A stretch of 64,000 nucleotides of DNA from Acidobacteriota bacterium. Its GTDB lineage: Bacteria > Acidobacteriota > Polarisedimenticolia > Gp22-AA2. Positions within the stretch are counted from its first letter, which is position 1, and every line of letters begins with the position of its first letter. Positions 1-64,000 of this stretch are shown one piece after another. The notes under the pieces are model-generated. The model was not told where the DNA came from, did no database searches, and worked only from the letters and a program-made list of their open reading frames with translations. Both the position numbers and the translations under genes were made by a program. The DNA is taken from the NCBI GenBank assembly GCA_003223135.1, contig QHXX01000038.1, positions 27,672 through 91,671 of the forward strand, given 5' to 3'.

Positions 1-138
1 ATTGGGCACGAAGTGACCGTCCATGACGTCGAGGTGGAAGAGCTTCGCGCCGCCGGCCTCGGCGGCGGCGATCTCATCGGCCAGGTGGCCGAAATCGGCG
101 GTGAGGATCGAGGGGGCCAGCGCGGGTGTGGCGGGCAT
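1..138 (-). CDS. rpe: ribulose-phosphate 3-epimerase, N-terminal 46 codons (gene continues beyond window start)
   Basis: Reverse-strand translation from ATG at 138 reads [46 protein letters not shown], the classic Rpe N-terminus (APSIL.ADF ... [12 protein letters not shown]). Not in the ORF track because it is partial. Confidence 0.8.
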
Positions 139-178
139 CCGGGCGGCCGCGCGGTGCCCCGGTCTCTCCTTCACCACG

Positions 179-976
179 CTAGCCACCGCCACGGCCCCCG
201 CCGGCGATGGTGAGGGTCACGAGGTCGCCGGTGCGCACCGGGAATCCGGGCTCGGGATCCTGCGCGGCGACCGTTCCAGGAGCCGCTCCGCTCGCGGCAT
301 CGCGGCGCAGAGGTGCGGTGCGCACGCCCGCCCGGGCCAGGAACGCCAGCACCTCGGTCTCGCCGCGTCCCTTCAGGTCCGGCATGACGTAGGTCCGCGG
401 CGGCGCCCCGCGGCTGACCAGGAGAGCCACCTTCGCGTCTCGCAACCCGGCGCTCTCCGGGAGCGGATCCTGGGCGATCACCATGTTCTCCTCGACCCTG
501 CGGCTGTACACGTAGGCCTGGTCGCCCAGCTTCATTCCCTGCTGCTGCAGCGTGATCTGCGCCTTGCGCGCGGCCCCCCCGCGCAGTTCGGGGATCGAGT
601 TCACTTTATTTCCCAGACTGACCACGACCTTGACCTTGCGCTGCGGCTTGATCGCAGTCCCGGGCGCCGGATCCTGCGCCAGAATGCGCCCGGCATCCAC
701 CGACTCGTCGTTTCGCTGCGCCGCCTCCTCCAGGATCAGGCCGTTCTTCTTCAGCAACGACGACGCTTCCTCCGCGGTCAGGCGTGACAGATCCGGGACC
801 TCAACGTCGCGTCCGGAGACCGACTGCCTCACCGTCATGTAAGCGCTGAGCGCGCCGACCACCACGAGCAGGCCGGCGAACGCTCCGATCCAGGCCAGGA
901 GGACGACTCGCCGGCGCAGCTGATCCTTCTGGAAGTCGTTGAGGATACGGGCCTCCGCTCGTGATCCGGATGGCAT
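179..976 (-). CDS. membrane-anchored PASTA-domain protein (single TM plus 3 PASTA repeats, no kinase or transpeptidase domain)
   Basis: ORF 179..1291 trimmed to internal ATG ([17 protein letters not shown]...). TM helix [20 protein letters not shown], then three ~65-aa repeats each ending in a G-rich strand (KVKVVVSLG / KVALLVSRG / LVTLTIAGG). Sits between rsmB and rpe. Confidence 0.8.
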
Positions 977-1013
977 GGTAACACAGCGGTCGGGTCGCGC
1001 CCAAGAAGCCTCC

Positions 1014-2390
1014 TCAGGTCTTTCGCAGGACGGCCGCAAAGAACCCATCCACGTCGTCGCGGTGCGGCAGGGTCGAGAGGAATCCCGTCTCGTCCACCAG
1101 CCGGTGAAGCGCAGGGGGCAGGATGGATCGAGCGTCCACGACCTCGAGATCTTTGCGCTCTCGCAGCACTTCGTCGATTCGCTCGGGCCCTTCTTCCGGC
1201 TCCAGGCTGCAGACGGAGTAGACCAGGTGCCCGGAAGGCGACAGGAGCTCGGCGGCGGCCATGAGTGCTTTGGCCTGGACACCGGTCGCAACAGAGATGT
1301 CCTCCCGGCTCCGCCGCCAGCGGATCTCGGGGTGGCGCCTGATCACGCCCGTCCCCGAGCAGGGAGCGTCGAGGAGCACCCGGCCGAAGTCGCCACGCAG
1401 GCCGGGGCGCGCGGCGTCCGTGACCACCTTGTGGATCCCGGTGATCCCGAGGCGCAGGGCATTGTCCCCGATCAGGCGCAGTCGCGCCGCGGAAACGTCG
1501 GTCGCGACCATCCGCGTGCCCGGCGGGAGCGTCTCTGCCGCGGCCAGGAACTTGCCGCCGGGCGCGGCGCACAGATCGAGCAGGCCGCCTTCGGGCTCGA
1601 TCGGCAGGAGGAGAAGCGTGACGATCTGGGCCGCCTCGTCCTGGATGTAGACGAGCCCGTCTCGGAACGTCCGTGTGTGCTGCGGCGCTCCCCGCACCAC
1701 GCGCAGGGCGCCCGGGAGAAGCGGCGACGGGACCACCTCGATCCCCTCGTCCTGAAGACGTCGCACCAGGGCCTCCGGGGACCCGGCGCGGCGCCCGGGA
1801 CGCAGGACGATCGGTGCCGGCCGGTTGAGCGTGTCGAGGAGGATCTCGCACTCCTGGCGCCCGAACCGGACCAGGTAGCGCTCGACGAGGTCGCGCGGGA
1901 AGGAGTACGTCTCGGCCAGAAACAGAGCCGTGTCGAGGGTCTCGTCAGGAAGAAGCGTGACCGGGTCCAGGCCGGTATCCAGCCACCGGCAGACGGATCG
2001 CAGAATGCCGTTGGCGAAAGCGGCGGCGCCACGGCCGCGCCGGGCGCGCACGAGTGACACGGCCTCGTCAACCGCCGCCGCGCGCGGCACGCGCGTCAGG
2101 AACAGGATCTGGAAGAGAGCCAGCCGGAGCGCGATGAGCGTGGGCGTGTCGACCTCCGAGAGGGGGCGGTTGGAGGTCTTCTCGACGAGCCGATCCAGAG
2201 CCCGCCTCTGGCGCAGCACGCCGTAGACGAGGGACGTGGCCAGGTGCCGCTCGCGGTCGTCCGGGAGGTCGATCTCCGCGAGGAGCGTGTTGCTGCTTCC
2301 GCCCCGGGACTCAACGGCCTCGAGGACGGCGAAGGCCGCGGCGCGCGCGCTATAGGCCAGGGGGCGCCTGGGCAAAGGTCTCACCCACAC
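1014..2390 (-). CDS. rsmB: 16S rRNA (cytosine967-C5)-methyltransferase RsmB/Sun
   Basis: N-terminal NusB-like region, SAM-binding motif LDLCAAPGGK, catalytic DAPCSGTGV; overlaps fmt 3' end as in many genomes. Confidence 0.9.
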   Translation of the reverse strand: MWVRPLPRRPLAYSARAAAFAVLEAVESRGGSSNTLLAEIDLPDDRERHLATSLVYGVLRQRRALDRLVEKTSNRPLSEVDTPTLIALRLALFQILFLTRVPRAAAVDEAVSLVRARRGRGAAAFANGILRSVCRWLDTGLDPVTLLPDETLDTALFLAETYSFPRDLVERYLVRFGRQECEILLDTLNRPAPIVLRPGRRAGSPEALVRRLQDEGIEVVPSPLLPGALRVVRGAPQHTRTFRDGLVYIQDEAAQIVTLLLLPIEPEGGLLDLCAAPGGKFLAAAETLPPGTRMVATDVSAARLRLIGDNALRLGITGIHKVVTDAARPGLRGDFGRVLLDAPCSGTGVIRRHPEIRWRRSREDISVATGVQAKALMAAAELLSPSGHLVYSVCSLEPEEGPERIDEVLRERKDLEVVDARSILPPALHRLVDETGFLSTLPHRDDVDGFFAAVLRKT

Positions 2391-3315
2391 GGATCAATCG
2401 CCCGTTGACCGCCTCGCGCGCCGTCATGGTCTTTCGGCCGGGAAACTGGACCTGCAGGATTCGCAGACGGCTGTCGCCCTGGCATTGGACGATGATCGAG
2501 TCCCGTGCGGCGATGACCTGACCGGGCGCCGGGCGCGGGGCGCGGGCCGCCATCGGCTCGAAGCTCACCTCGGCGCGGTGCACGGTCACCGGCCGGTCGC
2601 GCAGAAAGGTGACCGCCAGGGGCCAGGGATGGCAACCGCGCACCTGGTTGGCGATCTCCTGCGCGTTGCGCGACCAGTCGATCCTGCCGTCGGCTCGCGT
2701 GAGGGAGGGGGCAGGGCTGGCCTCCGCCGCGTCCTGCTTCCTCGGCTCCAAAACGCCGCGCGCGTGCGACTCGAGCGTTTGGGCCAGGAGCCCGGCGCCG
2801 AGATCGGCGAGCCGGCGGGCCAGCTCACCGGCGGTCTCGTCCAGGCCGATGGCGCACTCGCGCTGCAGCAGGATGTCGCCGGTATCGAGCCCCTGATCCA
2901 TTTTGATCGTGGTGACGCCGGTGACCTTTTCGCCCGCCATGATCGCCCGCGCGATCGGCGCGGCCCCGCGGTACTTCGGCAGGAGGGAAGCGTGCAGGTT
3001 GATGCACCAGCGCGGTGGTATCCGGAGGATCTCGGGCGGCAGGATCCGGCCGTAGGCGACCACGACCATCACCTCCGGCGCAAGCTTCAAGAGCGTCTCG
3101 AAGAAGCCGGGGTCCTTAGTCGATTCGGGTGTGAGGACCGGCAGGCCGGCCCGCTGCGCCTCTGCCTTGACGGGGGACGGCTCGGGTGTCGAGGACTGCC
3201 GCCGGCGCGGTCTGTCCGGCTGCGAGACGACCGAGACGATTTCGTGTCCGGCCTGAAGCATCGATCGCAGCGAGGGCAGGGCGAAATCGGGTGTCCCGAA
3301 GAAGACGATCCGCAT
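2350..3315 (-). CDS. fmt: methionyl-tRNA formyltransferase
   Basis: MRIVFFGTPDFALPSL start, formyltransferase core HASLLPKYRGAAPI, C-terminal Fmt domain; downstream of def. Confidence 0.95.
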   Translation of the reverse strand: MRIVFFGTPDFALPSLRSMLQAGHEIVSVVSQPDRPRRRQSSTPEPSPVKAEAQRAGLPVLTPESTKDPGFFETLLKLAPEVMVVVAYGRILPPEILRIPPRWCINLHASLLPKYRGAAPIARAIMAGEKVTGVTTIKMDQGLDTGDILLQRECAIGLDETAGELARRLADLGAGLLAQTLESHARGVLEPRKQDAAEASPAPSLTRADGRIDWSRNAQEIANQVRGCHPWPLAVTFLRDRPVTVHRAEVSFEPMAARAPRPAPGQVIAARDSIIVQCQGDSRLRILQVQFPGRKTMTAREAVNGRLIRVGETFAQAPPGL

Positions 3316-3397
3316 GCTCTCCCCTGCAGGGTGAGGCGACTGCGTGTCGGAGGCGGGTCTCCGGGAGCGGGGCCTCGACCCGGACCCGGACGGGATC

Positions 3398-3925
3398 CTA
3401 GGCGGGGACCAGGTCCCAGTCCCCGGCGCGCATCCGCTTCTGGACCCTTTTCTTGATGAGCCGGCGCTTCAGGGGGCTGAGGTGCTCGATGAACAGCCGG
3501 CCGTGCAGGTGGTCGATTTCGTGGTTGAAGGCGCGGGCCATGAGATCTCGCCCCTCCAGCGTGCGGATCTGGCCGTGCAGATCCATCGCTTCGATCACGC
3601 AGCGATCCGGCCGCGCCACCCGCTCCGTGAAACCGGGCAGGCTGAGGCAGCCCTCCTCGTCCGCGTGGGACCCGCTATTCTCCAGGATCCTCGGGTTGAT
3701 GAGGACGTGCACTTCCCCCGGCTTCTCACCGACGCTGAGGTCGACGACGGCGACTTGAAGCCCGACGCCCACCTGGTTGGCGGCCAGGCCGACACCCGGG
3801 GCGGCGTGCATCGTCTCGATCATGTCCCTGATGAGACGCTCGATGTCGGGTGTGATCTCGCGCACGGTCTCGGCTTCGATCGCGAGCACTTCGTGAGGGT
3901 AGCGGAGGATGGGCAGGATTGCCAT
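3398..3925 (-). CDS. def: peptide deformylase
   Basis: Motifs GVGLAANQVG, EGCLSLPG, HEIDHLHG (the three PDF signature motifs); start trimmed to MAILPILRYP. Confidence 0.95.
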   Translation of the reverse strand: MAILPILRYPHEVLAIEAETVREITPDIERLIRDMIETMHAAPGVGLAANQVGVGLQVAVVDLSVGEKPGEVHVLINPRILENSGSHADEEGCLSLPGFTERVARPDRCVIEAMDLHGQIRTLEGRDLMARAFNHEIDHLHGRLFIEHLSPLKRRLIKKRVQKRMRAGDWDLVPA

Positions 3926-3979
3926 GAGGGCGACTGATTTACCACACGCCCCACGACGCGTCAAGAAATGCCCGGTGGG

Positions 3980-6001
3980 TCAGTGCCCTTTGCCCTTGTC
4001 GTCGTTCTCCTGCGGCTTGGGCTGGCCTCTCGGAGCGGGTGGATGCGCCTGGGGCGGTCGCTCCGGGTGCGGTGGCTTCGCCTCGGGACGCGGCGCCCGG
4101 GCAGGAGGCGTCACGCGGGGCGCCTCGACGCGGGGACGACCGCGCACGCCGTCGAAGAGCCGTTCGATCGCCTCGTTCGAAGAAGCGCTCGGACGGCGCG
4201 CAGTGTCGCGCGGCGCCTCGCGCATCGGAGCGCTCTGGCCACGCCCCTGGTCACGCGGCTCGGAGCGTGGCGGATTGCGCGGTGGCTCCGGTGCTCGCGC
4301 CGGCGGGGCGGCATATTCCCGTCTCTGACCCTGGTCGCGCGCCGGCGGCGCGGTCCTCTGGCGCGACGGGGCGGACTCCCGTCCACGCGAACGATCCGGC
4401 TCGCCGGGGACAACGCGCGGTCCCGCCTGAGGGCGCGCTCCCTCTCTCGGCACCCAGGCAGGGCGGCCGCGCGGCTGCGCGGTGTCGCCGGGGCGCCTTT
4501 GGTTGCGGCCCGGGCCGACGGCGGGAACGCCCGGGCGAACGGCGGGACGCGGCTGGTGCAGGCGCGAGCGCTCCTGCGGCGAGGCCGATGCGGCGCCGCG
4601 GCGCGCGCGCGTCTCGCCAGCGCTTCTCTCCGCCGAGCGGAACGGCAGCGGCTTGTTGTCGCGACCCACGACCACCGGCAGCGGAGAGCGGTTCTGGCGG
4701 ACTGTCTCCACGAAGCGGGCGCCGCGCTCAGGACGGCCGGCGATATCGCGCGGATCGAACCGCGGCAGACGCGAAGTGAGGACCACGTCCGTGCCGCGGG
4801 GCAGGCGATCGACGCCTACCGCCGAACGCGGCGCGCGCGGGTTCGAGAACTGCCCCACCGGGACGAAGCGCCAGCCACGCGGCTGCAGCCGGGTCACGTT
4901 GACATTGACCACGTTGACGATGGTCGTGTCCTGGAACACCGGCCGGTTGTAGTAGTTCAGCGGGCACCAGCCGACATGCGACGGACCGACCGCGAAGCTG
5001 ACCCAGGCGCCGCTCCAGACACGACCCGGGATCCAGGCCCAGCCGACGTTGACGACGAAGTCCCAGCGTCCGTAGTGATAGGGCGCCCAACCCCAGGGGT
5101 CATAGGAGACCCACACCCAGCCGGTGCGGCACCAGGACCAGTAGCCGTTCACGTAAGGACCCCAGGATCCGGTGTACACGGGTCTCCACACCCAGCCGTA
5201 GTCCGGCACCTGGTGCCAGGAGCCGTAGGATGACAGCTCGCTGACGTACGGGTGGACCTCGTACGGAACCTCCTCGACGATCCTGTCGACCGGCTCGTCA
5301 CTGTCGCGCCTTAGGTAGGCTCCCAGGCGATCCTCGCAGAAGCGGTCGAAGTCGTCGAGGCGCGCCGTGTTGAACCGGCGCGGCTCCGAAGGAGCCCGAC
5401 CCGGTTGCACGCTGCCGCGCTCCCCGGAGCGCACCAGGACCGATCCGTCGTCCCCGGAAAGCTCCGCCACTCCGCGGAAGGAATACAACGTCACCACACC
5501 CTCATCGGTCTCGATCCGGAAGCTTCCCCCCGACAAGAGATAGACAGATCCTGCCTCCGTATCGACACGGAAGGTCTTGTTCTTGTTCTCAGAGTCGGGA
5601 GCCTCGATGCGAACCGCCCCGCCCTCCAGGGCGAGCAGATTGGTCGATTCGTAGCGGTTGTCGATGTCGGCGAGATTGCGCACGGTGAGGCGGGTGCTCC
5701 GGTCCAGCCAGAGGGTGGAGCCGTCGGACATTCCGATCTCGGCACGCCCGTCCTCGGTGCCCAGCCGGTCTCCCGGGACGACGGGGTCATTGACAGTGGC
5801 GTCCGTCAGGTCCCCTTGACTGGTCCTCTGCAGGGTCATGCTCCCGTCGAGGAAGCGCACCCTTCCGAAGGTCGAGCCGTACTCAGGGTCCTCGGCGCTG
5901 TCGTCCGCGCGCGACACGGTACCCCGGCCGCCGAACGACAGGAGGATGCCGAAGGTCAGAACCACGGGGACAATGCGTGCCCACTTCCGCCTGGTACACA
6001 T
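3980..6001 (-). CDS. secreted FecR-domain protein with W-rich WxxGxW-type repeats and Pro/Arg-rich disordered C-terminal tail
   Basis: Signal peptide MCTRRKWARIVPVVLTFGILLSFG; FecR-like beta region (DGSTLWLDRSTRLTV...FRVDTEAGSVYLLSGGSFRIE); Trp-rich block (YGWVWRPVYTGSWGPYVNGYWSW...WGWAPYHYGRW); about 230 aa P/R/A/E low-complexity tail. ORF-track start at 6007 is TTG; ATG at 6001 preferred. Confidence 0.6.
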   Translation of the reverse strand: MCTRRKWARIVPVVLTFGILLSFGGRGTVSRADDSAEDPEYGSTFGRVRFLDGSMTLQRTSQGDLTDATVNDPVVPGDRLGTEDGRAEIGMSDGSTLWLDRSTRLTVRNLADIDNRYESTNLLALEGGAVRIEAPDSENKNKTFRVDTEAGSVYLLSGGSFRIETDEGVVTLYSFRGVAELSGDDGSVLVRSGERGSVQPGRAPSEPRRFNTARLDDFDRFCEDRLGAYLRRDSDEPVDRIVEEVPYEVHPYVSELSSYGSWHQVPDYGWVWRPVYTGSWGPYVNGYWSWCRTGWVWVSYDPWGWAPYHYGRWDFVVNVGWAWIPGRVWSGAWVSFAVGPSHVGWCPLNYYNRPVFQDTTIVNVVNVNVTRLQPRGWRFVPVGQFSNPRAPRSAVGVDRLPRGTDVVLTSRLPRFDPRDIAGRPERGARFVETVRQNRSPLPVVVGRDNKPLPFRSAERSAGETRARRGAASASPQERSRLHQPRPAVRPGVPAVGPGRNQRRPGDTAQPRGRPAWVPREGARPQAGPRVVPGEPDRSRGRESAPSRQRTAPPARDQGQRREYAAPPARAPEPPRNPPRSEPRDQGRGQSAPMREAPRDTARRPSASSNEAIERLFDGVRGRPRVEAPRVTPPARAPRPEAKPPHPERPPQAHPPAPRGQPKPQENDDKGKGH

Positions 6002-6200
6002 GCTCAAAACCGCCTTTCCTTGGGCCCCTTCACCGAGCCCCGCCCTTTACATAAGCCAATTCTGTGCCACGGCGAGCAAAGTGCTCCACTCTTCCGAAGG
6101 CGGAATTTTCCCCCTCCCGCGTCCCATCGGCCGTGTCTCTGCTCGAAATGTCCACTGGCCGCAGGCCATCCGTCCTCCACTCTGGACAGCGGCGCGTCCG

Positions 6201-6230
6201 CTTGTCCGTCGCTCGAGGACGAGGCTATAC
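6201..6230 (+). promoter_or_regulatory. putative sigma70-type promoter (TTGTCC-N18-TATACT) 6-7 nt upstream of ATG, implying a leaderless mRNA
   Basis: AT-rich hexamers stand out in about 70% GC DNA; -10 TATACT ends about 6 nt before the start codon at 6237. Coordinates approximate (plus or minus 2). Confidence 0.35.
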
Positions 6231-6236
6231 TGGCGC

Positions 6237-6695
6237 ATGAACGTCGGTCCCCGCCTCCTGTGCCTGCTCCTGGCGCTGGCGACAGCGCTTCCAGTCGCGG
6301 CGGCTCCCCGCAAGGACAAACTGACCCGGGAGAAGGAGGAGAAGGGGAAGCCGAAGCTCACCCTGAAGGCCGATCCGGCCTTCGGCTTCACGCCGGTCAA
6401 TGTCACACTCACCGGCCACCTCGCGGGCGTCGATCTGCACGACCGGAACTTCTGCCACGCCGCGGTGACCTGGGTCCGAATTGACCCTGGCCAGAACGAG
6501 CGCGACAGCTTCAGGGTCCGCGAGGATCCTGCCTGCGTGCACCCGGACGAACAGATCTCGGTCGCCACGACGTTCACGAAGACGTTCGACCTGTACCGCC
6601 CGGGGTCGTACCTGATCCGGCTTGAGGTCCAGGCCAAAGACGGCACACGGGTCGTCTCGGCGTACACCCGTGTGGAGGTCCTTCGAGTCGAGTGA
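6237..6695 (+). CDS. small secreted hypothetical protein (about 152 aa, signal peptide, beta-rich)
   Basis: MNVGPRLLCLLLALATALPVAAAP signal peptide; non-artefactual composition (K/E/D/T/F/Y present); internal ATG of ORF 5838..6695. Confidence 0.5.
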   Translation: MNVGPRLLCLLLALATALPVAAAPRKDKLTREKEEKGKPKLTLKADPAFGFTPVNVTLTGHLAGVDLHDRNFCHAAVTWVRIDPGQNERDSFRVREDPACVHPDEQISVATTFTKTFDLYRPGSYLIRLEVQAKDGTRVVSAYTRVEVLRVE

Positions 6696-6721
6696 GCCGG
6701 CGGACTTTCGCTGAGCCGGGC

Positions 6722-8722
6722 TCACGGCGTCTCCTCAGGCGACGGCGGCTGGCCCAGCTTCTTGAGAAGGCTGTCCCTGACCCGCTCACGCAGCTTCTCC
6801 TTGGCCTTCTCTTTGGCGGTCTGCATCTGGCCTTGGGTATCAAGCCTGAACGTTGGGCTGGCGAGGTCGCCCTTCAGCGCGAAGTGGATGACCAGCCGGC
6901 CATTGTCGGTGAGCCCTCCCAGGCGCGCATTCTTATCCACCATGCCGCGCGTCGATTCCTCCGAAAAGCGCGCGGTGACGTCCAGGTCGAGCCTGGCGTC
7001 GAGCCCGACCCATCCCTTCCCCTCGAGGTCGAGGTCGGTGGAGTGCAGCGCCAGATCGTCGGTCCTGGCCCTGCCATCCGCAATCACCAGCGATGCCTTG
7101 AGGCTCTCGAACGGCGTGCTCTCCCGACCGATGCCCTTGCCGCCGGCGAGCTCCAGGAGCGCGGCGACCTGCTTCAGGACGCTGAAGGAGGTAATCGACC
7201 CGTCCGCCAGCTCCACGGCGCCGGTGCCGCGCGCTGTGTTGAGGATGGCGTCCATGCCCGCCCCGCTTGTGGCGAGGTCGAGGTTCCCGGCGAGTCGGCC
7301 CCGGATTAGGCCCTTCAGGGGCGGGTCGTAGGCGACGAGCAGCGGATCCACGTCGACCCCGTCCAGACGGGCCGCCAGCGCGTAGCGCGGCACGGCCCGC
7401 GAAATGTCGACGCTCGCCGATCCTTGCAGCGTCCCGCCGTAAAGAGACGTGCGCAGGTCCTTGAGCGAAAAAACGCTCTTCGCCAGCGACATCGTCGCGT
7501 TCACGTTCGACAGGTCGAACGTCTGGAAGCGGACCTGTTTGACCTCGAGACGGCCGGCGCCGCTGATCTGATCGACGATGCCGGTCGAAGCGCCGCCCGG
7601 CGCGGCCACCGCCGCTTGCGCGCCCGCCTGGGTTGCCGGCACCAGGGTGGCGATCATCTCGTTCAGGTCCAGGCGGGGCGATGTCAGCCTGAAACCGATG
7701 CGCGGCCGCATGAAGTCCTGCACTTGAAGACCGCCCTGAAGCGATGAGGACCCGGCGCGGACCTTGAAGTCCTTCCAGACGGCGCGGTCCCCATCCACCG
7801 ACAGCTCGCCCGACAAATCCTTCAACGGCAGCGCCATGCCGGCGTCCCGGTAGCTGAGGCCGTTCAGGGCGAGAGTCCCCTTGAAGCGGAGCGCCTCGGG
7901 ACGCTCGATGGGAACGTCGGCCGATCCGTCGAGGTCGATCGATCCGGCGACCTGAAGCCCGGACGGACGGGTCACGCCGAGCCACGGCAGGAGAGTCACG
8001 AAATCCTCCGCGCGGAGCCGGTGTCCCTTGGCCTGTAAGGAAAGGTGCGGTCTTTCTCCGCGCGCGTCGAGCCGCGCCTTGGCCTCCAGGATGCTGCTGC
8101 CGAGGCCCGCGGAAAGATCGAGATCGGTCGGGTTGTCCCCGCCCCAGCCGAGGATCGTCGCGTCCACGGGTGCGATGACGACCTCCGCGCGGCGGCCAGG
8201 CAGGACGGCGTCGTCGTACACGAGGACGCGGCCGGAGGTGACGCGCGCCTTGTCCACGACGACGAGGGCGCCGGCCTCGCCCGCACCCTCCGGGTGCGCC
8301 GCCGGGGCGGCCGAGGCGCGCGTGACCAGGTCGTCGAAGTTCCAGCGCCCGCGCGAATCGCGGATCAGAACCAAGGTCGGCTTGTGGAGTGCGATCGAGG
8401 TCACGCTGGCGCGGCCGCGCAGGAGACCAAGGAGACCCAGCCGCACCGACAATGACTCGGCCGACAGGGCCGTGCGATCTGGATAAGCGGCCGAGTCCGA
8501 AATCCGGATCGGCCCGCCCACCCGCAGCCCCGGCGTCGGCAGGAGGGTGAACGAGATCGTCCCCAGGCTGATCGTCCGCCCCGTGGCCTCCTGCACCCTG
8601 GCCACGATGAGCGGCCGGTAGCGGTTGACGTCCACCAGGAACGGCAGCGCGGCCGCGGCCAGGAGGACCAGACCGGCCAGAACGGCCGCGGCGACGAGCA
8701 GGCGTCGAACCACGCGGGACAC
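6722..8722 (-). CDS. AsmA-family outer-membrane assembly protein
   Basis: N-terminal anchor RVVRRLLVAAAVLAGLVLLAAAAL, AsmA N-domain (VDVNRYRPLIVARVQEATGRTISLG...), long beta-rich middle, AsmA_2-like C-terminus. GTG start with GAGGAGGGAG RBS. Confidence 0.75.
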   Translation of the reverse strand: MSRVVRRLLVAAAVLAGLVLLAAAALPFLVDVNRYRPLIVARVQEATGRTISLGTISFTLLPTPGLRVGGPIRISDSAAYPDRTALSAESLSVRLGLLGLLRGRASVTSIALHKPTLVLIRDSRGRWNFDDLVTRASAAPAAHPEGAGEAGALVVVDKARVTSGRVLVYDDAVLPGRRAEVVIAPVDATILGWGGDNPTDLDLSAGLGSSILEAKARLDARGERPHLSLQAKGHRLRAEDFVTLLPWLGVTRPSGLQVAGSIDLDGSADVPIERPEALRFKGTLALNGLSYRDAGMALPLKDLSGELSVDGDRAVWKDFKVRAGSSSLQGGLQVQDFMRPRIGFRLTSPRLDLNEMIATLVPATQAGAQAAVAAPGGASTGIVDQISGAGRLEVKQVRFQTFDLSNVNATMSLAKSVFSLKDLRTSLYGGTLQGSASVDISRAVPRYALAARLDGVDVDPLLVAYDPPLKGLIRGRLAGNLDLATSGAGMDAILNTARGTGAVELADGSITSFSVLKQVAALLELAGGKGIGRESTPFESLKASLVIADGRARTDDLALHSTDLDLEGKGWVGLDARLDLDVTARFSEESTRGMVDKNARLGGLTDNGRLVIHFALKGDLASPTFRLDTQGQMQTAKEKAKEKLRERVRDSLLKKLGQPPSPEETP

Positions 8723-8739
8723 CGGCGCTCCCTCCTCGA

Positions 8740-9699
8740 TTACCTGGCTTTCCCCTTGTCCTCCTCGTCCATGTAGGCTCTCGCCAGCCGGCGCGAGCGC
8801 GAGTACCCGAGGAGCGAGGAGAAGCGGGCCATCTTGATCTGTCGTCTCATCTCGCCGAGCTTCCTGCGGGCCGCCTCCTCCCCGTGGTTGATGCACTCGA
8901 CGATCGCCGAGAAGTCGGCCCAATGCACGTGGTCCACGTCCGGCTCGATCAGGACGTCCGCGAACCGGCACTGCATCGTCTTGAGGGCGTCGGACTTCAG
9001 CGCATTGGCGCGCACCATGATGTTGAGACCGCTCCGGAAACCGGTAGTGTCCTCGATTTCCTTCGAGACGTCCACACCGATGACCACGCTGGCCCCCAGG
9101 CGCAGGGCCGGGAGCACCGGCACCTTGCACATCCAACCGCCGTCGATCAAAAGCCTCCCATCGATCGGCACGGGGGGGAGGAGGCCGGGGACGGCGCTGC
9201 TGGCGCTGACCGCCGCGCGCAGGGACCCCTCGCGCAGGACGACCTCCTCGCCGCGGTTGATGTCGGTCGCCACCGCCGCGAACGGGATCGAGGTGTCCTC
9301 GATCCGCACGTCGTCCAGGATGGAATTGATGTTGTGCTCGAAGTGCTCGGCCGAGATCCAGGACGTTTTCGCCATCGAGAACGAGTAGAAGATCCCTTTC
9401 TTGACCAGCGAGACGAAGTTGTACAGGAGACCCGGGCGCGCCTGACGGCTCTCTTTGAGGAAGTCGAACCTGGACCTCTTGAACTCCTTGCTGAAGATGA
9501 AATCGCGGAAGCGTTTCTCCGTGGCGACGACGCTGCGCGTCGTGGCGTAGACGCCTCCGACGAGCGCCCCGACGCTCGTCCCGACGATGAGATCGATCGG
9601 GATCTGGTTCTCTTCCAGGACCTTCAAGACCCCGATATGGGCCAACCCGCGCGCCGCGCCGCCGCCCAGGGCCAGGCCGACCTTGAATCCTTCGAACAT
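8740..9699 (-). CDS. patatin-like phospholipase (RssA/YchK-like)
   Basis: GGGAARG oxyanion motif, GTSVGA nucleophile elbow (GxSxG), catalytic DGG; start trimmed to MFEGFKVGLALGGG. Confidence 0.85.
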   Translation of the reverse strand: MFEGFKVGLALGGGAARGLAHIGVLKVLEENQIPIDLIVGTSVGALVGGVYATTRSVVATEKRFRDFIFSKEFKRSRFDFLKESRQARPGLLYNFVSLVKKGIFYSFSMAKTSWISAEHFEHNINSILDDVRIEDTSIPFAAVATDINRGEEVVLREGSLRAAVSASSAVPGLLPPVPIDGRLLIDGGWMCKVPVLPALRLGASVVIGVDVSKEIEDTTGFRSGLNIMVRANALKSDALKTMQCRFADVLIEPDVDHVHWADFSAIVECINHGEEAARRKLGEMRRQIKMARFSSLLGYSRSRRLARAYMDEEDKGKAR

Positions 9700-9760
9700 C
9701 TCCGCACCACGCTCGTCGCGCTCTCTTCGCGCCCGCAAGCCTGCGCCGGCAGGATCCCGC

Positions 9761-10477
9761 TCAATATAAGGTGGGCCGCGTCCCGAGGCCATCGGCCCGC
9801 GCCCGGCGGCGCCGCAGCGCGGCGTACCGGCAGCCCGCTCGGAGCGGGCATTGTGGGCAGGCGGGGGCGCGCGCCCGGCAGACCCTGCGCCCCAGCGTGA
9901 TCAAGTTGACATGGGCCGTCAAGTAGCGCGTCTTTGGGATCAGGTCCGCCAGAACCGCGTGTGTCTTCGCGGGTGTCGCATCGGCGGAGACCCACCCCAG
10001 GCGGCGGGCCACTCTGTGAATGTGCGTGTCGACGGGAAACGCGGGCTGGCCGCAGGCGAACAGCAGGACGCAGCAGGCCGTCTTCTCTCCCACTCCCTTC
10101 AGTCCGCGCAGGTAGGCTTTCGCCTCTCCGACGGGCAGGCTCTTCAGGGAAGCGAGATCCAGGCGCCCATGGTCGCGGAGGATCCTTCGCAGGACCGCCT
10201 GGATGACTCCGCTCTTGGTCCGTGCCAGTCCGCCGACGCGGATCGATTCCTCGACGTCCGAGGGAGATGCCCGCAACGCCTCCTCCCACCGCGGAAAAGC
10301 GCGGCGCAGCGAGGCATAGGCCCTGTCACGGTTCACGTCGCTCGTGTGTTGCGACAGGATCGTCAGGATGAGCTCGTCGAGGGGCGAAAAGCGCCGGCCG
10401 AGGCGCGGGCGCCCGAAGACCGTCTCGAGCCGTTCAAGCTCGCGCTTCACCCTCCTGCGCAAAGCACCTTCCTGCAT
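9761..10477 (-). CDS. nth: endonuclease III (DNA glycosylase/AP lyase)
   Basis: HhH-GPD motif LKGVGEKTA, 4Fe-4S cluster ligands C-x6-C-x2-C-x5-C (CRARAPACPQCPLRAGC); internal ATG of ORF 9761..11563, whose N-terminal 360 aa is a GC-frame artefact. Confidence 0.9.
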   Translation of the reverse strand: MQEGALRRRVKRELERLETVFGRPRLGRRFSPLDELILTILSQHTSDVNRDRAYASLRRAFPRWEEALRASPSDVEESIRVGGLARTKSGVIQAVLRRILRDHGRLDLASLKSLPVGEAKAYLRGLKGVGEKTACCVLLFACGQPAFPVDTHIHRVARRLGWVSADATPAKTHAVLADLIPKTRYLTAHVNLITLGRRVCRARAPACPQCPLRAGCRYAALRRRRARADGLGTRPTLY

Positions 10478-10533
10478 CACCGATCCGCTCCCGGTGGCCC
10501 GCCCAGGGGCCCGTCCCCTACTCGGACCGGCCC

Positions 10534-11001
10534 CTACCGCGCCGAGGGCGAGGGGAGCTGCGTGAACCGGCCGTCGGTCATCACCATGTCGTCGGCGCTT
10601 CCGGTTCGTCCGTCGGCCCCCGGGCTCGTGAGCGTGAAGCTCCGGGTGTCCGATTGATACACCAGGGTGTTTCCCCAGGCGTCGACGGTGGCGGCCGAGG
10701 GCAGAAACGCCGGCACGAGCGCCGCAGTGGCTTCCTGAATCGAGCTCCCCTGTGGGTATCCCCCGTGGTCCATCGCGTACGTCGTGAGCGCCTTGCCGAT
10801 CGTTTCCATCGTCCCGCGGGTGCCGATCACTTTCCCCTGGTCGATGGCGTGCAGCACGTCCTGCGCCGCCTGTTCTCCCGCCCGGCCGCACGCCGTCGAG
10901 AAGAGAAGGGCCGAGATGAGGACGGAGATCGAGGTCGGGAGCGGAACGGCCGCCGCGACCCGGTCCGGTCGGCGCGACGGCTCTGCGGTCCTCGGACGCA
11001 T
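10534..11001 (-). CDS. secreted protein with T2SS GspG-like C-terminal pseudopilin domain but no prepilin leader
   Basis: DAWGNTLVYQSDTRSFTLTSPGADGRTGS resembles the GspG C-domain (DPWGNPY..Y...G.DG); N-terminus has a hydrophobic segment ISVLISALLFSTAC (possible lipobox) instead of a G-FTLIE prepilin site. GGGAGG RBS 7 nt upstream of ATG. Confidence 0.4.
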   Translation of the reverse strand: MRPRTAEPSRRPDRVAAAVPLPTSISVLISALLFSTACGRAGEQAAQDVLHAIDQGKVIGTRGTMETIGKALTTYAMDHGGYPQGSSIQEATAALVPAFLPSAATVDAWGNTLVYQSDTRSFTLTSPGADGRTGSADDMVMTDGRFTQLPSPSAR

Positions 11002-11134
11002 GAATGGACCTCCCTGGGATCGAAGGAGCGGATCCGGTCGAAACGCCACCGGATTGTAGCGGATCCCCGGCGCCGGGGAGCGGCCGCCGGACAGGTCGGA
11101 CCCCTGTGGTAAGATTCGCACGAGGCTCCGTCCA

Positions 11135-11797
11135 TTGGGGAACCCGCCAGAGCAGGACGACCCGTACGCCGGCGAGCGCGTGCGGATGGTCCGGGAGCAG
11201 ATCGAGCGGCGCGGGGTCTCGGACCCGAGGGTCCTGCGGGCGATGGAGTCGGTGCCGCGCCACCTGTTCGTGCCGGAGTCCTTCCGCACCAGCGCACATG
11301 ACGACGGGCCGCTGCCGATCGGAGAGGGGCAGACCATTTCCCAGCCGTACATCGTGGCGTTCATGAGCGAGGCGATCCGCCCCCGCCCGACCGACCGCGT
11401 GCTCGAAATCGGGACCGGCTCCGGGTACCAGGCCGCCGTACTGTCGCGCCTGGTGCAGCACGTCGACACGATCGAGGTCCGGCCCAGGCTGGCGGACATG
11501 GCACGCCAACGCCTGCGGGAGCTCGGCTTCGCCAACGTGACCGTGCGGGTCGGCGACGGTCACCGCGGCTTGCCGGAGCAGGCGCCGTTCGACGCGATCG
11601 TCGTGACGGCCGCGCCGCAGGACGTCCCGCCGGCGCTGCTCCAGCAGCTCGCCGTCGGCGGGCGGCTGGTCATCCCGCTCGGGACCCTCGATCAGGAGCT
11701 GGTTCGCGTGACACGCCGCGAGGATGGCACCGATCGGGAGTTCCTTCTCCCGGTTCGCTTCGTGCCACTGACGCGGGAGGCGAGGCGTCCGGACTAG
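11135..11797 (+). CDS. pcm: protein-L-isoaspartate O-methyltransferase
   Basis: VPRHLFVPE, GEGQTISQPYIVA, SAM motif LEIGTGSGYQAA; ORF-track start is TTG at 11135, alternative ATG at 11186 (MVREQIERRG). Confidence 0.9.
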   Translation: MGNPPEQDDPYAGERVRMVREQIERRGVSDPRVLRAMESVPRHLFVPESFRTSAHDDGPLPIGEGQTISQPYIVAFMSEAIRPRPTDRVLEIGTGSGYQAAVLSRLVQHVDTIEVRPRLADMARQRLRELGFANVTVRVGDGHRGLPEQAPFDAIVVTAAPQDVPPALLQQLAVGGRLVIPLGTLDQELVRVTRREDGTDREFLLPVRFVPLTREARRPD

Positions 11798-11854
11798 GGG
11801 CCGGCCCGGCTGCCGGGAAGGGCCGGGTCGCCGGGACTTTCATCAGGAGAGCGC

Positions 11855-13285
11855 ATGGCGAAGGTCATCACCCCGCGGCAGGAGGATTACTCGCGCTGGT
11901 ACACCGACGTGATCATCCAGTCCCAGATGGCCGACTATTCGCCTGTCAAGGGATGCATGGTCATCCGGCCGCTGGGGTACGCGCTGTGGGAGGCGATCCA
12001 GCGGGAGCTCGACGCGCGCTTCAAGGAGACCGGCCACGAGAACGCTTACTTCCCTCTCTTCATCCCCGAGTCCTTCCTGCACAAGGAGGCCGAGCACGTC
12101 GCCGGGTTCGCGCCCGAACTCGCCGTGGTGACGCACGGCGGAGGCAAGGAGCTGGAGGAGGCCCTGATTGTCCGCCCGACCTCGGAAACCATCATCTACG
12201 CCATGTTCGCCAAATGGATCCGCTCCTACCGCGACCTGCCGGTCCTGATCAACCAGTGGGCCAACGTCGTCCGATGGGAGATGCGCACGCGGCTGTTCCT
12301 GCGCACGACCGAGTTCCTCTGGCAGGAGGGACACACGGCGCACGTCTCCGAGGCCGAAGCCGAGGAGGAGGCGCTGACGATCCTGGAGATCTACCGGCGC
12401 TTCGCCGAGGAGCACATGGCGATCCCGGTCTACACCGGCGTGAAGACCGAGAGCGAGAGGTTCGCGGGGGCCCTGCGCACCTACAGCATCGAGGCGCTCA
12501 TGCAGGACAAGAAGGCGCTGCAGGCCGGCACGTCCCATAACCTTGGTCAGAACTTCGCGAAGGCGTTCGAGGTGAAGTACCAGACCAAGGACGGGACCTG
12601 GGAGCACGTCTGGTCGACGTCGTGGGGCGTGAGCACGCGCCTCGTCGGCGCCCTGGTGATGGCCCACGGCGACGACAACGGCGTGAGCTTCCCGCCGCGT
12701 CTCGCGCCGCTGCAAGTCGTGATCGTGCCGATCTGGAAGACCGACGAGGAGAAGTCGCGCATCGCCGAGGCCGCACGCCTGGCGGCCGAGGAGCTGAAGG
12801 GGGCCTGCCGCGTCAAGGTCGACCTGCGCGACGAGGTGTCGCCCGGCTGGAAGTTCAACGAGTGGGAGCTGAAGGGCGTGCCGCTGCGTCTCGAGATCGG
12901 CCCACGGGACCTCGAGAAGAACCAGTTCACGGCCGTGCGCCGCCTCGACCGGCGCAAGACCGCGGTGCCTCGCGACGGTCTTCTGGCGCACGTCGGTCCG
13001 CTGCTCGAGGAGATCCAGGCCGACATGCTCGAGAAGGGACGCGCGTTCCTGCGGGAGAACACGCGCGACGCGAAGAGCTACGACGAGCTCAAGCGCGGCC
13101 TCGAGGAAACGGGCGGCTTCTTCCGCGCCCACTGGTGCGGGTCGGCCGACTGCGAGAAGCGGATCAAGGACGAGACCAAGGCGACCATCCGCTGTATCCC
13201 GCTCGAAGGCAACCGGGAGGACGGCACGTGTCTGCGCTGCAACGGCGCGTCCAGACGCTGGGTCTACTTCGCGCGATCGTACTGA
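11855..13285 (+). CDS. proS: proline--tRNA ligase (archaeal/eukaryotic-type class II)
   Basis: Full-length ProRS hallmarks: class II motifs, C-terminal Zn-binding CGSADCE...C..C; AGGAGAG RBS. Confidence 0.95.
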   Translation: MAKVITPRQEDYSRWYTDVIIQSQMADYSPVKGCMVIRPLGYALWEAIQRELDARFKETGHENAYFPLFIPESFLHKEAEHVAGFAPELAVVTHGGGKELEEALIVRPTSETIIYAMFAKWIRSYRDLPVLINQWANVVRWEMRTRLFLRTTEFLWQEGHTAHVSEAEAEEEALTILEIYRRFAEEHMAIPVYTGVKTESERFAGALRTYSIEALMQDKKALQAGTSHNLGQNFAKAFEVKYQTKDGTWEHVWSTSWGVSTRLVGALVMAHGDDNGVSFPPRLAPLQVVIVPIWKTDEEKSRIAEAARLAAEELKGACRVKVDLRDEVSPGWKFNEWELKGVPLRLEIGPRDLEKNQFTAVRRLDRRKTAVPRDGLLAHVGPLLEEIQADMLEKGRAFLRENTRDAKSYDELKRGLEETGGFFRAHWCGSADCEKRIKDETKATIRCIPLEGNREDGTCLRCNGASRRWVYFARSY

Positions 13286-14334
13286 TCGCGACCCTCCTCC
13301 CGCGGGTCGAGATCTACGCCGACGGCGCGCTGCTGTCCGTCCTGGAGCGCCCGCCCTTCACGTTGACCTGGGATGCCGGCAGCGGGTTCGTCCGGAAGAC
13401 ACTGCGCGCCGTCGCCATCGACTCCCTCGGCCGCCGCGGAGAGACGACCCTCGTCGCCCGCCCCATCTATATCGGCCAGTACGAGGAAGTCCGACTGGTC
13501 AACGTCTATGCCACGGTCCGCGACAGGAAGGGGAACCCCGTACGCAACCTGTCGCGCGACGATTTCAGCCTCCTCGAGGACGGCGTGCCGCAGACGCTGA
13601 CCCACTTCACTTCCGCGAAAGTGCCGCTCACCATCGCCCTCCTCATCGACGCCAGCAACAGCATGAACCTGGGCGGCAAGATCGAGCTGGCCCGGAAGGC
13701 CGCGGTGGACTTCGCGGAGAGCGTGGATCCCGAGGACCGCCTGATGGTCCTGTCGTTCGACGACCAGCTGGAGGGTCCCGACGTCCCGATGGCCGACCGG
13801 AGCGCGATCAAGACGAGGATCGAGGCGATCCGGGCGCGCGGCGGCACCGCGCTGTACGACGCGGTGTACCGCGCGGCCGAGCGGCTGGCCGGGGTGGAGG
13901 GTCGGCGCGTGATCGTGCTGTTGTCCGACGGCCGCGATCAGGCCCTCACCGACAACGAGCCCGGGAGCCTGCACCTGTTCGAGGAGGCGCTGGAAAGGGC
14001 GCACCGTTCCGAGGTCTCGGTTTACGCCATCGGTCTCGGGCGTCACCTTGATACCGAGCTGGATCTGCGCCACGAGCGCAGTCTCATGGACATTCTCGAC
14101 ACGCTGGCGCGCACCAGCGGCGGCCGTTCCTACTATCCGGAGCGGGCGGGACAACTCTCGGGCATCTACAAACAGATCGCCGCCGATCTGAAAGCCCAGT
14201 ACACCCTGGCCTACAGTTCGACCCATCGCGCCCGCGACGGGGCGTGGCGGGCCATCAGTCTCAAGGTGAAGGATCCCGACCTGGAGGTGCAGGCGCGAGC
14301 CGGCTACTACGCTCCGGGCACGCCGGCGCGCTGA
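13228..14334 (+). CDS. secreted VWA (von Willebrand factor A) domain protein
   Basis: VWA MIDAS motif LLIDASNSM, DRLMVLSFDD, LYDAVY, VIVLLSDGRD; N-terminal signal-like VSALQRRVQTLGLLRAIVLIATLLP from GTG at 13228 (overlaps proS 3' end by 58 nt; start uncertain). Confidence 0.75.
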   Translation: MSALQRRVQTLGLLRAIVLIATLLPRVEIYADGALLSVLERPPFTLTWDAGSGFVRKTLRAVAIDSLGRRGETTLVARPIYIGQYEEVRLVNVYATVRDRKGNPVRNLSRDDFSLLEDGVPQTLTHFTSAKVPLTIALLIDASNSMNLGGKIELARKAAVDFAESVDPEDRLMVLSFDDQLEGPDVPMADRSAIKTRIEAIRARGGTALYDAVYRAAERLAGVEGRRVIVLLSDGRDQALTDNEPGSLHLFEEALERAHRSEVSVYAIGLGRHLDTELDLRHERSLMDILDTLARTSGGRSYYPERAGQLSGIYKQIAADLKAQYTLAYSSTHRARDGAWRAISLKVKDPDLEVQARAGYYAPGTPAR

Positions 14335-14347
14335 GCGAGGAAGGGTT

Positions 14348-14656
14348 CTACGCGCCGCTCCCGGACACGGCGGCCCCCGGTCGGGGGCGGCGGATCAGCA
14401 TCAGATTGCGCACGTAGATCAAGACCCCCGCCGATTGCCCGACGGTGATCACGATGTCCTGCCGGTACCAGAAGGCGTAGACGAACAGAATGAGACTGCC
14501 CGCAAGGCTCAGGTACCAGAACGCCACGGGGACGGTGGTCTCCTTGCGACGCTCCGAGGCGAGCCACTGCACGATGAAGCGCAGGCCGAAGAGGATCTGT
14601 CCCAGCATGCCGAACAGCACCCAGCCGTTCACGTGCAGCAGGCGTTCAAACATCAT
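14348..14656 (-). CDS. lipid-A-disaccharide synthase N-terminal (LAB_N) domain small membrane protein
   Basis: About 100 aa, three TM helices, WYRQD motif (FVYAFWYRQDIVITVGQ) typical of LAB_N proteins that partner GT2 polyprenyl-phosphate glycosyltransferases; overlaps GT2 stop by 11 nt. Confidence 0.6.
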   Translation of the reverse strand: MMFERLLHVNGWVLFGMLGQILFGLRFIVQWLASERRKETTVPVAFWYLSLAGSLILFVYAFWYRQDIVITVGQSAGVLIYVRNLMLIRRPRPGAAVSGSGA

Positions 14657-15377
14657 CCTTCACCTCGTAGCGCAGCTTGCGCCGCTTCATCCAGCGCACG
14701 GCGAGCAAGTCCATGAACGACGGCAGGAGCCGGTTGCCGATGCCGTACTTCGATTCACCGTGGCGGCGGGGCCGGTGCCCGACCGGAACTTCCATCACCC
14801 GGAACCCTTCCATCTTCAGTAGCGTCGGCAGGAAGCGGTGCAACCCGTCGTAGAGCACCAGACGCTGGAGAGCCGCCCGGCGGAACGCCTTGAGCGAGCA
14901 GCCGGTATCGGTGATTCTCTCGTCACTCAGCCGGTTGCGCACGTAGTTGGCGACCCTCGACGAAACGCGCCGCACCAGGTTGTCCTCGCGTGTCCGGCGC
15001 ACGCCCACGACCGCATCCGTACCTTTGAGCGCCTCGAGCAGACGCGGGATGTCGGTCGGGTCATTCTGGAGATCCGCGTCGAGCGTCACCACCACGTCGC
15101 CCCGCGCGCTCCTGAAGCCGGCATCCATGGCCGCCGACTGTCCGGCGTTCCTGGCGAAGGTGACGACCCGGACGCGCGGATCGGCGTCGCGCAGCCCCCG
15201 CAGCACGGTGTCGCTGCCGTCGGTCGAACCGTCGTCGACGAACAGGATCTCGTATCCGTTGCCGAAGGACTTCAAGACGTCCGTGATCTCCCTGTGGAGG
15301 ACGGGGAGGTTGTCGCGCTCGTTGTAGACGGGGATGACCAGGGAGAGCCCGACGGATCTCGTCGTCCCGCCGCTCAC
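14646..15377 (-). CDS. GT2 polyprenol-phosphate glycosyltransferase (ArnC/DPM1-like)
   Basis: LSLVIPVYNERDNL, DDGSTDGS, DAD..NDP (DXD), C-terminal TM; classic ArnC-like architecture. Confidence 0.85.
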   Translation of the reverse strand: MSGGTTRSVGLSLVIPVYNERDNLPVLHREITDVLKSFGNGYEILFVDDGSTDGSDTVLRGLRDADPRVRVVTFARNAGQSAAMDAGFRSARGDVVVTLDADLQNDPTDIPRLLEALKGTDAVVGVRRTREDNLVRRVSSRVANYVRNRLSDERITDTGCSLKAFRRAALQRLVLYDGLHRFLPTLLKMEGFRVMEVPVGHRPRRHGESKYGIGNRLLPSFMDLLAVRWMKRRKLRYEVKDDV

Positions 15378-15378
15378 G

Positions 15379-16011
15379 CTAATTGAATATCCAGAAGCGG
15401 CGGAGGCGGCTCATCAGGCGGTGCCGCGCCGACTCCGCCTCTGTCAGGAGCTCGGGCGCCAGACGCGATTTCCACTTAAGGACGGCCGCGTCGTCGATGC
15501 GCCGGAGGATCGGGAACAGGAAGCGCGCGCCCAGGCCCGCGGGGTCGAAGCAGAACGAGGCGTTGAAGTCGATGATGCACGGCCGGCCGTCTTCGGTGAT
15601 CAGGATGTTGTCGCGCTTGCGCAGGTCGATGTGGGCGACGCCGCGCGCGTGGATCTGCCCCACCAGGGTCCGGAGCCTGTCGAACATGGGAGCGGTCTCC
15701 GCGCGTTTCCGGCGGCACCAGCGGGTGATCCACTCCCCCTCGATCGGCTCCATCAGGATGCCACAGGCACCGGCCTCGCCGAAGCATCTCGGGATGCCGG
15801 CGATCCCCTGCAACCGGCGGAGGGCCCGCATCTCCCGGGCCACCTGGCGGCGGCCGAGCAGGCGCACCGGCCAGGACTTGTCGGAAAAGTCCTTCAGGAC
15901 GGCGCGGTCACCCGCGTACCCCACGCACTTGATGTCGGGTTTGGCCCAGCTCCCCTGCCGGATGACCTGGATCGTGAGCGGGGTAGCGGCGGCCTCGAGC
16001 GTCTCGGCCAT
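15379..16011 (-). CDS. small Kdo/WaaP/RIO-like protein kinase family protein (paralogue 1)
   Basis: LKDFSDKSWP (Lys motif), catalytic loop HARGVAHIDLRKRDNILI, IIDFNAS (DFG-like); 1 nt upstream of GT2 start, so it heads the kinase-GT2-LAB_N operon. Confidence 0.55.
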   Translation of the reverse strand: MAETLEAAATPLTIQVIRQGSWAKPDIKCVGYAGDRAVLKDFSDKSWPVRLLGRRQVAREMRALRRLQGIAGIPRCFGEAGACGILMEPIEGEWITRWCRRKRAETAPMFDRLRTLVGQIHARGVAHIDLRKRDNILITEDGRPCIIDFNASFCFDPAGLGARFLFPILRRIDDAAVLKWKSRLAPELLTEAESARHRLMSRLRRFWIFN

Positions 16012-16085
16012 CGGCGGTCCTGTGCTATTCTCCGGCGTCAGAAAAGGACGTTCATCTTACCATAGCCGCTCACGGGGCACCGGTC

Positions 16086-16790
16086 ATGGCCTTTCGCCGA
16101 GAGCACGCCGGGTCGACGGCCCGGGCCCACGCCGACGCGACGATTGTGCTGGCTCGTGAACGCCTCGCTTCTCTCCCGCGCCGCAGACTGCACGGCGGAC
16201 GGAATTTCACCAAGGCGGTCGTTGACCTGGTCGAGATCGATGGGCGCACCATCATCCTGAAGGACATCGCCTCCCGTCCCTGGCCCGTGCGCCTGCTCCT
16301 CGGTCCGTGGCAGCTCGACCGCGAGGGGCGCGCCTATCGCGCACTGGCCGGGGTACGCGGCACCCCCGCCTTCGTGGCCAGGATCGACCGGCAGGCGATC
16401 GCGCTCGAGTACGTCCCGGGCCGGAGCCTGGCCTCGTACCGGCGGGGGGAGCTGAAGGCCGACTTCTTCGACCGCCTGGACCGCCTCCTGGACGATATCC
16501 ACGCGCGCGGCGTGGCGCACGGCGATCTGCACCGGCACGACGTCCTGGCCGGCCCCGGCGGCGAACCGTACCTGGTCGATTTCTCCACCTCGATGGTCGC
16601 GCCTCACGGGGCCGGGGCGCTGGCGCGATTTCTGTTCCGCCAGATGTGCCGGGCCGACCGTCGCTCCGCCGCCAAGCTCAGACAGCGGTTCCTCCCCGGC
16701 AGCCGCGCGCCCGTGCCGGAGCGCTCCGGTCTGTACCGCGTCGGCGGCTGGGCGCGGCGTATCGCCGATCGGTTCCGGCGTTCGCGGTAG
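16086..16790 (+). CDS. small Kdo/WaaP/RIO-like kinase-family protein (paralogue 2, catalytic Asn replaced)
   Basis: Clear paralogue of 15379..16011 (LKDIASRPWPVRLL; HARGVAHGDLHRHDVLAG; LVDFSTS) but the Asn of HxDLxxxN is Val; divergently transcribed from paralogue 1 across a 74-bp spacer. Confidence 0.55.
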   Translation: MAFRREHAGSTARAHADATIVLARERLASLPRRRLHGGRNFTKAVVDLVEIDGRTIILKDIASRPWPVRLLLGPWQLDREGRAYRALAGVRGTPAFVARIDRQAIALEYVPGRSLASYRRGELKADFFDRLDRLLDDIHARGVAHGDLHRHDVLAGPGGEPYLVDFSTSMVAPHGAGALARFLFRQMCRADRRSAAKLRQRFLPGSRAPVPERSGLYRVGGWARRIADRFRRSR

Positions 16791-16887
16791 GAGCCTGTCC
16801 GGGTTCCAGGAGCGGACGAATTCGCGCACCGCCGCTGTTATAATCCCGTCGGGCTTCATGGACCGACCGCGGGAGAGACGGTATTCC

Positions 16888-17343
16888 ATGATCAAGGACG
16901 TCCGCACGAAGATCCTCAAGGTCATCCCGGACGAGCGCGGCCGTCTCATGGAGACCTTGCGCTCCGACGACGACATGTTCACCAAGTTCGGCCAGGCGTA
17001 CATCACCACCGCCTATCCCGGCGTCGTGAAGGGATGGCACTATCACAAGATCCAGGTTGACAACTTCATCGGCGTGAAGGGGATGTTCAAGGTCGTCCTG
17101 TACGACACTCGCGAGGGCTCGCCGACACGCGGCGAAATCAACGAGTTCTTCCTGGGCGTGCACAATCCGATGCTCGTGCAGATCCCGCGGCTGGTCCTGC
17201 ACGGCTTCAAGGCGATCGGGACGGAAGAGGCGATCATGCTCAATCTGCCGACGGAACTCTACCGTCACGACGCCCCCGACGAGTACCGGGTCGACCCCCA
17301 CGACCCCGACGTCCCCTACGACTGGGCGCTGAAGGAGAGATAG
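16888..17343 (+). CDS. RmlC-family cupin (dTDP-4-dehydrorhamnose 3,5-epimerase-like or 3,4-ketoisomerase-like), short form
   Basis: GWHYHK, SPTRGE, IPRLVLHGFKAIG cupin motifs; ATG at 16888 has GGGAGAG RBS; ATG at 16858 lies only about 12 nt after a TATAAT hexamer (about 16839-16844) and is less likely. Confidence 0.6.
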   Translation: MIKDVRTKILKVIPDERGRLMETLRSDDDMFTKFGQAYITTAYPGVVKGWHYHKIQVDNFIGVKGMFKVVLYDTREGSPTRGEINEFFLGVHNPMLVQIPRLVLHGFKAIGTEEAIMLNLPTELYRHDAPDEYRVDPHDPDVPYDWALKER

Positions 17344-17345
17344 AC

Positions 17346-18089
17346 ATGAAGGGAGTCATTCTGGCGGGGGGCCTGGGGACGCGACTGCATCCTCTGACCA
17401 AGATCACCAACAAGCACCTCCTGCCGATCTACGATCGGCCGATGATCCACTACCCGCTCATGACTCTGGTGGATGCAGGCGTCCGCGACATCCTCATCGT
17501 CACCGGGGGAAATCACGCCGGCGAGTTCCTGCGCCTCCTGGGGAACGGCCGCGAGTTCGGCCTCGACGACATCGCGTACACGTACCAGGAGGGCGAGGGC
17601 GGGATCGCCGACGCCCTGTCCCTGGCAAGCCACTTCGCGGACGGCGAAAAGATCGTGGTGATCCTGGGCGACAACATCATCGAGGGAGACATCCGGAAGC
17701 CGGTGGATGCGTTCAGGGCGCAGCCGAAGGGGGCGCGCCTGCTCCTCAAGAAGGTGCCCGACCCCGGCCGCTTCGGCGTGCCGGAGCTGCGTGACGGGCG
17801 AATCGTTTCGATCGAGGAGAAGCCAAAGAGCCCGAAGTCGGACTACGCCGTCATCGGCATCTACATGTACGACGCCAGGGTGTTCGACATCGTCTCGACG
17901 CTCGAGCCGTCGGCCCGCGGCGAGCTCGAGATCACCGACGTCAACAATGCCTATCTGGAACGCGGGGAGCTGGAGCACGACATCCTCGAAGGGTGGTGGA
18001 CCGATGCCGGCACGTTCGAGTCGCTGTTCCGCGCCAACCAGCTCGTGCGCGAGAAGATGATCGAAAAGCTGACGGCGCGGATCGGCTGA
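17346..18089 (+). CDS. rmlA: glucose-1-phosphate thymidylyltransferase-type sugar nucleotidyltransferase (short RmlA form)
   Basis: MKGVILAGGLGTRLHPLT (GxGTRL), KPMI..P, nucleotidyltransferase fold; tight spacing to the RmlC-like gene and rmlB. Confidence 0.8.
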   Translation: MKGVILAGGLGTRLHPLTKITNKHLLPIYDRPMIHYPLMTLVDAGVRDILIVTGGNHAGEFLRLLGNGREFGLDDIAYTYQEGEGGIADALSLASHFADGEKIVVILGDNIIEGDIRKPVDAFRAQPKGARLLLKKVPDPGRFGVPELRDGRIVSIEEKPKSPKSDYAVIGIYMYDARVFDIVSTLEPSARGELEITDVNNAYLERGELEHDILEGWWTDAGTFESLFRANQLVREKMIEKLTARIG

Positions 18090-18093
18090 CCCG

Positions 18094-19095
18094 ATGACGC
18101 GCGTTCTCGTAACCGGGGGAGCCGGGTTCATCGGCTCCCACTACGTCCACCACGCCCTCGCCGCCCATCCCGACTGGCACATCACGGTCCTCGACAAGCT
18201 GACCTATGCCGGCAACCTCGCGAATCTCGAGGACGTGAAGGACCATCCCCGCTACCGCTTCCTGTGCGGCGACATCGCGTCGCGACCGGACGTGGAGAAG
18301 GCAACGGAAGATGGGATGGACTGTATCTTCAACTTCGCGGCCGAGACGCATGTGGACCGATCCATCGGCCAGCCCGAGGGGTTCATCCGCACCGACATCT
18401 ACGGCGCCTACACGCTCCTGGAAGTCGCGCGACAGCGCAAAGCGAAGGCGTTCGTGCAGATCTCGACCGACGAGGTGTACGGGAGCGTCGCGCAGGGGCA
18501 GAGCCGCGAGACCGACGCCCTGATGCCGAGCAATCCCTATTCCGCGAGCAAGGCGGCCGCCGACCGCCTGGCCTATTCCTATTTCGCGACGTACGGGCTG
18601 CCCGTCTATATCAGCCGCGCATCGAACAATTTCGGTCCGCGCCAGTATCCCGAGAAGGTCATTCCGCTGTTCGTCACCAACGCCCTCGTGAACGAGCCGC
18701 TCCCCCTGTACGGCGACGGCGAGAACGTCCGCGACTGGCTGTTCGTGACCGATCACTGCATGGCCCTCGACGTGATGCTCGAGCGCGGCGCACCCGGCGA
18801 GGTCTACAACATCGGCGCGGGCAACGAGCGCCGCAACATCGAGATCACCCGGCTGATCCTCGATCGCCTGAACAAGCCCACAACCCTCGTCCGCCCTGTG
18901 CAGGACCGGCCGGGGCACGATCGGCGCTACGCCCTCGACTGCTCCAAGATCCGGGCGCTCGGCTGGGCCCCGCGCGTGACGTTCGAACAGGGGCTGGAGC
19001 AGACGATCGCCTGGTACACGGAGAACCGCTCCTGGTGGCTGCCGATCAAGACGGGGGAGTACCTCGAGTACTACCGGAATCACTACCGCCTCTGA
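18094..19095 (+). CDS. rmlB: dTDP-glucose 4,6-dehydratase
   Basis: TGGAGFIGS Rossmann, STDEVYG, YSASKAA (YxxxK), strong full-length RmlB similarity. Confidence 0.95.
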   Translation: MTRVLVTGGAGFIGSHYVHHALAAHPDWHITVLDKLTYAGNLANLEDVKDHPRYRFLCGDIASRPDVEKATEDGMDCIFNFAAETHVDRSIGQPEGFIRTDIYGAYTLLEVARQRKAKAFVQISTDEVYGSVAQGQSRETDALMPSNPYSASKAAADRLAYSYFATYGLPVYISRASNNFGPRQYPEKVIPLFVTNALVNEPLPLYGDGENVRDWLFVTDHCMALDVMLERGAPGEVYNIGAGNERRNIEITRLILDRLNKPTTLVRPVQDRPGHDRRYALDCSKIRALGWAPRVTFEQGLEQTIAWYTENRSWWLPIKTGEYLEYYRNHYRL

Positions 19096-19765
19096 GCGAT
19101 TCCTCCACGTCGAGAGAGCGCAGGACACCGTTGGTCCCCAGCGTGAAAGTCATCTCGAGGAGCGGACGGCCGGGAAGCGACGTGTCCCAGTAGAACAGGT
19201 GACCCCGGAAGCCCTCCTCGACCTCGTCCGTCTCGATGCGCGACCATGCGTCCCGGGCGTCCAGGCTCTCCAAAAGGCGCTGCATCTCGGCTTCGCTTCC
19301 GCGCGCCCCTTCGAGGGCCACGACGTCCAGGGGCGTCAGGACGAGCTCGGGGAGAAGTCCCTCCAGACGCAGATCGCAGCCGATCATCTCGCGCGCGCTC
19401 GCGCGATCGAGGGACAGGCCGTCCCGCGCCACGGCCGCGCCGATCCGCCTTCGGGTCTCCTCCGCCGGCTGGGGAGGAACCCGCCCGAGGTTCGCCAGGT
19501 TCTCCGGCCACAGGCCGCGGACGCCGACGATCACCCAGGTCTCCGCGCAGGCGTTCGTGCAGACAACGTACAACCTCAAGTGTTTGAGGGGCGGGCAGGG
19601 AATCCTCTCGACCTCCACCCCGCCGATCCGCCCGGGATAGCGAGCGGAGAGCGCGGCGAGGCCGCGGCTGAGACCCTCCGGCGGATCGACGAGTGCCATG
19701 CCCCACAAGGCCACGATGGCCAGGAGCGCCATGAGGGCTCCGGCCAGCACACCGGTCCACCTCAC
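19046..19765 (-). CDS. hypothetical membrane-anchored protein, translationally coupled to upstream GT39/ArnT-like gene
   Basis: N-terminal TM LAGALMALLAIVALWGMAL; GTG start overlapping the ArnT-like TGA (GTGA); 3' end overlaps rmlB stop convergently by about 50 nt (true stop uncertain). Confidence 0.4.
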   Translation of the reverse strand: MRWTGVLAGALMALLAIVALWGMALVDPPEGLSRGLAALSARYPGRIGGVEVERIPCPPLKHLRLYVVCTNACAETWVIVGVRGLWPENLANLGRVPPQPAEETRRRIGAAVARDGLSLDRASAREMIGCDLRLEGLLPELVLTPLDVVALEGARGSEAEMQRLLESLDARDAWSRIETDEVEEGFRGHLFYWDTSLPGRPLLEMTFTLGTNGVLRSLDVEESLRGGSDSGSTRGTPPS

Positions 19766-21390
19766 CGCGCCGCGTCCTTCGACAACAGATGGTATGGCTG
19801 TCCCGCCACCGTGCCGCGGAGGTCTTCCACGACGCCGGGGAGCGCGGACAGATCGACCGCGCGCAGCAGGTCGTCCTCGATCAGAAGCTGCCGGGGACCG
19901 GGTCGCGAGAGATACTCGACGATGGCGGGCGGCGTGTCGGCCTCCTCGGCGAACCGGCCCGTGTAGAACACCCAGGCGTCACGCTTTTCTTCCGTCGTGG
20001 CGAAACCCGCCCGGGGATCCAGGCGCGTCTTCACGTCCGAGGCGAAGTGGCTGATGTTCTGGCGCCGGTTCACCCACGGCAGAAGGGCCTCCGTCGCCAC
20101 CAGGACCACGACGACGAGCGATCCCAGAAGACAGATCAAGGCACCCCCCGTGCGGCCCTTCGCGTGCAGGACCGCCGCCGCGACTGCCCCGGAAGCGAAG
20201 GCGAGCCCGATGGACGCTGCCACGAGGGTGAGCTCCGGATAGCGGTGGCGCGCCGCAAGCGGCAGTCCCGTCGCGAGGAGAAGCGCCGCCGCGGCCCACG
20301 CGATGAGGGGAGCGCGCAGGCGCCGCGCGCCGCCGGAGGAGACGTCCGACTCCCAGGCGCGGGCCAGGAGGCGCGCCACCAGGATCGCCGCCGCCGGGTA
20401 GAGCGGAATGATGTACACCCCGCGCTTGCCCGTCGAGAATGAGAAGAACAGGAGGATCGACGCGATCCAGGTCAGAAGGAAAAGCGCGGCGCTCCTGCGC
20501 TCGCGCTCCTCGCGCGACAGCGCCTGCGCGATGCCCCACGGCAGGAAGACGATCCAGGGGAAGAAGCCGACCGGGAAGCGCCACAGGTAATACCAGACGG
20601 GATGCGTCGCGTTCCACGCCCCGACGTAGCGCTCGACGTTCTGATGCATCAGGACCCAGAGCGCGTACCGGGGTCCCAGCCGCCAGGCGAACAGGCCGAA
20701 CCAGGACAGGGTGATCAGGAGGAAGAGGGCGATGCCGATCGGCGAAACGATGCGCCGAGCCGACCGGAAGTCGCGCTCGATGAGCGCCGACGGAAGCACC
20801 GCGAGGATCGGCAGGATCAGGCCCACGGGTCCCTTGGCCAGGGTCGCCAGCGCCATCATGACCCAGGCGAGGGCGATGCGGGTGCGCCCTCCGCCCTGCT
20901 CCGCGCGGCCCCGCCAGAGCAGCACGACGGCCGACAGGACGAAAAGGTTCAGCGTCATGTCGATCGCGGCCCAGCGGCCGCGCTCGAGGATCTGCAGGGA
21001 CGTGGCGAACACGAGCGCCGCGAGGAGACCGGTCCGCCGGTCGTAGAGCCAGGCACCCAGACGCTCGATCAGCAGGATTGCGAGAACCGCGGAGACCGCG
21101 GAAGGCAGCCGCGCCGCCCATTCGTCGATTCCCCCGAGGAGCCTCCCGAATCCATTGATCGCCCAGAAGAACAGCGGTGGCTTGTCGGTGTAAAGATGAT
21201 TATTGAGCGACAGCACCGAGTAATCTCCGCGGGCCCACATCTCCTTCGCCACGAGCGCGAAGCGCGGCTCGTCGGGCGGCCACAGGTCGTGAGAGCCGAG
21301 CCGCCAGAAGAACAGCACGAAGCCGGCGGCCAGGAGGAGCGCGAGACGGCGCCACGGACCGCGCGCGTTGACAGTGCCGGGTCCGTCCAT
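19762..21390 (-). CDS. GT39/ArnT-like polyprenyl-phosphate-sugar dependent glycosyltransferase (PMT_2 family), paralogue 1
   Basis: Multi-TM N-terminal domain with conserved DEPRFALVAKEM, YTDKPPLFFW, LAKGPVG motifs typical of ArnT/PMT-type C-glycosyltransferases; soluble C-terminal domain. Confidence 0.7.
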   Translation of the reverse strand: MDGPGTVNARGPWRRLALLLAAGFVLFFWRLGSHDLWPPDEPRFALVAKEMWARGDYSVLSLNNHLYTDKPPLFFWAINGFGRLLGGIDEWAARLPSAVSAVLAILLIERLGAWLYDRRTGLLAALVFATSLQILERGRWAAIDMTLNLFVLSAVVLLWRGRAEQGGGRTRIALAWVMMALATLAKGPVGLILPILAVLPSALIERDFRSARRIVSPIGIALFLLITLSWFGLFAWRLGPRYALWVLMHQNVERYVGAWNATHPVWYYLWRFPVGFFPWIVFLPWGIAQALSREERERRSAALFLLTWIASILLFFSFSTGKRGVYIIPLYPAAAILVARLLARAWESDVSSGGARRLRAPLIAWAAAALLLATGLPLAARHRYPELTLVAASIGLAFASGAVAAAVLHAKGRTGGALICLLGSLVVVVLVATEALLPWVNRRQNISHFASDVKTRLDPRAGFATTEEKRDAWVFYTGRFAEEADTPPAIVEYLSRPGPRQLLIEDDLLRAVDLSALPGVVEDLRGTVAGQPYHLLSKDAAR

Positions 21391-21441
21391 CTAGGATGCC
21401 CCCTCCCTGACGCGAGCGGACGCCGTTCCCGGAGACGACAG

Positions 21442-22002
21442 GTGACTGAGCGCAGCAGGACCCTCGGCCGCATTCGTCTCGCCGCCGTTTACGTCTTCAT
21501 CGCCGTCCTGATCGACGTGTCCCGCCCCACGCGGGCGTCTCTTCTGGCCGGAGCGACCCTCACACTCATCGGCGAGGCGATCCGGATCTGGGCGGCGGGA
21601 CACCTGACCAAGTCGGTCCGCCTCGTCACCTCCGGGCCGTACGCCTACACGCAGAACCCGCTGTATCTCGGGCGCCTGCTGATCCTCACCGGCCTCGCGA
21701 TCGCCGCGCGAACGGAAGGGTACCTGAACCTTCTCGCCCTTGCGCTGGGGTACGCCGTCTTCTTCTTTTATTACATCCCGCGCAAGCTGCGGGTGGAAGG
21801 AGGGCGTCTCGCCGGCCTGCACGGAGAGGCGTTCGAACAGTACCACCGGAGCGTGCCGATCCTGGTCCCGCGGCTCCGCCGCTATCCCGGCGGCCGGGAG
21901 GGATGGTCTTTCCGCCTCATCGTGGCGAACCAGGAGCCCCTCGTCCTGACCGGCATCGTGCTGGTGCTCGCCCTGCTGGCGTGGAAGACAGCGCATCCCT
22001 GA
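21442..22002 (+). CDS. isoprenylcysteine carboxyl methyltransferase / phospholipid methyltransferase-family membrane methyltransferase
   Basis: VTSGPYAYTQNPLYLG (ICMT/PEMT signature), 4-5 TM helices; GTG start with GGAG RBS; 51-bp divergent spacer to ArnT-like gene 1. Confidence 0.7.
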   Translation: MTERSRTLGRIRLAAVYVFIAVLIDVSRPTRASLLAGATLTLIGEAIRIWAAGHLTKSVRLVTSGPYAYTQNPLYLGRLLILTGLAIAARTEGYLNLLALALGYAVFFFYYIPRKLRVEGGRLAGLHGEAFEQYHRSVPILVPRLRRYPGGREGWSFRLIVANQEPLVLTGIVLVLALLAWKTAHP

Positions 22003-22040
22003 GCGGATATGCCGCGGGGCGAGCGGCGCGCGACGGGATC

Positions 22041-23090
22041 TCATCCCGCAGCCGCCCGGCCGGCCACTCCCGCCACGAGGTCCGCCAGTCGCGCGCCGAC
22101 GGCCGAGGCCTCATAATGCTCCTCGACCAGCGCCCGGCCGCGCTCTCCCATCTCCAGGGCGAGCCGCGGATCGGCGACGAGGCGGCGGAGGCGATCGGCC
22201 CACTCGTCCGTCGTGCGCGCGAAGAACCCCGTCTCGTTCTCCCGCACCAGGTCGCGGTTCGCGCCGACCGGCGAGCAGACGACCGGCAGCCCCGCGGCCT
22301 GGTACATGAGGATCTTCAGCCCGCACTTCCCCTGGGAGAACGCCGTGTCGTCGAGCGGCATCACCCCGAGGTCGAGGTCCAGGAGGGCCGAGGGCTCGTC
22401 CTCCAGGCTCCACGTGATCGTCTCCGTCGGCACGCCCGGCAGATCGACAAACTCGCTGCAGATCTGGACGAAGATCCCGCCCGTCTCCGCGAGCACGCGT
22501 CGCAGCGGCTCCGCCAGGGCGGGCAGGTACCGCAGACTCGGGCGGCTCCCGACCCAGCCGATGCGCGGCGCCCTCCCCCCGGCACGCCGCGCCTCGCGCG
22601 CCCTCCGCAGCGCACCGTCCGGAAAGAGACGCAGATCGACGGCGGTCGGAAGCACCGTCACGTCCCGGGCGAAGCGCGCTGCGTATTCGGCGAGGAAGCG
22701 GTTACCGGCGATCACCCTGTGGCTGCGCCGGAGCACAGCCGCGAGCCGCCTGCGGCGCGAGGCGGCGCGTTTCTCCGCCCGCTCCGCCCCGAAACGCTCG
22801 CGCTCGTCGGGGCTGACCGTGAACACGGCGTCGTCGAGATCGAACAGGATCGGCGCGGGGCCGAGCAGGAGCGGCAGCTTCCAGCGCGCGAACAGCTTCT
22901 TCTGGACCAGGACGGCGTGGGAGCGGCGTGCGCGGCGCGCCAGGTCCGCCAGATCGGCCGCCCGGCGTCTTTTCGCCACGAAGACGTCGGCGTCGATGCC
23001 GCGCCCCTTCAGGAGAGCCAGGTGCTGCAGGACCCGCAGCCGACTGCTCGGATGTTCGACCCCGCCGTTGAGGATACACAGAACGCGCAA
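22041..23090 (-). CDS. GT4-family (GT1-fold) glycosyltransferase
   Basis: C-terminal GT-B motifs (LDLGVMPL..., E-x7-E region ENETGFFA), N-terminal LRVLCILNGG; preferred start TTG at 23090 with GGGAGG RBS; ORF-track ATG at 23174 would add 28 residues. Confidence 0.75.
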   Translation of the reverse strand: MRVLCILNGGVEHPSSRLRVLQHLALLKGRGIDADVFVAKRRRAADLADLARRARRSHAVLVQKKLFARWKLPLLLGPAPILFDLDDAVFTVSPDERERFGAERAEKRAASRRRRLAAVLRRSHRVIAGNRFLAEYAARFARDVTVLPTAVDLRLFPDGALRRAREARRAGGRAPRIGWVGSRPSLRYLPALAEPLRRVLAETGGIFVQICSEFVDLPGVPTETITWSLEDEPSALLDLDLGVMPLDDTAFSQGKCGLKILMYQAAGLPVVCSPVGANRDLVRENETGFFARTTDEWADRLRRLVADPRLALEMGERGRALVEEHYEASAVGARLADLVAGVAGRAAAG

Positions 23091-23202
23091 CCTACCTCCC
23101 GGTGACGCGCACCACGCCCGGCGCGGGGTCGATGGCGACCCTCCCGAGAGCGTCCCGCCATCCGCGGTCCCCATGATTATGAGCCGACCGGCGGGAGCCC
23201 GG

Positions 23203-24855
23203 TCACGGCCCCCCCATGCCCGGCATCGATCGTTCTTCCACGGTGCCGGCCCCGCCCGCCACGAGGAGCATCGTGCGGTGTCCGACCTGCTGTCGGTCCA
23301 GGACCTCCAGGTTCGGGTCGAGAGCCCGCCGCTCCGCCTCGTAGACGTCGTCCTCGATGAGACAGAAAGAGCGCCTCCCCGAGGAAAAATACTGTCTGAG
23401 CTCCTCGCGGTCGCGCAGGACCGGGATGAAGCGCCCGGTGTAGTAGACGTACGTCGGATGGTAGTCCGGATACATGGCCAGCGGCCGGTCGCCGACGACC
23501 CCCAAGATTCGATGGCAGAAGGCGCGGGCGGACTTGTGAGGGTCGAGGGCCGGCAGGACGGCGATCGGGATCACCAGGTAGGTGACCACAAGCCCGGTGC
23601 TGAAGGCCGCCAGGGCGGCTCCGCCCCCGCGGCGCCGGTGCACGACGAGGGCCAGGAGCGTCCCCAGACACGCCACCGACGCCAGGAGGGCCGCCGGACC
23701 CAGCAGGTCGGGGGCCTGGACCCTGAGCTTCGGCAGCACCACGATCGCACCGCCGAGCGCCAGCAGGAGCGAGGTCCCGAGCAACCAGGAGATCGGGCGG
23801 TCGGCCGGCGATGGTTCCCAGCCGAGGAGGGCCAGGTCCCACACGCGCGCCACGAGAAGGGCGAGAAGCGGAAGGAGCGGCAGGAGGTACACGCCGCGTT
23901 TCTCGACCGACAGGCCGAACACGGTGAAGGTGACCAGGATCCATGAATAGACGTAGGCGTTGTCCCTGTCGGGCCGCGCGCCGCGCCGGGGAAGGGTCTG
24001 CCAGAGGGCCGCGGGGAGCAGGAGCACCCAGGGGAAGAATTCCGCCGCCAGGCTGATCAGGACGTGGTAGAACGGATGCGCGTGGTGCTCGCCGCGCGTG
24101 AAGCGGTGCGCCAGACGGAGGAGAAGCGCCTCCAGCGGGAACGCTTCGCCGGTGCTGCGGTAGGCGGCGACCCACAGGCCGGCCGGAACGAGGGCCAGCG
24201 GCAGGCCCCAGGCCAGCCCCATGCGCCTCACGAAACCGAGGTCGCGCGACGAGGCCAGGAACACGATGACGGACAGCAGGGGAATCAGGAGACCGTGCGG
24301 TCCCTTGGTGAGATTCGCCAGACCGATCGATAGATAGAAGACCGCCAGGAAACGCCGATCCCCCCCGGCACGGTAGGCCTGGTGGAACGCCACGCACGAG
24401 AGCAGAAGCCAGAACGTCCACAGCATGTCGGGATGGGCCCAGCGTGCCTCCATGAAATAGCCGTAGGTCGTCGCCAGAATGACGGCCGCGAGCGCCCCGG
24501 TGCGCCGGCCGAACAGACCACGGCCCAGGTAAAAGACCACGAACAGGCCGAGGAGGGCCGCCAGGCTCGACGGCAGGCGAAGCGCGAATTCCGTGGGCCT
24601 CCCCGCCGGCAGCGAGGCGAGCGCCCCCAGCCAGGGGTACAGAGGCGGCTTCTCGAAATAGAGCTGCTGGTTGTCGCGCAGGACGGCCCATGACCCGGTC
24701 AGATGGATCTCGCGTACGACTTCCCCGACGTCCGGCTCGTCGGGGGCCCAGAGGTCGTGCCCGCCCAGGCCGGTGGCGAAGAGCGCAACACCGAGAAGGA
24801 GGAGCAGCAGGAGGCAGTTCCGGTCGCTCCGGAAGATGCGGATCGCCAGGGACAT
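23203..24855 (-). CDS. GT39/ArnT-like glycosyltransferase (PMT_2 family), paralogue 2
   Basis: Same architecture and motifs as 19762..21390 (DEPDVGEVVREI, YFEKPPLYPW, LTKGPHG); multi-TM plus C-terminal soluble domain. Confidence 0.7.
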   Translation of the reverse strand: MSLAIRIFRSDRNCLLLLLLLGVALFATGLGGHDLWAPDEPDVGEVVREIHLTGSWAVLRDNQQLYFEKPPLYPWLGALASLPAGRPTEFALRLPSSLAALLGLFVVFYLGRGLFGRRTGALAAVILATTYGYFMEARWAHPDMLWTFWLLLSCVAFHQAYRAGGDRRFLAVFYLSIGLANLTKGPHGLLIPLLSVIVFLASSRDLGFVRRMGLAWGLPLALVPAGLWVAAYRSTGEAFPLEALLLRLAHRFTRGEHHAHPFYHVLISLAAEFFPWVLLLPAALWQTLPRRGARPDRDNAYVYSWILVTFTVFGLSVEKRGVYLLPLLPLLALLVARVWDLALLGWEPSPADRPISWLLGTSLLLALGGAIVVLPKLRVQAPDLLGPAALLASVACLGTLLALVVHRRRGGGAALAAFSTGLVVTYLVIPIAVLPALDPHKSARAFCHRILGVVGDRPLAMYPDYHPTYVYYTGRFIPVLRDREELRQYFSSGRRSFCLIEDDVYEAERRALDPNLEVLDRQQVGHRTMLLVAGGAGTVEERSMPGMGGP

Positions 24856-24911
24856 TCTTTCGTGGCTCCCGGCCCCGAAACGGGCCCGACACCGCGGAGG
24901 TCGAGGATCGC

Positions 24912-26780
24912 TCAGAGGACCGAGGCCTCCGGTGCCGGCCGATCGTCGCGGAATTGCAGCGCGTACAGACGCGCGTAGTGGCCCTTGCGCGCCAGAAGTT
25001 CCGGGTGCGTGCCGCGCTCGACCAGGGAACCCTCGTCGAGGACCAGGATGACATCGGCCCGGCGTACGGTCGAGAGGCGATGGGCAATGACGAACACGGT
25101 CCGCCCGGTCATCAAGTTCTGGAGGGCGCCCTGCACCTCGGCTTCCGATTCCATGTCCAGAGACGACGTCGCCTCGTCCAGGATGAGAATCGGGGAGTCC
25201 TTCAAGATGGCCCGGGCGATCGAGATCCTCTGCCTCTGCCCCAGTGACAGCCGGTGGCCGGCCTCCCCGAGCGTCGTGTCGAATCCGCGCGGCAGCGCCT
25301 CGATGAACTGCTCGGCGTGGGCGGCGCGCGCCGCCGCCGTCACCCTGTCCAACGGCACGTCGGCCCGGCCGTAGGCGATGTTGTTGCGCACGGTGTCGTC
25401 AAACAGAATCACCTCCTGCGTGACGATCCCGATCTGCGCGCGAAGCGACGCCAGCGACACTTCGCGGACGTCCCGGCCGTCGATGAGCACCGCCCCCTTG
25501 TTCACGTCGTAGAATCGCGGCAGCAGGTTCACCAGGGTCGACTTGCCGGCCCCGCTGGAACCGACCAGGGCGACGACCGTGCCGGCGGGAACGACGAGGT
25601 CGACGCCCCGAAGGACCGGCGCCTGGCCGTAGGCGAAGTGCACGCCCCGGAACTCGATCCGGTCGCGGAACGGCGGCAGATCCAGGGCCGCCGGTTTTTC
25701 GCGGATGCGGTTCGGCAGGTCCATAAGCTGGAAGACGCGCTGGGCCGCCGCCATCGCCTGCTGCACCTCGTTGTTGATCTTCACAAGGTTCTTGATCGAT
25801 CCGTAGATCATGAACAGAGCGGCGAAGAAGGTGAAGACATCGGCGGGGGAGAGCTTCCCCGCGTGGATGCGCTGCAGGGCGTAGGCCAGGAGGATGGCGG
25901 CCCCGATGGCGCCGACCAGCTCCAGCACGGGGGCGGTCAGCGACACCAGCCGCGCCGCCCGTTTCTCGGCATTCTGGATACGGTCGAGGGCCCTGCGGAA
26001 GCGCCCGATCTCGAACTCCTCCATCCCGAAGCCCTGCACGATGCGCGTTCCGGTGATCCCCTCCTTCATCACGTCGACCGCCTCGCCCATCTTCTCCTGG
26101 CTCCGCCGGCTGGTGGCCTTGAGGCGCGCCCCGAAGCGCGCCACCGGATAGACGAGCAGGGGCAGGAGGATCAGGCAGAAGGAGGCGAGCCGCGCGTTGA
26201 GGTAGAACAGCCAGGCGGCCTGCCCGATGACGATCGCCCCGAGACGGAACACCTCGGCGAGGTCGCCGGACACGAGTCTCTGGAGCCGCCCCACGTCGTT
26301 CACCACGCGGGAGATCAGGCTGCCCGTCGGGTGATCCGAGAAGAACGCCAGCGATTGTCTCTGGACCCGCGCGTACAGGTCGGCGCGGAGATCACGCACC
26401 GCCTGCAGGCCCGCCGAGCGCGTCAGGTACGAGGCGAGGTAGGTGAAGATCCCCTTGAGGACGAACAGCACGACGATCAGAACCGCGATCAGGATGATCG
26501 TGCCCTTCGTCCCGCCGCCCAGCCAGCGGGCGAACGGCAGGCCGGGCGCATCCGTCCCGCCGGCGCCGAGGAGCTTCCTGAGGTGATCGAACGGCCGGGT
26601 CTTGCCGGCGGCGGCGCCCGGGAGCGTCACGGCACCCGGGAAGAGCAGCTCCAGGATCGGCTGGATGAGGACCAGGAGGCCCACATAGACGAGGGAGATG
26701 AGAACGGAGCACACGGCGGCCGCGATCAGGCGGCCGAGGTAGGGCCGCACGTAGCGCAGCAGCCGGCGAAAATCCTTCAT
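24912..26780 (-). CDS. msbA: ABC transporter ATP-binding/permease, MsbA-like lipid A/lipid exporter
   Basis: 6-TM exporter domain plus NBD with Walker A GSSGAGKST, signature LSLGQRQR, Walker B ILILDEATS; GAGGA RBS. Confidence 0.85.
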   Translation of the reverse strand: MKDFRRLLRYVRPYLGRLIAAAVCSVLISLVYVGLLVLIQPILELLFPGAVTLPGAAAGKTRPFDHLRKLLGAGGTDAPGLPFARWLGGGTKGTIILIAVLIVVLFVLKGIFTYLASYLTRSAGLQAVRDLRADLYARVQRQSLAFFSDHPTGSLISRVVNDVGRLQRLVSGDLAEVFRLGAIVIGQAAWLFYLNARLASFCLILLPLLVYPVARFGARLKATSRRSQEKMGEAVDVMKEGITGTRIVQGFGMEEFEIGRFRRALDRIQNAEKRAARLVSLTAPVLELVGAIGAAILLAYALQRIHAGKLSPADVFTFFAALFMIYGSIKNLVKINNEVQQAMAAAQRVFQLMDLPNRIREKPAALDLPPFRDRIEFRGVHFAYGQAPVLRGVDLVVPAGTVVALVGSSGAGKSTLVNLLPRFYDVNKGAVLIDGRDVREVSLASLRAQIGIVTQEVILFDDTVRNNIAYGRADVPLDRVTAAARAAHAEQFIEALPRGFDTTLGEAGHRLSLGQRQRISIARAILKDSPILILDEATSSLDMESEAEVQGALQNLMTGRTVFVIAHRLSTVRRADVILVLDEGSLVERGTHPELLARKGHYARLYALQFRDDRPAPEASVL

Positions 26781-26851
26781 CGGTCCTCAGCAGAGAGTGG
26801 GCGGGAGGTTCCTCGCGCCGGGCGGCTCGAGCCGCGCTTCATCCGCGCGTC

Positions 26852-27274
26852 TCAGCGCGGCGGGATCTCCAGGGCGCTGAAGAAGTAGCCGATCTCGAAG
26901 CTGGCGGTCGCCGGCCCGTCCGACCCGTGCACGATGTTCTTCTCGATCGAGGAGGCGAAATCCTTTCGGATCGTGCCGGCGCCGGCCTTGGCGGGGTCGG
27001 TGGAGCCCATGACGGTCCGGACCCTGGCGATGGCGTCTTCTCCTTCGAGCACCATCGGCACGATCGGTCCCGAGGACATGAACGCGACGAGCGACGCGAA
27101 GAATGGACGCTCGCGGTGCACGTGGTAGAACCCCTCGGCCTCCCCGCGGTCCAGGCGAACCATTTTCAGCGCCACGACCTTCAGGCCGGCGGCCTCGAAG
27201 CGGCGCACCACCTCTCCGATAAGATTTTTCGCGACACCGTCCGGCTTCACGATGGACAGAGTTCTCTCGATCAC
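26852..27274 (-). CDS. ndk: nucleoside diphosphate kinase
   Basis: [21 protein letters not shown] active-site His, 140 aa. Confidence 0.95.
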
Positions 27275-28176
27275 GCTCGCCCCCGCGCGCCCGCAGAGGG
27301 GGCCGCCTCCCGCAACAGCGCCTCGACCGCCTCGCCGATCTCGGCGGGACTCTGCAGGACGCGCGCGCCATACTCCTGCAGTGCCGCCATCTTCTCGGCC
27401 GCGGTCCCGTGTCCCCCGGCGATGATCGCGCCGGCATGCCCCATCCGCTTGCCGGGCGGGGCGGTCTGCCCCGCCACGAACGCGACCATCGGCTTGTTCA
27501 GATCACGGGCGGCATAGCGCGCCGCCTCCTCCTCAGCGCCGCCGCCGATCTCGCCGATGAGCACGATGACACGCGTCTCCGCGTCGTCACGGAACAGCGC
27601 GAGGGCGTCCACGAAGGTGGTCCCGATGATCGGATCGCCCCCGATGCCGAGGCAGGTGCTCTGCCCGATGCCGCGCTTCGAGAGCTGCGCCACCGCCTCG
27701 TAGGTCAGGGTTCCGCTGCGCGAGATCACGCCGACCGGCCCCGGCTTGTGGATGTAGCCCGGCATGATGCCGATCTTGCACTTGCCGGGGGAAATGATTC
27801 CCGGGCAGTTCGGCCCGATCAGGCGCGTCGGGCCGTCCTCGAGCGCGGCCGCGACCCGCACCATGTCGGAGGCGGGGATTCCCTCCGTGATGCAGACCGC
27901 CAGCTTCAATCGAGCGTCGGCGGCCTCCAGGATGGCGTCGGCGGCGGCGGCCGGCGGGACGAAGATCATCGAGGCGTCGGCCCCCGTTTTCTCGACGGCC
28001 TCCAGGACCGTGTCGAAGACCGTGATCCCCTCGTGCACCGTGCCGCCACGGCCTGGGGTGACGCCGGCGACGATCTTCGTGCCGTACTCGCGGCAGCCGC
28101 GGGCGTGGAACGTCCCCTCGCGCCCGGTGATCCCCTGCACGATGACGCGCGTGTTCTGGTCGACCAGGATGCTCAT
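27271..28176 (-). CDS. sucD: succinate--CoA ligase alpha subunit
   Basis: [18 protein letters not shown], CoA-binding GxxG, phospho-His loop GHAGAII; internal ATG of ORF 27271..28560; 4-nt overlap with sucC and ndk. Confidence 0.95.
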
Positions 28177-29336
28177 CGCGCCCCCGCCAGCGCCACGACT
28201 TTCTTCGCGGCGTCCAGCATCCCTTCGGCCAGGGTGAAATTGAGTCCCGATTCCTGCAGAATGCGTCGCCCCTCGTCGACGTTCGTCCCCTCCAGGCGCG
28301 CGACGACCGGTACGCGCAGCTCCACCTTCCTGACGGCGTCCACCAGACCGCGCGCCAGGACGTCCACGCGCAGGATCCCGCCGAAGATGTTGATCAGGAC
28401 GGCCTTCACGTTCTGATCCGCGAGGAGGATCTTGAACGCGGAGGCGACCTGCTCGGAGGTGGCGCCGCCGCCCACATCCAGGAAGTTGGCCGGCTCGCCG
28501 CCCACGAGCTTGATGATGTCCATGGTCGCCATTGCCAGGCCGGCGCCGTTCACCATGCATCCCACGTTCCCCTGCAGCTTGATGTAGTTGAGCCCGTGGG
28601 CCGAGGCCTCGACCTCGAGCGGGTCCTCCTCCTCCGGGTCCCTCAGCTCCCGGATCTCGGGGTGGCGGAAAAGCGCGTTGTCGTCGAAGCTCATCTTCGC
28701 GTCCAGGGCGAGGAGCCCGCCCTGCCGCGTCACGACCAGTGGATTGATCTCCAGGAGCGACGCGTCGGTCTCCACGTAGGCCGCAACCATGGCCTGCATC
28801 AGCCGCGCGGCGCGCGCCACCTCCTCGCCCTTCAGGCCGAGCGCGTAGCCAATGCGGCGCGCTTGATACGGGCGGAAGCCGACGAGCGGGTCGACCGGCT
28901 CGACCCGGAGGGCCGAGGGATCCTTGCGGGCGACCTCCTCGATGTCCATGCCGCCTCGACCCGATCCCATCACCACGGGAACGGAGCGACCCCGGTCGAG
29001 CGTGACTCCCAGGTAGATCTCTCGAGCGATGTCGACCGGCTCTTCAATCAAGAGACGCCGCACCCTCTTGCCCTGCGGGCCGGTCTGGGGCGTCACCAGG
29101 TTCATGCCGATCATCTGCCGCGCCAGGCGCTCCGCCTCCTCGACGTCGCCGGCGATCTTGACTCCGCCGCCCTTGCCGCGCCCGCCGGCATGGATCTGCG
29201 CCTTGACGACGCACCGTCCGCCGAGCCGCGAGGCGATGGCGCCGGCCTCTTTCGGGCTGAAGGCGACATCACCCCTCGGCACGTCGATCCCGAAGCGCTT
29301 CAGGATCTGCTTGGCCTGATATTCGTGGATCTTCAT
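28173..29336 (-). CDS. sucC: succinate--CoA ligase beta subunit
   Basis: [15 protein letters not shown]-grasp, GGxxxGGG region; start trimmed to MKIHEY. Confidence 0.95.
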
Positions 29337-29396
29337 CAGCACGACCCCGCGCGCGCCTGCGCCGCGCAAAACGGGCCTTTCGGACAAGGGCCATCC

Positions 29397-29425
29397 TATA
29401 TAGCATCCGGCCAGGATCGTGTCAA
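29397..29425 (-). promoter_or_regulatory. putative sigma70 promoter for sucCD-ndk (TTGACA-N17-TATATA on minus strand)
   Basis: Revcomp of 29420-29425 is TTGACA; 17-nt spacer; revcomp of 29397-29402 is TATATA; about 55-60 nt upstream of sucC ATG. Confidence 0.45.
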
Positions 29426-29434
29426 ACCATTGTT

Positions 29435-29463
29435 TTGACAGCCCTTTCCTGCTCTGCTACGAT
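29435..29463 (+). promoter_or_regulatory. putative sigma70 promoter for dacB (TTGACA-N17-TACGAT)
   Basis: TTGACA 29435-29440, 17-nt spacer, TACGAT 29458-29463, about 33 nt upstream of dacB ATG; shares palindrome TGTCAAA-N7-TTTGACA with the divergent sucC promoter. Confidence 0.45.
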
Positions 29464-29496
29464 GCGCTCGCCATCCTAGTTGGAGTCGCTCGCTCG

Positions 29497-31110
29497 ATGC
29501 AGCAGAACACTCCACAGCCCGAGCGGCCCCGTCGTCCGTCCGGGCCGGCCTGCATCGTTTCGCTCGTCGCTCTCCTGACCCTTGCGGGCATAACGCCACG
29601 CGCCCGCGCCTCCGAAAGCCCTCCCGCCCCGATGCCTCTTGCCGAACGCCTGGCGCCTCTCGTGCGCGCTCCCGCCTTGAGCCCGGACGAGACCGGCATC
29701 GCCATTCTCTTGCTCCCGGAGGGGCGCCCGATCTTCACGCGCAACGCCGATCGGCCTCTTCTGCCGGCCTCGACTCTCAAGATCCTCACCAGCGCTGCCG
29801 CGCTGGCGCTCCTGAAACCCGAGTTCCTCTACCAGACACGCATCTTCGCCGACGCGCCCATCGATGCCGCGGGGACCGTCGCCGGGAATCTCTACATCCA
29901 GGGATTCGGGGCGCCCGACCTGATCGCCGAGTCGTGGTGGCTGTTGGCGAAAAGGCTCTCGGCCCTGGGGCTGCGCCGGGTCGACGGAGATTTGGTCGCG
30001 GATGAGTCGTACTTCGACACGGTGCGCCGGCCGCCGGGCTGGCCCCAGCTTGCGGCGGACTCCTGGTACAACGCCCCGGTCGGCGCTCTCTCCTGCAACT
30101 TCAACGTGGTCACGGTGACCGTCGACCCGTCCCCGCTCCTCGGAGCGCGTCCCGACCTCACCCTCGAGCCGGCCGCCTCCTACTTCCAGGTCCTGAACCG
30201 GGCGACGACGACCACCGGCCCGAATTCTCTGAGCGTGTCGCGTTCGTTCGAAAATGGCCAGAACGGGCTCGTCGTCACCGGCACGATCAGGCGGGGTAGC
30301 GGGCCGGCCGTGTTCCACCGGGCGGTCGAAGAGCCTGCCCTCTACGCCCTGCACACCTTCCGCGAGATCGCGCGCTCGGAGCGCATCGAGATCAAGGGCA
30401 ATCTCGCGGTCGGCGCGGTGCCCGACAAGGCGCGCGAGCTGCACGCCCACGAGTCGCGTCCGCTCGGGGCGCTGGTGCGCGACATGAACAAGAACAGCAA
30501 CAACTTCATGGCCGAGATGCTGGTGAAGACGCTGGCGGCCCAGTTCGTTGGGACGCCGGGCACGACGGCCGCGGGGCTCGATGTGATAAGGAACTACATC
30601 GCCGGTCTCGGCATCGACGTGTCGGGCGTGCGCCTCATGGACGGCTCCGGCCTGTCGGACGAGGACAGAGTACCGGCACGCGTGCTCGCCGAGGTCCTGG
30701 CGCGCTTCTGGGGCGACTTCGAGATTGGCCCGGAGCTGGTGGCGTCGCTCCCGATCGGCGGCGCCGACGGGACGCTCGACGAGCGCTTCGGCGGTGAGGG
30801 ATCGCGGCGCCGCGTGCGCGCCAAGACGGGACGGATCGCCGGCGCCCTGACGCTCGCCGGCTACGCCGCCAACCGGGACGGCCGCACGCTCGCCTTCGTG
30901 GTGCTCGCCGGCCGGCCGCGCGGCACGATCGACGCCGTGCACCGCGCCATCGACCGGCTGGTGGACGAGGTCGTCGCGAGCACCGACGCCGATCTCGGGC
31001 TCAACCCCGCCGGGGCAGGTGCTCCGCCGGGAATCAGACCTGAAGCTTCGACACCAGCTCCCGTACCGCGGCCGCCGAGCGGTCCAGCGACGACTTCTCC
31101 TCGACGGTGA
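29497..31110 (+). CDS. dacB: D-alanyl-D-alanine carboxypeptidase/endopeptidase (PBP4, peptidase S13)
   Basis: Signal peptide, active-site STLK ([14 protein letters not shown]), SDN-like and KTG (RAKTGRIAG) motifs; 3' end overlaps mdh stop convergently (about 77 nt). Confidence 0.85.
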
Positions 31111-31960
31111 GTTTGATCTCGATGACCTTCTCCAGCCCCCTCGCCCCCAGCCGGGCCGGCACGCCAAGGAACAGATCGCGGTAGCCGTACTCGCCGTTCA
31201 GGTAGACGGCGCAGGGCAGGATCCTGTGCCGGTCGAGCAGGATCGCCTCGACCATCTGGACGATGGAGGACGCCGGGGCGTAGTACGCGCTGCCGGCCTT
31301 CAGGAGGTTGACGACCTCGATCCCGCCGTCGCGCGTGCGCTGCACGATCGCGTCGATCGTCTCCTTCGTCAGGAGCTCGGTGATCGGGATACCCGAGACG
31401 GTCGAGTAGCGCGGCAGCGGCACCATGGTGTCCCCGTGGCCGCCGAGAACGAAGGCGTGCGTGTTCTCGACCGACACGCCCAGGGCCTCGGCGATGAAGA
31501 AGCGCATGCGCGCCGAGTCGAGAACACCGGCCATCCCGAGCACCCTCTCACGCGGGAAACCGCTGACCTTGAGGGCGGTATGCGCCATGGCGTCGAGCGG
31601 GTTGCTCACGACGATGAGCACGGCGCGGGGCGAGCGGCGGGCCACCTCTTCGGTGACTCCCTTGACGATCTCGAAATTTTTCTGCAAGAGGTCGTCCCGG
31701 CTCATCCCGGGCTTGCGCGGCAAGCCTGAGGTGATGACCACGACGTCGGAGTCGCGCGTTTCCTCGTAACCGTTGCTTCCCGCAAGTCGCGCGTCGTAGC
31801 CATCCACCGGGCCGGCCTCGTTCAGGTCCAGCGCCTTTCCCTGCGGCAGCCCTTCGATGATGTCCACCATGACCACGTCCGCCAGGCGCCGGAGCACGAT
31901 CCGCTCGGCGGCCGAGGCGCCGACGTTGCCGGCGCCGATGATCGAGACCTTTCTGCGCAT
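31034..31960 (-). CDS. mdh: malate dehydrogenase (LDH-like MDH family)
   Basis: IIGAGNVG Rossmann, substrate Arg ([13 protein letters not shown]), catalytic His (VLGGHGD). Confidence 0.9.
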
Positions 31961-31970
31961 CGTCCTCCCC

Positions 31971-33221
31971 TCAGCTCCCCTCTTCGATTTTGGAGATCAC
32001 GACATCGGCGAACTCCGAGCATTTCACCGTAACGGCGCCCTCCATGTGGCGCGCCAGATCGTAGGTGACGTGCTTCGTGCTGATCGCCGCCTGTATCCCT
32101 TCCACGATCAGCGCCGCGGCCTCCAACCAGCTCATGTACTCGAACATCATCGCGCCCGAGAGGATGAGCGAGCCGGGGTTGACCTTGTCCAGGCCGGCGT
32201 AGCCCGGAGCGGTGCCGTGCGTCGCCTCGAACACCGCCGTCGTGTCGCCGATGTTGGCGCCGGGCGCCAGCCCGAGCCCGCCGACCTGCGCCACCGCCGC
32301 GTCGGACAGGTAGTCGCCGTTCAGGTTCGGCGTGGCCACGACGGAATACTCCGAGGGGCGGATCAGGATCTGCTGGAACATCGAGTCGGCGATGCGGTCC
32401 TTGATCACCACCTTGCTCGGAGGGGCGGGCCGGCTTCCCTTCGCGACGTCCTCTTCGGTGATGGTGAACTCGGGAAACTCCTCCTTCGCCACCTGGTAGC
32501 CCCACTCCTTGAAGGCCCCCTCGGTGTATTTCATGATGTTCCCCTTGTGCATCAGCGCGACGCTCGGCTTCTTGCGCTCGATGGCGTACTTGATCGCCTT
32601 GCGGACCAGCTGCTTGCTGGCACGGGCGCTCATGGTCTTCACGCCGATCGCCGAGTCCGCCGAGATGGCGCAGCCCATCTCTCGATTCAGGAACTCGATC
32701 ACCTTGCGGCACTTCTCGGTCCCCTCGCGCCACTCGATGCCGGCGTACACGTCCTCGGTATTCTCACGGAAGATCGTGAGGTCGACGTCCTGGGGGTTCT
32801 TCACGGGCGACGGCACGCCCTCGAAGTAGCGAATGGGCCGGATGCAGGCGTACAGGTTCAGCTCCTGACGCAGCGTGACGTTGAGGCTGCGGTAGCCGCC
32901 CCCGATCGGCGTCGTCAGGGGGCCCTTGATGGCGACCGTGTAGGTGCGGATCGCCTCCAGCGTGTCCTGCGGCAGCCATTCGCCGTACTTGTCGCGCGCC
33001 TTGCCGCCGGCGTACACCTCGAACCAGTGGATCTGGCGCTTGCCGCCGTAGGCTTTCTTCACTGCCGCGTCCAGGACACGGCGGGCGGCGGCCCAGATGT
33101 CGGGGCCGATGCCGTCCCCTTCGATGAAGGGCAGGATCGGATGGGACGGAACTTTGAGCTGCCCGTCCTCGACCTCGATCCGCTTTCCCTCGAGCGGGAC
33201 ATTCAACTTTTCGAATTTCAA
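31971..33221 (-). CDS. icd: isocitrate dehydrogenase (NADP-dependent, prokaryotic homodimeric type)
   Basis: Full-length about 416 aa with IDH signatures ([28 protein letters not shown]). Confidence 0.95.
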
Positions 33222-33342
33222 GATGACGGTCTCCTCGCGTCCCCTCCCCGCCGCGTGGCCGCGGCTTCGGGCCCGGTGGGAAACGGCACGGACGCTCTGA
33301 ATGCGGAATGGGCGGTGAATCTAGCACAGCGCCGGGTCAGGT

Positions 33343-34152
33343 TCAATACTGGACCAGCGACCCTTCCTGCCGCGCCTTGCGCACCGCGAAGCGGAAGGCC
33401 AGGATGCCGATTGGCAGGAGGACGGCGACGAACAGCACCAGGACCTCGATGTCGGGCAGCAGCTCGGAGAAACGGCTGCCGCGCAGGAGGGCGCGGCGGA
33501 GGGCGCGCAGCGCGTAGGTGATCGGCAGGAGATGCGACCAGCCGCCGAGCCACCTCGGCATGTCCTCCGGCGGGTAGAACACCCCGCCCACCAGGGCCGA
33601 GCCGCTCGCCACCAGATAGGTGATCGGGTCGCCGCGCTTGAGATAGAGCACGAAGGCGGCCGACAGGATGCCGATACCGGAGAAGGCCAGGACCGTCAGC
33701 GCGATGATCAAGAGCGCGGGAAGCAGGCTGTCGAGGTGTATCACGACGCCGAAGAACAGCCGCCCGACCACGAGGTATGCGATCACCTTGATCGAGGTGA
33801 GCAGAAACTCCCACAGCGACGACCCCAGAACGATCGTCCCGATGGGTGTCGGCGTCAGCAGCATCGCTTCGAGCGTTCCCGTCATCTGCTCGCCGCGCAC
33901 CTTGCCACCGAACGACATGAGGGCCGAGGACAGGTAGTGCAGGAGCGCCAGCCCCAGGAGTACGTACGCGAAGTAGTCGACCCCTTCCAGGCCGGGTGTC
34001 GTCGGCGGCGCGTTCACCACGCGCGACACGAAGTACCAGATCAGGACCGAGAAGACGATCCCGAAGGCCTGCAGCAGGAACGAGGTCCGGTACGAGACCT
34101 CGATGAGGAAGTCGCGCTTGATGAAGGCGACGAGCGTCCGCAGGGTCTTCAT
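33343..34152 (-). CDS. ABC-2 type transporter permease
   Basis: 269 aa, 6 TM helices, ABC-2 family pattern; 4-nt overlap with upstream ATPase gene; internal ATG (MKTLRTLVAF) of ORF 33343..34224. Confidence 0.75.
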   Translation of the reverse strand: MKTLRTLVAFIKRDFLIEVSYRTSFLLQAFGIVFSVLIWYFVSRVVNAPPTTPGLEGVDYFAYVLLGLALLHYLSSALMSFGGKVRGEQMTGTLEAMLLTPTPIGTIVLGSSLWEFLLTSIKVIAYLVVGRLFFGVVIHLDSLLPALLIIALTVLAFSGIGILSAAFVLYLKRGDPITYLVASGSALVGGVFYPPEDMPRWLGGWSHLLPITYALRALRRALLRGSRFSELLPDIEVLVLFVAVLLPIGILAFRFAVRKARQEGSLVQY

Positions 34153-35150
34153 CCGATCCGTCCTCCCGGATCCGGCTCCATCAGGTCGAACACTTCCTGG
34201 AGACTGGGTTCGCGCCGCGCGCACGACACAATCGTTCCGCGCGAATCGAGGATCGCCCGGAGGAGATCGGAGAAGGCGCGCCCGTCCCGTTCCACTTCGG
34301 CGGCCAGGCGCGCGATGCCGTCGTCCTGCCGTTCCACCTCGAGGCGCCAGCGCGGGTCGGACGGCGGGGCCTCCAGGCCCCTCACCGACAGGACGTAGTG
34401 ATCCCTGCCCGGCAGGCCGGCGGTGATCGCCGCCACGCTCCCCTGTCGCACGATACGACCGCGATCAAGCACGACGAGGCGACTGCACATCTCCTCCGCC
34501 TCCGGAAGATTGTGCGTCGCCAGGAGCACCGTCTTGCCGCGCTGCCGGTTGAGGCGATCCACGACGAACCGCCGCAAGTGCTTGGCCGCGATCGGATCGA
34601 GGCTGCGCGTCGGCTCGTCCAGGCACAGGACCGGCGGGTCGTGAAGCAGGGCTCGTGCGATCGCCAGGCGCTGCTTCATGCCGGTCGAATAGCTCATGAA
34701 CGACCGGTCCGCGACCGACTCCATATCCATCTCCCGCAGGAGGTCGGCCGACACCCGGCGGGCAGAGGCAGCGTCGAGGCCGTAGAGGCGGGCGAAGAAA
34801 TCGAGGTTTTCGCGGCCCGAGAGCCGCCAATAGAACGATCGCTCGTCGGAGGTCACGAAGCCGATCGAGCGCTTGACGGCGCGGTCGTCCTGCGCCACGT
34901 CGACGCCGATCACGAGCGCCCGTCCAGACGTCGGAAGAACGAGCCCGGTGAGGATCTTGAGGAACGTCGTCTTCCCGGCCCCGTTGGGACCCAGGAGGCC
35001 GAAGATCTCTCCGGTGCGTGTCTCCAGGCTCAAGCCGGAAAGCGCCGTGACCGGCTCCGCCCGCCGGAAGGGGCGGAGCGCGACCTCCCGCAGCGATCGC
35101 CGCTTCACATACACCTTGGTGAGGTTCTCGGCCAGGATCGCCACGGACAT
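34149..35150 (-). CDS. ABC transporter ATP-binding protein with C-terminal DUF4162-like extension
   Basis: Walker A GPNGAGKTT, signature YSTGMKQRL, Walker B VLCLDEPT, H-loop LLATHN; GGAGGAGGGGG RBS; internal ATG of ORF 34149..36734. Confidence 0.9.
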   Translation of the reverse strand: MSVAILAENLTKVYVKRRSLREVALRPFRRAEPVTALSGLSLETRTGEIFGLLGPNGAGKTTFLKILTGLVLPTSGRALVIGVDVAQDDRAVKRSIGFVTSDERSFYWRLSGRENLDFFARLYGLDAASARRVSADLLREMDMESVADRSFMSYSTGMKQRLAIARALLHDPPVLCLDEPTRSLDPIAAKHLRRFVVDRLNRQRGKTVLLATHNLPEAEEMCSRLVVLDRGRIVRQGSVAAITAGLPGRDHYVLSVRGLEAPPSDPRWRLEVERQDDGIARLAAEVERDGRAFSDLLRAILDSRGTIVSCARREPSLQEVFDLMEPDPGGRIG

Positions 35151-35182
35151 TGCCGCCCCCTCCTCCGGCGCCGGCGACCGGG

Positions 35183-38100
35183 TCAGCGCCCTTCGAGTCG
35201 CCGGGTGTTCCAGGTCTTGCGGTACTCCCGGTGCTCGGTGTCGTCCGGGTACGCCTCGCCGTCCGGGTACGGGTAGGCCGACATGCCATGGAACGGCAGC
35301 GGCTCGACGGTCTCCGGGTAGGCGGTGTGCGGATCCATGTCCTTGCAGTAGCCGTTGGCGTACAGAAGGAAACTGCGCGTCCACCCTTTCGGCAACTTCG
35401 GCAATCCCTGCGCGGGGAACTCCAGGGTGACCTCCTCCCCCTTGCCGAAGATCACGAAGCGATCGTCGGTGCGGGTGAGCAGGTCGGTGACCCGACCGAA
35501 GCGCGTGTAGTCGCCTGTCGTGACCTTGAACGGCTGCGTGTTGTCCAGGATCCCGTAGTCGTAGATCTTCGGTTCGCGACCGTCCGGGCTGTGCTCCCTC
35601 GGGAAGCCTCTGCGGTGCAGGTGCGCGCCGTTCGCCTTGATTTCGCTCACCTTCACCGACTCCGCCATCGGCGCCTCTGCGAGCGGCTCCGCGATGAAGA
35701 TCTGATCCCAGAAGAGGCGCATGTTGGTGCGCAGACGGAGGCGGCGGGAGGAAAGCGGCGCCAGGCCGGAGAGATCGACGCTGATCATGCGCGGCAGCCC
35801 CGGCGGGAAGCCCATCGGGTCGAGGACCGGTCGGAAGACACGCTCGTCCGTGTCCTCCATCTCCAGGACGGGCGCCGTCAGCCGGACGCCGGCCTGGTAG
35901 GCGGCGTAGTTCGAGGACGAGTATTCGAAGTCGACCCAGCCGTAGAGGAAGAGGACCGGGCGCCGCAACCGCGTGACGGCGTCGGGGAACTCGAGCGTCA
36001 GGTGGTGCATCTCGGCGAATCCCGCCCGGCGATCCAGACGAAAATCGTCCGGATACGTCCGATCGATCGTGAGGATCCTGTCGGTCACCTCGCGGTTGTG
36101 GTGGTCGGTGGCGCGGGACGGGAAGAGGCGAGCCCCTTTCTCGACCGCCAGGACGCGGTACGGCTGGCGCTCCTTGCCGCCGAACGCCCCGAGAGGATAG
36201 ACATCGATGTCCTTCGGGTGATCGAGGGCGAGGAGCTTCGTCTCGTCCAGGTAGGTCACCTCCTCCAGGTTCTCCAGCACCTGGATCACATAGGCGCCGT
36301 CGCGCGGCGCGAGCTGAGACGGCTCGACCTTCACGTACTCCTCGGGTTGAGGCGTGCCGTACACGCCCGGCGCCGTCCACAGACCGAGCCCGCCGACGCC
36401 CAGGAAGTCGGTCACGAAGCCGTACTTGTTTCCGTTCCAGGCAAACAGGAGCGGACACGACGACCCCTTGCGATCGAGCTCCGTTTCGTCCACCCTCTGC
36501 CCCGCCGGCACGTCCATCTCGGCCTGCAGGACGCCCCCGGGCCACAGCAGGCGCACGACGTCGGCCAGCGACCGCCCGCCCAGGCCGAAGTGCGCCGTGG
36601 GCGGGGATTGCGACAGGTAGCCGGCGCCCGCCTGCACCTCGCGCCGCTGCCAGGTCGGGCCGGCAAGCGCTTCGATTTTGGTTCCGATGCCATCCTTGTT
36701 GCTGTTCAAGCCGTGCGGGGCGACCTCCAACCATCGGTTCCGATTGCCGCCCTCGTTACGCAGCAGGATCGGCGGGCCACCATTCTCCGTCACGATCAGG
36801 TCGAGATCGCCGTCGCCGTCCAGGTCGGCGGCCGCCGCCCCGCGGCCGTCCTTCACCGGAATCTGCCGCAGGCCGGCCTCGTCCGAGGCGTCCTTGAACC
36901 GGCCTTCGCCATCGTTCAGGTAGAGCAGAAGCTCCGACCCCGCGACGAACAGGTCCAGATCCCCGTCGTTGTCCGCATCGAACAGGACCGCGCCGAACAA
37001 CGACGCCCCCTTCGGCTTCGGGATCTCCTGCGACGTGAACGTCAGGTGCCCGCCGTTCAGGTAGAGACGCAGCGGAGCGTCGGCCCCCGCGGCGAACACG
37101 AGATCGGCCAGGCCGTCGCCGTCGACGTCGCCCGCCGCCACGCCGCGCCCGGCGCCGCGTGACGCGAGTCCCACCCCCCGTCCGCGCGCGGCCAACCCTT
37201 CTTCCCGGCGGTTCTCGAGCAGCGTGTCCTGTCCGCCGGCGGAGGAGACCACGGCATCGAGATCGCGGTCGGCGTCGAAGTCGGCGAACACCGACCCCAC
37301 GGTGCCGCCGGGCGGTCCGGAGAACTTCATCTCCGCCGCGGCCGGTTTGAATGCGCCGTCGCCCCCATTCAGGAGGAGGGTCGAAGAGACCGGGGTCTGC
37401 GAGCCGGGCGGTGGCAGCCGACTGACGAAGAGATCGAGGTCGCCGTCGTGATCGACATCGGCCCAGGAGGCCCCGAGGGCGAACCCCTTGATCGAGGCGC
37501 CGGCCTTCCGCGTGATGTCAGCGAAGTGTCCCTTCCCGTCATTCTCGAACAAGGCCCCGCCGCCCTGCCGGGTCAGGTACAGGTCCGCGTCCCCGTCATT
37601 GTCGAAGTCTCCCAGGACCGCCGCCATTCCCAGGCCTTCGAAGACGACACCCGAGGCCTGCGTCACGTCCTCGAACGTGAGGTCGCCCTTGTTGCGATAG
37701 AGGGCGGGTCGCGCCCTTCCGTCGGCCGAGGCGTTGGCGAACACCAGGTCGGGCTTCCCGTCCCCGTCGAAATCTCCGACCGAGAGGCCTGAACCGTAGC
37801 GCGCCGCCCGCGCCCCGGGGCCTCCGTCGCCGGAGGCGGGGGGACGCCCAGGCTCACCTCCCGGGCCTCCGTGCCGGAACGTGACGCCGGAGGCCCGCGT
37901 GGCGTCGCTGAAGCGGATGACAATCGGCCGGGCCTCGGCCTTCGGGCCGCCCAGCGCCGCGTAGTCGGTGATGACGAGCGCATAGCGACCCGCCTCGCCA
38001 TACTGGTTGCCGGTCGGGACCGCGAATTTCGGATTGGCCGACAGCTTCTGGTAGACGGCCATTTCCCTGTCGCCCTCGGTGCGTTTCCCGGACTGCAGGA

Positions 38101-38650
38101 GCGCACGCGCGAGCTGGTAACGGATGGACATGCTGTTTGGGTCGAGCTGGCGGGCGCGCTTCAGGGACGAGATCGCCGGGTCGAACTCCCGCTGGCGGGC
38201 GTGCAGGAGCCCCAGGTTGTACAGGATGTCCGCGTCTTCGGGGTCGAGGGCCCGGGCCTTCTCGAGGGCGACGATCGCCTCGGCCGTCTTTCCCTCGTTC
38301 TTGAGGACGAGACCCAGCCCGTAATGCCCCTGCGGCAGCTTCGGGTCCAGACGGATCGCCTCGAGAAACGCCTCCTTCGCCGCCGCCGTCTCGCGGGAAT
38401 AGAGGGCGGCCAGGCCCAAATTGACGAAGCCGGGCGCCCAGCCGGGAGCGCCCTCCGTCACCTTCCTGAATTCCTCCATTGCCTGCGCGTGCTTGTACTG
38501 CTCCATCTGGGCGGCGCCGCGGTTGTTGGCATGAATCACGTCGTCCAGGCTCGCGACTTTCGCCAGCGGCGGCTCGACCCCGGCACCCATGAAGAGGAGA
38601 AGACAGGCCGCCACGCCCGACCCCAGGCCTGCCGCCACGAGGCTTTTCAT
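35183..38650 (-). CDS. CRTAC1-family lipoprotein: N-terminal TPR repeats, FG-GAP/VCBS beta-propeller repeats, ASPIC/UnbV domain and about 500-aa C-terminal extension
   Basis: Lipobox-like MKSLVAAGLGSGVAAC; TPR repeats (aa about 40-230); repeated DxDxDGDxDL Ca-binding FG-GAP blades; ASPIC/UnbV signature (NKDGIGTKIE...GYLSQS...HFGLG); start ATG overlaps upstream stop (ATGA). Confidence 0.75.
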   Translation of the reverse strand: MKSLVAAGLGSGVAACLLLFMGAGVEPPLAKVASLDDVIHANNRGAAQMEQYKHAQAMEEFRKVTEGAPGWAPGFVNLGLAALYSRETAAAKEAFLEAIRLDPKLPQGHYGLGLVLKNEGKTAEAIVALEKARALDPEDADILYNLGLLHARQREFDPAISSLKRARQLDPNSMSIRYQLARALLQSGKRTEGDREMAVYQKLSANPKFAVPTGNQYGEAGRYALVITDYAALGGPKAEARPIVIRFSDATRASGVTFRHGGPGGEPGRPPASGDGGPGARAARYGSGLSVGDFDGDGKPDLVFANASADGRARPALYRNKGDLTFEDVTQASGVVFEGLGMAAVLGDFDNDGDADLYLTRQGGGALFENDGKGHFADITRKAGASIKGFALGASWADVDHDGDLDLFVSRLPPPGSQTPVSSTLLLNGGDGAFKPAAAEMKFSGPPGGTVGSVFADFDADRDLDAVVSSAGGQDTLLENRREEGLAARGRGVGLASRGAGRGVAAGDVDGDGLADLVFAAGADAPLRLYLNGGHLTFTSQEIPKPKGASLFGAVLFDADNDGDLDLFVAGSELLLYLNDGEGRFKDASDEAGLRQIPVKDGRGAAAADLDGDGDLDLIVTENGGPPILLRNEGGNRNRWLEVAPHGLNSNKDGIGTKIEALAGPTWQRREVQAGAGYLSQSPPTAHFGLGGRSLADVVRLLWPGGVLQAEMDVPAGQRVDETELDRKGSSCPLLFAWNGNKYGFVTDFLGVGGLGLWTAPGVYGTPQPEEYVKVEPSQLAPRDGAYVIQVLENLEEVTYLDETKLLALDHPKDIDVYPLGAFGGKERQPYRVLAVEKGARLFPSRATDHHNREVTDRILTIDRTYPDDFRLDRRAGFAEMHHLTLEFPDAVTRLRRPVLFLYGWVDFEYSSSNYAAYQAGVRLTAPVLEMEDTDERVFRPVLDPMGFPPGLPRMISVDLSGLAPLSSRRLRLRTNMRLFWDQIFIAEPLAEAPMAESVKVSEIKANGAHLHRRGFPREHSPDGREPKIYDYGILDNTQPFKVTTGDYTRFGRVTDLLTRTDDRFVIFGKGEEVTLEFPAQGLPKLPKGWTRSFLLYANGYCKDMDPHTAYPETVEPLPFHGMSAYPYPDGEAYPDDTEHREYRKTWNTRRLEGR

Positions 38651-40296
38651 GCTCCCATTCTGAGGACGCGCCCGGCCGCCTGCGGACGGAACTCCCTGCC
38701 GGCCACCACGCGCCGGCCGTTGACCAGGACCTCGTCGATCCCTGCCGCGAAGCGCCGAGGCTCCGTGAACGTCGATTGATCGGCGACGGTGAGCGGATCG
38801 AAGAGCACCAGGTCGGCCTTGCACCCCGCCATCACACGCCCCCGGTCGCGCAGTCCGAGCCTGTCCGCGGGCAGCGATGTCATCTTGCGCACCGCCTCCT
38901 CGAGACCGAGGAGCTTCCGCTCGCGGACGTAGTGCCCCAGGACGCGCGGAAAGGCGCCATACGCCCCGGGATGCGGGAACCCCTTGCCGATCTCCCAGGC
39001 GTCGGAGACGACAGCGAGCCTCGGGCTCCGGAGCAGTGGCAGCAACGGATCGTCGCTCGTCTCGTCGCCGGAGACTCCGAAGATGAGCTGCGTGGCGACA
39101 CCAGACTCTTCCAGGAGAACGTCCGACAGCGCGTCGAACGGATCCTGGCCGCGGCGCCGGCCGATCGCGGCAATCGTCAGGTGCTCGTACCCCTTGTTGC
39201 CCGACCCATCGACATGCGCCAGTCGGATATGGTCCCAGCCGCACTCGCGGGCGATGTTCATGGTGAAGCGACCCTCCCCCGCCCACGGCGGCCACACGGG
39301 CGAGGTCTCCGCGACCTCCCGCTTCATCCGGGCACGCAGGACCGGGTCGCGCAGCCGCTCCAGGAAGGCCGCGACACCGCCGTCGAGCGACCAGGGGGGA
39401 TAGAGCGCCAGCATCGTGGTGCAGACCGCCGTGTAGGGGATGACGTCCGCCGTCATCTCGATCCCGTCGCGCACCGCCCGCTCTTCGGCCGCGAGGATGT
39501 CGGGTGTTCCGGACCAGGCCCGGCTGCCGACCGTCTCGACGTGGGAGTGATGCACGGCCGCCCGCGCGCGCCGTCCCACCTCGATCAGCTCGTCGACGGC
39601 GTGCGCCAGCGTGTCGCGGCTGCTTCCGCGCTGGTGGAAGGCCGCGAAGCCGGACGCCGCGGCCGCCGCCCGCGTCACCGACACCAGCTCGTCGGTGTCG
39701 GCGAACTGCCCGGGCGGATAGATCAGGCCGAAGGAAACGCCATACGCCCCCTCTTCCATCGCCTGGCTCACCAGCCGATCGAGCGCGCGCTGCTCGTCCG
39801 TGTCCGGCCGCCCGGAGCGCGCACCCATGGCCATCAAGCGCAGCGGACCGTGCGCCACGAGCGACGCCACGTTGACGAGCACACCCTGGGTTTCCAGATG
39901 TCCGAGGTACGAGGCGAACGTTTGCCAGCTCCAGGAGACCTCTTCAGGGGTGATGAAACCGCACACCCGCTCGACGTCCGACTTCGTCGTCGCCGAAAGC
40001 GGAACGCATCCGATGCCGCAGTTGCCGAGGAGCTCCGTGGTGATCCCCTGTCGCACGCGCCCCTCGAGGAGGCGCGCCTGATCGTGAAGCGGCAGGGTGA
40101 AGCACAGATCCGAATGGGAGTGCAGGTCGATGAAGCCGGGGGCCACGACGCGACCGCCTGCGTCGATACGGGGTGCTTCGACCTCGAGCCGCGACTCGAC
40201 GGCGGCGATCCGGTCACCCAGGATGCCGACGTCGGCCCTGAAGGCGGGGCGCCCGGTGCCGTCGATGACCTGTCCGTTGGCGAGGATCAGATCCAG
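38647..40296 (-). CDS. D-aminoacylase-family amidohydrolase (N-acyl-D-amino-acid deacylase-like) with non-canonical start
   Basis: APGFIDLHSHSD metal-binding motif, TIM-barrel amidohydrolase core, C-terminal beta domain; N-terminal beta-sandwich (PTLDLILANGQVIDGTGRPAFRADVGI) is in frame upstream of the ORF-track GTG (40146), but the frame has no ATG/GTG/TTG back to a TAA stop; CTG at 40296 preceded by GGAG is the best candidate start. Confidence 0.7.
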   Translation of the reverse strand: MDLILANGQVIDGTGRPAFRADVGILGDRIAAVESRLEVEAPRIDAGGRVVAPGFIDLHSHSDLCFTLPLHDQARLLEGRVRQGITTELLGNCGIGCVPLSATTKSDVERVCGFITPEEVSWSWQTFASYLGHLETQGVLVNVASLVAHGPLRLMAMGARSGRPDTDEQRALDRLVSQAMEEGAYGVSFGLIYPPGQFADTDELVSVTRAAAAASGFAAFHQRGSSRDTLAHAVDELIEVGRRARAAVHHSHVETVGSRAWSGTPDILAAEERAVRDGIEMTADVIPYTAVCTTMLALYPPWSLDGGVAAFLERLRDPVLRARMKREVAETSPVWPPWAGEGRFTMNIARECGWDHIRLAHVDGSGNKGYEHLTIAAIGRRRGQDPFDALSDVLLEESGVATQLIFGVSGDETSDDPLLPLLRSPRLAVVSDAWEIGKGFPHPGAYGAFPRVLGHYVRERKLLGLEEAVRKMTSLPADRLGLRDRGRVMAGCKADLVLFDPLTVADQSTFTEPRRFAAGIDEVLVNGRRVVAGREFRPQAAGRVLRMGA

Positions 40297-40309
40297 AGTG
40301 GGCTCCGCG

Positions 40310-40609
40310 TCAGCGGCCGAAGCGAGGTCGTTCGCCCAGGTGCCCGATCGAATGGAAACGATCCTTGTTGACCTTTAGGTTATTGGCTCCCTGGCTGCAG
40401 CCGGTGCACCCGGAGTAGGTCTCGTTGAAGTGACGGTAACAGCAGTCCATGAGGTTGTACCAGACGCCGTATTTCCAGCAGAAGAAGTTGGCGTCCCGGG
40501 GACGGAAGTTGCACTTGAGGACATGGCGTCGCAGGCCCCGGCCGGTCTCGTCGGTCCCCTCGGGCTCTACCGGATCGATGGTACGCAACTGCCCCCTCGC
40601 TGAGCTCAT
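40310..40609 (-). CDS. small Cys/aromatic-rich hypothetical protein (99 aa, C-x10-C-x11-CC-x10-C-x2-C)
   Basis: MSSARGQLRTIDPVEPEGTDETGRGLRRHVLKCNFRPRDANFFCWKYGVWYNLMDCCYRHFNETYSGCTGCSQGANNLKVNKDRFHSIGHLGERPRFGR; composition (N, F, Y, W, K, C) is unlike GC-frame artefact ORFs; TGA stop lies 11 nt upstream of the amidohydrolase candidate start. Confidence 0.5.
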   Translation of the reverse strand: MSSARGQLRTIDPVEPEGTDETGRGLRRHVLKCNFRPRDANFFCWKYGVWYNLMDCCYRHFNETYSGCTGCSQGANNLKVNKDRFHSIGHLGERPRFGR

Positions 40610-40721
40610 GCGGGCATTCTAATGCATTCCCGGCGCGCGAGCACCCCCACCGCGCCCGTTCCGGGGCTACGGGGCCTGCGGCCCGGGGGCGCTGAACCTC
40701 CCCGAAGAAGAGAGTGTCGAA

Positions 40722-41732
40722 ATGCCGCGCCAGGGGACAGTCGTCGTGTACGTGGAGGCGCCCCGGCGCATCGCCGGCCCGGTTCTCAAGACCTTCGAGG
40801 AGCAGACCGGCATCGAGGTCAGCGCGACGTACCGGGAAAACCTCGGGGACCAGTTTCTGTCGACGCTGAAGTCGCAGGCGGAGCGGGGGGCGGTCGACGT
40901 TTTCTGGGGCGAGACTCCGCTCTCGGCGTACGACATTGTGGACGCCGGCCTGGCGGCGCCGTTCCGGCCGGCGGGGGCGCGCCCTGTGCCGGGACAATAC
41001 CGCGACCGGGAGTTCCGCTGGATCGGCTTCGCCGTCAACCCCCGGGTCATCGTCTACAACACCAACCGCATGAAGCGCGAGGAGGCGCCGACAGAGACCA
41101 CCGACCTCACGAGGGCTCCCTGGGCCGGCAGAGGGGCGATGCCTCGCATCGCCACAGGCCCCCCGGCCTTTCACGCCGCGGCCCTGTTCACGCTCTGGGG
41201 CCCGGAGAAGGGCCGGGCGTTCTTCGAAGCGCTGCGCGCGGACGGCGGTACGCGCATCGTGGAGGACGACCGCGAAGTGCGCCGTCTGGTGTCCGAGGGA
41301 GGGGCGGCCTGGGGGCTGATCGGACTCGATCAGGCGATCTGTGCCAAGCGCGAGGCCGAGCCGGTCAACGTCCTGTTCCCCGATCGACTCGGTTCGGGAG
41401 CGATCGTGCCGCCGCACGTGGCGATCCTTCTTCGAGGCGCTCCCCACGCCGCCCAGGCCAAGGGACTGTTCAGCTACCTGTTCAGGACCGAGTCAGCCTG
41501 GGTTCTGGGACAGAACGACTGCGCGCTCGTCACGCTGCTTCCCAACGTTCCCCGACCTGACTGGGTCCCTGCGCTCGGCGGGCTCAATGTCGCCCAGGTC
41601 GACCCCGAGGCAGCCTGGAAGGTCTATCGAGCCAACGCCCCTTATTTTTCCTCCTGGGGGGCGGAGCAGGGGCCGACGGCGGCACCCCCGATCCGGCCGC
41701 GGGCGGCGCTCGACCCTGCGCCACGGCCTTGA
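40722..41732 (+). CDS. ABC-type periplasmic-binding-protein fold (Fe3+/thiamine/polyamine SBP family) protein lacking a signal peptide
   Basis: TVVVYVEAPRRIAGPVLKTFEEQTGIEVS ... FWGETPLSAYD pattern of FbpA/ThiB-type SBPs; in-frame upstream is closed by TAA with no alternative start, so no signal peptide; GAAGAAGAGAG RBS. Confidence 0.65.
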   Translation: MPRQGTVVVYVEAPRRIAGPVLKTFEEQTGIEVSATYRENLGDQFLSTLKSQAERGAVDVFWGETPLSAYDIVDAGLAAPFRPAGARPVPGQYRDREFRWIGFAVNPRVIVYNTNRMKREEAPTETTDLTRAPWAGRGAMPRIATGPPAFHAAALFTLWGPEKGRAFFEALRADGGTRIVEDDREVRRLVSEGGAAWGLIGLDQAICAKREAEPVNVLFPDRLGSGAIVPPHVAILLRGAPHAAQAKGLFSYLFRTESAWVLGQNDCALVTLLPNVPRPDWVPALGGLNVAQVDPEAAWKVYRANAPYFSSWGAEQGPTAAPPIRPRAALDPAPRP

Positions 41733-41879
41733 CGGTCTGACGATCGCCTGACGGGCGTATCGCCGCAAACCCGCGTCAAATAGGGTTTTTTCACGTTGCC
41801 GCCCGATTTTTTGGGTGGTATAGAATACGCGCAGCCGATTCGGGAAAGGAGCGACCTCCGGGCCCGCCGGGGGTTTTTC

Positions 41880-42965
41880 ATGCAGGGAGAGGTCCAGCCG
41901 AAACCGCCGCGATCGCCCGCGGTGGCTACGCGGAAGTTTCGCATCTTGATCGTCGACGACGACCGGGACAGCGTCGATCTGCTCGCCGAGTGGCTCACCA
42001 TGGGCGGCTACGAGGTCACGCACGCCCGGGACGGCCAGGAGGCGCTGCGCCGGATCCAGACCGATCGCCCCGACCTCGTCCTTCTCGACCTGTTGATCCC
42101 GCCCCCGGACGGGATGCAGGTGATGCGTACCATCAAGCGCGACCGCCTGCTCTCCACCATCCCGGTCGTCGTGATGACCGTCAAGCGGGACGTCAAGAGC
42201 AAGGTCGAGTGCCTCAAGAGCGGCGCCGACGATTTCATCGTCAAGCCGTTCCACTTCGACGAGCTGGATGCCGTCCTGCGCTCGTCACTCAAGAAGCGCT
42301 ACCTCTACACCTCTTTGGAGCGGGCCAACCAGCAGTTGCGCGACGCCAACGAGCGGCTCCTGAAGCTGACGGTCACCGACGAACGCACCAACCTCCTGAA
42401 CGATCGCTACCTGAGGCGCCGGCTGTCCGAGGAGTTCAAGCGGGCGCAGCGCTACGGCACGCCGCTGTCCGTGGCCATGCTCGACCTCGACCACTTCAAG
42501 CAGGTGAACGACAAGTACGGGCACGACTGCGGCGATCAGGTGCTGCGCGAATTCGCAAAGCTCCTGACTGAGAACGCGCGCACCACCGACATCGTGGGGA
42601 GGTATGGCGGCGAGGAGTTCCTCATCGTCCTGCCCAACACCGACGGCATCCGCGCCGCCATCGTCGCCGAGCGCATCCGCAAGGCGGCCGACGAGCACAT
42701 CTACAAGTACAAGGAGTTCCTGGTGCGGCTCACCGTGAGCGCCGGTGTCGCCTCCTCCCCCGCCAACACTCAGGTTCGGGACGAGAACGATCTCCTGAAG
42801 GCCGCCGACCAGGCGCTCTATCGCGCCAAACAGGTGTCGCGCAACCGGGTGATCGTGGACCGGGCCTCGATGCCGCCGGACGTCCTCGAGGGGGACCTGT
42901 CGTCGATCTTCAAGGCCTCATACGAGGACAACCTGGGTCGCGATCGCGATCGGGACGAGAGCTAG
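41880..42965 (+). CDS. response regulator receiver-GGDEF diguanylate cyclase (PleD-like)
   Basis: REC domain (ILIVDDD...DLVLLDLLIPPPDG...KSGADDFIVKP), GGDEF domain with intact GGEEF (RYGGEEFLIV) and RxxD I-site region. Confidence 0.9.
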   Translation: MQGEVQPKPPRSPAVATRKFRILIVDDDRDSVDLLAEWLTMGGYEVTHARDGQEALRRIQTDRPDLVLLDLLIPPPDGMQVMRTIKRDRLLSTIPVVVMTVKRDVKSKVECLKSGADDFIVKPFHFDELDAVLRSSLKKRYLYTSLERANQQLRDANERLLKLTVTDERTNLLNDRYLRRRLSEEFKRAQRYGTPLSVAMLDLDHFKQVNDKYGHDCGDQVLREFAKLLTENARTTDIVGRYGGEEFLIVLPNTDGIRAAIVAERIRKAADEHIYKYKEFLVRLTVSAGVASSPANTQVRDENDLLKAADQALYRAKQVSRNRVIVDRASMPPDVLEGDLSSIFKASYEDNLGRDRDRDES

Positions 42966-42980
42966 AGACTGTCCGTCGCC

Positions 42981-44111
42981 TCACCAGCGCTCGGCGATCG
43001 CTCTGACCAGAGCGCCGAGCCCGTCCAGGTCCTTTTCGTTAATCACTTCCACCGGCGAATGGGAATGGACCGTCGGCCAGGAGAGCGCCAGGTCGGGTGT
43101 CCCGAACTCGGGGAAGACCGATCCGTCGTTGCCACCGCGGGTCAGGCCGTATTGCACCGGTATTCCCGCCTGTCGCGCCAGGTTCAGGACGCGATCGACC
43201 AGAGCCGGATCGGTGATGTTGCTGCTGTCGATGGCACGCACCACGGGGCCTTTCCCCAGGATGGCGTGGGCGAAGGCGGGACGCTCCAGAGGACTGTCGG
43301 ACGACACGAATGTATCCACGGCGATGGCCAGGTCCGGCCGCAGTGTCTCCGCCATCGCCTGCGCCCCGTCGAGGCCGGTCTCCTCCTCCACGGAGAAGGC
43401 GAAAATGAGCTTGTGGCGCAGGGTCTTCGGGTCGATCCCGCGCAGCGCCACGAGGAGAGCGGTGCAGCCGGCGCGGTCGTCCACGGCCCGGCCCGAGCCG
43501 AAAGAGCCGTACAGCCGTTGGAAGGCCTTCGGAACGGTGACGGGATCGCCGGGGGCGATGCCGAGCGATTCGGCCACGGCTCGCGACGAGGCGCCCACGT
43601 CGACGCGCACAGCCTCCTTGCCGAAGGCCGCGGGCGTCTCCACGGCGGAGGGGTCGAGGTAATTCGGCCGTGGCGGAACGACGCCACCGACGTCCCCCTT
43701 CGCTGCGTGGACGAGAACCACTTGCCCTTCGTAGAGCGTCTCGAAGAACCCGCCGACGGCCTTGACGTCGAGCCCTCCGTCCTCCCGGATCGCCGTCACG
43801 AGGTAGCCTGTCTCGTCCATGTGTGCGATGAACAGGAGGGTCTTGGCAGCGCGCTCCGGCCCCACCGTGACCAGCAGGTTCCCCTTGGCGTCCACTGCGG
43901 GTCGGGCCCAGGCCGGCAGAAGCGAGCGGATTCGATCGCGCACACCCTGCTCACGCGTCGATACCCCGGGAGTGTTGATGAGAGCCTCGAGGATGCCGAA
44001 GCTGCCACCCTCCCGGCCCGGGCGCGCGGCCCGAATGTCTCCTGCGCCGGCCAGGACGGCCGCCGTGATCGACGCGAGCGATAGCAGAACGGTGCGCGCC
44101 CGACCGGTCAT
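42981..44111 (-). CDS. M42-family metallopeptidase (FrvX/glutamyl aminopeptidase-like), secreted
   Basis: Signal peptide, LLFIAHMDETGYLV, DDRAGCTALLVAL metal-ligand motifs of M42; ATG overlaps stop of upstream M42 paralogue (ATGA). Confidence 0.8.
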   Translation of the reverse strand: MTGRARTVLLSLASITAAVLAGAGDIRAARPGREGGSFGILEALINTPGVSTREQGVRDRIRSLLPAWARPAVDAKGNLLVTVGPERAAKTLLFIAHMDETGYLVTAIREDGGLDVKAVGGFFETLYEGQVVLVHAAKGDVGGVVPPRPNYLDPSAVETPAAFGKEAVRVDVGASSRAVAESLGIAPGDPVTVPKAFQRLYGSFGSGRAVDDRAGCTALLVALRGIDPKTLRHKLIFAFSVEEETGLDGAQAMAETLRPDLAIAVDTFVSSDSPLERPAFAHAILGKGPVVRAIDSSNITDPALVDRVLNLARQAGIPVQYGLTRGGNDGSVFPEFGTPDLALSWPTVHSHSPVEVINEKDLDGLGALVRAIAERW

Positions 44112-45228
44112 CGGTCTTCTTCCGCGATCGACTTGAGGAGCGTCGCAAGCGCCACGATGTCATGCGCATCGACGACTTCGGCCGGCGTACCGGTATACAG
44201 GATAGGGACTCCGATCGGCAAAACGCGCGTCTTGCCGACGAACGCGCTTTGATCCCCCGCGGTCCCGTAGGTCGCGTTCTGCAAGGGCAGCCGGGTTCGC
44301 GCCGCGCGCTCGGCGAGGCGGTTGTAGATCTCCTGCGAGAACCCTTCCGTCCCGCCCGGAACGGCGACAACCGGCCCTTTTCCAGGCGCCGTGCGCGCCC
44401 CGCCCGGGAGCGGCGCGTCGACCACCAGGACGTCATCGGCCTCGACACGGTTGGCGAGACGCCCAGCCCCACGTCCTCCCATGAGCTGCTGGGCTGAGAA
44501 GGCCACGGTCAGAGTGCCATGGATCTTGGCGGGCTCGAGCTCCTGCAAGAGCAGGAGGAGGGCCGCGCACCCCGCCCGGTCGTCCATGGCCGGGCCGGCC
44601 AGCTTGCCGCCGGCCAAATCCACGATGCGCCGGGCGATGACGACGGGGTCGAGGAGCACGACACCCGCCGCCTCGACGTCCGCGGCGCTCCGTGCGCCAA
44701 TGTCGACGAAAAGGTCTTCGTCGACGACCGGCCGGTTGAGTGGGGCGGCATTGCCGCGCCACAGGTGGGTCGAGTAGACGACCGAGACGGCCGGGATCGT
44801 GCCGCGCCGTCCCTGGATCAAAAGCGGCTGGCCCATGTGGAACTGATCGAACAGCGGCGAGAGGGAAAGCCGCGTCAGGCGCTGCAGCTTCAGATACCCC
44901 TGATCGGTGACCCCGGTCACGACGTACCCGGGCTCATCCATGTGGGCGAGGAGGAGAAGTCCCGGCTTCCCCGAGCCGACGCTCACCGTCAGGTTGCCGA
45001 GATTGTCCTCCTGGAACGAGGCCCAGGAGGGCGCCGCCCGGCGAATCGCGGCGCGCACCGGTCCCTCACGGCCAGCCACGCCCCCGACTGACGCCAGGGC
45101 GCGCACGAGTGCCCTGGCCTCCTCGAGTTGGTCGGCCCCGGACCGCGTCCATACCGACAGGGACGTCGCAAGTACTATGAAGACGAAAGCCGATGGCCGG
45201 CGACGTTCCGGACACCCCAGACGCGCCA
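44108..45228 (-). CDS. M42-family metallopeptidase, paralogue 2, secreted
   Basis: LLLLAHMDEPGYVV, MDDRAGCAALLLLLQ; GTG start (VARLGCPERRRPSAFVFIVLATSLSVWTRSGA signal peptide) with GAGGGGG RBS preferred over upstream ATGs. Confidence 0.75.
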
Positions 45229-45362
45229 CGAGTTCCCCCTCCCCGGCGGCCCCCGTGGACGGCCGCGGGTCGATGGAAGGCCGCGGGATCATATCCCTGC
45301 GGGCGCGACATGGTACCCTAGTTGACCATCCCGTCCGCGGGAAAGGAGTCCGAAGGAAATTC

Positions 45363-47699
45363 ATGGCCTCGATTCGGAAGGAGCGGGGCGCATGGTGGCG
45401 GTTCGACCCGGTGCGCCTTCTTCTCAGGGCGGGTCTCGCGGTCGCCCTGGTCCTGGCCGGACTCCTGACTCTGGCCAGCATCGACGCCAATTGGCGATTC
45501 GCCCACCTGGAGGCCGCGGCCCCGGCCCGGGTCTTCTCCGCCCCGTTCGTCCTCTCCGACAGGGTGGCGGTGGTCCGCGAAGATCTTTTCGAGAGGCTGG
45601 CGCGCCTCGGCTACCGCAAGATCGACGGACACCCCAGCATGCCCGGCGAATACTCTGTCCGTTTCCGGGCGCTCGAAATCTTCTTGAACGCTTTCAACTA
45701 CCCCACCGGAAGGGTCGAGGCCATGCCCGTGCGCGTGAAGATTGGATTCGGGCGCATCGGTCACATCGAGAATCTCTCGAGCGGGGAGGATCTCGAGCGC
45801 GCTCTCATCGAGCCCGAGCCGCTGGGTACCCTATCCGGAAGCGTGCGGGAGGAGCGGCTCGCTGTGTCGATTGACGACCTGCCGAAGCACCTGCTCGACG
45901 CGGTCGTCGCGGTCGAGGACCGCCGTTTCTACCGGCACTCCGGCATCGACCCCCGCGCTCTCGCGCGCGCTCTTTTCGCCAACGTCAAAAGCGGCGAGGT
46001 CGTGCAGGGCGGCAGCACCATCACCCAGCAGCTCGCCAAGAATCTGTATCCGAGCGGCGAGAGAACACTGACCCGCAAGCTGTGGGAGACGCTGGCGGCG
46101 CTGAGCCTCGAGGCTCTGCACAGCAAGAGCGAGATCCTGGAGCGCTATCTGAATCAGATCTACATGGCGCAGCGCGGGCCGACTTCGATCATCGGGGTGG
46201 GCGCCGCCTCGGGACACTACTTCGGCAAGGACGCGCGCTACCTGGACCTGCCGGAAGCGGCGCTCGTCGCCGGGCTTATCCAGTCACCCGGGCGGTACCA
46301 CCCGTACCGGCACCCGCGGGAGGCGCTTGAGCGCCGCAACCTGGTTCTGCGGTTGATGCGCGACGAGGGGTTCATCACCGAGCCGCAGTATGACGAGGCG
46401 CGGGAGGCTCCGCTCAGTCTGCGCCCGGAGCCGGCGGCCGACGCCAGACAGGCCCCCTACTTCATCGATTTTGTCGCGCAACAACTTCAGGATCAGGGGC
46501 TGCGCGACCCCGCCTCGCGCCTCGGGATTCGGGTGTTCACCACTCTGGATCCGCTGCTGCAGGCGCGCGCCGACAAGGCGGTCGACGCGAGCCTGAAGCA
46601 ATACGAGCGCGCCTACACGCAGCTCCGTCCTCTGCCCGGCGGCGAGATTCAGGGGGCGTTCGTCGCCCTCAACCCCTCCGACGGCTCGATCCTGGCGATG
46701 GTCGGAGGCCGGAATTACGGACGCAGCCAGTTCAACCGGATTACCCAGGCCCACCGGCAGCCGGGATCCGCGTTCAAGCCGTTCGTCTACCTGGCGGGCT
46801 TCCAGAAGGCGCAGGACGAGCGCACGCCCCTGTTCACCGCCGCGACGGTCCTGGACGACTCGCCCCTGGAGATGGAGGTTTCCGGCCATCCCTGGGCGCC
46901 GCAGAACTTCGACCAGGAGTACAGGGGCCCGGTCAGCGCGCGCCAGGCGCTGGCGCTTTCCCTCAACGTGCCCACCATCCGGGCGGCCGAGACGATCGGG
47001 CTCAGGGACATCGTGCGAATGGCGCGGCGCTGCGGCATCGAGAGCCCTCTGCAGCCCGTCCCCTCGATCGCGCTCGGCACGTTCGAGGTGGTCCCGCTCG
47101 AGATGGTCTCGGCCTTCACGACCATCGCCACCCTCGGGACGCGCGCATGGCCGCGGGCGATCATCGCGGTGGTGGACGACAGCGGGAAGGTCATGGAAGT
47201 CCCCACCCACCCGCCGCAGGAGGCGGCAACGCCGCAGGCGTCCTACCTGACCCTCGACCTGATGCGCGATGTGGTCCGCTACGGCACCGGCGCCGCCATC
47301 TGGTCCTACGGCGTCGAAGGCGAGTTCGCGGGGAAGACGGGGACCACCGACGAGGGACGCGACGCCTGGTTCGTCGGCTTCACGCCTGACTTTCTCGGAC
47401 TGGCCTGGGTCGGATTCGACAACAACCGTCCGCTGCGCCTGGGCGGCTCCGCCCTGGCTCTGCCGATCTGGGCCCAGGTCGCGCGCGGCGCCGGCATCGA
47501 CCGGGGCCGGCGCTGGGAAATGCCCAGCGGAATCGTGGAAGAGGAGGTCGACTCGACCACCGGCCTGCGCGCCACCGCCCGCTGCCCCGACTCCACGCCC
47601 GAAATCTTCATCGAAGGCACGGAGCCGCCGGAGTGCGACCAGCACCAGGGCGGCTTCGAGTCCTGGGCGACGCGGATCATGAACTGGTTCCGCCACTGA
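45363..47699 (+). CDS. mrcA: class A penicillin-binding protein 1A (transglycosylase/transpeptidase)
   Basis: GT51 motifs EDRRFYRHSGID, GGSTITQQLAKN; transpeptidase SAFKP (SxxK), SLN (SxN), KTGT; AAGGA RBS; internal ATG of ORF 44907..47699. Confidence 0.9.
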   Translation: MASIRKERGAWWRFDPVRLLLRAGLAVALVLAGLLTLASIDANWRFAHLEAAAPARVFSAPFVLSDRVAVVREDLFERLARLGYRKIDGHPSMPGEYSVRFRALEIFLNAFNYPTGRVEAMPVRVKIGFGRIGHIENLSSGEDLERALIEPEPLGTLSGSVREERLAVSIDDLPKHLLDAVVAVEDRRFYRHSGIDPRALARALFANVKSGEVVQGGSTITQQLAKNLYPSGERTLTRKLWETLAALSLEALHSKSEILERYLNQIYMAQRGPTSIIGVGAASGHYFGKDARYLDLPEAALVAGLIQSPGRYHPYRHPREALERRNLVLRLMRDEGFITEPQYDEAREAPLSLRPEPAADARQAPYFIDFVAQQLQDQGLRDPASRLGIRVFTTLDPLLQARADKAVDASLKQYERAYTQLRPLPGGEIQGAFVALNPSDGSILAMVGGRNYGRSQFNRITQAHRQPGSAFKPFVYLAGFQKAQDERTPLFTAATVLDDSPLEMEVSGHPWAPQNFDQEYRGPVSARQALALSLNVPTIRAAETIGLRDIVRMARRCGIESPLQPVPSIALGTFEVVPLEMVSAFTTIATLGTRAWPRAIIAVVDDSGKVMEVPTHPPQEAATPQASYLTLDLMRDVVRYGTGAAIWSYGVEGEFAGKTGTTDEGRDAWFVGFTPDFLGLAWVGFDNNRPLRLGGSALALPIWAQVARGAGIDRGRRWEMPSGIVEEEVDSTTGLRATARCPDSTPEIFIEGTEPPECDQHQGGFESWATRIMNWFRH

Positions 47700-47747
47700 G
47701 GACGGCGCCCGGCCATCAGACGTGGACCGGTCGCGATGGACGCTTCC

Positions 47748-50033
47748 TTAGCGCCTTCCTGCTTCGTCGGAGATCTCGACCACAACCTTGCCGGACCCCG
47801 TGTTGCCGGCCGCGTCGGTCGAGCGCACAACGATGCTGTGTTCGCCCGGAGCCGGGCGCGGCAATGTCAGGTCGTACCTCTCGAGCGGCGAATCGTTCAG
47901 TCCGTCCGTGGGCTGGACCGACTCCCAGTCGCCCGCGTCGATGGCGTAGGCCGTGTCGCGGATGATGCTGAACGAATCGGAGGCCACGAACGCGACCTTG
48001 ACTCCGGATGGCTGCACCTGGGCCTTGATCCCCTCGATGCGGGGCGGCGTGTTGTCGACATCGAAGGGTTCCGAGATCTTCTCGGCCTGAAGCGCGCGGC
48101 CGGCAGGATTGGAGGGTGCGTCGCTCGCGACGACCCGGAACACGTAGGTCCCGTCCGGCATGGCAGTGCTGTCCCAGGTGACGAAGTCCTCGTCGATCCT
48201 GCGGCGCATCTGCTTCCACGCTGTCTCATCGGCCGCCCGGTAGTAGACGTCGTACACCAGGTCGTCGTCGTTCGGATCGCTGGCCTGCCAGGTGACGCTC
48301 CGTGCCCCGGCCTCGAAGCCGCGCCGCGACTGCGGGCGCGGGCGTCTGCGCCCACCGCTCTCGACGTCGGTCCCGGAGGGGCCGGCCGGCTTGGCCTCCT
48401 GCGTTCCGGGGGATGGCGAGCCCGGGATCTTCTGGAACGACACTCCCGGTGCCTGCACCTCGACCCGGCGGATCTCGGGCGGCAGGTTGGCCTGCAGGTA
48501 GGTGATCGCCACCTCGCGCAGAGACGGCGAGCGCTGCGGGTCCTCTGTTTTCATTTCGGCGCGCCACTGCAGGAAACGCGAGGCCGGGCAGTTCAGGAGC
48601 GCCCCGTCGGAGTTGAACGGCGCGCTCCTCCAGTCCGACCACGTCCGATCGGGCTCCTCGGTGTTGCCGCACCTCACGTTCAGGACGATCGAGGTCCCCT
48701 TCGGCGCGTCGACGCGCCAGTGGGCGCGCCCCCAGGTGGCGAACGACCGGGCGTCGAGCACGCGCGACTCGAACGCTCCCGACGGCGCGAAGCCTGTGCG
48801 CAGGAGCGACAGGCTTCCGAAGTTGCTGCCTGCGACCGCAATGTCCCCCTGTTTCGGCGGCGATGCCGAGGTCTCCCGCGTCTTCGATTCGCCGGCGTCC
48901 GCGCCCAACCGCAGAAGGGCCGTCACCTGCCCCGATGACAGGCGCGCCAGCTCGTGCACTTCGCCTTCGGCATCGAGGGAGTAGATCCGCCCCTGCGAGC
49001 TCGATCCCATGAGCAGATCCCCCGAGGACGACACGGCAAGGCTGAGAATCGCCTCCTGGCTGCCCGACCACATCTCGCGCGCGTACCCTTCAGGGGAGAT
49101 CGCCAGGACCTTTCCCTCCATCCCGATCGGGACTCGCTGCTCGGGAACGGGCTGTTGCTCCTGCGGTGGCGTCGGGGTCGGCTGGGGCGCGCCCCCGTCC
49201 GTGGGGGCAGACGGCTGGGCGGAGGCGGGCGGGGCCGGCGGAAGCGGCGCGGGCCGAGCCGCGCGCCCCGACTCACCGGCGACCGCCGCGTAGATCGTCC
49301 CGTCCCGCGCCAGCGCCAGTGAGACGACCTCGCCGAGCGGCGCATCGTACAGGACGAACCCTTCCCCTTTGGGCGAAATGCGGAAGACAAGGCCGTGGCC
49401 GTCGGTGCCCGCAATCAGGCTCCCTTTCGAGTCGAGGACGAGCGAGCGTATGTGCGTTTCGGCCGAATCGAAGAAGATGCGCCCGTGCCCCTCCGGGTCG
49501 ACCCTGAGGATTCGCCCCTCGATCCCGGTGGCCGCGTACAGCGCCCCGTCGCGGTCGAGCACGAGCGCCCAGATGTACTTCTCGCCGCTGTCGTAGGTCC
49601 AGACGGCTTTTCCGTTGGGCGCGATCTTGTAAATCTTGCCGCCCGGCGAAGACCCGGCGAAGACATTGCCCGACCGGTCGAGTGCCAGCGCGTGGACCTC
49701 GGGTTCGCCCGCCTTGAAGAAAGTCTCGGCACCCGAGCCGGTGATGCGGTAGACAGCGCCGTCGTTCCCGCCCGAGGTGTACAGCTTCCCGCCCGCGTCC
49801 TGGGCGATGGCCCAGAGGTACGGTTGTTTGGCTTCGTACACCAGGTCGAGACGCGGCGACAGCCGGAGGAGACCGTCGGCCAGAAGGGAGACGCCCTTCA
49901 GCTCCCCCTTGGCGAAATCATCCTTCTCCCTCTGGCGCCACGTCTGCGAGATGACGGCCCGGGACGAAGTGGCCTGGAACAGGAGGACGGCGAGGGCGGA
50001 CAGGACGGCGGCGATCCCGGCGGCGCGCTTCAT
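47748..50033 (-). CDS. secreted beta-propeller repeat protein (Reg_prop/PQQ-like blades) with C-terminal Ig/FN3-like domains
   Basis: Signal peptide MKRAAGIAAVLSALAVLLF; at least 6 repeats of the type DxxGxLY..T..G.VYRI; Pro-rich linker; C-terminal beta-sandwich domains; ATG overlaps S55 gene stop (ATGA). Confidence 0.6.
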   Translation of the reverse strand: MKRAAGIAAVLSALAVLLFQATSSRAVISQTWRQREKDDFAKGELKGVSLLADGLLRLSPRLDLVYEAKQPYLWAIAQDAGGKLYTSGGNDGAVYRITGSGAETFFKAGEPEVHALALDRSGNVFAGSSPGGKIYKIAPNGKAVWTYDSGEKYIWALVLDRDGALYAATGIEGRILRVDPEGHGRIFFDSAETHIRSLVLDSKGSLIAGTDGHGLVFRISPKGEGFVLYDAPLGEVVSLALARDGTIYAAVAGESGRAARPAPLPPAPPASAQPSAPTDGGAPQPTPTPPQEQQPVPEQRVPIGMEGKVLAISPEGYAREMWSGSQEAILSLAVSSSGDLLMGSSSQGRIYSLDAEGEVHELARLSSGQVTALLRLGADAGESKTRETSASPPKQGDIAVAGSNFGSLSLLRTGFAPSGAFESRVLDARSFATWGRAHWRVDAPKGTSIVLNVRCGNTEEPDRTWSDWRSAPFNSDGALLNCPASRFLQWRAEMKTEDPQRSPSLREVAITYLQANLPPEIRRVEVQAPGVSFQKIPGSPSPGTQEAKPAGPSGTDVESGGRRRPRPQSRRGFEAGARSVTWQASDPNDDDLVYDVYYRAADETAWKQMRRRIDEDFVTWDSTAMPDGTYVFRVVASDAPSNPAGRALQAEKISEPFDVDNTPPRIEGIKAQVQPSGVKVAFVASDSFSIIRDTAYAIDAGDWESVQPTDGLNDSPLERYDLTLPRPAPGEHSIVVRSTDAAGNTGSGKVVVEISDEAGRR

Positions 50034-51952
50034 TTCACCCTTATGGAGATGCGGCGGCCGCCCACGACCACGACGTCCAGATCCTTCGGGAGTTCCAGGA
50101 TTGGCGCTTCACCCATCAGGGTCGTGTCGGCGCTCAGCCGCGGATTGTTGAACACGGTGAAGATCGACAGGGGGAGATCCGGCAGAACCTCGCTGCGGAC
50201 GATCGCCGTCGGCGCCCGCCGCGTCATTCTCAGGTAGAGCGTACGGCTGCGTCTCTGGCGGCTCGCCAGGCGCACGAGGTCGCCGAGGCCTCCGGCCTGG
50301 GCCACCTGACGCTCGATCGTCCGGCGATCCAGACCGTCGATGGCCGGGCCGCTGCCGACGACGATCTCGGCGTCGCCGGGTGTGGTGTCCTCCGGAATCG
50401 TCACGACCCAGGATTCCTCCCACTCGCGACCACGGTACAGGTCGAGCACCGCGGTGACAGTGACGCTTTCGCCCGGCCGGACCTCGGTGCGCGAGGCTCG
50501 GAGCGACGAAACGACCGCGACTTGCGAGCCCTGCAGCATCTCGACACTGACGTCCACGCCGGCGATCGTCGGCTCCTCGAACCGATTGTTGTAGAGGAGA
50601 TTGAACAGGCCCCCCGCGTCATTCGCGAGCGCCACGTGGACCGGCTGCGCCGGATTGGTCCCCGAGTAGAGGTCCTCCACCGTGACCGGCGGGAACCCCC
50701 GGACATCGATGCGGTAGCGCAGCGCGAGTGTCGCGGAGGCGTCGAAGTCCGTGGTCCGCACCAGACTGTTGGCGGTCGTGACCGACAGCAGGACGGGGGA
50801 CCAGGCGCGGTTTCTCAGAATGTTGTAGTGGAAGTCGCGCCGGCCGGCGCCCGACGTCACGCGCACCGTGACCGGAATGGTCGGCGCCTCGCGACCCACC
50901 TCACCGACGATCGCCGTGAGCCCGTCCTGAAAGATGGTCCCGACAGGTGGCGTTGCGTTGGCGAGCTTGAAGGACGCGGCGGTCGACGCGAAGGTCAGGA
51001 GAACCTGCGCCTGCGTCATCGGCATTTCCATGGCGCCGGCACCGAGCAGGGGGTGGCCGAAGGCGAACACCCGGTTCCCATCGATATGAGTGAGAGTGCC
51101 GATACCGACGAAGTTCAGGTCACCGGTGGCGAGGGCCGCCCCGATCGCGGTGCCTGGCGTGAGCGGGAGCGGGCCGGATGGGGACACGACCCCTCCCCCC
51201 GCCGTGGGCTCCAGACCGCACGACTCGAAGATCGGAGCGTAATAGCGCAGGACGCCGGGGTCGCACCCCGAGCAGACGAGCGGTATGCCGATCGGCTGCA
51301 GTCCCGCCGGCGGTCCGCCGGCCGCCGCCATGGACGGTCCCTCCGCTGCCGCGCGCGGGGCGCCGCCGTCCGTTCCGGAGATCGGTCCCTCCGCGCCGGC
51401 GCGCGAAGCCAGGAAGTGACCGAGCAGATCGGGCGCCCGCGTCACGCCCTCGGCGGCCCGCGCGGGCGCCGCGAGCTTGATCATGTCGGCGATCGGGGTG
51501 ATGCCGGCGATCGCCTCCTTGGCGAACGTTCCAAGCCGATACGACACGGCGCCGACGAGCTTCCCGTCGACGTAGACCGGGCTGCCGCTCATGCCCGAGA
51601 CGACGCCGGTGTACTCGACCTTGTCCCCGCGCAGGCGGGCGATGATGAGATCCTGCTGCGGACCGATGGCGCTCTTCAGGACTCCCACGATCTCGACCTT
51701 GAACTCCTCCAGATTGTTTCCTTCGAACACCGTGCGGGCGGTCCCCTGCATCCCGGGCCGGAGTTCCTCGATCGGCATGAAGGCGACCGGTGTGCCGGAG
51801 GGCGCCGCATCCCCCGTTGCCGCAAGCGCCGGCGCCAGCGCGCCGAGAAGCGCGAAGCCCACCGCCGTTATAGCCACGAGACTCCAGGGGCGCGGACGGC
51901 CGTCGCCGCAGGTCCCGCTCGGGACCGGGGTCGCCGCCCCGGGACGGCTCAT
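50030..51952 (-). CDS. peptidase S55 (SpoIVB-like serine peptidase) with long C-terminal extension
   Basis: N-terminal TM/signal (WSLVAITAVGFALLGALAPALAA), catalytic Ser motif VVSGMSGSPVYVDGKLVGAVSY (compare SpoIVB GMSGSPI); internal ATG of ORF 50030..52132 with AAGGAAAAGGAAGAGGA RBS; ATG overlaps the upstream gene's TGA. Confidence 0.7.
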   Translation of the reverse strand: MSRPGAATPVPSGTCGDGRPRPWSLVAITAVGFALLGALAPALAATGDAAPSGTPVAFMPIEELRPGMQGTARTVFEGNNLEEFKVEIVGVLKSAIGPQQDLIIARLRGDKVEYTGVVSGMSGSPVYVDGKLVGAVSYRLGTFAKEAIAGITPIADMIKLAAPARAAEGVTRAPDLLGHFLASRAGAEGPISGTDGGAPRAAAEGPSMAAAGGPPAGLQPIGIPLVCSGCDPGVLRYYAPIFESCGLEPTAGGGVVSPSGPLPLTPGTAIGAALATGDLNFVGIGTLTHIDGNRVFAFGHPLLGAGAMEMPMTQAQVLLTFASTAASFKLANATPPVGTIFQDGLTAIVGEVGREAPTIPVTVRVTSGAGRRDFHYNILRNRAWSPVLLSVTTANSLVRTTDFDASATLALRYRIDVRGFPPVTVEDLYSGTNPAQPVHVALANDAGGLFNLLYNNRFEEPTIAGVDVSVEMLQGSQVAVVSSLRASRTEVRPGESVTVTAVLDLYRGREWEESWVVTIPEDTTPGDAEIVVGSGPAIDGLDRRTIERQVAQAGGLGDLVRLASRQRRSRTLYLRMTRRAPTAIVRSEVLPDLPLSIFTVFNNPRLSADTTLMGEAPILELPKDLDVVVVGGRRISIRVK

Positions 51953-52483
51953 TCCTCTTCCTTTTCCTTGCTGTTCTTGCCTTTGAGTGCGGCCTTCACT
52001 GACTCGACGATGTAATTCTGCATCGACGGCTTCTGGTGCTTGACCGATTCGTACACCAGGCAGGGAAGCTTGAGGGAGATCTGGACGCCATCCTCGTCCA
52101 GTGATTCCAGCCAGCGACCAAACTTGTCCCATGAGTCCCAGGTCAGCTTCCTGATCGCGCCCTTGCTGTACAGCTCGATGAGGCTGACGTCATCCTTCAG
52201 CTTGAACAGGACGGAGCGCTCATCGTAGTCCTTGAAGTCGCTGTAGGCGAAGAATTTTACTTCGCCGGCGATCTGGTCCTTGCCCTTGATGCTGATCTCG
52301 GGCGTCTTGTTGCAGCGCATCAGAATGTAGTCATCCTTCCCCTTGAAGTGGAAGGCGACGATCGGATCGGTGGTGCGGTCGTTGTCACTGGGCGTCTTCA
52401 AGGCGCGATAGACACGACGTGCGATCTGTTCGTTCGTGGTATATATCCCGCCCTCTCTGGCTACTCGTTTCATCGTCGGACCA
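51949..52483 (-). CDS. Lys/Asp/Glu-rich cytoplasmic hypothetical protein (about 177 aa), compositionally atypical, first gene of the S55-peptidase cassette
   Basis: MKRVAREGGIYTTNEQIARRVYRAL...KGKNSKEKEEE; no signal peptide; local GC about 55% versus about 70% flanks but G/C-ending codons retained; weak resemblance to tubby/LOR-type beta-barrel repeats (speculative). Confidence 0.5.
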
Positions 52484-52492
52484 ATATAGCAC

Positions 52493-52501
52493 ATTACAAC
52501 T
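52493..52501 (-). promoter_or_regulatory. extended -10 element TGcTATATT (minus strand) about 9 nt upstream of the Lys-rich gene ATG, predicting a leaderless or near-leaderless transcript
   Basis: Revcomp of 52493-52501 is TGCTATATT; the start codon is 9 nt downstream on the minus strand; embedded in the AT-richest stretch of the window. Confidence 0.4.
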
Positions 52502-52573
52502 TTGTAAATGGGCCGCTCCGCATCGACCTGTCGTCTCTTCTTTGACCTTGAAGGTTGCGTCCCTTCGCGGTAC

Positions 52574-53320
52574 ATGGATGGTCCAATGCAAAATCGAGGA
52601 ACGACCCTCTGGACGGGGCTTCTATGCGGCTTCCTCGCCGCGGGAGGCGCCGCCTCGATCCTGTCCGCGCAGACTCCGACTGCACCCACGGCAGGCGAGC
52701 CCCGCGTCAATTCCCCGGCCCTCGTCCGTGCCCTGGCCAGCATGCGACCGGACTATATGCGCTACATTTTCTCGGTCCGGCCGCTCGCACCGGGTGTTGG
52801 CCGGCGCCTCTACATGGCTCTGGTGCGACCGGGGGCGACCGACCCGGGCGGTCGCGGCAGCGCACCGTACGCCGGCCGGGGCGCCCGGAACGACATCGTG
52901 TACGACGAGGCCGCGGTCTCCTCGGGCCACAGCGTGGCCTGGAGCCGCCTGCTTCTGGACCACGAGTATTTCCACGCCCGTCACATGGCCGGCGCCACGC
53001 TTCTACCGGTGGCGCGCGGCGACTCACTGGAGGTGGAAAGGCACTACAACGAAGCGGCTGCCTGGGGGTTCAACGTGGCCGAGGCGCGCGCCGGGCAGTA
53101 CACGGGATTGCGCGAGGATGAGTTCCGAGAGGCTCTCGATCGACTGGGAGAGCACTACGCGGCCTTGCGGACGCTGCTCAAGGACGCCGACCCGAAGCGC
53201 TGGAGCCGGCTCTCGGAGCTGTTGAGCCGACCCGACCGGCTCATCGAGACCGCCGACGGACCTTCTGCAGCAGATCGTCCACGTCCTTCTGGTTTGGTTC
53301 GATCGTCAACGATTCGTTGA
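52574..53320 (+). CDS. secreted hypothetical protein
   Basis: Signal peptide MQNRGTTLWTGLLCGFLAAGGAASILSAQ (ATG at 52574 or 52586); His-containing motif LLLDHEYFHARHMAG might indicate a metal site; 3' 80 nt overlaps the convergent AP-family gene (true stop may be earlier). Confidence 0.4.
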   Translation: MDGPMQNRGTTLWTGLLCGFLAAGGAASILSAQTPTAPTAGEPRVNSPALVRALASMRPDYMRYIFSVRPLAPGVGRRLYMALVRPGATDPGGRGSAPYAGRGARNDIVYDEAAVSSGHSVAWSRLLLDHEYFHARHMAGATLLPVARGDSLEVERHYNEAAAWGFNVAEARAGQYTGLREDEFREALDRLGEHYAALRTLLKDADPKRWSRLSELLSRPDRLIETADGPSAADRPRPSGLVRSSTIR

Positions 53321-56195
53321 GGAATTGGACCGCCTTCTCGTACTGGTGCTCCTGGAGGTAGGACAGGGCCAGGGCATTGAACAACGTCGTCGTTCGTACC
53401 CCTTTGTCGCGCGCCGTCTCCAGCGCTCGGATGGCCTCGCGCGATCGGCCCATCCGTCCTTCGGCCGCGCCCAGGTTCACCCATGACTCGACGTTGTCGG
53501 GATCCTTCGCCACCGCGCGGCTCAGGATGTCCACGGCATCCTGCAGCCGTCCGTTACGCCCGTACAGGGCGCCGAGATTCGCCATCGTCGGCGCGTAGTC
53601 GGGATCGAGATCGAGCGCCCGCTTGAAGGTCTTCTCCGCCTGCGGGACATCCCGCTTCCACTCGTAGATCAAGCCCAGCCAGTTCAGGTGGACCAGCGAT
53701 TTATCGTCGAGCTCGAGTCCTTTGCGCACGATAGGCTCGAGTGTCAGGATGCGAGGCGTGTTCTTGTACAGCGTGTGCAGCTCCGCGAGCGGGTCCGAAA
53801 GGGCTGGGTCCATCTTCAAGGCCTCCAGGAGCTCGGTCTCGGCGTCCGCCATTTTCCCGTCCTTCAGAAGCAACGAGCCGAGCGCAGCCCGGATCTCCGG
53901 TACATCGGGGTGCTCGGCTCGCAGCCGCTCGAAGTAGGGAATGCCCTCGCGCGCCCTTCCAGCGTCACGGTAGATGCGGCCGAGCTTTATGTAGACGCTC
54001 TTGTCCCGGTCGGGGTCCGTCTCGATGACCGACCGCCCCACCCGGATGGCGCGGTCGTAGTCCCTCTGCGCTTCGGAGAGTTCAATCTGAAGCTGGAGCG
54101 CCGAGACGTAACCGGGCTGCTCTCTCAGGGCCTGGTCCAGGGCAGCCTGGGCCCGCGTGTAGTCCTTGGTCTTCATGAAGAGGGCCGCCTCGTTGAGATG
54201 GGCGCTGACGAGCGCCTGCGCCGGCGCATCGCCGCCCGCCTCCGCGCCGCCCGTTTCGCCTCCCTTGCCGGGCGCCGGGATATCGGCGCCCCCCCCGATA
54301 TATCCCAGTCTCTTTAGATTCTCGACCATCTCCTGGTCCACGCTGCTGGGCTCGACGATGGTCCTGTTGTCCTCCAGCCGCCGTCCGATGTCCTCATAGG
54401 AAGGAACGCTGTTCACGGCGAAGCGCTTGAGGAACCCATCGTCGATCGCCTCCTTGATGACACGGCCCGGCATGTCCCCGGCGATCGGCAGGCCGGAGAG
54501 GTAGAGGACCGTCGGAGCGACGTCGAGGAGGCTCGTCGTGTCGAGGTGTCCAGGCCTGATGCCCGGTCCGGCGATGATCAGGATGCCATAGCGCCGGTGC
54601 CAGAGGCCCGGCTTTCCCTCGATGTACGGCGGGTCGTCCTTGGGTCGGCTGCCGCCGTTCTGGAACCCGTGATCGGAGAGAACGACCACGACGGTGTCAG
54701 GTGACAACTTCGAGAGAATCTCGCCCAGGAGTCGATCCTGGTAACGGTAGTACGTTGTGACCACGTCCCTGTATTTCGAGTATTCCGCCGCCGTGACCAT
54801 GTCCATCTTCGGTGGCATGTAGTGCGCGAAGCGGTGACAGACCTCGTCGATCCCCTGGTAATAAATGGAAAACAGGTCCGGCTGTCCTCGTCCCAGGATG
54901 TCGAGGGCGATCGCCTGATACGATTTTTGACTGGCCAGGATCTTCGTCAGGTGGTTGACCGGCGCGCGGTAGGCGTTCTTCGGATCCTCTTCGACCTGCC
55001 GGCGCAACGATGCGAATTCAGCAGGCGTGACGTCCGCGAAGCGGCGAATCTCGCCGAGGCCGATCGAAGTGTCGTTCGTCAGCTTCGGGCGAATCTCTTG
55101 GAAGTAGCTCTCGGGGTAGGTCACGGCGGTACGCTCGGGTTCGCTGGATACGAATCCGAACAGGCTATACGCCGCGCGGTCCGAGACCATGAAGCCCTGG
55201 ACCGGCTCGGAGGGCCACGTCGCCCACCAGGCGATGAACGCGGACGATTTTCCCGCGTCCGTGAACATGTTCCACAGGGCCTTCACCTTGCGCCACTGGC
55301 TCGACACCGGCACGACCCGGCCGGTCTTCGCGTCCTTCGCCAGAAAGTCAATGATGCCGTGCTGCTCCGGGGGTTTTCCGGTGGCGACGCTCGTCCACAA
55401 GAGGGGCGACAGCCAGGGCATCATCGTCTTCATGTTGCCCCAGGCGCCCCGGGCCTTCAGGCGCGCCAGATTCGGGAGCTGCCCCCGCGCCATCATCGGG
55501 TCGATGATTTCCCAGTCGGCGCCGTCGAGTCCGAGGATGGCGACCTTGAGCTTCGTGTCGGCCATCCGCTCGCGCAGGGCTCGCCCGGAGATCGCCGCTA
55601 CGGTGTCCCCCGCTCCCCGGACCCGGTGGAGACTCAGGACCACCGAGGTGAACCCCTGCTCCTCCAGGCGGCCCTTCAGCTTCGCCTCGACCTCCGATGT
55701 CCCCTGCAGAAGGACAACCGACTCGGCCGAAGCGCCGCCGCCCCACTCGGCGAGGGTTGTGGATGCGGCGGTCTCCAGCGCGCCCTCGAGTGGTCGTGAA
55801 GAGCCCGTCCGAGCGAGAAACCCGGCGAGGGCGGCGGCATCCATTTGCGCCTCGACCTCGTACGGGATCTCCAGATCGATCCCCTCGCGGGTGCGCACCT
55901 GGACCGATGTCGAGACCCGAAACGGCCCCTCCGGGATCCGCAGGACCCGTTGCACGAAGGGCAGGATGAAATGACGGCCCGCTCCCAGCGGCGCGAGGTC
56001 GCGGAGGCCGGCGGTGCGCCGGAACGCCCGCTCCCCCTCGTCCACGCGCACGACCGAGAACCGCGCTAGCCCGAGGGCGGTGATGATGGAGAGCGCGGCC
56101 AGGACCAGGCGCCATCCGTGCCCGCGTTTGCCGGGGTCACCGGGCGTACGGCGGACCGCGTCGCGCCCCTCTCTCGTGCCGGATCCGGAGCTCAT
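53241..56195 (-). CDS. membrane-anchored SPFH-like domain + alkaline-phosphatase-superfamily (type I phosphodiesterase/nucleotide pyrophosphatase) + C-terminal TPR-repeat protein
   Basis: TM WRLVLAALSIITALGLA; SPFH/band-7-like segment (FSVVRVDEGERAF...FILPFVQRV...); AP-family core (LGLDGADWEIID, LSDHGF); at least 8 TPR repeats in the C-terminal 400 aa. Start ATG at 56195 preferred; an internal start at MADTKLKV (separate PDE) cannot be excluded. Confidence 0.65.
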   Translation of the reverse strand: MSSGSGTREGRDAVRRTPGDPGKRGHGWRLVLAALSIITALGLARFSVVRVDEGERAFRRTAGLRDLAPLGAGRHFILPFVQRVLRIPEGPFRVSTSVQVRTREGIDLEIPYEVEAQMDAAALAGFLARTGSSRPLEGALETAASTTLAEWGGGASAESVVLLQGTSEVEAKLKGRLEEQGFTSVVLSLHRVRGAGDTVAAISGRALRERMADTKLKVAILGLDGADWEIIDPMMARGQLPNLARLKARGAWGNMKTMMPWLSPLLWTSVATGKPPEQHGIIDFLAKDAKTGRVVPVSSQWRKVKALWNMFTDAGKSSAFIAWWATWPSEPVQGFMVSDRAAYSLFGFVSSEPERTAVTYPESYFQEIRPKLTNDTSIGLGEIRRFADVTPAEFASLRRQVEEDPKNAYRAPVNHLTKILASQKSYQAIALDILGRGQPDLFSIYYQGIDEVCHRFAHYMPPKMDMVTAAEYSKYRDVVTTYYRYQDRLLGEILSKLSPDTVVVVLSDHGFQNGGSRPKDDPPYIEGKPGLWHRRYGILIIAGPGIRPGHLDTTSLLDVAPTVLYLSGLPIAGDMPGRVIKEAIDDGFLKRFAVNSVPSYEDIGRRLEDNRTIVEPSSVDQEMVENLKRLGYIGGGADIPAPGKGGETGGAEAGGDAPAQALVSAHLNEAALFMKTKDYTRAQAALDQALREQPGYVSALQLQIELSEAQRDYDRAIRVGRSVIETDPDRDKSVYIKLGRIYRDAGRAREGIPYFERLRAEHPDVPEIRAALGSLLLKDGKMADAETELLEALKMDPALSDPLAELHTLYKNTPRILTLEPIVRKGLELDDKSLVHLNWLGLIYEWKRDVPQAEKTFKRALDLDPDYAPTMANLGALYGRNGRLQDAVDILSRAVAKDPDNVESWVNLGAAEGRMGRSREAIRALETARDKGVRTTTLFNALALSYLQEHQYEKAVQFLNESLTIEPNQKDVDDLLQKVRRRSR

Positions 56196-56345
56196 CGTGA
56201 TCTCCACGCGTGGCGCGGCAAGTGGCCACCAGGCAGGATGTTTCGAGTATAGCACCCGCTTCATCGGGCTCCCGTCGCCTGGACGTCGCCGGGTCAGGTC
56301 CGGCAATGCGCCTCCCAAGCCTTACTGAGCGATTTCCAAAGTGAA

Positions 56346-58760
56346 ATGGACTCACCCGGGGTGGGACCCAATCTTTGGACCTGTGCCTCGACGATTCGGT
56401 CGGTGCCCCAGGAGCCGGTCTGGGTATCGGACTGGCTCCTAGCCGTGCGCCGGGGCGGAACCGGTGGTGATCTCGTGTCGAGACTGAGAGCGGCCGCGCG
56501 GGCCTACATCGTCGCCGTCGATGTGGCCGGGGTCGCGGCTCTGGCGGCCTCGTTCGTCTTCGGGGGTCGGCCCGACCTCGTCCGGCTCCTGGTGGCGGTC
56601 GCGGCTGCCGCTCTATCGTCCCCGTTCCGGATTCCCCTGCCGGTCATGGGGAACGTGTCGATCGCCTTCACGTTCGTCTTCGCCGCCCTGCTGGTCCTCG
56701 GGATTCCTGCCGCCGCGATCACCGCGGCCGTCGCCGGGATGGCGGCGTCGCTCCTGCGTCGAGGGACCCGATGGCCCCTGAACCGCATTCTGTTCAACGC
56801 CCTGGAGTTGGCCGTCTCGTCGACGGCCGCCGGTTGTGTCTTCCTCCTGGCCGGCGGGACTCCGGGCCAGCTGGATCTGGCGCAGGAGTGGCCGGCGGTC
56901 CTCCTGTCCGCCGGGGTATTCTTCGTTGCTAACTCGTGCCTCGTGGCCGGTGCTATCAGCCTGACCGACGAGATCCCGTTCTTCCTCAACTGGCGGACTA
57001 ACTTCCTGTGGACGGGGCCTGCCTACCTGGCGGGCGCCTTCCTGGGAACGGCCCTGACTCTCGGAGTCCAGAACTTCGGGCTGCTGGCGCTCGGCCTGTC
57101 CCTCCCGCTCCTGTACGTTCTCTATTTCTCGCTCCGGCTGTACGCCGAGAAGGTTGCCGAGGAACGCCGCCACGGCCGGCAGGTCGTCCCCGAGCATATC
57201 CTCTGCAAGCCCGGCCCCCTCACCCGCGAGGAGACCGAGAAGATGCGCATCCATCCCCGCATCGGCGTCGAGATCCTCGAAACCATCAGCTTCCCCTTCC
57301 CGCTCACCGACGTGGTTCGCTCGCACCACGAGAAGTGGGACGGCAGCGGCTATCCCGATCACCTCAAGGGCGAAGAGATTCCGATTACGGCGCGTATCTT
57401 GTCGGTCGTGGACTGCTTCGACGCCCTGACCTCCGACCGCCCCTACCGCAAGCCGCTCAGCCCTGAGGAGGCGCTGAAGTACGTCCAGAGCGAGACGGGA
57501 ACCTCGTTCGATCCGGCCGTGGTCGAGGCGCTGGTGAAGAACATGGACCGGCTGGGGGCCCTGGCGGCAGAGATCAACCAATCGCATGAGACCTCGACCG
57601 CTCCCGACAAGCGCCGGCTCCCCAAGGGGGTCGACCCGCTGACGCGCGATACGAACCAGCTCCGCACCTCGATCACCGAGACCATCCAATCGGCGCAGCG
57701 CGAGCTCTTCGCCCTGTACGAAATCGCCCAGAGCACCGCCCGCAGCCTGAACCTGGACGAGGCGATGGGGTTCATCGCGGGCAAGATCGCGCACTTGATC
57801 CACTACCGCTGCCTGGTCCTGTACCTCTACGACAAGGAGCGCCGGGTCCTGGCGGCGCGCTACGTGCATGGCCTCCACTCCCAGCGTCTCGGGCACCATA
57901 CGATTCCACTCGGAGAGAGAATGAGCGGGTGGTCGGCGGTGCATCGGATGCCGATCCACGGCATCACCCACGAGGAGCCCGTGCTGCGCGAGGGGGCGCG
58001 ATCCGACCTGGAGGAGCTGATGTCGGACCGGACGGTGGAGGGGCTCGAGAGCTCGATCGTAGCACCGCTTCTCGACGGCGACGCGGTCCTGGGTGTTCTG
58101 GCCCTCTACGATCTCCGCGACCGGCCCTACGAGGACGACAACCTGCGCGTCATCTCGATCGTCGCGAAGCACGTCGCAACGGCGGTACGAAATGCCCTGC
58201 AGTACAGCGCCGGCCAGGGTAGCGCCCTGATCGACCCGCTCACGCGCCTGCCGAACGCCCGCTACCTCTTCGTCAGCTTCGAGGAGGAAATCAGCAGAGC
58301 CCTGCGCCAGCAGGTGCCGCTCAGCATCATCGAGCTGGACGTGAATGACTTCAACGAGGTGAACGACCATCACGGCCACCCCGCCGGCGACCGCATCTTG
58401 CGCGAGCTGGCGCGCCTGGTCCGGGCGCAGCTTCGGGGCTGCGATACCTGCGTGCGCTACGCGGCCGACGAGTTCATCGTGATCGTCCCGGGCGTCGGCA
58501 AACAGGAGGTCAACCGCCTGCAGAGGCGCATCCAGGAAGCGATCGAAGACCACAAGTTCATCGTGCACGGCGGCAGGCCGGTGCGTCTCTCGGTCAGCAT
58601 GGGTTCGTCTTCGTTCCCCGAGGATGGCAAGTCGTTCGACGCACTGATCGCCGTGGCCGATGCCCGCATGTACGAGGTGAAATCGTCCCGCCGCAAGGGC
58701 GATCCAGACGGCTCCGGGTACCAGCGATTCACCGGTCGCCGCAGCATGCCGGTGAACTGA
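56346..58760 (+). CDS. multi-TM sensor with partial HD-GYP, GAF and GGDEF domains (c-di-GMP signalling protein)
   Basis: About 280-aa polytopic N-terminus; HD-GYP C-terminal half including HHEKWDGSGYPD but no recognisable upstream H..HD metal motif; GAF (LYEIAQSTARSLNLDEAMGFIAGKI...); GGDEF with degenerate AADEF site (RYAADEFIVIV). Confidence 0.75.
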   Translation: MDSPGVGPNLWTCASTIRSVPQEPVWVSDWLLAVRRGGTGGDLVSRLRAAARAYIVAVDVAGVAALAASFVFGGRPDLVRLLVAVAAAALSSPFRIPLPVMGNVSIAFTFVFAALLVLGIPAAAITAAVAGMAASLLRRGTRWPLNRILFNALELAVSSTAAGCVFLLAGGTPGQLDLAQEWPAVLLSAGVFFVANSCLVAGAISLTDEIPFFLNWRTNFLWTGPAYLAGAFLGTALTLGVQNFGLLALGLSLPLLYVLYFSLRLYAEKVAEERRHGRQVVPEHILCKPGPLTREETEKMRIHPRIGVEILETISFPFPLTDVVRSHHEKWDGSGYPDHLKGEEIPITARILSVVDCFDALTSDRPYRKPLSPEEALKYVQSETGTSFDPAVVEALVKNMDRLGALAAEINQSHETSTAPDKRRLPKGVDPLTRDTNQLRTSITETIQSAQRELFALYEIAQSTARSLNLDEAMGFIAGKIAHLIHYRCLVLYLYDKERRVLAARYVHGLHSQRLGHHTIPLGERMSGWSAVHRMPIHGITHEEPVLREGARSDLEELMSDRTVEGLESSIVAPLLDGDAVLGVLALYDLRDRPYEDDNLRVISIVAKHVATAVRNALQYSAGQGSALIDPLTRLPNARYLFVSFEEEISRALRQQVPLSIIELDVNDFNEVNDHHGHPAGDRILRELARLVRAQLRGCDTCVRYAADEFIVIVPGVGKQEVNRLQRRIQEAIEDHKFIVHGGRPVRLSVSMGSSSFPEDGKSFDALIAVADARMYEVKSSRRKGDPDGSGYQRFTGRRSMPVN

Positions 58761-58945
58761 GTCGGATCGCCGCTTTTCTGACATTCCTGCCGTGAAGAAA
58801 AGCTTTGCGTCTTCAATGGATTAGTAGTATTTTCCCGCCATCGCCCGGGGGGACGGCCCGCTTCTCTGCACCCTTCAAGTTAGCCTTCTTCCCGGGACGA
58901 CCGGGACACGGTTCCCAACTCTTATGCACGATCGCCGCCGCCCCG

Positions 58946-63940
<4,995 letters not shown>

Positions 63941-64000
63941 AGTCGCAATAAATATAATGATGGGAATCTCATGACTGCCTATCGGGGGGCTCAATGAGAC

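Follow-up and report, generated by a model that had tools for sequence, protein, structure and literature searches.

The region between positions 14348 and 26780 of the 64-kb stretch of acidobacterial DNA analysed here (the window) combines ArnC- and ArnT-like enzymes with small kinases, a putative membrane methyltransferase and part of a dTDP-sugar pathway. This raises the question of what such a cluster modifies, and which of its genes act together. Sequence comparison leads us to favour, with moderate confidence, a vertically inherited cluster for the decoration of lipid A-core, organized in two layers, in an uncultured Polarisedimenticolia-type acidobacterium.

Gene content and genomic context

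All the genes that an earlier note had listed for 14348-26780 were found by GC3-based frame analysis and by Pfam and NCBIfam searches, and an independent gene call on an identical public contig (L025) agrees with the list:

14348-14656 (-): LAB_N small membrane protein, 102 aa (PF07578, 103 bits)
14646-15377 (-): ArnC-like GT2, catalytic domain only (ArnC structures 9BHC/8VXH)
15379-16011 (-): kinA, minimal RIO/Bud32-like kinase, 210 aa
16086-16790 (+): kinB, small kinase paralogous to kinA, 234 aa
16888-17343, alternative start 16858 (+): RmlC-like cupin, 151 aa (PF00908), accessory layer
17346-18089 (+): short RmlA-like sugar-1-phosphate nucleotidylyltransferase, 247 aa (TIGR01207), accessory layer
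18094-19095 (+): RmlB, dTDP-glucose 4,6-dehydratase (TIGR01181), accessory layer
19046-19765 (-): p239, N-terminally anchored periplasmic protein, 239 aa, accessory layer
19762-21390 (-): GT-C 1, ArnT-like (GT83-type; ArnT 5EZM), the group A GT-C of the module
21368-21397 (+): sigma-70-like promoter match upstream of the LmtA-like gene (weak evidence)
21442-22002 (+): LmtA-like (ICMT/PEMT-fold) membrane methyltransferase, 186 aa (PF04191; TIGR04571)
22041-23174 (-): GT4-type (GT-B) cytoplasmic glycosyltransferase, accessory layer
23203-24855 (-): GT-C 2, second ArnT-like enzyme, group B, adjoining msbA (NCBIfam ArnT)
24912-26780 (-): MsbA-like lipid A-core flippase, an ABC exporter (TIGR02203)

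The description of this region as an island does not hold in the sense of horizontal transfer. GC content is uniform over the whole window, and in L001-L010 and L028-L040 the entire cluster keeps its place, flanked by sucCD-ndk and proS; it is therefore not a horizontally acquired island. This synteny marks it as a chromosomal cluster conserved among Polarisedimenticolia-type Acidobacteriota.

A core module shared across phyla

Comparison of about 40 related loci, with gene neighbours counted over 39 of them, separates a core from an accessory layer. By homology, the core is a five-part module composed of an ArnT-like GT-C, a TM-less ArnC-like GT2, an overlapping LAB_N protein, an LmtA-like methyltransferase and one or more small RIO-like kinases; as such it is uncharacterised, and two phyla at least possess it. 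Its recurrence extends to identities of about 35% and includes low-GC loci (one of them from a Syntrophaceae MAG) that carry GT-C, GT2, LAB_N, LmtA-like and kinase genes in this order on one strand, always without rml genes. The rmlA/rmlB, cupin, GT4 and p239 genes are limited to the closest clade.

Of all module genes, the LmtA-like one is the most constant, which does not fit the suggestion that a methyltransferase would be unusual for such loci. It adjoins one or more small kinases in 30 of the 39 loci, has a GT-C nearby in 32 and a GT2 in 22; at the nine loci without an adjacent kinase, the contigs apparently end before the kinase position (by inspection, not measured). In several unrelated lineages, LPS inner-core and arn genes stand beside homologous modules: L011 has arnA-, arnD- and arnT-like genes and a WaaP-family kinase, L100 an ArnB-like aminotransferase, L111 a KdsB-type cytidylyltransferase, and L114 hldE-type genes with a GT9 heptosyltransferase. 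Close relatives carry a PAP2-like phosphatase, which also belongs to this LPS context.

A proposed ArnC/ArnT-like sugar route

The match of the GT2 to the ArnC structures (1.3e-45) spans ArnC residues 10-225, and both the DDG and the DAD motif are kept. Unlike ArnC, in which the TM helices occupy residues 230-305 (PMC12690121), it stops at residue 243 and lacks the two TM helices and the beta-hairpin. The gene for LAB_N, with two to three hydrophobic helices, overlaps the GT2 stop by 11 nt; LAB_N is a member of the Pfam MtN3-like clan, along with the SWEET and PQ-loop families (PMC4499210). The same arrangement, a GT2 that ends after the ArnC core followed by an overlapping membrane ORF of 90-124 aa, is found in most module loci, and the sole GT2 with C-terminal TM helices (L072) has no overlapping membrane ORF. 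In line with this, we propose LAB_N as the membrane partner of the GT2, possibly a flippase.

Small activators or anchors are part of the three-component systems GtrA/GtrB/GtrX, human DPM1 with DPM2/3, GacI/GacJ and PpgS/Rv3632. The cluster shares with these systems a Pren-P GT2, a small membrane protein encoded by the adjacent gene and a GT-C that would use the product; unlike GtrB, which retains its own TM helices, the present GT2 has none. To our knowledge, a partner of the three-helix LAB_N type (MtN3/SWEET clan) is not described for any of them.

The two GT-C enzymes, 32% identical to each other, had been labelled GT39/ArnT-like. They are ArnT-like (GT83) and not PMT-like: GT-C 1 matches ArnT 5EZM at 8.5e-31, with no match to PMT structures at E<0.01, and NCBIfam ArnT is found at 1.4e-47 for GT-C 1 and 5.4e-35 for GT-C 2, both under the equivalog cut-off. 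In ArnT, attention falls on a lysine motif and on Tyr43, the latter essential in the Burkholderia enzyme (PMC5377068). The lysine motif (Y-x-[DE]-K-P) is kept in both proteins, as part of the loop-1 motif PDEPRFA...YTDKPPLFFW that GT-C 1 has in common with the GT-Cs of the low-GC operons, and as an intact YFEKP in GT-C 2. Tyr43 is kept in neither, with RYA replaced by RFA (Phe) in GT-C 1 and by DVG in GT-C 2. The product of the gene coupled to GT-C 1, p239, was taken for a membrane protein. The coupling was borne out, as its GTG overlaps the GT-C 1 stop as GTGA, but p239 is a single-pass periplasmic protein, in which a lone N-terminal helix is joined to a soluble domain that contains four invariant cysteines.

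The logic of the cluster is that of the Arn (Pmr) system of E. coli, Salmonella, Burkholderia and Cupriavidus (ArnC, ArnE-ArnF, ArnT), in which a cytoplasmic GT2 makes a polyprenyl-phosphate sugar with the help of a small membrane partner and a periplasmic GT-C transfers the sugar to lipid A; the sequence relation is strong as well, and the ArnT Lys69 motif is kept. There are also differences: LAB_N takes the place of an SMR-type ArnE/F, there are two GT-C paralogues, and all scores lie below the NCBIfam equivalog cut-offs. The window contains no arnA, arnB or arnD, and an identity of the sugar as Ara4N is therefore not established. The MsbA-like protein, with ABC_membrane and ABC_tran domains, reaches 559.9 bits on TIGR02203, just below the cut-off of 602. 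The GT-C/msbA adjacency is retained in distant acidobacterial-type loci, and a GT-C and an ABC exporter are encoded beside P0334. As no lpx or kdt genes are found within the window, lipid A in this organism is indicated only by the MsbA-like and AsmA-like genes. Together, the ArnC and ArnT relationships, the adjacent msbA-like gene and the LPS genes at homologous modules support the proposal that a polyprenyl-phosphate sugar, made by the ArnC-like GT2 with LAB_N, probably feeds ArnT-like GT-C enzymes acting on lipid A/LPS.

Small kinases and an LmtA-like enzyme

Two small kinases, about 35-37% identical, are indeed encoded here, but their designation as Kdo/WaaP-like is a weak one: kinA scores 20.8 on PF06293 vs the cut-off of 21.3, kinB has no match to this Kdo-family model, and the closest fold is Rio2, which points to RIO/Bud32-type protein and RNA kinases rather than WaaP.

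The membrane protein at 21442-22002 is probably, as anticipated from its ICMT/PEMT-like features, a methyltransferase with a lipid or a glycan as substrate. Its gene lies on the (+) strand, opposite to both of its neighbours, diverging from GT-C 1 and converging on GT4. It passes PF04191 (26.9 vs a cut-off of 25), and its family profile matches ICMT 5V7P at 1.7e-4. Its best NCBIfam match is TIGR04571, LmtA (1.4e-10), which is also the best named family for the distant homologues in L011 and L087 (1e-12 and 6.3e-8). The LmtA match amounts to 41 bits, far under the equivalog cut-off of 325, and the protein reads QNPLY where ICMT usually has RHPxY, so that we infer even the SAM-dependent methylation. 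The upstream promoter match (TTGACA-18-TAGGAT, 10 of 12 positions) is the only one in 13.6 kb, with 0.7 expected by chance.

In Leptospira, lmtA causes methylation of lipid A phosphate (PMC4103559). LmtA of L. interrogans, an ICMT/Ste14-like lipid A 1-phosphate O-methyltransferase, and the protein studied here are both small, polytopic and of ICMT/PEMT fold, among LPS genes; the latter is shorter (186 aa vs a 252-position model), and proteins of its type come together with a small kinase, in some cases as one fused protein. We know of no such kinase pairing for LmtA. Fusions of kinase and LmtA-like domains occur in P0326, P0353, P0375 and P0403, the first three involving the kinB orthologue, and the P0326 fusion sits in the same GT2/kinase/GT-C architecture. 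These fusions recall WbdD, whose kinase and then methyltransferase make methyl phosphate in two steps (PMC3482155). In E. coli O9a, WbdD caps the O-antigen with methyl phosphate, its joined activities working at the cytoplasmic membrane with a lipid-linked glycan as substrate; the likeness is one of analogy, not homology. The methyltransferase of WbdD belongs to the soluble class I Rossmann-fold enzymes. The one encoded here is an integral-membrane ICMT-fold protein, a coiled-coil ruler is absent, and O-antigen genes of the ABC-transporter-dependent kind do not lie nearby.

The accessory sugar-nucleotide genes

RmlB scores 450.6 bits on TIGR01181, over the cut-off of 365.1, whereas the nucleotidylyltransferase, clearly RmlA-like, is short and stays under its own (TIGR01207, 251.9 vs 360.65). 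Compared with the RmlABCD pathway to dTDP-L-rhamnose, RmlD is missing from the window. As first noted, no 4-reductase stands beside RmlA/B: a Pfam scan of the GC3-supported genes of the window revealed neither this enzyme nor an aminotransferase, insertions in the relatives' clusters contain neither, and tblastn with RmlB as query detected no second SDR in the whole window. The cupin, for which a 3,4-ketoisomerase role had been suggested, belongs to the RmlC superfamily (PF00908, 1.1e-14) and scores equally on the CapF-type cupin model (PF14667, 1.7e-14); FdtA stays below its cut-off (20.9 vs 23 bits), and the best PDB match is the uncharacterised structure 3EJK (1.2e-19). It has no equivalents of Lys73 and Asp170 but keeps the catalytic His and Tyr of RmlC; these two residues and the RmlC-like scores leave the ketoisomerase idea unsupported. 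GT4, with generic matches only, in its C-terminal region, shares its clade restriction with the rml genes and co-varies with them; it is likely the user of the dTDP-sugar.

The sugar-nucleotide genes are a recent add-on to the cluster, and their conserved position inside it in this clade could still reflect a functional link to the core module.

Alternative readings and a model

The earlier note had the rml genes and the cupin make an unreduced dTDP-4-keto-6-deoxyhexose derivative that the GT2/LAB_N pair would load and the GT-Cs transfer to lipid A/LPS. The genes do lie within the cluster, rmlAB stay there in every close relative, no 4-reductase or aminotransferase accompanies them, and the HxH motif of the cupin also resembles those of ketoisomerases and metal cupins. 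Against this, 21 more distant loci have some or all of the GT2, LmtA-like and kinase genes, most with orthologous GT2 and GT-C, and none with rml genes; since the core module recurs without rml genes, such loading is poorly supported. Moreover, L006, L009 and L040 keep rmlAB without the cupin, the cupin itself scores as RmlC-like, and the cytoplasmic GT4 could use an NDP-sugar directly. The solved GT2 homologues ArnC and GtrB use UDP-sugars, and the third, DPMS, uses GDP-mannose. We regard this reading as very doubtful.

Two further readings keep the core module and change its target. Ahead of flipping, the kinase(s) and the LmtA-like enzyme might tailor the sugar while it is linked to polyprenyl phosphate, in the manner of ArnD on Und-P-Ara4FN, so that the GT-Cs would deliver a phosphorylated and methylated sugar while lipid A-core itself would be neither phosphorylated nor methylated. 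The coupling of kinA to GT2-LAB_N, with its stop codon 1 nt from the GT2 start, and the adjacency of these genes on one strand in the low-GC loci are in agreement with this idea, as is the ICMT fold, which is built for an isoprenoid-linked acidic head group; yet LmtA-like/kinase pairs occur without a nearby GT2 or GT-C (L087, L111), the LmtA-like gene of L114 follows the heptose and heptosyltransferase genes, and LmtA, the nearest named relative, acts on Kdo2-lipid A according to the name of its NCBIfam model, which makes sugar tailoring unlikely though credible. The target might otherwise lie outside LPS, as periplasmic or outer-membrane proteins (PMT-like O-glycosylation), another glycolipid or an exopolysaccharide. 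Both GT-Cs pass the Pfam PMT and PMT_2 cut-offs, the essential Tyr43 is not conserved, the kinases are nearest in fold to protein kinases, and the P0403 fusion and the unfused L087 pair sit outside any LPS context. The structural match to ArnT rather than PMT, the conserved GT-C/msbA adjacency, the LPS genes beside homologous modules and the kinship with LmtA weigh against such a target, which we consider quite improbable.

Gene content, family relationships, synteny, co-occurrence and gene fusions are observed, whereas every substrate and every chemical step in the preferred model of lipid A-core decoration is what we infer. One or two RIO-like kinases would phosphorylate a membrane-bound glycolipid on the cytoplasmic face, with lipid A or its Kdo/inner core as the likeliest candidate, and the LmtA-like enzyme would then use SAM to methylate a phosphate (or a carboxylate). 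At the same time, the GT2, anchored and possibly assisted in flipping by LAB_N, would make a polyprenyl-phosphate sugar from some nucleotide sugar. Once MsbA has flipped lipid A-core, the two GT-Cs would glycosylate two different sites in the periplasm, p239 acting as a helper of GT-C 1. A dTDP-6-deoxyhexose precursor, confined to this clade, would come from RmlA, RmlB and the cupin, with a 4-reductase encoded elsewhere in the genome, and would more probably serve the neighbouring cytoplasmic GT4 or glycan synthesis elsewhere.

Organization and chromosomal setting of the cluster

The window has a G+C content of about 68%, and raw ORF lists are consequently full of spurious frames. The gene map presented here is based on codon-position GC (GC3) analysis, family searches and an independent gene call on the identical contig L025. 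These three lines of evidence agree and the gene overlaps are real; the inventory that the earlier note gave for 14348-26780 is therefore correct, its main error being the strand of the ICMT-like methyltransferase gene, which actually lies on the opposite (+) strand.

Gene map of the cluster (window coordinates, strand, product)
14348-14656, minus strand, LAB_N
14646-15377, minus strand, ArnC-like GT2
15379-16011, minus strand, small kinase kinA
16086-16790, plus strand, small kinase kinB
16888-17343 (alternative start 16858), plus strand, RmlC-like cupin
17346-18089, plus strand, short RmlA-like protein
18094-19095, plus strand, RmlB
19046-19765, minus strand, p239, 239 aa
19762-21390, minus strand, ArnT-like GT-C 1
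21442-22002, plus strand, ICMT/PEMT-like (LmtA-like) methyltransferase
22041-23174, minus strand, GT4
23203-24855, minus strand, ArnT-like GT-C 2
24912-26780, minus strand, MsbA-like protein

GT-C 1 and p239 are joined by a GTGA overlap, the GT2 and LAB_N genes overlap by 11 nt, and the gap between kinA and GT2 is 1 nt. The ICMT-like gene separates two minus-strand units and runs in the reverse direction to them, with the sole sigma-70-like promoter match of the region just upstream of it. An Rfam scan of 13000-28000 returned no RNA elements, and terminator-like sites are not more frequent than expected by chance. In addition, a TATAAT hexamer at 16838-16844 (+) precedes the probable start of the cupin gene (16888) by about 45 nt, and a ribosome-binding-like GGGAGAG stands in front of that start; cupin-rmlA-rmlB may therefore have a promoter separate from that of kinB.

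At one end the cluster borders on proS and a VWA-domain gene, at the other on ndk, sucD and sucC, and the rest of the window consists of housekeeping genes (def, fmt, rsmB, an AsmA-like gene, icd, mdh and PBP1). The nearest genomes, MAGs that carry the label Acidobacteriota or Candidatus Polarisedimenticolia, show GT-C 1 identities of 53-77%, and the host organisms are uncultured. In these genomes (including L028, L030 and L040) the whole cluster keeps the same order and the same site between sucCD-ndk and proS. Since, in addition, GC content is flat over the whole window, horizontal acquisition of the cluster is rejected, and its former description as an island has to be abandoned.

A core module shared by distant lineages and a lineage-specific accessory layer

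Metagenome contigs were scanned with the methyltransferase alignment, and all proteins of the cluster were scored against every retrieved locus. Among the 39 loci with at least 5 kb of total flank, the LmtA-like gene is accompanied by an ArnT-like GT-C in 32, by a small kinase in 30, by the GT2 in 22 and by msbA in 17. In the 9 loci without a kinase, the contigs appear to end before the expected kinase position, as judged from flank lengths inspected by eye. Loci of low G+C content (44-52%), namely L011 (a Syntrophaceae MAG), L084, L095, L097, L098, L100, L101, L104 and L105, show the single-strand order GT-C > GT2 > LAB_N > LmtA-like > kinase, of which the shorter contigs preserve an uninterrupted section. 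The methyltransferase, whose presence had been considered unusual for such a locus, is instead the most constant member of the module and has a known lipid A precedent. Each of these enzyme families is already known; their combination is conserved across phyla, and the literature searched holds no description of a TM-less ArnC-like GT2 with LAB_N, an LmtA-like methyltransferase coupled or fused to a minimal kinase, and ArnT-like GT-Cs together.

The remaining genes follow a much narrower distribution. Both rmlA and rmlB are restricted to loci whose methyltransferase is at least 64% identical to that of the window, and GT4 (down to 63%, in L053) and p239 are limited to essentially the same clade. 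By contrast, 21 remoter loci carry the LmtA-like and kinase genes, mostly together with GT2 and GT-C, and have no rml genes at all. The occurrence of the module without rml genes in many lineages argues against the earlier proposal that the rml product is the donor of the GT2. Even inside the rml-bearing clade the cupin is missing from L006, L009 and L040. In L007 (10034-11539 and 11798-12550), GT-C 1 is tandemly duplicated, p239 is missing, and a 330-aa GT2 adjoining a PAP2-like gene takes the place of GT4; the accessory layer therefore differs between close lineages.

No reductase or aminotransferase gene was found in the rest of the window or in the variable gaps of its relatives, which hold a TPR-phosphodiesterase, an outer-membrane protein, malate synthase plus isocitrate lyase, an FG-GAP protein and the PAP2-like phosphatase. 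The latter is a membrane phosphatase gene of about 290-340 aa located between GT-C 2 and GT4 in close relatives (L004:7391-8353, L001:787-1650, L007:7310-8335). KX6RP, GHS and RX5HX3D-type motifs were recognized by eye, and the Pfam PAP2 model matches the L007 protein only (1.8e-5). Neither the window, where the counterpart gap is 23175-23202, nor its identical contigs L025 and L026 carry the gene, which suggests a lipid A or Und-PP phosphatase lost by the window's species.

The VWA-domain gene (about 13300-14334, plus strand; weak Big_7 match), which is convergent with LAB_N, keeps its place beside LAB_N-GT2 in every locus of the acidobacterial type, down to identities of about 38% (L041, L058, L076, L085), and is absent from the low-GC operons.

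The GT-C paralogues are ArnT-like

GT-C 1 matches the Cupriavidus ArnT structure 5EZM over residues 16-424 (8.5e-31), and the NCBIfam ArnT model PRK13279 matches both GT-C 1 (1.4e-47, 162.5 bits) and GT-C 2 (5.4e-35, 121 bits), both far under its equivalog cut-off of 567. No PMT structure appears among the PDB matches of GT-C 1 at E<0.01. The Pfam PMT and PMT_2 models do match the two proteins, but both models also cover ArnT-like proteins. Of the label GT39/ArnT-like used previously, the ArnT-like half is thus retained and the PMT-like half is dropped.

In ArnT, the periplasmic loop 1 carries the motifs RYA, with the essential Tyr43, and YFEKP, with the essential Lys69 (PMC5377068). The corresponding motifs are RFA and YTDKP in GT-C 1, and DVG and YFEKP in GT-C 2, so that the Lys69 position is kept in both and Tyr43 in neither. 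By family the GT-Cs are ArnT-like (GT83), yet their donor or their acceptor is probably not that of ArnT. None of arnA, arnB and arnD was found in the window.

The two paralogues are 32% identical. One group comprises GT-C 1 together with the GT-C of the low-GC loci, which share the signature Y-x-DKPPLFFW; the other is of the GT-C 2 type and always adjoins msbA. The MsbA-like protein scores 559.9 bits against the TIGR02203 cut-off of 602, and contains the ABC_membrane and ABC_tran domains.

A split ArnC-like glycosyltransferase with LAB_N as predicted membrane partner

The GT2 aligns with the Salmonella ArnC structures (9BHC, 1.3e-45) over ArnC residues 10-225, with GtrB and DPMS ranking next. 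Its DDGS and LDADLQN (DxD) motifs align with those of ArnC, and its GT-A catalytic domain is homologous to that of ArnC. Beyond this core, ArnC comprises a pair of juxtamembrane helices, two TM helices (residues 230-305) and a hairpin at the C terminus (PMC12690121). The window's GT2, whose last residue is 243 and in which no hydrophobic segment was found, lacks the C-terminal TM helices and the beta-hairpin through which ArnC forms its tetramer, as do nearly all of its orthologues.

In nearly all module loci, the GT2 reading frame closes immediately behind the ArnC core, and the next ORF encodes 90-124 aa with 2-3 hydrophobic segments. As a rule, this ORF overlaps the end of GT2 by 4-23 nt. 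L072 has the single GT2 orthologue with an 82-aa C-terminal extension comprising two TM segments, and no 90-124-aa ORF is found there. In the window, the LAB_N protein scores 103.3 bits with PF07578 (gathering score 26.7), covering profile positions 2-71 of 71. We infer from this pattern that LAB_N substitutes for the TM bundle of ArnC as a membrane anchor, which makes it a predicted membrane partner of TM-less Pren-P glycosyltransferases. LAB_N belongs to the MtN3-like clan of Pfam, together with SWEET/SemiSWEET and PQ-loop transporters (PMC4499210), and may also provide a translocation path for the polyprenyl-phosphate sugar.

The LmtA-like methyltransferase and its kinases

The methyltransferase scores 26.9 with PF04191 (PEMT; cut-off 25), and its family profile matches Tribolium ICMT (5V7P/5VG9, 1.4-1.7e-4) in the cofactor-binding C-terminal half. 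Its best NCBIfam match is TIGR04571, 'LmtA_Leptospira, lipid A Kdo2 1-phosphate O-methyltransferase' (1.4e-10); at 41.4 bits against a cut-off of 325, this is still the best named family, and it also ranks top for the remote homologues in L011 and L087.

The kinases have a protein-kinase-like fold with the catalytic Lys, Glu, HxD and DFG-type Asp intact, and they are about 35-37% identical to each other. With the Kdo/WaaP model PF06293, kinA scores 20.8 against a gathering score of 21.3 and kinB gives no match; some orthologues do carry PF06293, and some are labelled 'lipopolysaccharide kinase InaA family' by NCBI.

For the methyltransferase, kinA and p239, word-indexed searches retrieved nothing beyond close relatives, which bear generic names such as Ste14, Bud32 and 'InaA family'. 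In an exhaustive search of 1.84 billion representatives, 3,954 proteins were related to the methyltransferase at E<=1e-3, of which 1,057 also passed E<=1e-10. Among the best matches are fusions of 372-437 aa, with an N-terminal kinB-/kinA-like kinase and a C-terminal LmtA-like domain. One of them, P0326, is 44% identical to kinB and 54% to the methyltransferase, and its gene lies between GT2 plus a 228-aa gene and a convergent GT-C, the architecture also seen in the window; P0353, P0375 and P0403 are further examples. Such fusions are classical Rosetta-stone evidence for a common pathway of the kinase and the methyltransferase. Tandem duplications with two ICMT-like domains per polypeptide (410-604 aa) also occur, in P0380, P0394, P0402 and P0433.

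The rml genes and the cupin

RmlB scores 450.6 bits with TIGR01181, over the equivalog cut-off of 365.1. The RmlA-like protein, of 247 aa, matches profile positions 1-237 of 286 and stays under the cut-offs of both TIGR01207 (251.9 vs 360.65) and TIGR01208 (232.8 vs 320.25).

The cupin is matched equally well by PF00908 (RmlC) and PF14667 (CapF-type), at about 1e-14, and falls short of TIGR01221 (44.7 vs a cut-off of 155.75). Its best structural relative, 3EJK, is uncharacterised. The earlier reading of this protein as a 3,4-ketoisomerase does not agree with its PF05523 (FdtA) score, which at 20.9 bits over residues 14-87 only is under the gathering score of 23. The catalytic residues of RmlC are His63, Lys73, Tyr133 and Asp170. 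In an alignment with Methanobacterium RmlC, the cupin keeps the catalytic His and Tyr, has a gap at Lys73 and stops short of the Asp170 segment. A more general caution on annotation follows from the distribution of these genes, as an 'incomplete rml pathway' in an LPS cluster can be a lineage-specific insertion and not a clue to chemistry.

Evidence for an LPS target

The adjacency of msbA and GT-C at module loci is an LPS-type context, and contexts of this type recur around homologous modules in several independent lineages. Directly upstream of the module in L011 are arnA-like formyltransferase and dehydrogenase genes, a gene for an ArnD-like deacetylase, a second GT-C, a GT4 and a 540-aa WaaP-family kinase, and L100 carries an ArnB-like aminotransferase. 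A KdsB-type cytidylyltransferase lies beside the methyltransferase-kinase pair in L111, and hldE-type genes plus a GT9 heptosyltransferase lie directly upstream of an LmtA-like gene in L114. The PAP2-like phosphatase gene of close relatives and the ranking of LmtA as the nearest named family of the methyltransferase point to lipid A-core as well, all of this being contextual evidence. These contexts, together with the matches of GT2 to ArnC and of GT-C 1 to ArnT, lend support to the Arn-like logic and the LPS target put forward in the earlier note. There are counter-examples, with the methyltransferase-kinase pair of L087 and the P0403 fusion found in unrelated contexts, and no lpx genes occur in the window. 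In L109, the locus of P0403, the neighbours are a GDSL lipase and a RiPP-like set (PqqD, a transglutaminase-like gene, a Kdo-family kinase, NTP_transf_5 and radical SAM enzymes), a context that is not LPS-related and is at odds with the model proposed below.

A proposed model for lipid A-core capping

Capping of lipid A phosphates by aminoarabinose, phosphoethanolamine, galactosamine or methylation sets the charge of the outer membrane, as well as resistance to cationic peptides and innate immune recognition. To our knowledge, almost nothing is known about the LPS of Acidobacteriota and of syntrophic Desulfobacterota. The observed genes, families, linkage and fusions allow us to propose a sequence of steps. 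On the cytoplasmic face, kinB, and possibly kinA too, would phosphorylate a hydroxyl of lipid A-core, and the LmtA-like enzyme would then methylate a phosphate. There are two precedents for the methylation step: WbdD acts on the O9a glycan first as a kinase, then as a methyltransferase (PMC3482155), and methylation of the lipid A phosphate in Leptospira has been attributed to lmtA (PMC4103559). With respect to WbdD, the kinase/LmtA-like pair would be a membrane-embedded functional analogue. GT2-LAB_N would form the polyprenyl-phosphate sugar, MsbA would flip lipid A-core, and the sugar could then be added at two sites, by GT-C 1 (with the single-pass periplasmic protein p239) and by GT-C 2. 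In the clade that has them, the rml genes and the cupin would yield a dTDP-6-deoxyhexose precursor. The simpler assumption is that this precursor serves the cytoplasmic GT4, which co-varies with these genes, or another process, and that the 4-reductase is encoded at a different site in the genome.

An important variant places the kinase and the methyltransferase at a different point. By analogy with ArnD in the Arn pathway, they would modify the polyprenyl-linked sugar prior to flipping. As a whole, 'phosphorylate then methylate' capping of lipid A-core, genetically wired to a split ArnC-like GT2 with LAB_N, a SemiSWEET-like three-helix protein, as anchor and possible flippase of the polyprenyl-phosphate sugar for the ArnT-like transferases, is a tentative proposal, which we consider less likely than not.

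If the capping/split-ArnC reading is true, it would represent an undescribed cross-phylum pathway for neutralising LPS charge and the first function of a LAB_N domain outside LpxB. The linkage of a kinase and a membrane methyltransferase, fused in some lineages, to Arn-type glycosylation is a new combination. Upon confirmation, LmtA-type chemistry, so far tied to Leptospira lmtA, would reach many environmental bacteria, the family counting about 1,000 representatives at E<=1e-10. The predictions made here on the LPS chemistry of poorly known phyla are testable.

Other genes of the window

Two large proteins are encoded outside the cluster. The first, of about 1,025 aa (53241-56318, minus strand), combines SPFH/Band-7, a type I phosphodiesterase of the alkaline-phosphatase superfamily and TPR. 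The relative L005 has an insertion between p239 and rmlB that encodes a similar phosphodiesterase-TPR protein (9746-12874), and a Phosphodiest-family gene lies near the LmtA-like/kinase pair in L111. The second, at 58805-63940 (plus strand), is a 1,711-aa fusion of a Ser/Thr protein kinase, AAA_16, TPR, a sigma-54 activator and a Fis-type HTH, and constitutes an unusually long single-protein signalling chain.

Follow-up and report, generated by a model that had tools for sequence, protein, structure and literature searches.

A divergent pair of mini-kinase genes amid envelope-lipid genes of an Acidobacteriota bacterium, both with seemingly intact catalytic residues

Introduction

The Kdo/WaaP lipopolysaccharide (LPS) kinases (WaaP, WapP, WapQ, KdkA and InaA) are small, basic proteins, and so are the two proteins of comparable size studied here, kinA and kinB. 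One cluster of P. aeruginosa encodes several paralogous kinases of the LPS core (PMC3147165), and the pair reported here is likewise set among other envelope genes, resembling arnC, arnT, lmtA and msbA. However, the catalytic loops of the Kdo/WaaP kinases are unlike those of kinA, which has its Asn six residues after the catalytic Asp (D+6), and of kinB, which has an Asp at D+5. A second comparison is offered by the ColRS-regulated operon of Pseudomonas, in which a methyltransferase gene (orf222/PP0903) is joined to the LPS kinase gene inaA/wapQ/PP0904 (PMC2689224), and whose regulon also includes ArnC/ArnT-like (PP0035-33), PAP2 and pEtN-transferase genes (PMC2689224; PMC4074579). In gene content as described, the co-transcription of a membrane-associated methyltransferase with a small LPS-kinase-like gene resembles the kinase-PEMT module and the cluster reported below, but the ColRS operon has one kinase, whereas a divergent pair occurs here.

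Two further kinds of kinase come near in fold. The RIO kinases (A. fulgidus Rio2, 1tqi, and Rio1, 1zp9) have a specific N-terminal helix/winged-helix (wHTH) and a flexible loop that are absent from the predicted models of kinA and kinB, carry the metal-loop motif IDxxQ where kinA and kinB have DFN and DFS, and act in ribosome biogenesis, whereas the context of kinA and kinB is one of envelope lipid enzymes. The kinase domains CurKC (7wj6) and LanKC belong to class III/IV lanthipeptide synthetases, multidomain enzymes that modify peptides and exceed 800 aa, while kinA and kinB stand alone, and neither lyase or cyclase domains nor precursor peptides were found near them. Finally, the Arn/Gtr glycosylation systems (ArnC-ArnE/F-ArnT; pathway logic as in PMC4402001) combine an ArnC-type GT2, a small membrane protein and ArnT-type transferases, and so does this locus; however, the known systems have no kinase, the GT2 here lacks the ArnC transmembrane (TM) helices, and LAB_N is neither ArnE/F nor GtrA.

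An earlier note, made from the DNA letters, had read kinA and kinB as a kinase and a pseudokinase co-regulating two divergent glycan operons. Here, we propose instead, tentatively and at somewhat less than even confidence, that both may be active kinases with non-redundant roles, whose substrate would be a lipid or glycolipid of the envelope. The fold, the catalytic residues, the conservation, the selection and the gene linkage are described below, and from these we infer the activity, the substrate class and the order of steps.

Results

The window, that is the whole stretch of 64,000 nucleotides analysed, contains the two genes in the following arrangement.

15379 to 16011, minus strand: kinA, a 210-aa mini-kinase of the long-loop (A) type, with K40, E60, H127-x-D129, N135 (D+6) and D148-F-N
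15607 to 15633, minus strand: catalytic loop of kinA, H127-I-D-L-R-K-R-D-N135, read from the sequence and a gapped alignment to Rio2 and StkP
16012 to 16085: divergent intergenic region of 74 bp between the kinA and kinB start codons
16086 to 16790, plus strand: kinB, a 234-aa mini-kinase of the short-loop (B) type, with K59, E80, H145-G-D147, D152 at the canonical Asn position and D165-F-S
16518 to 16541, plus strand: catalytic loop of kinB, H145-G-D-L-H-R-H-D152, read from the sequence and ungapped alignments to Rio2, STK16, StkP and CurKC

The two sizes and the head-to-head layout across 74 bp agree with the earlier note, and its strings HARGVAH.DL, HIDLRKRDN, HGDLHRHDV and DF(N/S) are all present as quoted, while its LKD block has a near match with different exact letters (kinA LKDFSDKSWPVRLL, kinB LKDIASRPWPVRLL). 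Its view of the two as kinase-like paralogues also holds, as they share 37% identity over 169 aa (BLASTP, E=1e-25, well above chance) and both possess the bilobal fold that defines the protein-kinase-like (PKL) superfamily. Both proteins are strongly basic (pI 10.3 for kinA and 11.5 for kinB), and kinA ends in a conserved C-terminus, RRxWIFN. In the predicted models, a short disordered tail leads directly into the N-lobe beta strands, with no additional N-terminal domain, and only two helices follow the DFG position, there being neither an activation segment/APE motif nor a GHI substrate-binding subdomain. Neither protein contains a DNA-binding, signalling, sensor or regulatory domain.

On either side lie genes that mostly resemble those for envelope glycan and lipid enzymes.

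14348 to 14656, minus strand: small membrane protein, LAB_N (Pfam LAB_N, 7.4e-30), overlapping the GT2 gene by 11 nt
14646 to 15377, minus strand: ArnC-like GT2 of the polyprenyl-phosphate glycosyltransferase type, its start codon 1 nt past the kinA stop codon
16858 to 17343, plus strand: small RmlC-like cupin, epimerase or isomerase (Pfam dTDP_sugar_isom, 1.1e-14; TIGR01221, 44.7 bits, well under the cut-off)
17346 to 18089, plus strand: RmlA-like glucose-1-phosphate thymidylyltransferase (Pfam NTP_transferase, 2.3e-55; TIGR01207, 251.9 bits)
18094 to 19095, plus strand: RmlB, dTDP-glucose 4,6-dehydratase (TIGR01181, 450.6 bits, above the cut-off of 365.1)
19046 to 19765, minus strand: conserved 239-aa protein with an N-terminal hydrophobic segment, translationally coupled to the PMT_2 gene and syntenic in most loci
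19762 to 21390, minus strand: ArnT-like (PMT_2) polyprenyl-phosphate-sugar-dependent transferase (Pfam PMT_2 and PMT)
21436 to 22002, plus strand, start codon approximate: PEMT/ICMT-like membrane methyltransferase (Pfam PEMT, 26.9 bits, above the gathering score of 25)
22041 to 23174, minus strand: GT1/GT4-type glycosyltransferase (Pfam Glyco_trans_1_4)
23203 to 24855, minus strand: second ArnT-like PMT_2 transferase (Pfam PMT_2, 58.6 bits)
24912 to 26780, minus strand: MsbA-like lipid A ABC exporter (TIGR02203 MsbA_lipidA, 559.9 bits against a cut-off of 602; Pfam ABC_membrane and ABC_tran)

Thus kinA heads the GT2/LAB_N string and kinB, after 67 nt, the string of rmlC-like, rmlA and rmlB genes, both as previously described. 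The GT2 matches Pfam Glycos_transf_2 (1.7e-35) and ArnC in the PDB (1.3e-45), the latter over ArnC residues 10-225 of 322-327 and without the C-terminal TM helices of ArnC. Since it scores 163.7 bits with the ArnC model PRK10714 (equivalog cut-off 529), and the first ArnT-like protein 162.5 bits with the ArnT model PRK13279 (cut-off 567), the ArnC-like and ArnT-like genes of the window are, by these model scores, homologues and not orthologues. The best named relative of the PEMT protein is LmtA (NCBIfam LmtA_Leptospira, 41.4 bits, far under the cut-off), the RmlA-like protein also resembles MurU (84 bits), and the 239-aa protein had no match in Pfam or NCBIfam. The sugar donor of the cluster is probably a dTDP-6-deoxyhexose. 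Literature on LAB_N/PF07578, on bacterial RioB and on Polarisedimenticolia held nothing bearing on these genes.

Both copies are kept in all 31 orthologous genome loci, a check that the earlier note had called for, and of the 39 B-type genes whose flank extends for 700 bp or more, all 39 have a divergent A-type partner. The pair is retained where GT2/LAB_N are missing (L018 and L021), and also amid unrelated surroundings (L034, L036, L062, L067, L068 and L097). Within Polarisedimenticolia, much of the adjacency could be general synteny, as the neighbouring VWA-ProS-PCMT genes are likewise conserved. An L001 gene model with a 460-aa ORF upstream of kinA was discarded, since tblastn places kinB there on the opposite strand. 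In the NJ tree the long-loop and short-loop clades split deeply, and a recent tandem duplication was ruled out because kinA and kinB fall in these deeply separated clades of the family. Judged from this retention and from the tree, the two are non-redundant and stem from an ancient duplication.

The linkage of the two lineages differs among loci. The order kinA, GT2, LAB_N recurs in 44 of 66 A-type genes, and rmlC/rmlA/rmlB lie downstream of kinB in 26 of 39 loci, all within one subclade, PEMT or nothing following kinB elsewhere. In one protein, P0380, a kinase is fused to PEMT, and more than 25 additional loci from other lineages have a kinase gene next to a PEMT gene in the same orientation, with the PEMT assignment confirmed by Pfam. 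B-type and short-loop relatives also occur with PEMT alone, without an A-type partner, and other members of the family stand in unrelated contexts, namely a leuA/leuCD operon (L035) and the side of a radical SAM gene (L032).

In sequence and structure, kinA and kinB come closest to RIO1/2, to the CurKC/LanKC kinase domain and to Hanks-type kinases such as StkP and PknB, and the top Pfam match of kinA is Pkinase. The models of named families nevertheless mostly stay under their thresholds: RIO (PF01163) gives 20.2 bits for kinA and 15.9 for kinB against a gathering score of 22, Kdo/WaaP/InaA (PF06293) gives 20.8 and 14.4 against 21.3, and the NCBIfam 'serine/threonine protein kinase' models PRK12274 and PRK09188 give 66.8 and 46.7 bits against 372 and 52.9 and 32.3 bits against 490, respectively. 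PF06293 is passed by some orthologues and outgroups (precomputed hits, the L109 kinase with 26.1 bits, and P0399), and some orthologues carry the NCBI name 'lipopolysaccharide kinase InaA family'; hhalign gave no significant match between the family profiles and E. coli InaA (E=0.021 and 0.34), a single-sequence template making this a weak test. APH/choline kinase (PF01636) has no match in kinA and reaches 25.5 bits (threshold 23.2) in kinB over residues 89-173 only, which hold common C-lobe motifs, and the Brenner motif HxDxxxxN of kinB ends in Asp. A search hit 542 clusters of the family (50% identity) with E<=1e-30 and 2035 with E<=1e-10, and the clusters of ten outgroup representatives are named 'hypothetical protein' only. 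In our reading, kinA and kinB represent two subfamilies that parted long ago within this large and uncharacterised group of RIO/Kdo-like mini-kinases of about 200-250 aa.

These best matches would agree with both proteins being protein Ser/Thr kinases or RIO-like ATPases whose targets, for phosphorylation or conformational control, are the membrane enzymes encoded alongside (GT2/LAB_N, PEMT, ArnT-like) or other proteins, as would the basic D+2 residue in the DLRKRDN of kinA, which seems Ser/Thr-kinase-like. We consider this unlikely, though it is the strongest of the alternatives, since the elements noted above as missing, the activation segment/APE and the GHI subdomain, speak against it, as do the lack of sensor domains and the fact that the partners in coupling or fusion are membrane enzymes handling lipids and not signalling modules.

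With respect to the catalytic loop, the earlier note was right that kinB lacks the Asn, but the Val that it placed at the site of this Mg-coordinating residue is an alignment artefact. The kinB loop (HGDLHRHD-VL) is canonical in length and aligns ungapped with Rio2, STK16, StkP and CurKC in single-sequence and profile alignments, by which Asp152 (D+5) falls on the canonical metal-binding Asn; the change in kinB is therefore from Asn to Asp, and Val153 matches the hydrophobic position that usually comes right after the Asn. The Asp152 codon, GAC (16539-16541), is a single transition from the Asn codon AAC, and P0399, an orthologue at the same syntenic position, retains the Asn in the loop HGDLHHRNILL. 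The kinA loop HIDLRKRDN is the canonical HRDLKxxN with one additional residue, so that alignment to Rio2 or StkP needs a one-residue gap after D-L, upon which Asn135 becomes the equivalent of the canonical Asn, shifted to D+6. Neither protein thus has an Asn at D+5 as metal ligand, and most of the loops classified across the wider family (88 of 112) share the D+6 state of kinA. As the Asn equivalent lies elsewhere, both kinases would be active, an outcome that the earlier note itself had set against its own interpretation.

The beta3 Lys, alphaC Glu, HxD Asp and DFG Asp (K40/E60/D129/D148 in kinA and K59/E80/D147/D165 in kinB) are invariant in 118 kinA and 114 kinB orthologues, save one position at 117 of 118, and also across the joint alignment; in the same family alignments, kinA N135 and kinB D152 are both invariant. 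The dN/dS values are 0.13-0.27 for kinA and 0.17-0.38 for kinB, with 0.14-0.25 for GT2 as a comparison, and indicate purifying selection on kinB. Pseudokinases are defined by sequence as missing at least one of the VAIK Lys, the HRD Asp and the DFG Asp (PMC13519141), and kinB has all three, each of them invariant. Both proteins therefore look catalytically intact, as far as sequence can tell, and are most likely active ATP-dependent phosphotransferases rather than a kinase/pseudokinase pair. The Asn to Asp change in kinB would most likely alter the metal ligand without removing it, as Asp can bind metal, although it could move the protein toward ATPase or binding-only roles. The 'DLHK pseudokinase' family (PMC12599244) is unrelated, consisting of helicase-linked proteobacterial proteins.

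A catalytically dead kinB that serves as regulator or scaffold of kinA, the two together controlling both divergent operons, is accordingly improbable in our view. Besides the missing Asn, the D+2 residue of kinB is His and not the usual Lys/Arg, its HxD His is replaced by Gln in L027-L029, it evolves about 1.5-2 times faster than kinA, and the strict co-occurrence in 39 of 39 genes is also compatible with an obligate heteromer. Against this stand the three defining residues, an Asn site occupied by one invariant Asp and not by random residues, and the Asn-bearing orthologues at the same genomic position, while the B-type and short-loop relatives found alone with PEMT have no A-type partner and thus a function of their own. 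The claimed co-regulation of two operons finds no support either, given the lack of regulatory, DNA-binding or signalling domains, a coupling to membrane enzymes like that of enzyme genes, and the confinement of the rml linkage to a subclade.

Discussion

The known sugar kinases of this fold have about 330 aa, and the AmgK-MurU couple is a precedent for a sugar-1-kinase feeding a nucleotidyltransferase. It is nonetheless a poor prospect that the two are soluble small-molecule kinases, kinB an anomeric sugar-1-kinase feeding the RmlA-like enzyme and kinA a polyprenol or sugar kinase supplying GT2, because the rml linkage (26 of 39 loci), the MurU likeness and the above-threshold APH score that favour it are offset by the restriction of that linkage to one subclade, by an RmlA substrate, Glc-1-P, that normally comes from central metabolism, by an APH match confined to common C-lobe motifs, and by proteins far smaller than those kinases.

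We therefore return to two active kinases on an envelope lipid or glycolipid. The translational coupling of kinA to the ArnC-like polyprenyl-phosphate glycosyltransferase and the LAB_N membrane protein, and the coupling of the kinB lineage to a PEMT/ICMT (LmtA-like) methyltransferase, which would be ancestral (with one fusion), rml having been inserted after kinB in this clade, suggest that kinA and kinB may add phosphate groups that the neighbouring enzymes would then methylate or glycosylate. Such an arrangement would be akin to the multiple LPS kinases of the WaaP/WapP/WapQ type.

A more detailed scheme, which as a whole we regard as rather doubtful, would make the cluster an undescribed envelope-lipid decoration pathway, in which two mini-kinases phosphorylate lipid A, the LPS core or another glycolipid, the kinB phosphate being methylated and the kinA phosphate glycosylated. 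The kinB-branch phosphate would be O-methylated by the LmtA-like PEMT/ICMT, fitting the recurrent kinase-PEMT operons and the fusion, and the kinA-branch phosphate would be glycosylated with a 6-deoxyhexose by way of the ArnC-like GT2, LAB_N as a putative carrier flippase, and the ArnT-like enzymes. If true, kinase-PEMT would be a widespread two-enzyme unit that phosphorylates and then methylates, across many bacterial lineages.

The large, uncharacterised family of bacterial mini-kinases has two loop designs, one with the Asn one residue late and one with Asp for Asn, and its recurrent linkage to LmtA-like methyltransferases and, in Acidobacteriota, to an ArnC/ArnT-type set provides testable hypotheses on the envelope lipid chemistry of abundant uncultured soil Acidobacteriota. 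The linkage may also be relevant to the methyltransferase-InaA operon under ColRS control in Pseudomonas, which is still unexplained. The finding also advises caution, as pairwise alignment of paralogues can misplace catalytic residues and so create false pseudoenzymes.

In the 74-bp gap, a promoter and terminator scan found neither a sigma-70 -35/-10 pair nor a terminator, and Rfam had no match over 15900-16200. Alignment of 19 orthologous intergenic regions revealed two conserved blocks.

16018 to 16029, minus strand: conserved block ATAGCACAGGA(G/C), kinA leader and Shine-Dalgarno
16054 to 16064, minus strand: conserved block TATGGTAAGAT, resembling an extended -10 element (TGnTAAGAT) for kinA, about 20 nt from the kinB start codon

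The core columns T.TGGTAA.AT of the TATGGTAAGAT block are at least 80% conserved between variable flanks, a few loci having 1-nt variants. The reverse complement of the ATAGCACAGGA block, TGTGCTAT, could be a putative -10 element for kinB, a promoter function suggested by its letters. The combined two-block pattern occurs once in the window, with 0 occurrences expected by chance. The gap also has weak inverted repeats, 77-79% complementary, that span both start codons.

The kinA/kinB gene pair

Judged from their sequences, the products of the two divergent genes kinA and kinB are apparently a conserved and ancient pair of atypical mini-kinases that are predicted to be competent. The earlier note, which took them for a kinase and a pseudokinase co-regulating two divergent glycan operons, was largely right in its observations and wrong in its key residue assignment and in the pseudokinase/co-regulator interpretation. 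The two ORFs, with the coordinates, sizes, motifs and 74-bp gap between start codons that it had reported, were all recovered.

Genes of the divergent pair and the kinA-side string
14348-14656: LAB_N gene, overlapped by the end of the GT2 gene
14646-15377: GT2 gene, GTG start 1 nt from the kinA stop codon
15379-16011, minus strand: kinA, 210-aa ORF
16086-16790, plus strand: kinB, 234-aa ORF

As also noted earlier, kinA heads the GT2/LAB_N string and kinB heads an rml string, in which a 67-nt gap is followed by rmlC-like, rmlA and rmlB genes. GC3 exceeds GC1 and GC1 exceeds GC2 in both ORFs (sequence 68% GC), as for real genes, and the proteins share 37% identity over 169 residues (BLASTP, E=1e-25), so that their paralogy is far above chance.

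Alignment of the intergenic gap across 19 loci revealed two conserved blocks, whose combined pattern occurs once in the window.

Conserved blocks in the gap
16018-16029, kinA sense: block 2, ATAGCACAGGAG, including a Shine-Dalgarno sequence
16054-16064, kinA sense: block 1, TATGGTAAGAT, an extended -10-like TGnTAAGAT

With block 1 only about 20 nt away from the ATG of kinB, overlap of the kinB leader with the putative kinA promoter is unavoidable; the promoters of the two genes probably overlap as well, which could couple kinA and kinB expression. Upstream of pcm, at a distance of 20 nt, there is a near-identical TGTGGTAAGAT, and block 1 therefore looks like an ordinary -10 element and not a special operator. 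The shared motif T(A/G)TGGTAAGAT, at 16054-16064 upstream of kinA and at 11105-11115, 20 nt before the pcm (PCMT) start at 11135, probably represents the organism's extended -10 consensus.

Fold and family

From family alignments, AlphaFold2 modelled both proteins with confidence (pLDDT 87.7 and 89.7) as a minimal kinase with an N-lobe sheet, alphaC, catalytic and metal loops and just two C-terminal helices, neither an activation segment nor a GHI subdomain being present in the models.

Structural matches of the models (two table values, in order)
A. fulgidus Rio2: 17.4, 17.8
Rio1: 16.0, 16.3
CurKC lanthipeptide-synthetase kinase domain: 16.4, 15.2
Bud32: 13.7, 13.3
WaaP: 13.5, second value not among the matches listed

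Roles of kinA and kinB as protein kinases or ATPases, a rival reading, would fit these structures, which are closest to RIO and LanKC. Both proteins fell short of the curated thresholds for RIO1, Kdo/WaaP and Pkinase; kinB narrowly passed that of APH, over the common C-lobe only; scores against the top NCBIfam models, PRK12274 and PRK09188, were far under cut-off; and the hhalign match to E. coli InaA was non-significant. The two proteins are thus members of the protein-kinase-like superfamily, apparently outside its named families. Their family is large and uncharacterised: searching 1.84 billion cluster representatives with a profile gave 542 of them at E<=1e-30, rising to 2035 at E<=1e-10, and annotations within the family do not go beyond hypothetical, 'Bud32', 'RIO-like' or 'InaA family'.

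Two members stand in other contexts. In locus L032 (3414-4091) a lone kinA-type kinase (HLDLRKRDNILV) has a radical SAM/SPASM gene upstream and an adjoining cupredoxin/cytochrome c gene, and the kinB-like look of its N-lobe points to a possible intermediate or outgroup form. In L035 (6001-6741) a short-loop Asn-type member (DLRRKNIL) lies between leuA-like and leuC/leuD-like genes, a non-envelope context.

Conservation and age of the pair

Thirty loci were found on scanning 185,579 species genomes, all of them from MAGs of Acidobacteriota 'gp22'/Candidatus Polarisedimenticolia, a few of whose bins are labelled otherwise. Five loci (L010, L017, L023, L024 and L026, all SMAG bins) are fully syntenic with the acidobacterial cluster, yet labelled Binatia, Cryosericum, Verrucomicrobiia, Dongiaceae and Patescibacteria, likely through mis-binning or mislabelling. 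By tblastn, kinB divergently adjoins kinA in 31/31 orthologous loci (29 of the 30 scan loci and two separately obtained contigs), at identities down to 43-50%. A metagenome scan for the kinB family added 80 loci, and one of these, L038 (Ga0209235_1000416), has a kinB 100% identical to that of the window in the same gene order and is probably from the same population.

Six-frame HMM annotation of all loci, counting only genes with >=700 bp on both sides, found a divergent kinA-type partner for 39/39 kinB-type genes. Among long-loop (kinA-type) kinases, 44/66 have GT2 downstream and 44/66 a divergent short-loop (kinB-type) partner. The pair also occurs in L062, L067, L068 and L097, and in L034 and L036 it lies beside bactofilin and RodZ, not VWA-ProS; since it persists amid unrelated surroundings, its conservation is more than local synteny. 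Another rival reading, a role of kinB as a sugar-1-kinase feeding RmlA, would accord with the rml genes downstream of kinB in 26/39 cases, but this linkage is limited to one clade.

In a neighbour-joining tree, a rough distance tree, kinA-type and kinB-type sequences form two deeply split clades, with the Asp-bearing sequences nested within the Asn-bearing short-loop ones. A recent tandem duplication was therefore rejected in favour of an ancient association of two subfamilies.

In L018 and L021 the pair is present, GT2 and LAB_N are absent, and a VWA gene abuts kinA. The public call at 6603-7985 of L001, a plus-strand ORF of 460 aa without any Pfam match, was rejected, the real gene by tblastn being kinB on the minus strand at 7329-7961; such calls are typical of wrong-strand gene calling in high-GC DNA.

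Catalytic loop and competence of kinB

By pairing HIDLRKRDN with HGDLHRHDV, the earlier note had concluded that Val replaces the Asn in kinB, which alignments to solved kinases contradict. With a single sequence as with a 28-sequence family profile, the kinB loop GVAHGDLHRHDVLAGP aligned without a gap to GIVHGDLSQYNVLVSE of Rio2, and likewise to HRDLKPTNILL of STK16 and HRDLKPQNILL of StkP. Therefore, Asp152 of kinB occupies the canonical Asn position (D+5, counted from the HxD Asp), and Val153 that of the hydrophobic residue normally following the Asn. It is kinA that requires a one-residue gap after D-L, which brings its Asn135 (D+6) onto the canonical Asn.

When 1.84 billion cluster representatives were searched with a profile, 112 loops among the top 147 matches were classifiable: 88 are of the kinA-type long form H-x-D-L-x-x-x-x-N, 19 are of canonical length with Asn (e.g. 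HGDLRRKNIL) and 5 are of the kinB type HGDLH[RH][RH]D[VI], the pattern having missed a few more. P0399, the protein at the kinB position of the syntenic locus L037, has Asn (HGDLHHRNILL), and what changed in kinB and its lineage is therefore the canonical site itself, by an Asn-to-Asp substitution; the Asp152 codon in the window is GAC, one transition away from AAC. Loop variants were also seen in L018 and L021 (DLNRSDV, D+2 Asn instead of His) and in L027, L028 and L029, where the HxD His of the kinB orthologue is Gln (GVAQGDLHHRD; ~7190-7855 in L027).

Across 114 kinB orthologues of about 50-99% identity, Lys59 (beta3), Glu80 (alphaC), His145, Asp147, Asp152, Asp165 (DFG-equivalent) and Thr168 are invariant, and Asp191 (alphaF-like) is kept in 113. 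The equivalent conserved set of kinA is K40, E60, H127, D129, D134, N135, D148 and D173, and its C-terminal end RRxWIFN is strictly conserved. PMC13519141 defines a pseudokinase by sequence as having lost at least one of three residues (Lys of VAIK, Asp of HRD, Asp of DFG), all of which kinB retains; by this definition it is not a pseudokinase, and the pseudokinase model is an unlikely rival. Nei-Gojobori dN/dS against six close loci (0.13-0.27 for kinA, 0.17-0.38 for kinB and 0.14-0.25 for the adjacent GT2) shows that kinB evolves somewhat faster, yet under clear constraint. The invariant carboxylate at the metal-ligand position argues for a metal site that is retained, possibly altered, rather than decaying.

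The kinase-methyltransferase module and the envelope-lipid neighbourhood

Within the wider kinase family, a PEMT/ICMT-like methyltransferase stands out as the strongest recurrent partner, in what seems to be an undescribed module. In >25 loci of other lineages the two genes adjoin on the same strand, often overlapping, in two fixed orders, KIN(DLHQRNIL)->PEMT and PEMT->KIN(DLKRKDNL), and the outgroup PEMT assignments were confirmed by Pfam. Single mini-kinases beside or overlapping such a gene were observed in many unrelated metagenome lineages (L094-L096, L102-L112, L117; L082-L116; L033). PEMT also lies directly 3′ of kinB-type genes in L027-29, L034, L037, L062, L064, L067 and L068. In the clade of the window, rmlCAB, the gene of a conserved 239-aa protein and PMT_2 have pushed PEMT a few kilobases away. 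One protein, P0380 (L036 6001-7209, 402 aa), is a kinB-type kinase (HGDLHRRDVI) fused to a PEMT domain at the C-terminus, whose Pfam score of 30.8 bits exceeds GA; its gene is divergent from a kinA-like gene that has GT2 behind it.

Further genes of the neighbourhood
~21436-22002: PEMT/ICMT-like gene, passing the Pfam PEMT cut-off
24912-26780: MsbA-like exporter

The GT2 is ArnC-like (its match to solved ArnC, at 1.3e-45, spans the catalytic domain but not the C-terminal TM helices), the 542-aa and 550-aa PMT_2 proteins are ArnT-like, and the top NCBIfam relative of the PEMT/ICMT-like gene is, distantly (41 bits), LmtA, the Leptospira lipid A 1-phosphate methyltransferase. This gene set is as expected for lipid A/LPS-type remodelling (roles of ArnC, ArnE/F, ArnT, MsbA and LmtA summarised in PMC4402001).

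Both kinases have intact cores, the pair is strictly co-retained, and the genes are translationally coupled or fused to those of membrane enzymes that handle lipid-linked substrates; the proteins are also very basic (pI 10.3 and 11.5). We infer that kinA and kinB are active, membrane-located phosphotransferases acting on an envelope lipid or glycolipid. Each kinase would introduce a phosphate to be modified by its partner enzyme, through methylation by the PEMT/LmtA-like partner or glycosylation by the ArnC-like/LAB_N/ArnT-like route, with a dTDP-6-deoxyhexose-derived donor. This reading has two published parallels: the P. aeruginosa LPS core kinases WaaP, WapP, WapQ and PA5006, paralogues encoded together (PMC3147165), and the Pseudomonas ColRS-regulated methyltransferase-InaA/WapQ operon, found with ArnC/ArnT-like, PAP2 and pEtN-transferase genes (PMC2689224, PMC4074579). 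The mini-kinase pair of this envelope lipid-modification cluster represents a family with a recurrent methyltransferase partner.

In the GT2/LAB_N stretch (14348-15377), the two TM helices that end ArnC are missing from the GT2 (243 aa), and the overlapping LAB_N (102 aa, a 3-TM protein) may supply this membrane part; the split architecture is conserved in nearly all loci. The 239-aa protein (19046-19765), with no match in Pfam or NCBIfam, has an N-terminal hydrophobic segment, and its gene shares a 4-nt overlap with the PMT_2 stop; synteny holds in most loci, so that the protein is a candidate for an accessory subunit of the ArnT-like transferase. In L002 (2117-4048), the cluster has an additional PMT_2 and a pair of PAP2 phosphatase genes (LpxE/LpxF-like) beside an MsbA-like gene, which strengthens its lipid A-remodelling character.

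Follow-up and report, generated by a model that had tools for sequence, protein, structure and literature searches.

The 67-bp core at positions 29397-29463, located between the divergent sucC and dacB genes, is probably a compact back-to-back pair of housekeeping sigma70-family promoters, and no separate operator is needed to account for it. All positions refer to the window, that is, the whole 64-kb stretch of DNA that was analysed. Comparison of orthologous spacers demonstrates that the core carries two complete sets of predicted promoter elements, which are arranged back to back and are subject to strong purifying selection. Each promoter would consist of a perfect TTGACA -35 box and a TA-rich -10 box, with TGc at the end of the 17-bp spacer between them; the leftward promoter is predicted to drive sucC-sucD-ndk from a start near 29390 and the rightward promoter dacB from a start near 29470. 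The palindrome that spans the middle of the core, with two 7-bp arms separated by 7 bp, arises because two identical -35 boxes sit head to head 9 bp apart, each extended by one T. Purifying selection on both promoters appears to have held this cassette nearly unchanged across Ca. Polarisedimenticolia.

Genomic context of the sucC/dacB spacer

The divergent spacer is exactly 160 bp long, as claimed in the first-pass annotation, and the GC content of the window (0.68) agrees with the estimate of an about 70% GC genome made there. Past dacB, mdh and icd are encoded on the minus strand. The peptidoglycan gene dacB is thus found, between 26852 and 33221, on the opposite strand within a cluster of TCA-cycle genes (icd-mdh / dacB / sucCD-ndk), and this gene order is kept in the relatives L001-L023 wherever the fetched DNA covers the respective genes. 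The dacB and mdh genes converge with a 77-nt overlap of their 3' ends (31034-31110), and conservation is lacking in the final ~35 residues of DacB. Elsewhere in the window, a 636-aa ORF (23177-25087, minus strand) located 3' of an msbA-like gene has no match in NCBIfam or Pfam.

The close loci that encode DacB belong to Acidobacteriota MAGs, most of which are labelled Ca. Polarisedimenticolia (subdivision 22), a class without a cultured member according to the literature. An alphaproteobacterial origin of the window was rejected on the strength of these relatives. The same cassette is also present in four loci (L006, L012, L013 and L019) that encode DacB ~66-73% and SucC 72-80% identical to those of the window, and that come from MAGs labelled Binatia, Patescibacteria, Cryosericum and Verrucomicrobiia. 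Such assignments are probably the result of mis-binning or wrong labelling of the contigs that carry the cassette.

Architecture of the 67-bp core

The genes and the predicted promoter elements are listed in Table 1. Direct reading of the sequence confirms the perfect 7-bp inverted repeat TGTCAAA-N7-TTTGACA that was originally noticed at 29420-29440, with the left arm TGTCAAA at 29420-29426, the central CCATTGT at 29427-29433 and the right arm TTTGACA at 29434-29440; the motifs TTGACA-N17-TACGAT directed toward dacB and TTGACA-N17-TATATA directed toward sucCD-ndk are likewise present as described.

Table 1. Genes and predicted promoter elements of the sucC/dacB locus (window coordinates)
Feature	Coordinates	Strand	Remarks
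sucC, succinate--CoA ligase beta subunit	28173..29336	-	NF001913, 558 bits; first gene of sucC-sucD-ndk
Predicted sucCD-ndk transcription start, ~29390	29388..29392	-	from the -10 position; leader ~55-56 nt
-10 hexamer TATATA, sucCD-ndk promoter	29397..29402	-	17 nt from the -35 box
TGc extended -10 motif, sucC promoter	29403..29405	-	sequence read
-35 hexamer TTGACA, sucC promoter	29420..29425	-	left dyad arm, which runs to 29426
Inter-box 9 bp, ACCATTGTT	29426..29434		conserved, asymmetric; between the two -35 boxes
-35 hexamer TTGACA, dacB promoter	29435..29440	+	right dyad arm, which begins at 29434
TGc extended -10 motif, dacB promoter	29455..29457	+	promoter scan: TG before the second hexamer
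-10 hexamer TACGAT, dacB promoter	29458..29463	+	17-nt spacer from the -35 box
Predicted dacB transcription start, ~29470	29469..29473	+	from the -10 position; leader ~27 nt
dacB, PBP4-type D-Ala-D-Ala carboxypeptidase/endopeptidase	29497..31110	+	TIGR00666, 263 bits

The core elements of the two promoters (29397-29425 on the minus strand and 29435-29463 on the plus strand) do not overlap, face outward and leave 9 bp between them, with the -10 boxes 55 bp apart and the predicted starts ~80 bp apart. This is the layout of a back-to-back pair, in which separate core elements on opposite strands fire apart. The dacB side shows the complete sigma70-family pattern, namely a TTGACA -35 box, a 17-bp spacer, within the 16-18 bp range, and a -10 box of the TAnnnT form, and the sucC side conforms to it in the -35 box (TTGACA) and the spacer (17 bp). 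In addition, both sides possess the extended -10 motif, with TG at -15/-14, one base before the -10 hexamer. A GGAG ribosome-binding site for dacB is located at 29482-29485.

The dacB-side site scores 10/12, with TG present, in the promoter scan, which missed the sucC-side site because it demands T at position 6 of the hexamer. A separate scan, which covered the 64-kb window on both strands, ranked these sites first and second among all promoter-like sites. The TTGACA hexamer as such is not enriched in the window (8 found vs 9.7 expected), and the dyad, with up to 2 mismatches allowed, is expected 0.03 times per window.

Other genes in the window are preceded by promoter-like sites of similar build, in support of the promoter reading of the core. 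The third-best is TTGACA-N18-TAGGAT at 21368-21397 (plus strand), 5' of a gene for a PEMT-like membrane methyltransferase (21442-22002); its -35 box lies within the 5' end of a divergent PMT_2 glycosyltransferase gene (19762-21390). A candidate promoter of icd-mdh at 33318-33346 (minus strand) reads TTGAAC-N17(TGc)-TAGATT; it shares the extended -10 layout of the core promoters and has no dyad. The ABC-2 permease gene upstream ends in a stop codon that overlaps the -35 box of this candidate, for which a leader of ~90 nt is predicted. The sequence TGGTAAGAT at 11107-11115 (plus strand) is an extended -10 motif with a 4/6 match to the -35 box, located ~20 nt before a gene that starts at 11135. 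Altogether, the TGnTAnnnT motif is found at 14 sites in the window vs ~27 expected from composition.

Given that the two arms can form a 7-bp stem with a 7-nt loop, the dyad might also be viewed as an RNA or DNA hairpin that functions as a terminator, an attenuator or a processing site. The probability of this alternative appears to be close to negligible. The predicted fold is weak (-5.1 kcal/mol, z = -1.6; 14 of 200 shuffled sequences fold equally well), no T-run follows the dyad, the terminator scan did not report it, and the dyad region has no match in Rfam at E <= 1. Furthermore, the dyad is located upstream of both predicted starts, so that the hairpin would be part of neither mRNA, and because the arms are invariant, there is no covariation to back the pairing.

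Conservation of the predicted promoter elements among relatives

A DacB search of species-representative genomes yielded 33 loci, and in 20 of these sucC is located divergently upstream of dacB. The query being a protein, the presence of the dyad had no influence on which loci were sampled. The two genes are divergent in 20/20 spacers, and the exact dyad, with 9 nt between the hexamers, is found in 16 of the 20; the first-pass annotation had named a lack of conservation in related genomes as an outcome that would refute its reading of the spacer, and on this point the independently retrieved spacers do not refute it. Among these relatives, the four-fold degenerate sites of sucC show an identity of 0.53 vs 0.43 expected from composition. 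Neutral sites in sucC are therefore near saturation, and the conservation of the spacer reflects selection.

Pairwise identities were calculated over anchored, ungapped columns for the window and the 16 dyad-bearing relatives (17 sequences). Both -35 boxes are identical throughout (1.00), followed by the TGn motif (0.96 on the dacB side and 0.79 on the sucC side) and the -10 boxes (0.75 and 0.85, respectively), with much lower values for the middles of the two promoter spacers (0.56-0.58) and the regions outside the -10 boxes (0.40). The sole departure from a plain promoter pattern is the 9 nt between the -35 boxes, with an identity of 0.86.

The details of the -10 regions were compared in 42 distinct 67-nt cores, including those of metagenomic loci that were selected on the dyad and not on the -10 regions. 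The dacB-side -10 box occurs as TACGAT, GAGAAT, TAGGAT, TAGCAT or TACCAT, which together account for 41 of the 42 cores and all have A in the second and T in the sixth position. The one core left over can be matched with a spacer of 18 nt. The TGn motif is present in 41/42 cores on the dacB side and, at the 17-nt register, in 37/42 cores on the sucC side, where the other 5 have it with an 18-nt spacer. The promoter spacers of the orthologues are accordingly 17 nt long, and occasionally 18 nt.

On the sucC side, hexamer positions 1, 2, 4 and 6 are conserved across the 42 cores, and A at position 2 is always there. Position 6 is A, not the canonical T, in 42/42 cores (TATATA, TAGAAA, TATAGA, TAAAAA, AATATA). 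This invariant A counts against a model that includes nothing but two promoters, although the conserved TGn and the perfect -35 box may compensate for it. Other registers for the sucC -10 box (CTATAT with a 16-nt spacer and the downstream TAGGAT/TAGAAT), as well as a plus-strand TAGCAT -10 box, were considered and rejected because the conserved TG comes to lie in its proper place in every lineage with the 17-nt register alone, and because each of the alternatives is without a conserved -35 box.

The absence of the canonical T in all orthologues is also what could be expected if only one of the two promoters were functional, with the other arm serving as UP-like or curvature DNA and the second gene transcribed from elsewhere. 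Under such a scheme, however, it would be hard to understand why TGn, the -10 box and the fixed 17-18 nt spacing are maintained on both sides, and in many relatives the interval from the -10 box to the start codon is too short, on both sides, to hold a further promoter. A single functional promoter therefore seems very unlikely.

Leaders and start codons

Across the upstream regions of L001-L108, the same promoter would drive either a leaderless or a short-leader version of sucC, depending on the relative. In 9 distinct cores, only 6-11 nt separate the -10 box from the start codon of sucC, which is ATG in 8 cases. At this distance other promoters lack room, and the sucC mRNA would be leaderless or nearly so in these nine lineages. 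In 25 cores with a predicted sucC leader of 19-23 nt, the start codon is GTG or TTG in 25/25, and the short-leader cores inspected by eye, for example L009, have a GGAG ribosome-binding site. In 6 further cores, the window among them, the distance from the -10 box to the sucC start is 56-60 nt. Leaderless bacterial genes are recognised in silico by a -10-like TA signal ~12 nt upstream of the start codon (PMC3160421). On the other side of the core, L039 and L047 have the dacB ATG 10 nt downstream of the -10 box.

At sigma70-family promoters, transcription starts 6-9 nt downstream of the -10 box, and the leaderless geometry of the relatives indirectly supports the predicted sucC start near 29390 in the window. 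The leader of sucC in the window (~55-56 nt) is GC-rich and not conserved among the relatives, and a search for a structured element in it gave no fold signal (z = +1.17). The description of the spacer as harbouring back-to-back near-consensus sigma70 promoters thus holds up well: conservation is specific to the promoter elements, the spacing is 17-18 nt, the -10 boxes are of the TAnnnT type, and in some relatives the genes start next to the -10 box.

Natural variants of the dyad and the search for a regulator

A further function was proposed for the dyad in the first-pass annotation, namely that of a plausible operator for a dimeric regulator that would co-control TCA-cycle and peptidoglycan genes, with simple competition for RNA polymerase between the promoters as the other option. 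According to the operator alternative, a dedicated, probably dimeric regulator would act on top of two real promoters, with the 21-bp dyad TGTCAAACCNTTGTTTTGACA as its operator; a factor bound over both -35 boxes would repress or co-activate sucCD-ndk and dacB together. The perfect 7-bp inverted repeat is compatible with such a site, the identity of the 9 bp between the boxes is well above that of the promoter spacers, and even the most diverged lineages that carry the dyad have the complete 21-mer without a change, in spite of altered flanks. The geometry of the repeat is nevertheless unfavourable: the arm centres are separated by 14 bp, whereas dimer sites usually follow a one-turn spacing, and the conserved inner bases are asymmetric about the dyad centre.

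Natural variants point in the same direction. In L011, 4 bp between the arms are lost (TGTCAgttgttTTGACA), so that the arm spacing is not fixed, yet both -35/-10 pairs are still of the N17 type. Three other relatives are without the dyad: in L021, the two promoters are ~55 bp further apart; in L023, sucC has its own TTGACT-N18-TATAAT; and in L008, the sucC-side -35 box is lost and the -10 box is better (TAGAAT). The -35/-10 pairs mostly persist in these four dyad-broken variants, and the locus therefore works without the dyad. In more distant relatives, the promoters are kept and the dyad is absent.

Further copies of the element, for which a genome search had been proposed, were not found: the 64-kb window has none with up to 2 mismatches, and the window combined with ~490 kb of high-GC DNA from relatives has none when 3 mismatches are allowed. 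A metagenome scan of 241 million records with the query TGTCAAACNNNTGTTTTGACA, in which the conserved spacer is fixed, matched 75 loci. The orthologous sucC/dacB spacer accounts for 44 of these, all of them high-GC, whereas the remaining 31 are unrelated contigs, almost all of them low-GC, with unrelated flanks and in approximately the number estimated for chance. The scan of neighbouring genes revealed no regulator gene, and the candidate promoter of icd-mdh, the neighbouring TCA operon, has no dyad.

Known types of sites were also compared with the dyad, namely TnrA/GlnR sites, CRP/FNR boxes, LacI-type palindromes and sigma54 -24/-12 promoters, and all were rejected because of misfits in spacing or orientation. 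The TnrA/GlnR site has the form TGTNA-N7-TNACA, and the related TGTCA-N7-TGACA arises only in the L011 deletion variant, by chance.

Taken together, the 14-bp distance between the arm centres, the L011 variant and the lack of a second copy in the scanned DNA leave the proposed operator unsupported, and we consider it improbable, albeit less so than either the hairpin or the single promoter. A slightly lower, similarly small chance can be assigned to a broader possibility, namely that the 21-bp element with its conserved, asymmetric 9-bp centre is either the site of an undescribed regulator or a dedicated two-polymerase architecture that couples sucCD-ndk with the PBP4 gene. If that were the case, central carbon flux would be linked to cell-wall remodelling via one shared switch.

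Possible interplay between the two polymerases

Under the favoured interpretation of the core as a pair of sigma70-family promoters, the centres of the -35 boxes are 15 bp apart (~1.4 helical turns), so that the contacts of sigma region 4 would fall on nearly opposite faces of the helix. Two polymerases could therefore both bind, and might share or compete for the 9-bp stretch between the boxes. They may also influence each other through transcription-driven negative supercoiling, and interplay of this kind, be it competition or supercoiling coupling, is plausible for the sucC/dacB pair by analogy with other divergent promoters.

The conservation of the 9 bp (29426..29434) is another observation that counts against the promoter-only model, in which the inter-box identity of 0.86 is explained only by invoking upstream contacts of the polymerase. 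A near-consensus promoter also has no obvious rationale for a PBP4 gene. The proximal UP elements of E. coli promoters are contacted by the alpha C-terminal domains. Each of the two promoters would see the arm of the other as CAAA at about -47 to -44, and the shared 9 bp would fall at the position of these proximal contacts. Such a UP-like position could account for the conservation of the stretch, which is thus possibly shared contact DNA for both polymerases or, alternatively, a factor site.

Implications

The promoters of Acidobacteriota, in particular those of the uncultured Polarisedimenticolia, are essentially uncharacterised, and a literature search for transcription start site or promoter data in Acidobacteria found nothing usable. 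The cassette provides a high-confidence comparative example of a housekeeping promoter of this lineage, with TTGACA, a 17-bp spacer ending in TGn and TAnnnT. For genetic tools, the 67-bp bidirectional module might be of use as a strong constitutive part. The relatives also offer a natural series in which one promoter is combined with sucC genes that either begin with ATG and lack a leader or begin with GTG/TTG behind a short leader with GGAG. Biologically, this is ordinary regulatory DNA that does not reveal a new mechanism on its own.

Comparison with known systems

The operators tetO, bioO and the mer operator are palindromes that overlap divergent promoters. Similarly, the sucC/dacB inverted repeat has its centre between two divergent genes and coincides in part with promoter elements. 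In contrast to these operators, neither a cognate regulator nor regulon copies were found for it in the scanned DNA, and the distance between its arms deviates from one helical turn and can vary, as seen in L011. The arms of the sucC/dacB dyad match the -35 consensus exactly and are therefore already explained.

Extended -10 promoters offer another parallel, in that the same TGc is found, conserved, directly 5' of both sucC/dacB -10 boxes, and also in the icd promoter. The '-16 region' type of extended -10 promoter is common in Gram-positive bacteria. In contrast to extended -10 promoters, which often have weak -35 boxes, the sucC/dacB promoters have perfect ones, and the sucC -10 box differs from this class in ending with A rather than T.

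In symmetric bidirectional promoters, the -10 elements are common to both directions or overlap, and the distance between the starts is 7-25 bp, with 18 bp as the typical value (bioRxiv 10.1101/2020.01.31.928960; PMC12825309). Divergent transcription would result from the symmetry of promoter elements in that class and in the sucC/dacB pair alike. In the latter, however, it is the -35 boxes that are symmetric; each direction has its own -10 box, and ~80 bp separate the predicted starts. With -10 boxes at a distance of 55 bp, assignment to the symmetric, -10-sharing class was rejected.

The best match is with back-to-back promoters, a class for which supercoiling coupling between the partners is established and in which polymerases may alternatively compete for DNA upstream (PMC4469952, PMC5175336). 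Unlike pairs of the ilvY/ilvC type, the sucC/dacB pair has two perfect -35 boxes that are 9 bp apart and form an exact palindrome, and its cassette is conserved across a bacterial class. In other respects, the arrangement is that of the back-to-back pairs described by Beck and Warren, such as E. coli ilvY/ilvC, with separate cores on opposite strands that would fire apart, a short shared upstream region and predicted starts ~80 bp from each other.

Follow-up and report, generated by a model that had tools for sequence, protein, structure and literature searches.

A conserved acidobacterial locus best read as a gene for a small four-cysteine protein ahead of a hydrolase/exported-propeller/ABC-exporter operon

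Why does a gene for a small cysteine-containing protein stand, on the same strand, directly in front of genes for a cytoplasmic hydrolase, a large exported protein and an ABC-2 exporter pair? Do the five belong to one system, or is the small gene a bystander? We analysed a 64,000-nt stretch of Acidobacteriota DNA (the window) that carries such a block. The five genes are a real, lasting arrangement across one class of Acidobacteriota, and the locus is best read as 1 + 4: a gene for a new small four-cysteine protein, then a hydrolase/exported-propeller/ABC-exporter operon.

Gene content and the amidohydrolase start

As the initial annotation held, the five open reading frames all lie on the minus strand at 33343-40609, and four of them have Pfam, NCBIfam and PDB support. 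Their limits match the ORF list apart from the start of the amidohydrolase gene. The features of the block and its divergent neighbours are:

33343..34152, minus strand: ABC-2 permease, 269 aa; 4-nt overlap of its start with the end of the ATPase gene
34149..35150, minus strand: ABC transporter ATPase, 333 aa, DrrA/NodI-like exporter type; ATG 35150
35183..38650, minus strand: exported TPR/FG-GAP/ASPIC protein, 1155 aa; signal peptide or lipobox (VAAC)
38647..40296, minus strand: Amidohydro_3 enzyme of the D-aminoacylase family, 549 aa, cytoplasmic; probable CTG 40296 start
40303..40306, minus strand: GGAG Shine-Dalgarno sequence between the small ORF's TGA and the amidohydrolase CTG
40310..40609, minus strand: small gene, 99 aa, cytoplasmic protein; stop TGA 40312-40310
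40616..40621, minus strand: TAGAAT, -10-like hexamer, 6 nt 5' of the small gene's ATG
40722-41732, plus strand: SBP_bac_6-type binding protein, divergent neighbour
41796-42965, plus strand: response-regulator diguanylate cyclase (RR-GGDEF), divergent neighbour

The genes had been described as tightly packed, and they are: co-oriented, with coupled spacing, and kept in order in ~25 loci. Two junctions are -4 overlaps and the other two are gaps of 32 nt and 13 nt. Three of these junctions had been read correctly from the sequence: the ATGA overlap (38647-38650), the 32-nt gap ahead of ATG 35150 and the 4-nt overlap of 34149-34152. An 11-nt gap leading to an amidohydrolase start at ~40298 had not been, as the distance to CTG 40296 is 13 nt and the amidohydrolase frame contains no ATG, GTG or TTG between the upstream stop and GTG 40146.

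Where, then, does translation of the amidohydrolase begin? GTG 40146 falls 50 codons inside the conserved N-terminus, which begins at CTG 40296-40294, 13 nt past the small ORF's TGA. Nearly all loci have GGAG or GGAGG 5-8 nt before the aligned first codon, and many orthologues lack a canonical start near that codon. One locus (L014) has GTG at the codon aligned with the CTG, six (L020, L005, L015, L021, L023 and L114) have TTG or ATG 1-3 codons 5' of it, and in L017 an in-frame TAA stands two codons before the aligned start. From this orthologue pattern we infer that translation most likely starts at CTG 40296. A weak CTG only 13 nt behind a stop codon implies that translation of the amidohydrolase in the window is probably coupled to that of the small gene. 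In L017, L018 and L024 the spacer between the two genes contains TATAAT boxes, which suggests separate transcription there.

The amidohydrolase matches Pfam PF07969 (3e-33) and PDB 1m7j (E 1.6e-70), and the metal ligands of the latter (HxH, Cys and two His) align as HSHSD/HTHDD, GNCGI/GNCGI, FHQR/THMR and HHSH/ISHH, in agreement with the earlier assignment to D-aminoacylase-like amidohydrolases. This family (1m7j, 3gip, 9kb1; PMC12017989), which also holds the carbohydrate de-N-acetylase OngB (PDB 9kb1; PMC12017989, PMC9537276), shares the Amidohydro_3 fold, these ligands and a cytoplasmic location. The window enzyme differs in a ~65-aa internal insertion relative to 1m7j (550 vs 484 aa), in scoring below the cut-off of NCBIfam PRK09061 (193 against 340 bits) and in its probable CTG start, common to most orthologues.

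The exported protein matches FG-GAP_3 (1.7e-47, in 6 stretches), UnbV_ASPIC (3.4e-15) and PDB 9etn (3.6e-20), and carries seven Dx[DN]xD[GR] motifs. Its regions are:

about residues 43-228: TPR repeats
about residues 286-650: seven-repeat FG-GAP Ca-type propeller
residues 654-720: UnbV_ASPIC domain
residues 721-1155 (window 35186-36490, minus strand): 435-aa C-terminal region of CBM32/discoidin-like beta-sandwiches

FG-GAP repeats with calcium-type loops, a following UnbV_ASPIC domain and the 9etn match make it a probable Ca-binding propeller of the CRTAC1 family, as proposed. It shares the order of propeller and UnbV_ASPIC domain with CRTAC1/ASPIC-UnbV proteins (9etn), and differs from them in its fused N-terminal TPR and in its putative operon with a hydrolase and an ABC-2 pump. 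The label of lipoprotein is only partly borne out: the window, L005 and L114 carry a lipobox Cys, whereas the signal peptides of the L001 and L004 orthologues lack one. The C-terminus resembles CBM32 modules, and a long bacterial form that includes the 435-aa region is found at 43-49% identity in MAGs labelled Planctomycetota, Pyrinomonadaceae, Verrucomicrobiae and Poribacteria. We examined four distant homologues of the propeller protein, and none has an ABC pair, amidohydrolase or other partner gene beside it.

The ATPase gene is preceded by GGAGGAGGGGG and the 32-nt gap. Adjacent ABC_tran (PF00005, 4e-30) and ABC2_membrane (PF01061, 3e-17; also PF12698) genes confirm the annotation of an ABC-2 ATPase and permease. 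Like DrrAB, NodIJ and Wzm-Wzt, the two are an exporter-type pair with overlapping stop and start, and the best NCBIfam likeness is to drrA/drrB and nodI/nodJ. Every subfamily model nevertheless scores below its cut-off (drrA, TIGR01188, 231.6/312.45 bits; drrB 54.5/223; NodI 165/521; ccmA 110.9/131.6; nodJ likewise for the permease), and unlike those systems the window pair has no polyketide, Nod factor or O-antigen biosynthetic genes nearby.

The small gene and its protein family

A TAGAAT-like hexamer ends 6-9 nt before the ATG of the small gene, both in the window and at 16 of 18 orthologous loci (TAGAAT in most, TACAAT in L014, CTAACAT in L018), and no Shine-Dalgarno sequence is present ahead of that ATG. 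A -10-like hexamer 6 nt before the start codon points to a leaderless transcript, with transcription probably starting at or beside the ATG.

Is this a real gene? It had been called uncharacterised, and rightly so: searches against Pfam, NCBIfam, PDB sequences and PDB folds gave no match. It is nonetheless conserved, recurring at the head of ~25 block loci, and 14 columns of its 39-codon core differ synonymously only, which shows purifying selection. We detected 72 close homologues and 65 representative clusters, all free-standing proteins of 65-160 aa. Together they make up an undescribed family, known so far from Acidobacteriota-labelled sequences only. The description Cys-rich fits the six cysteines of the window's clade, but just four are invariant across the family (C44-x11-C56-x11-C68-x2-C71), C33 and C57 being clade-specific. 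F42, R59 and Q73 are also invariant. The centre of ~45 residues is invariant, while both termini are basic, disordered and variable across the family; AF2 predicts the core (residues 33-90) with pLDDT >90 as a beta-hairpin and three helices. The most likely role of the four invariant cysteines is to bind a metal centre, Zn or Fe-S, with a structural or sensing function, and the protein may act as a regulatory or accessory factor rather than as a substrate peptide.

Elsewhere the family keeps different company. At the 80 loci of the wider family, no amidohydrolase, propeller or ABC genes were found nearby, the neighbours being HAD, PALP, DUF4301 and OMP-like genes; adenosine-deaminase-like genes are among the neighbours in other clades. 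The surroundings in clades C, D, F and G are quite unlike those of the window, with neither hydrolase nor exporter in C, D and G; in F, a heavy-metal P-type ATPase follows two genes further on. An amidohydrolase-superfamily gene lies 0-2 genes 3' of the small gene in four of seven sampled clades. Sister clade B has the order RR-GGDEF, small gene, A_deaminase (amidohydrolase superfamily), exported protein, ABC-2 exporter. Clade E, like clade B, has an RR-GGDEF gene beside the small gene.

Conservation of the block and its flanks

The five-gene block recurs in ~25 loci, all from Acidobacteriota MAGs of Polarisedimenticolia type, in unchanged order even where small-protein identity is as low as 43-47%. 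The ATPase/permease junction is -4 in every locus carrying both genes, and -4 overlaps predominate between the amidohydrolase and exported-protein genes. The exported-protein/ATPase gap is at most 43 nt, with one -4 overlap and one of -1. Small gene and amidohydrolase are spaced 2-24 nt apart, with a Shine-Dalgarno sequence between them, in 20 of 25 loci. Neither terminator-like nor sigma-70-like sites were found within the five-gene block, which is weak evidence; the block may be co-transcribed.

Most loci share the RR-GGDEF, SBP and icd flanking genes in synteny as well, so much of the block's synteny could be plain descent. Some loci depart from this pattern: the upstream flank is replaced in L005 and L114, and the downstream flank is another one in L001 and L014, with the block retained in all of them. 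In L114 an additional CRTAC1 gene sits between small gene and amidohydrolase, and one genome (L013) lacks the amidohydrolase. Neighbourhood conservation had been suggested as a check across Acidobacteriota and Planctomycetota. It holds in one lineage of the former, in ~25 loci with some differing flanks, and not in the latter, where no block locus was found. The locus is a lineage-specific conserved arrangement of Acidobacteriota of Polarisedimenticolia (subdivision 22) type.

Proposed function and competing readings

What might such a locus do? At about even odds (roughly 0.5), we read it as a small leaderless regulatory or metal-binding gene followed by a coupled four-gene operon for envelope or glycan handling and export. 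The leaderless small gene would make a folded cytoplasmic regulatory or accessory protein of ~100 aa. The cytoplasmic D-aminoacylase/sugar-de-N-acetylase-like zinc hydrolase would de-acylate an amino-acid- or amino-sugar-type compound or glycoconjugate inside the cell, the DrrAB/NodIJ-like ABC-2 pump would export something related to that compound, and the exported propeller/CBM protein would bind or handle glycan in the envelope. No glycosyltransferase or other biosynthetic gene is part of the five-gene cassette. This reading is supported by the constant gene order and the persistence of the block despite changed flanks, by the conserved junction overlaps, TAGAAT hexamer and CTG-start pattern, by the purifying selection, confident AF2 core and invariant centre of the small protein, by the conserved D-aminoacylase ligands with OngB in the same family and the CBM32-like C-terminus, and by the parallel layout of sister clade B. 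Counting against it are this lack of biosynthetic genes, the shared flanks of most loci, the L013 locus without amidohydrolase, the TATAAT spacers of L017, L018 and L024, the 80 wider-family loci without partners and the distant propeller homologues that stand alone.

Could the small gene instead be unrelated to the four genes behind it, an independent regulator or housekeeping factor whose position reflects regional synteny in one lineage? This is possible, though we doubt it. The co-conserved RR-GGDEF, SBP and icd flanks, the dissimilar gene neighbourhoods of clades C, D, F and G, the possible internal promoters of L017, L018 and L024, the loss of the amidohydrolase in L013 and the insertion behind the small gene in L114 all speak for such independence. 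Yet the small gene still heads the block where the upstream flank has been replaced (L005, L114), the short spacing with its intervening Shine-Dalgarno sequence is kept in 20 of 25 loci, a weak CTG start would gain from coupling, and an amidohydrolase-superfamily gene follows closely in four of seven sampled clades. A cis-acting role, in which the small ORF attenuates downstream expression by cysteine supply, seems very improbable. Polycysteine leaderless uORFs of mycobacteria do exert such cysteine-dependent attenuation (bioRxiv 10.1101/834739), and they resemble the window gene in being leaderless, Cys-rich first ORFs directly before operon genes; its leaderless-looking start, its tandem Cys codons (C56, C57) and the CTG-initiated gene close behind fit the same scheme. 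The window ORF, however, has 99 codons, not a handful, and a conserved domain confidently predicted to fold, found in many gene contexts; F42, W50, Y51, R59, Q73 and others are conserved like Cys across clades with unrelated downstream genes, whereas the CC doublet is confined to one clade.

Two further readings had been raised by the initial annotation. One likened the layout to NosD-NosF-NosY-NosL (nitrous-oxide reductase maturation). On this view the ABC-2 pair and small Cys protein would supply metal or cofactor to the propeller as NosFY/NosL serve NosD and NosZ. A large exported repeat protein beside an ABC-2 pair and a small Cys-containing protein does recall that system, and the P-type ATPase of clade F is in keeping with it. 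The likeness breaks down at the level of domains, and we consider this reading quite unlikely. The block contains no NosD (PF05048) or NosL (PF05573) domain, the exported protein combining TPR, FG-GAP propeller, ASPIC and CBM-like regions in place of the NosD beta-helix. The permease is of PF01061, DrrB/NodJ-like type, not NosY type, and the hits listed include neither a NosY nor a NosF model. The small protein, unrelated to NosL, has a hydrophilic N-terminus, no signal peptide or lipobox, and would come from a leaderless cytoplasmic message, so it could not serve in the periplasm like NosL; propeller homologues elsewhere lack an ABC partner; the obvious metal sites of the propeller are Ca-type Dx[DN]xDG loops (PMC3123361), which need no chaperone; and no nosZ adjoins the block, whose identified neighbours are icd, SBP and RR-GGDEF. 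The other reading was a RiPP-like system in which the amidohydrolase processes the small Cys-rich product and the ABC-2 pump exports it. Apart from the small Cys-rich ORF adjoining a hydrolase and an exporter, the observations run the other way, and we give it hardly any credence: a leader/core precursor would show the reverse of the invariant centre and variable ends seen here, a folded domain is predicted for the product, the five genes and both flanks encode no radical-SAM, YcaO, LanB/C/M, cyclase or C39 peptidase, and the same protein occurs in the unrelated contexts of clades C, D and G.

A narrower version of the regulatory reading is also conceivable, if unlikely: the small protein would be a new Acidobacteriota-specific four-cysteine metal-binding fold, a dedicated metal-delivery or metal/redox-sensing partner of amidohydrolase-fold zinc enzymes, with its leaderless translation gating the CTG-initiated enzyme. 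If true, such gating would link the exporter operon's expression to metal or redox state, perhaps with c-di-GMP in control.

Conservation of the five-gene block

The window has a G+C content of ~68% and therefore contains many spurious ORFs. The five minus-strand ORFs at 33343-40609 are backed by translation and profile searches, and they are listed here with a gene from the divergent flank.

33343-34152, minus strand: ABC-2 permease
34149-35150, minus strand: ABC ATPase
35183-38650, minus strand: 1155-aa propeller protein with TPR, FG-GAP and UnbV_ASPIC domains
stop at 38647, minus strand: Amidohydro_3 enzyme (amidohydrolase)
40310-40609, minus strand: small ORF, 99 aa
41796-42965, plus strand: response-regulator diguanylate cyclase (RR-GGDEF), after the gene for a binding protein (SBP)

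How far is this arrangement conserved? Orthologous loci L001-L024 repeat the gene order of the window (small gene, then amidohydrolase, propeller, ATPase and permease), and a further locus, L114, keeps it as far as its contig reaches. The lowest identities across these loci are 43-47% for the small protein, 59% for the amidohydrolase and 47% for the propeller protein. All are from MAGs of Acidobacteriota, a poorly studied phylum that is abundant in soil and sediment, and many are labelled Polarisedimenticolia or 'gp22'. Three loci from bins labelled Binatia, Verrucomicrobiia and Cryosericum (L011, L021 and L022) share the eight-gene synteny of the Polarisedimenticolia loci with 64-78% protein identity; these labels are probably wrong.

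Most loci also keep the flanking genes, with icd at one end of the block and the divergent SBP and RR-GGDEF genes at the other, so that most of the conservation is indistinguishable from synteny by descent. Were shared descent the only reason for the gene order, nothing about the locus would be unusual except its new small-protein family. The upstream flank differs in L005, which has an extra gene ahead of icd, and in L114, where a second CRTAC1-type gene separates the small gene from the amidohydrolase; the downstream flanks differ in L001 and L014. That the block survives this flank turnover argues for selection on it. The block is not indivisible: in L013 (10001-10515) the amidohydrolase is missing, and the small gene is followed by a 236-nt spacer and then the propeller gene. 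The initial annotation had looked to synteny outside close relatives as a sign of a system; its observation was largely correct, and the conserved arrangement is real yet confined to one acidobacterial lineage.

The SBP_bac_6-type binding protein of the window (40722-41732, plus strand) has neither a signal peptide nor an upstream in-frame start; in L001 and L004 the orthologous proteins bear lipoprotein signal peptides.

Junctions, start codons and promoters

Across loci, the amidohydrolase/propeller junction is mostly a 4-nt overlap, the ATPase/permease junction always is, the propeller/ATPase gap is at most 43 nt (with one 4-nt and one 1-nt overlap), and the small gene lies 2-114 nt from the amidohydrolase. 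In the window, the previously annotated ATGA overlap (38647-38650), 32-nt gap ahead of ATG 35150 and 4-nt overlap (34149-34152) are exact, and the ribosome-binding site GGAGGAGGGGG lies within the 32-nt gap. The remaining junction, annotated as an 11-nt gap between the small ORF and the amidohydrolase, must be revised. The amidohydrolase frame is open from ~40380, its earliest ATG, GTG or TTG is GTG 40146, and this codon sits 50 codons within the conserved N-terminal 'LDLILANGQVIDGTG...PGFIDLHSH' region; therefore, a canonical start 11 nt past the small ORF does not exist.

Where does the amidohydrolase begin? In a comparison of 25 orthologous loci, 20 have CTG as the first conserved codon, and GGAG(G) precedes it by 5-8 nt. 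No canonical in-frame start lies upstream of it in the window, L001-L004, L009, L012, L017, L018, L019, L022 and L024; about half of the orthologues have no canonical start available. L017 carries an in-frame TAA two codons upstream of the aligned codon. Elsewhere, GTG occupies the position aligned with the window CTG (L014), TTG lies one to three codons upstream of it (L020, L005, L015, L021 and L023), or ATG lies one codon upstream (L114). The simplest reading is that the amidohydrolase initiates at CTG 40296 (40294-40296, minus strand), 13 nt past the TGA of the small ORF, and this putative conserved CTG start is new. Gene callers have truncated the enzyme in public contigs, for example to 514 aa in L001; if our reading is right, automatic annotation truncates it in most of these genomes. 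We rejected a frameshift fusion joining the small ORF to the amidohydrolase: the small ORF's stop is conserved in all loci, the spacing is variable (2-114 nt), and in some orthologues the enzyme has a GTG, TTG or ATG of its own at that position.

A promoter/terminator consensus scan found no site within the block, and scanning the complete window against Rfam returned no match. Only alignment of orthologous upstream regions makes a conserved TAGAAT box visible. This TAGAAT-like hexamer (window 40616-40621, minus strand) ends 6-9 nt ahead of the small gene's ATG and is kept in the window and 16 of 18 orthologous loci, mostly as TAGAAT, with TACAAT in L014 and CTAACAT in L018. No Shine-Dalgarno sequence precedes the small gene in the window or the orthologous loci. 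From these upstream sequences, we infer that the small-gene mRNA is probably leaderless, beginning at the ATG. Small genes of clade G, a distant branch of the family, differ in having a TATACT box ~30-45 nt upstream and a Shine-Dalgarno sequence. In L017, L018 and L024, the spacer that follows the small gene holds TGTATAAT or TATAAT boxes ~50 nt ahead of the amidohydrolase start; these suggest an internal promoter, and at least there the last four genes probably have a promoter of their own.

At the other end of the block, the permease stop and icd are 121 nt apart (33222-33342, minus strand). This spacer holds a TAGATT -10-like box, and icd, which starts with TTG preceded by GGAG, is probably transcribed separately.

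The Cys4 protein and the four downstream products

For the 99-aa product of the first gene there are 72 close homologues, and a library of 1.84 billion proteins yields 65 representative clusters. These proteins stand alone and measure 65-160 aa, with the exception of one 296-aa representative (P0117), which matches over its first 45 residues only. The centre of the protein is invariant at F42, C44, C56, R59, C68, C71 and Q73 and nearly so at W50, Y51, D55, T64, G74 and N77, while both ends are variable; among 14 orthologues, 14 of 39 core codons vary solely synonymously. AlphaFold2 predicts a core of a beta-hairpin and three helices (residues 33-90, pLDDT >90) with disordered basic tails. Searches of Pfam, NCBIfam and PDB sequences with the protein singly, with 34 family members and with a profile gave no match, and the only copy of the motif in the window is at 40486. 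Literature searches covering Polarisedimenticolia, bacterial CRTAC1/ASPIC proteins and leaderless Cys-rich small proteins turned up no account of the locus. The Cys4 family is new and previously undescribed, and the locus, if read correctly, offers a genomic handle for a compact, strongly conserved and unnamed family.

To our knowledge, no function is known for any bacterial CRTAC1/ASPIC propeller protein. The 1155-aa protein has an N-terminal signal peptide followed by TPR repeats, seven FG-GAP repeats with Dx[DN]xD[GR] loops, and UnbV_ASPIC. Its designation as a lipoprotein holds in part: the window, L005 and L114 have the lipobox Cys, which L001 and L004 lack. The C-terminal 435 aa (window 35186-36490, minus strand) match no Pfam family and are confidently predicted to form CBM32/discoidin-like beta-sandwiches; such predicted CBM-like modules are new for a bacterial CRTAC1-type protein. 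The amidohydrolase has no signal peptide, keeps the HxH, Cys and His ligands, and aligns with D-aminoacylase 1m7j (E 1.6e-70) and N-acyl-D-glutamate deacylase. Its sequence also aligns with that of OngB, a carbohydrate de-N-acetylase (PMC12017989, PMC9537276). The transporter pair is nearest to drrA/drrB and nodI/nodJ, yet below every curated cut-off.

Alternative mechanisms and wider genomic contexts

What might the locus do? Neither mechanism proposed in the initial annotation is supported. A RiPP-like system, with the small Cys-rich product as the modified peptide, fails on three counts: a precursor peptide would show the reverse conservation pattern, a maturase is missing, and the small protein is found in unrelated contexts. 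A Nos-like (NosDFYL) maturation module does not fit either, since NosD and NosL are missing and the small protein is cytoplasmic. Cis-acting Cys-uORFs have a precedent (bioRxiv 10.1101/834739); a purely cis-acting one fails to explain the 99-codon ORF, the invariant non-Cys residues and the predicted fold. The reading left standing is a 1 + 4 arrangement, in which a leaderless gene for the new Cys4 protein would head the locus and a translationally coupled operon behind it would encode a cytoplasmic de-acylase, an exported TPR/propeller/CBM-like protein and an ABC-2 exporter. Such an arrangement would group a CRTAC1/ASPIC protein with a de-acylase and an ABC-2 exporter in one operon, and the carbohydrate-binding-like C-terminus would provide a testable link to envelope glycans. 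Our most coherent guess is an envelope- or matrix-glycan role, given that the propeller protein has CBM-like modules, that the enzyme has sugar-de-N-acetylase relatives and that RR-GGDEF is a recurrent neighbour.

The main rival to the 1 + 4 arrangement holds that the small gene has no functional tie to the four genes that follow it.

When metagenomes were scanned with distant small-protein clades, amidohydrolase, propeller, RR-GGDEF, SBP and generic ABC ATPase genes were absent near the small gene in all 80 loci recovered. In clade G, the largest (L026-L105), a HAD-type phosphatase gene follows after a median of 32 nt (43 loci), and sequence inspection places dapB-, dapA- and dapD-like genes upstream and an RNase D-like gene downstream. 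Clade C (L112) has AhpC and PALP genes ahead of the small gene, and clade D (L113) pairs it with an OMP-like 173-aa gene. In clade F (L115), the small gene is followed by DUF4301, A_deaminase and heavy-metal P-type ATPase genes. Clade B loci (L025, L110, L111) begin with Hpt, RR-GGDEF and an Rdx-like ORF, and the small gene is followed by A_deaminase, a 284-aa exported protein and a Gld-type ABC-2 transporter with auxiliary genes, repeating the theme of hydrolase, exported protein and ABC-2 transporter with non-orthologous parts. Of seven sampled clades, four have an amidohydrolase-superfamily gene at a distance of 0-2 genes downstream of the small gene. This recurring neighbour and the clade-B theme are suggestive, the samples being few and partly related. 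A relationship between the 284-aa protein and the C-terminus of the propeller protein was rejected (hhalign probability 0.3%).

Directly upstream of the clade-B small gene, a 74-codon ORF in L110 (7760-7984), also present in L111, has an in-frame TGA in 'YCGV*NYE' and looks like an Rdx/SelW-type selenoprotein.

The 435-aa C-terminal region is widespread in CRTAC1-family proteins at 43-49% identity, with source labels including Planctomycetota, Pyrinomonadaceae, Verrucomicrobiae and Poribacteria. Beside all four distant propeller homologues on long contigs, ABC-2, Amidohydro_3 and small-protein neighbours are absent. A CN_hydrolase gene (nitrilase/amidase superfamily) adjoins two of the four (L106 9353-10366 and L108 4083-5087), which may represent another amide-hydrolase association.
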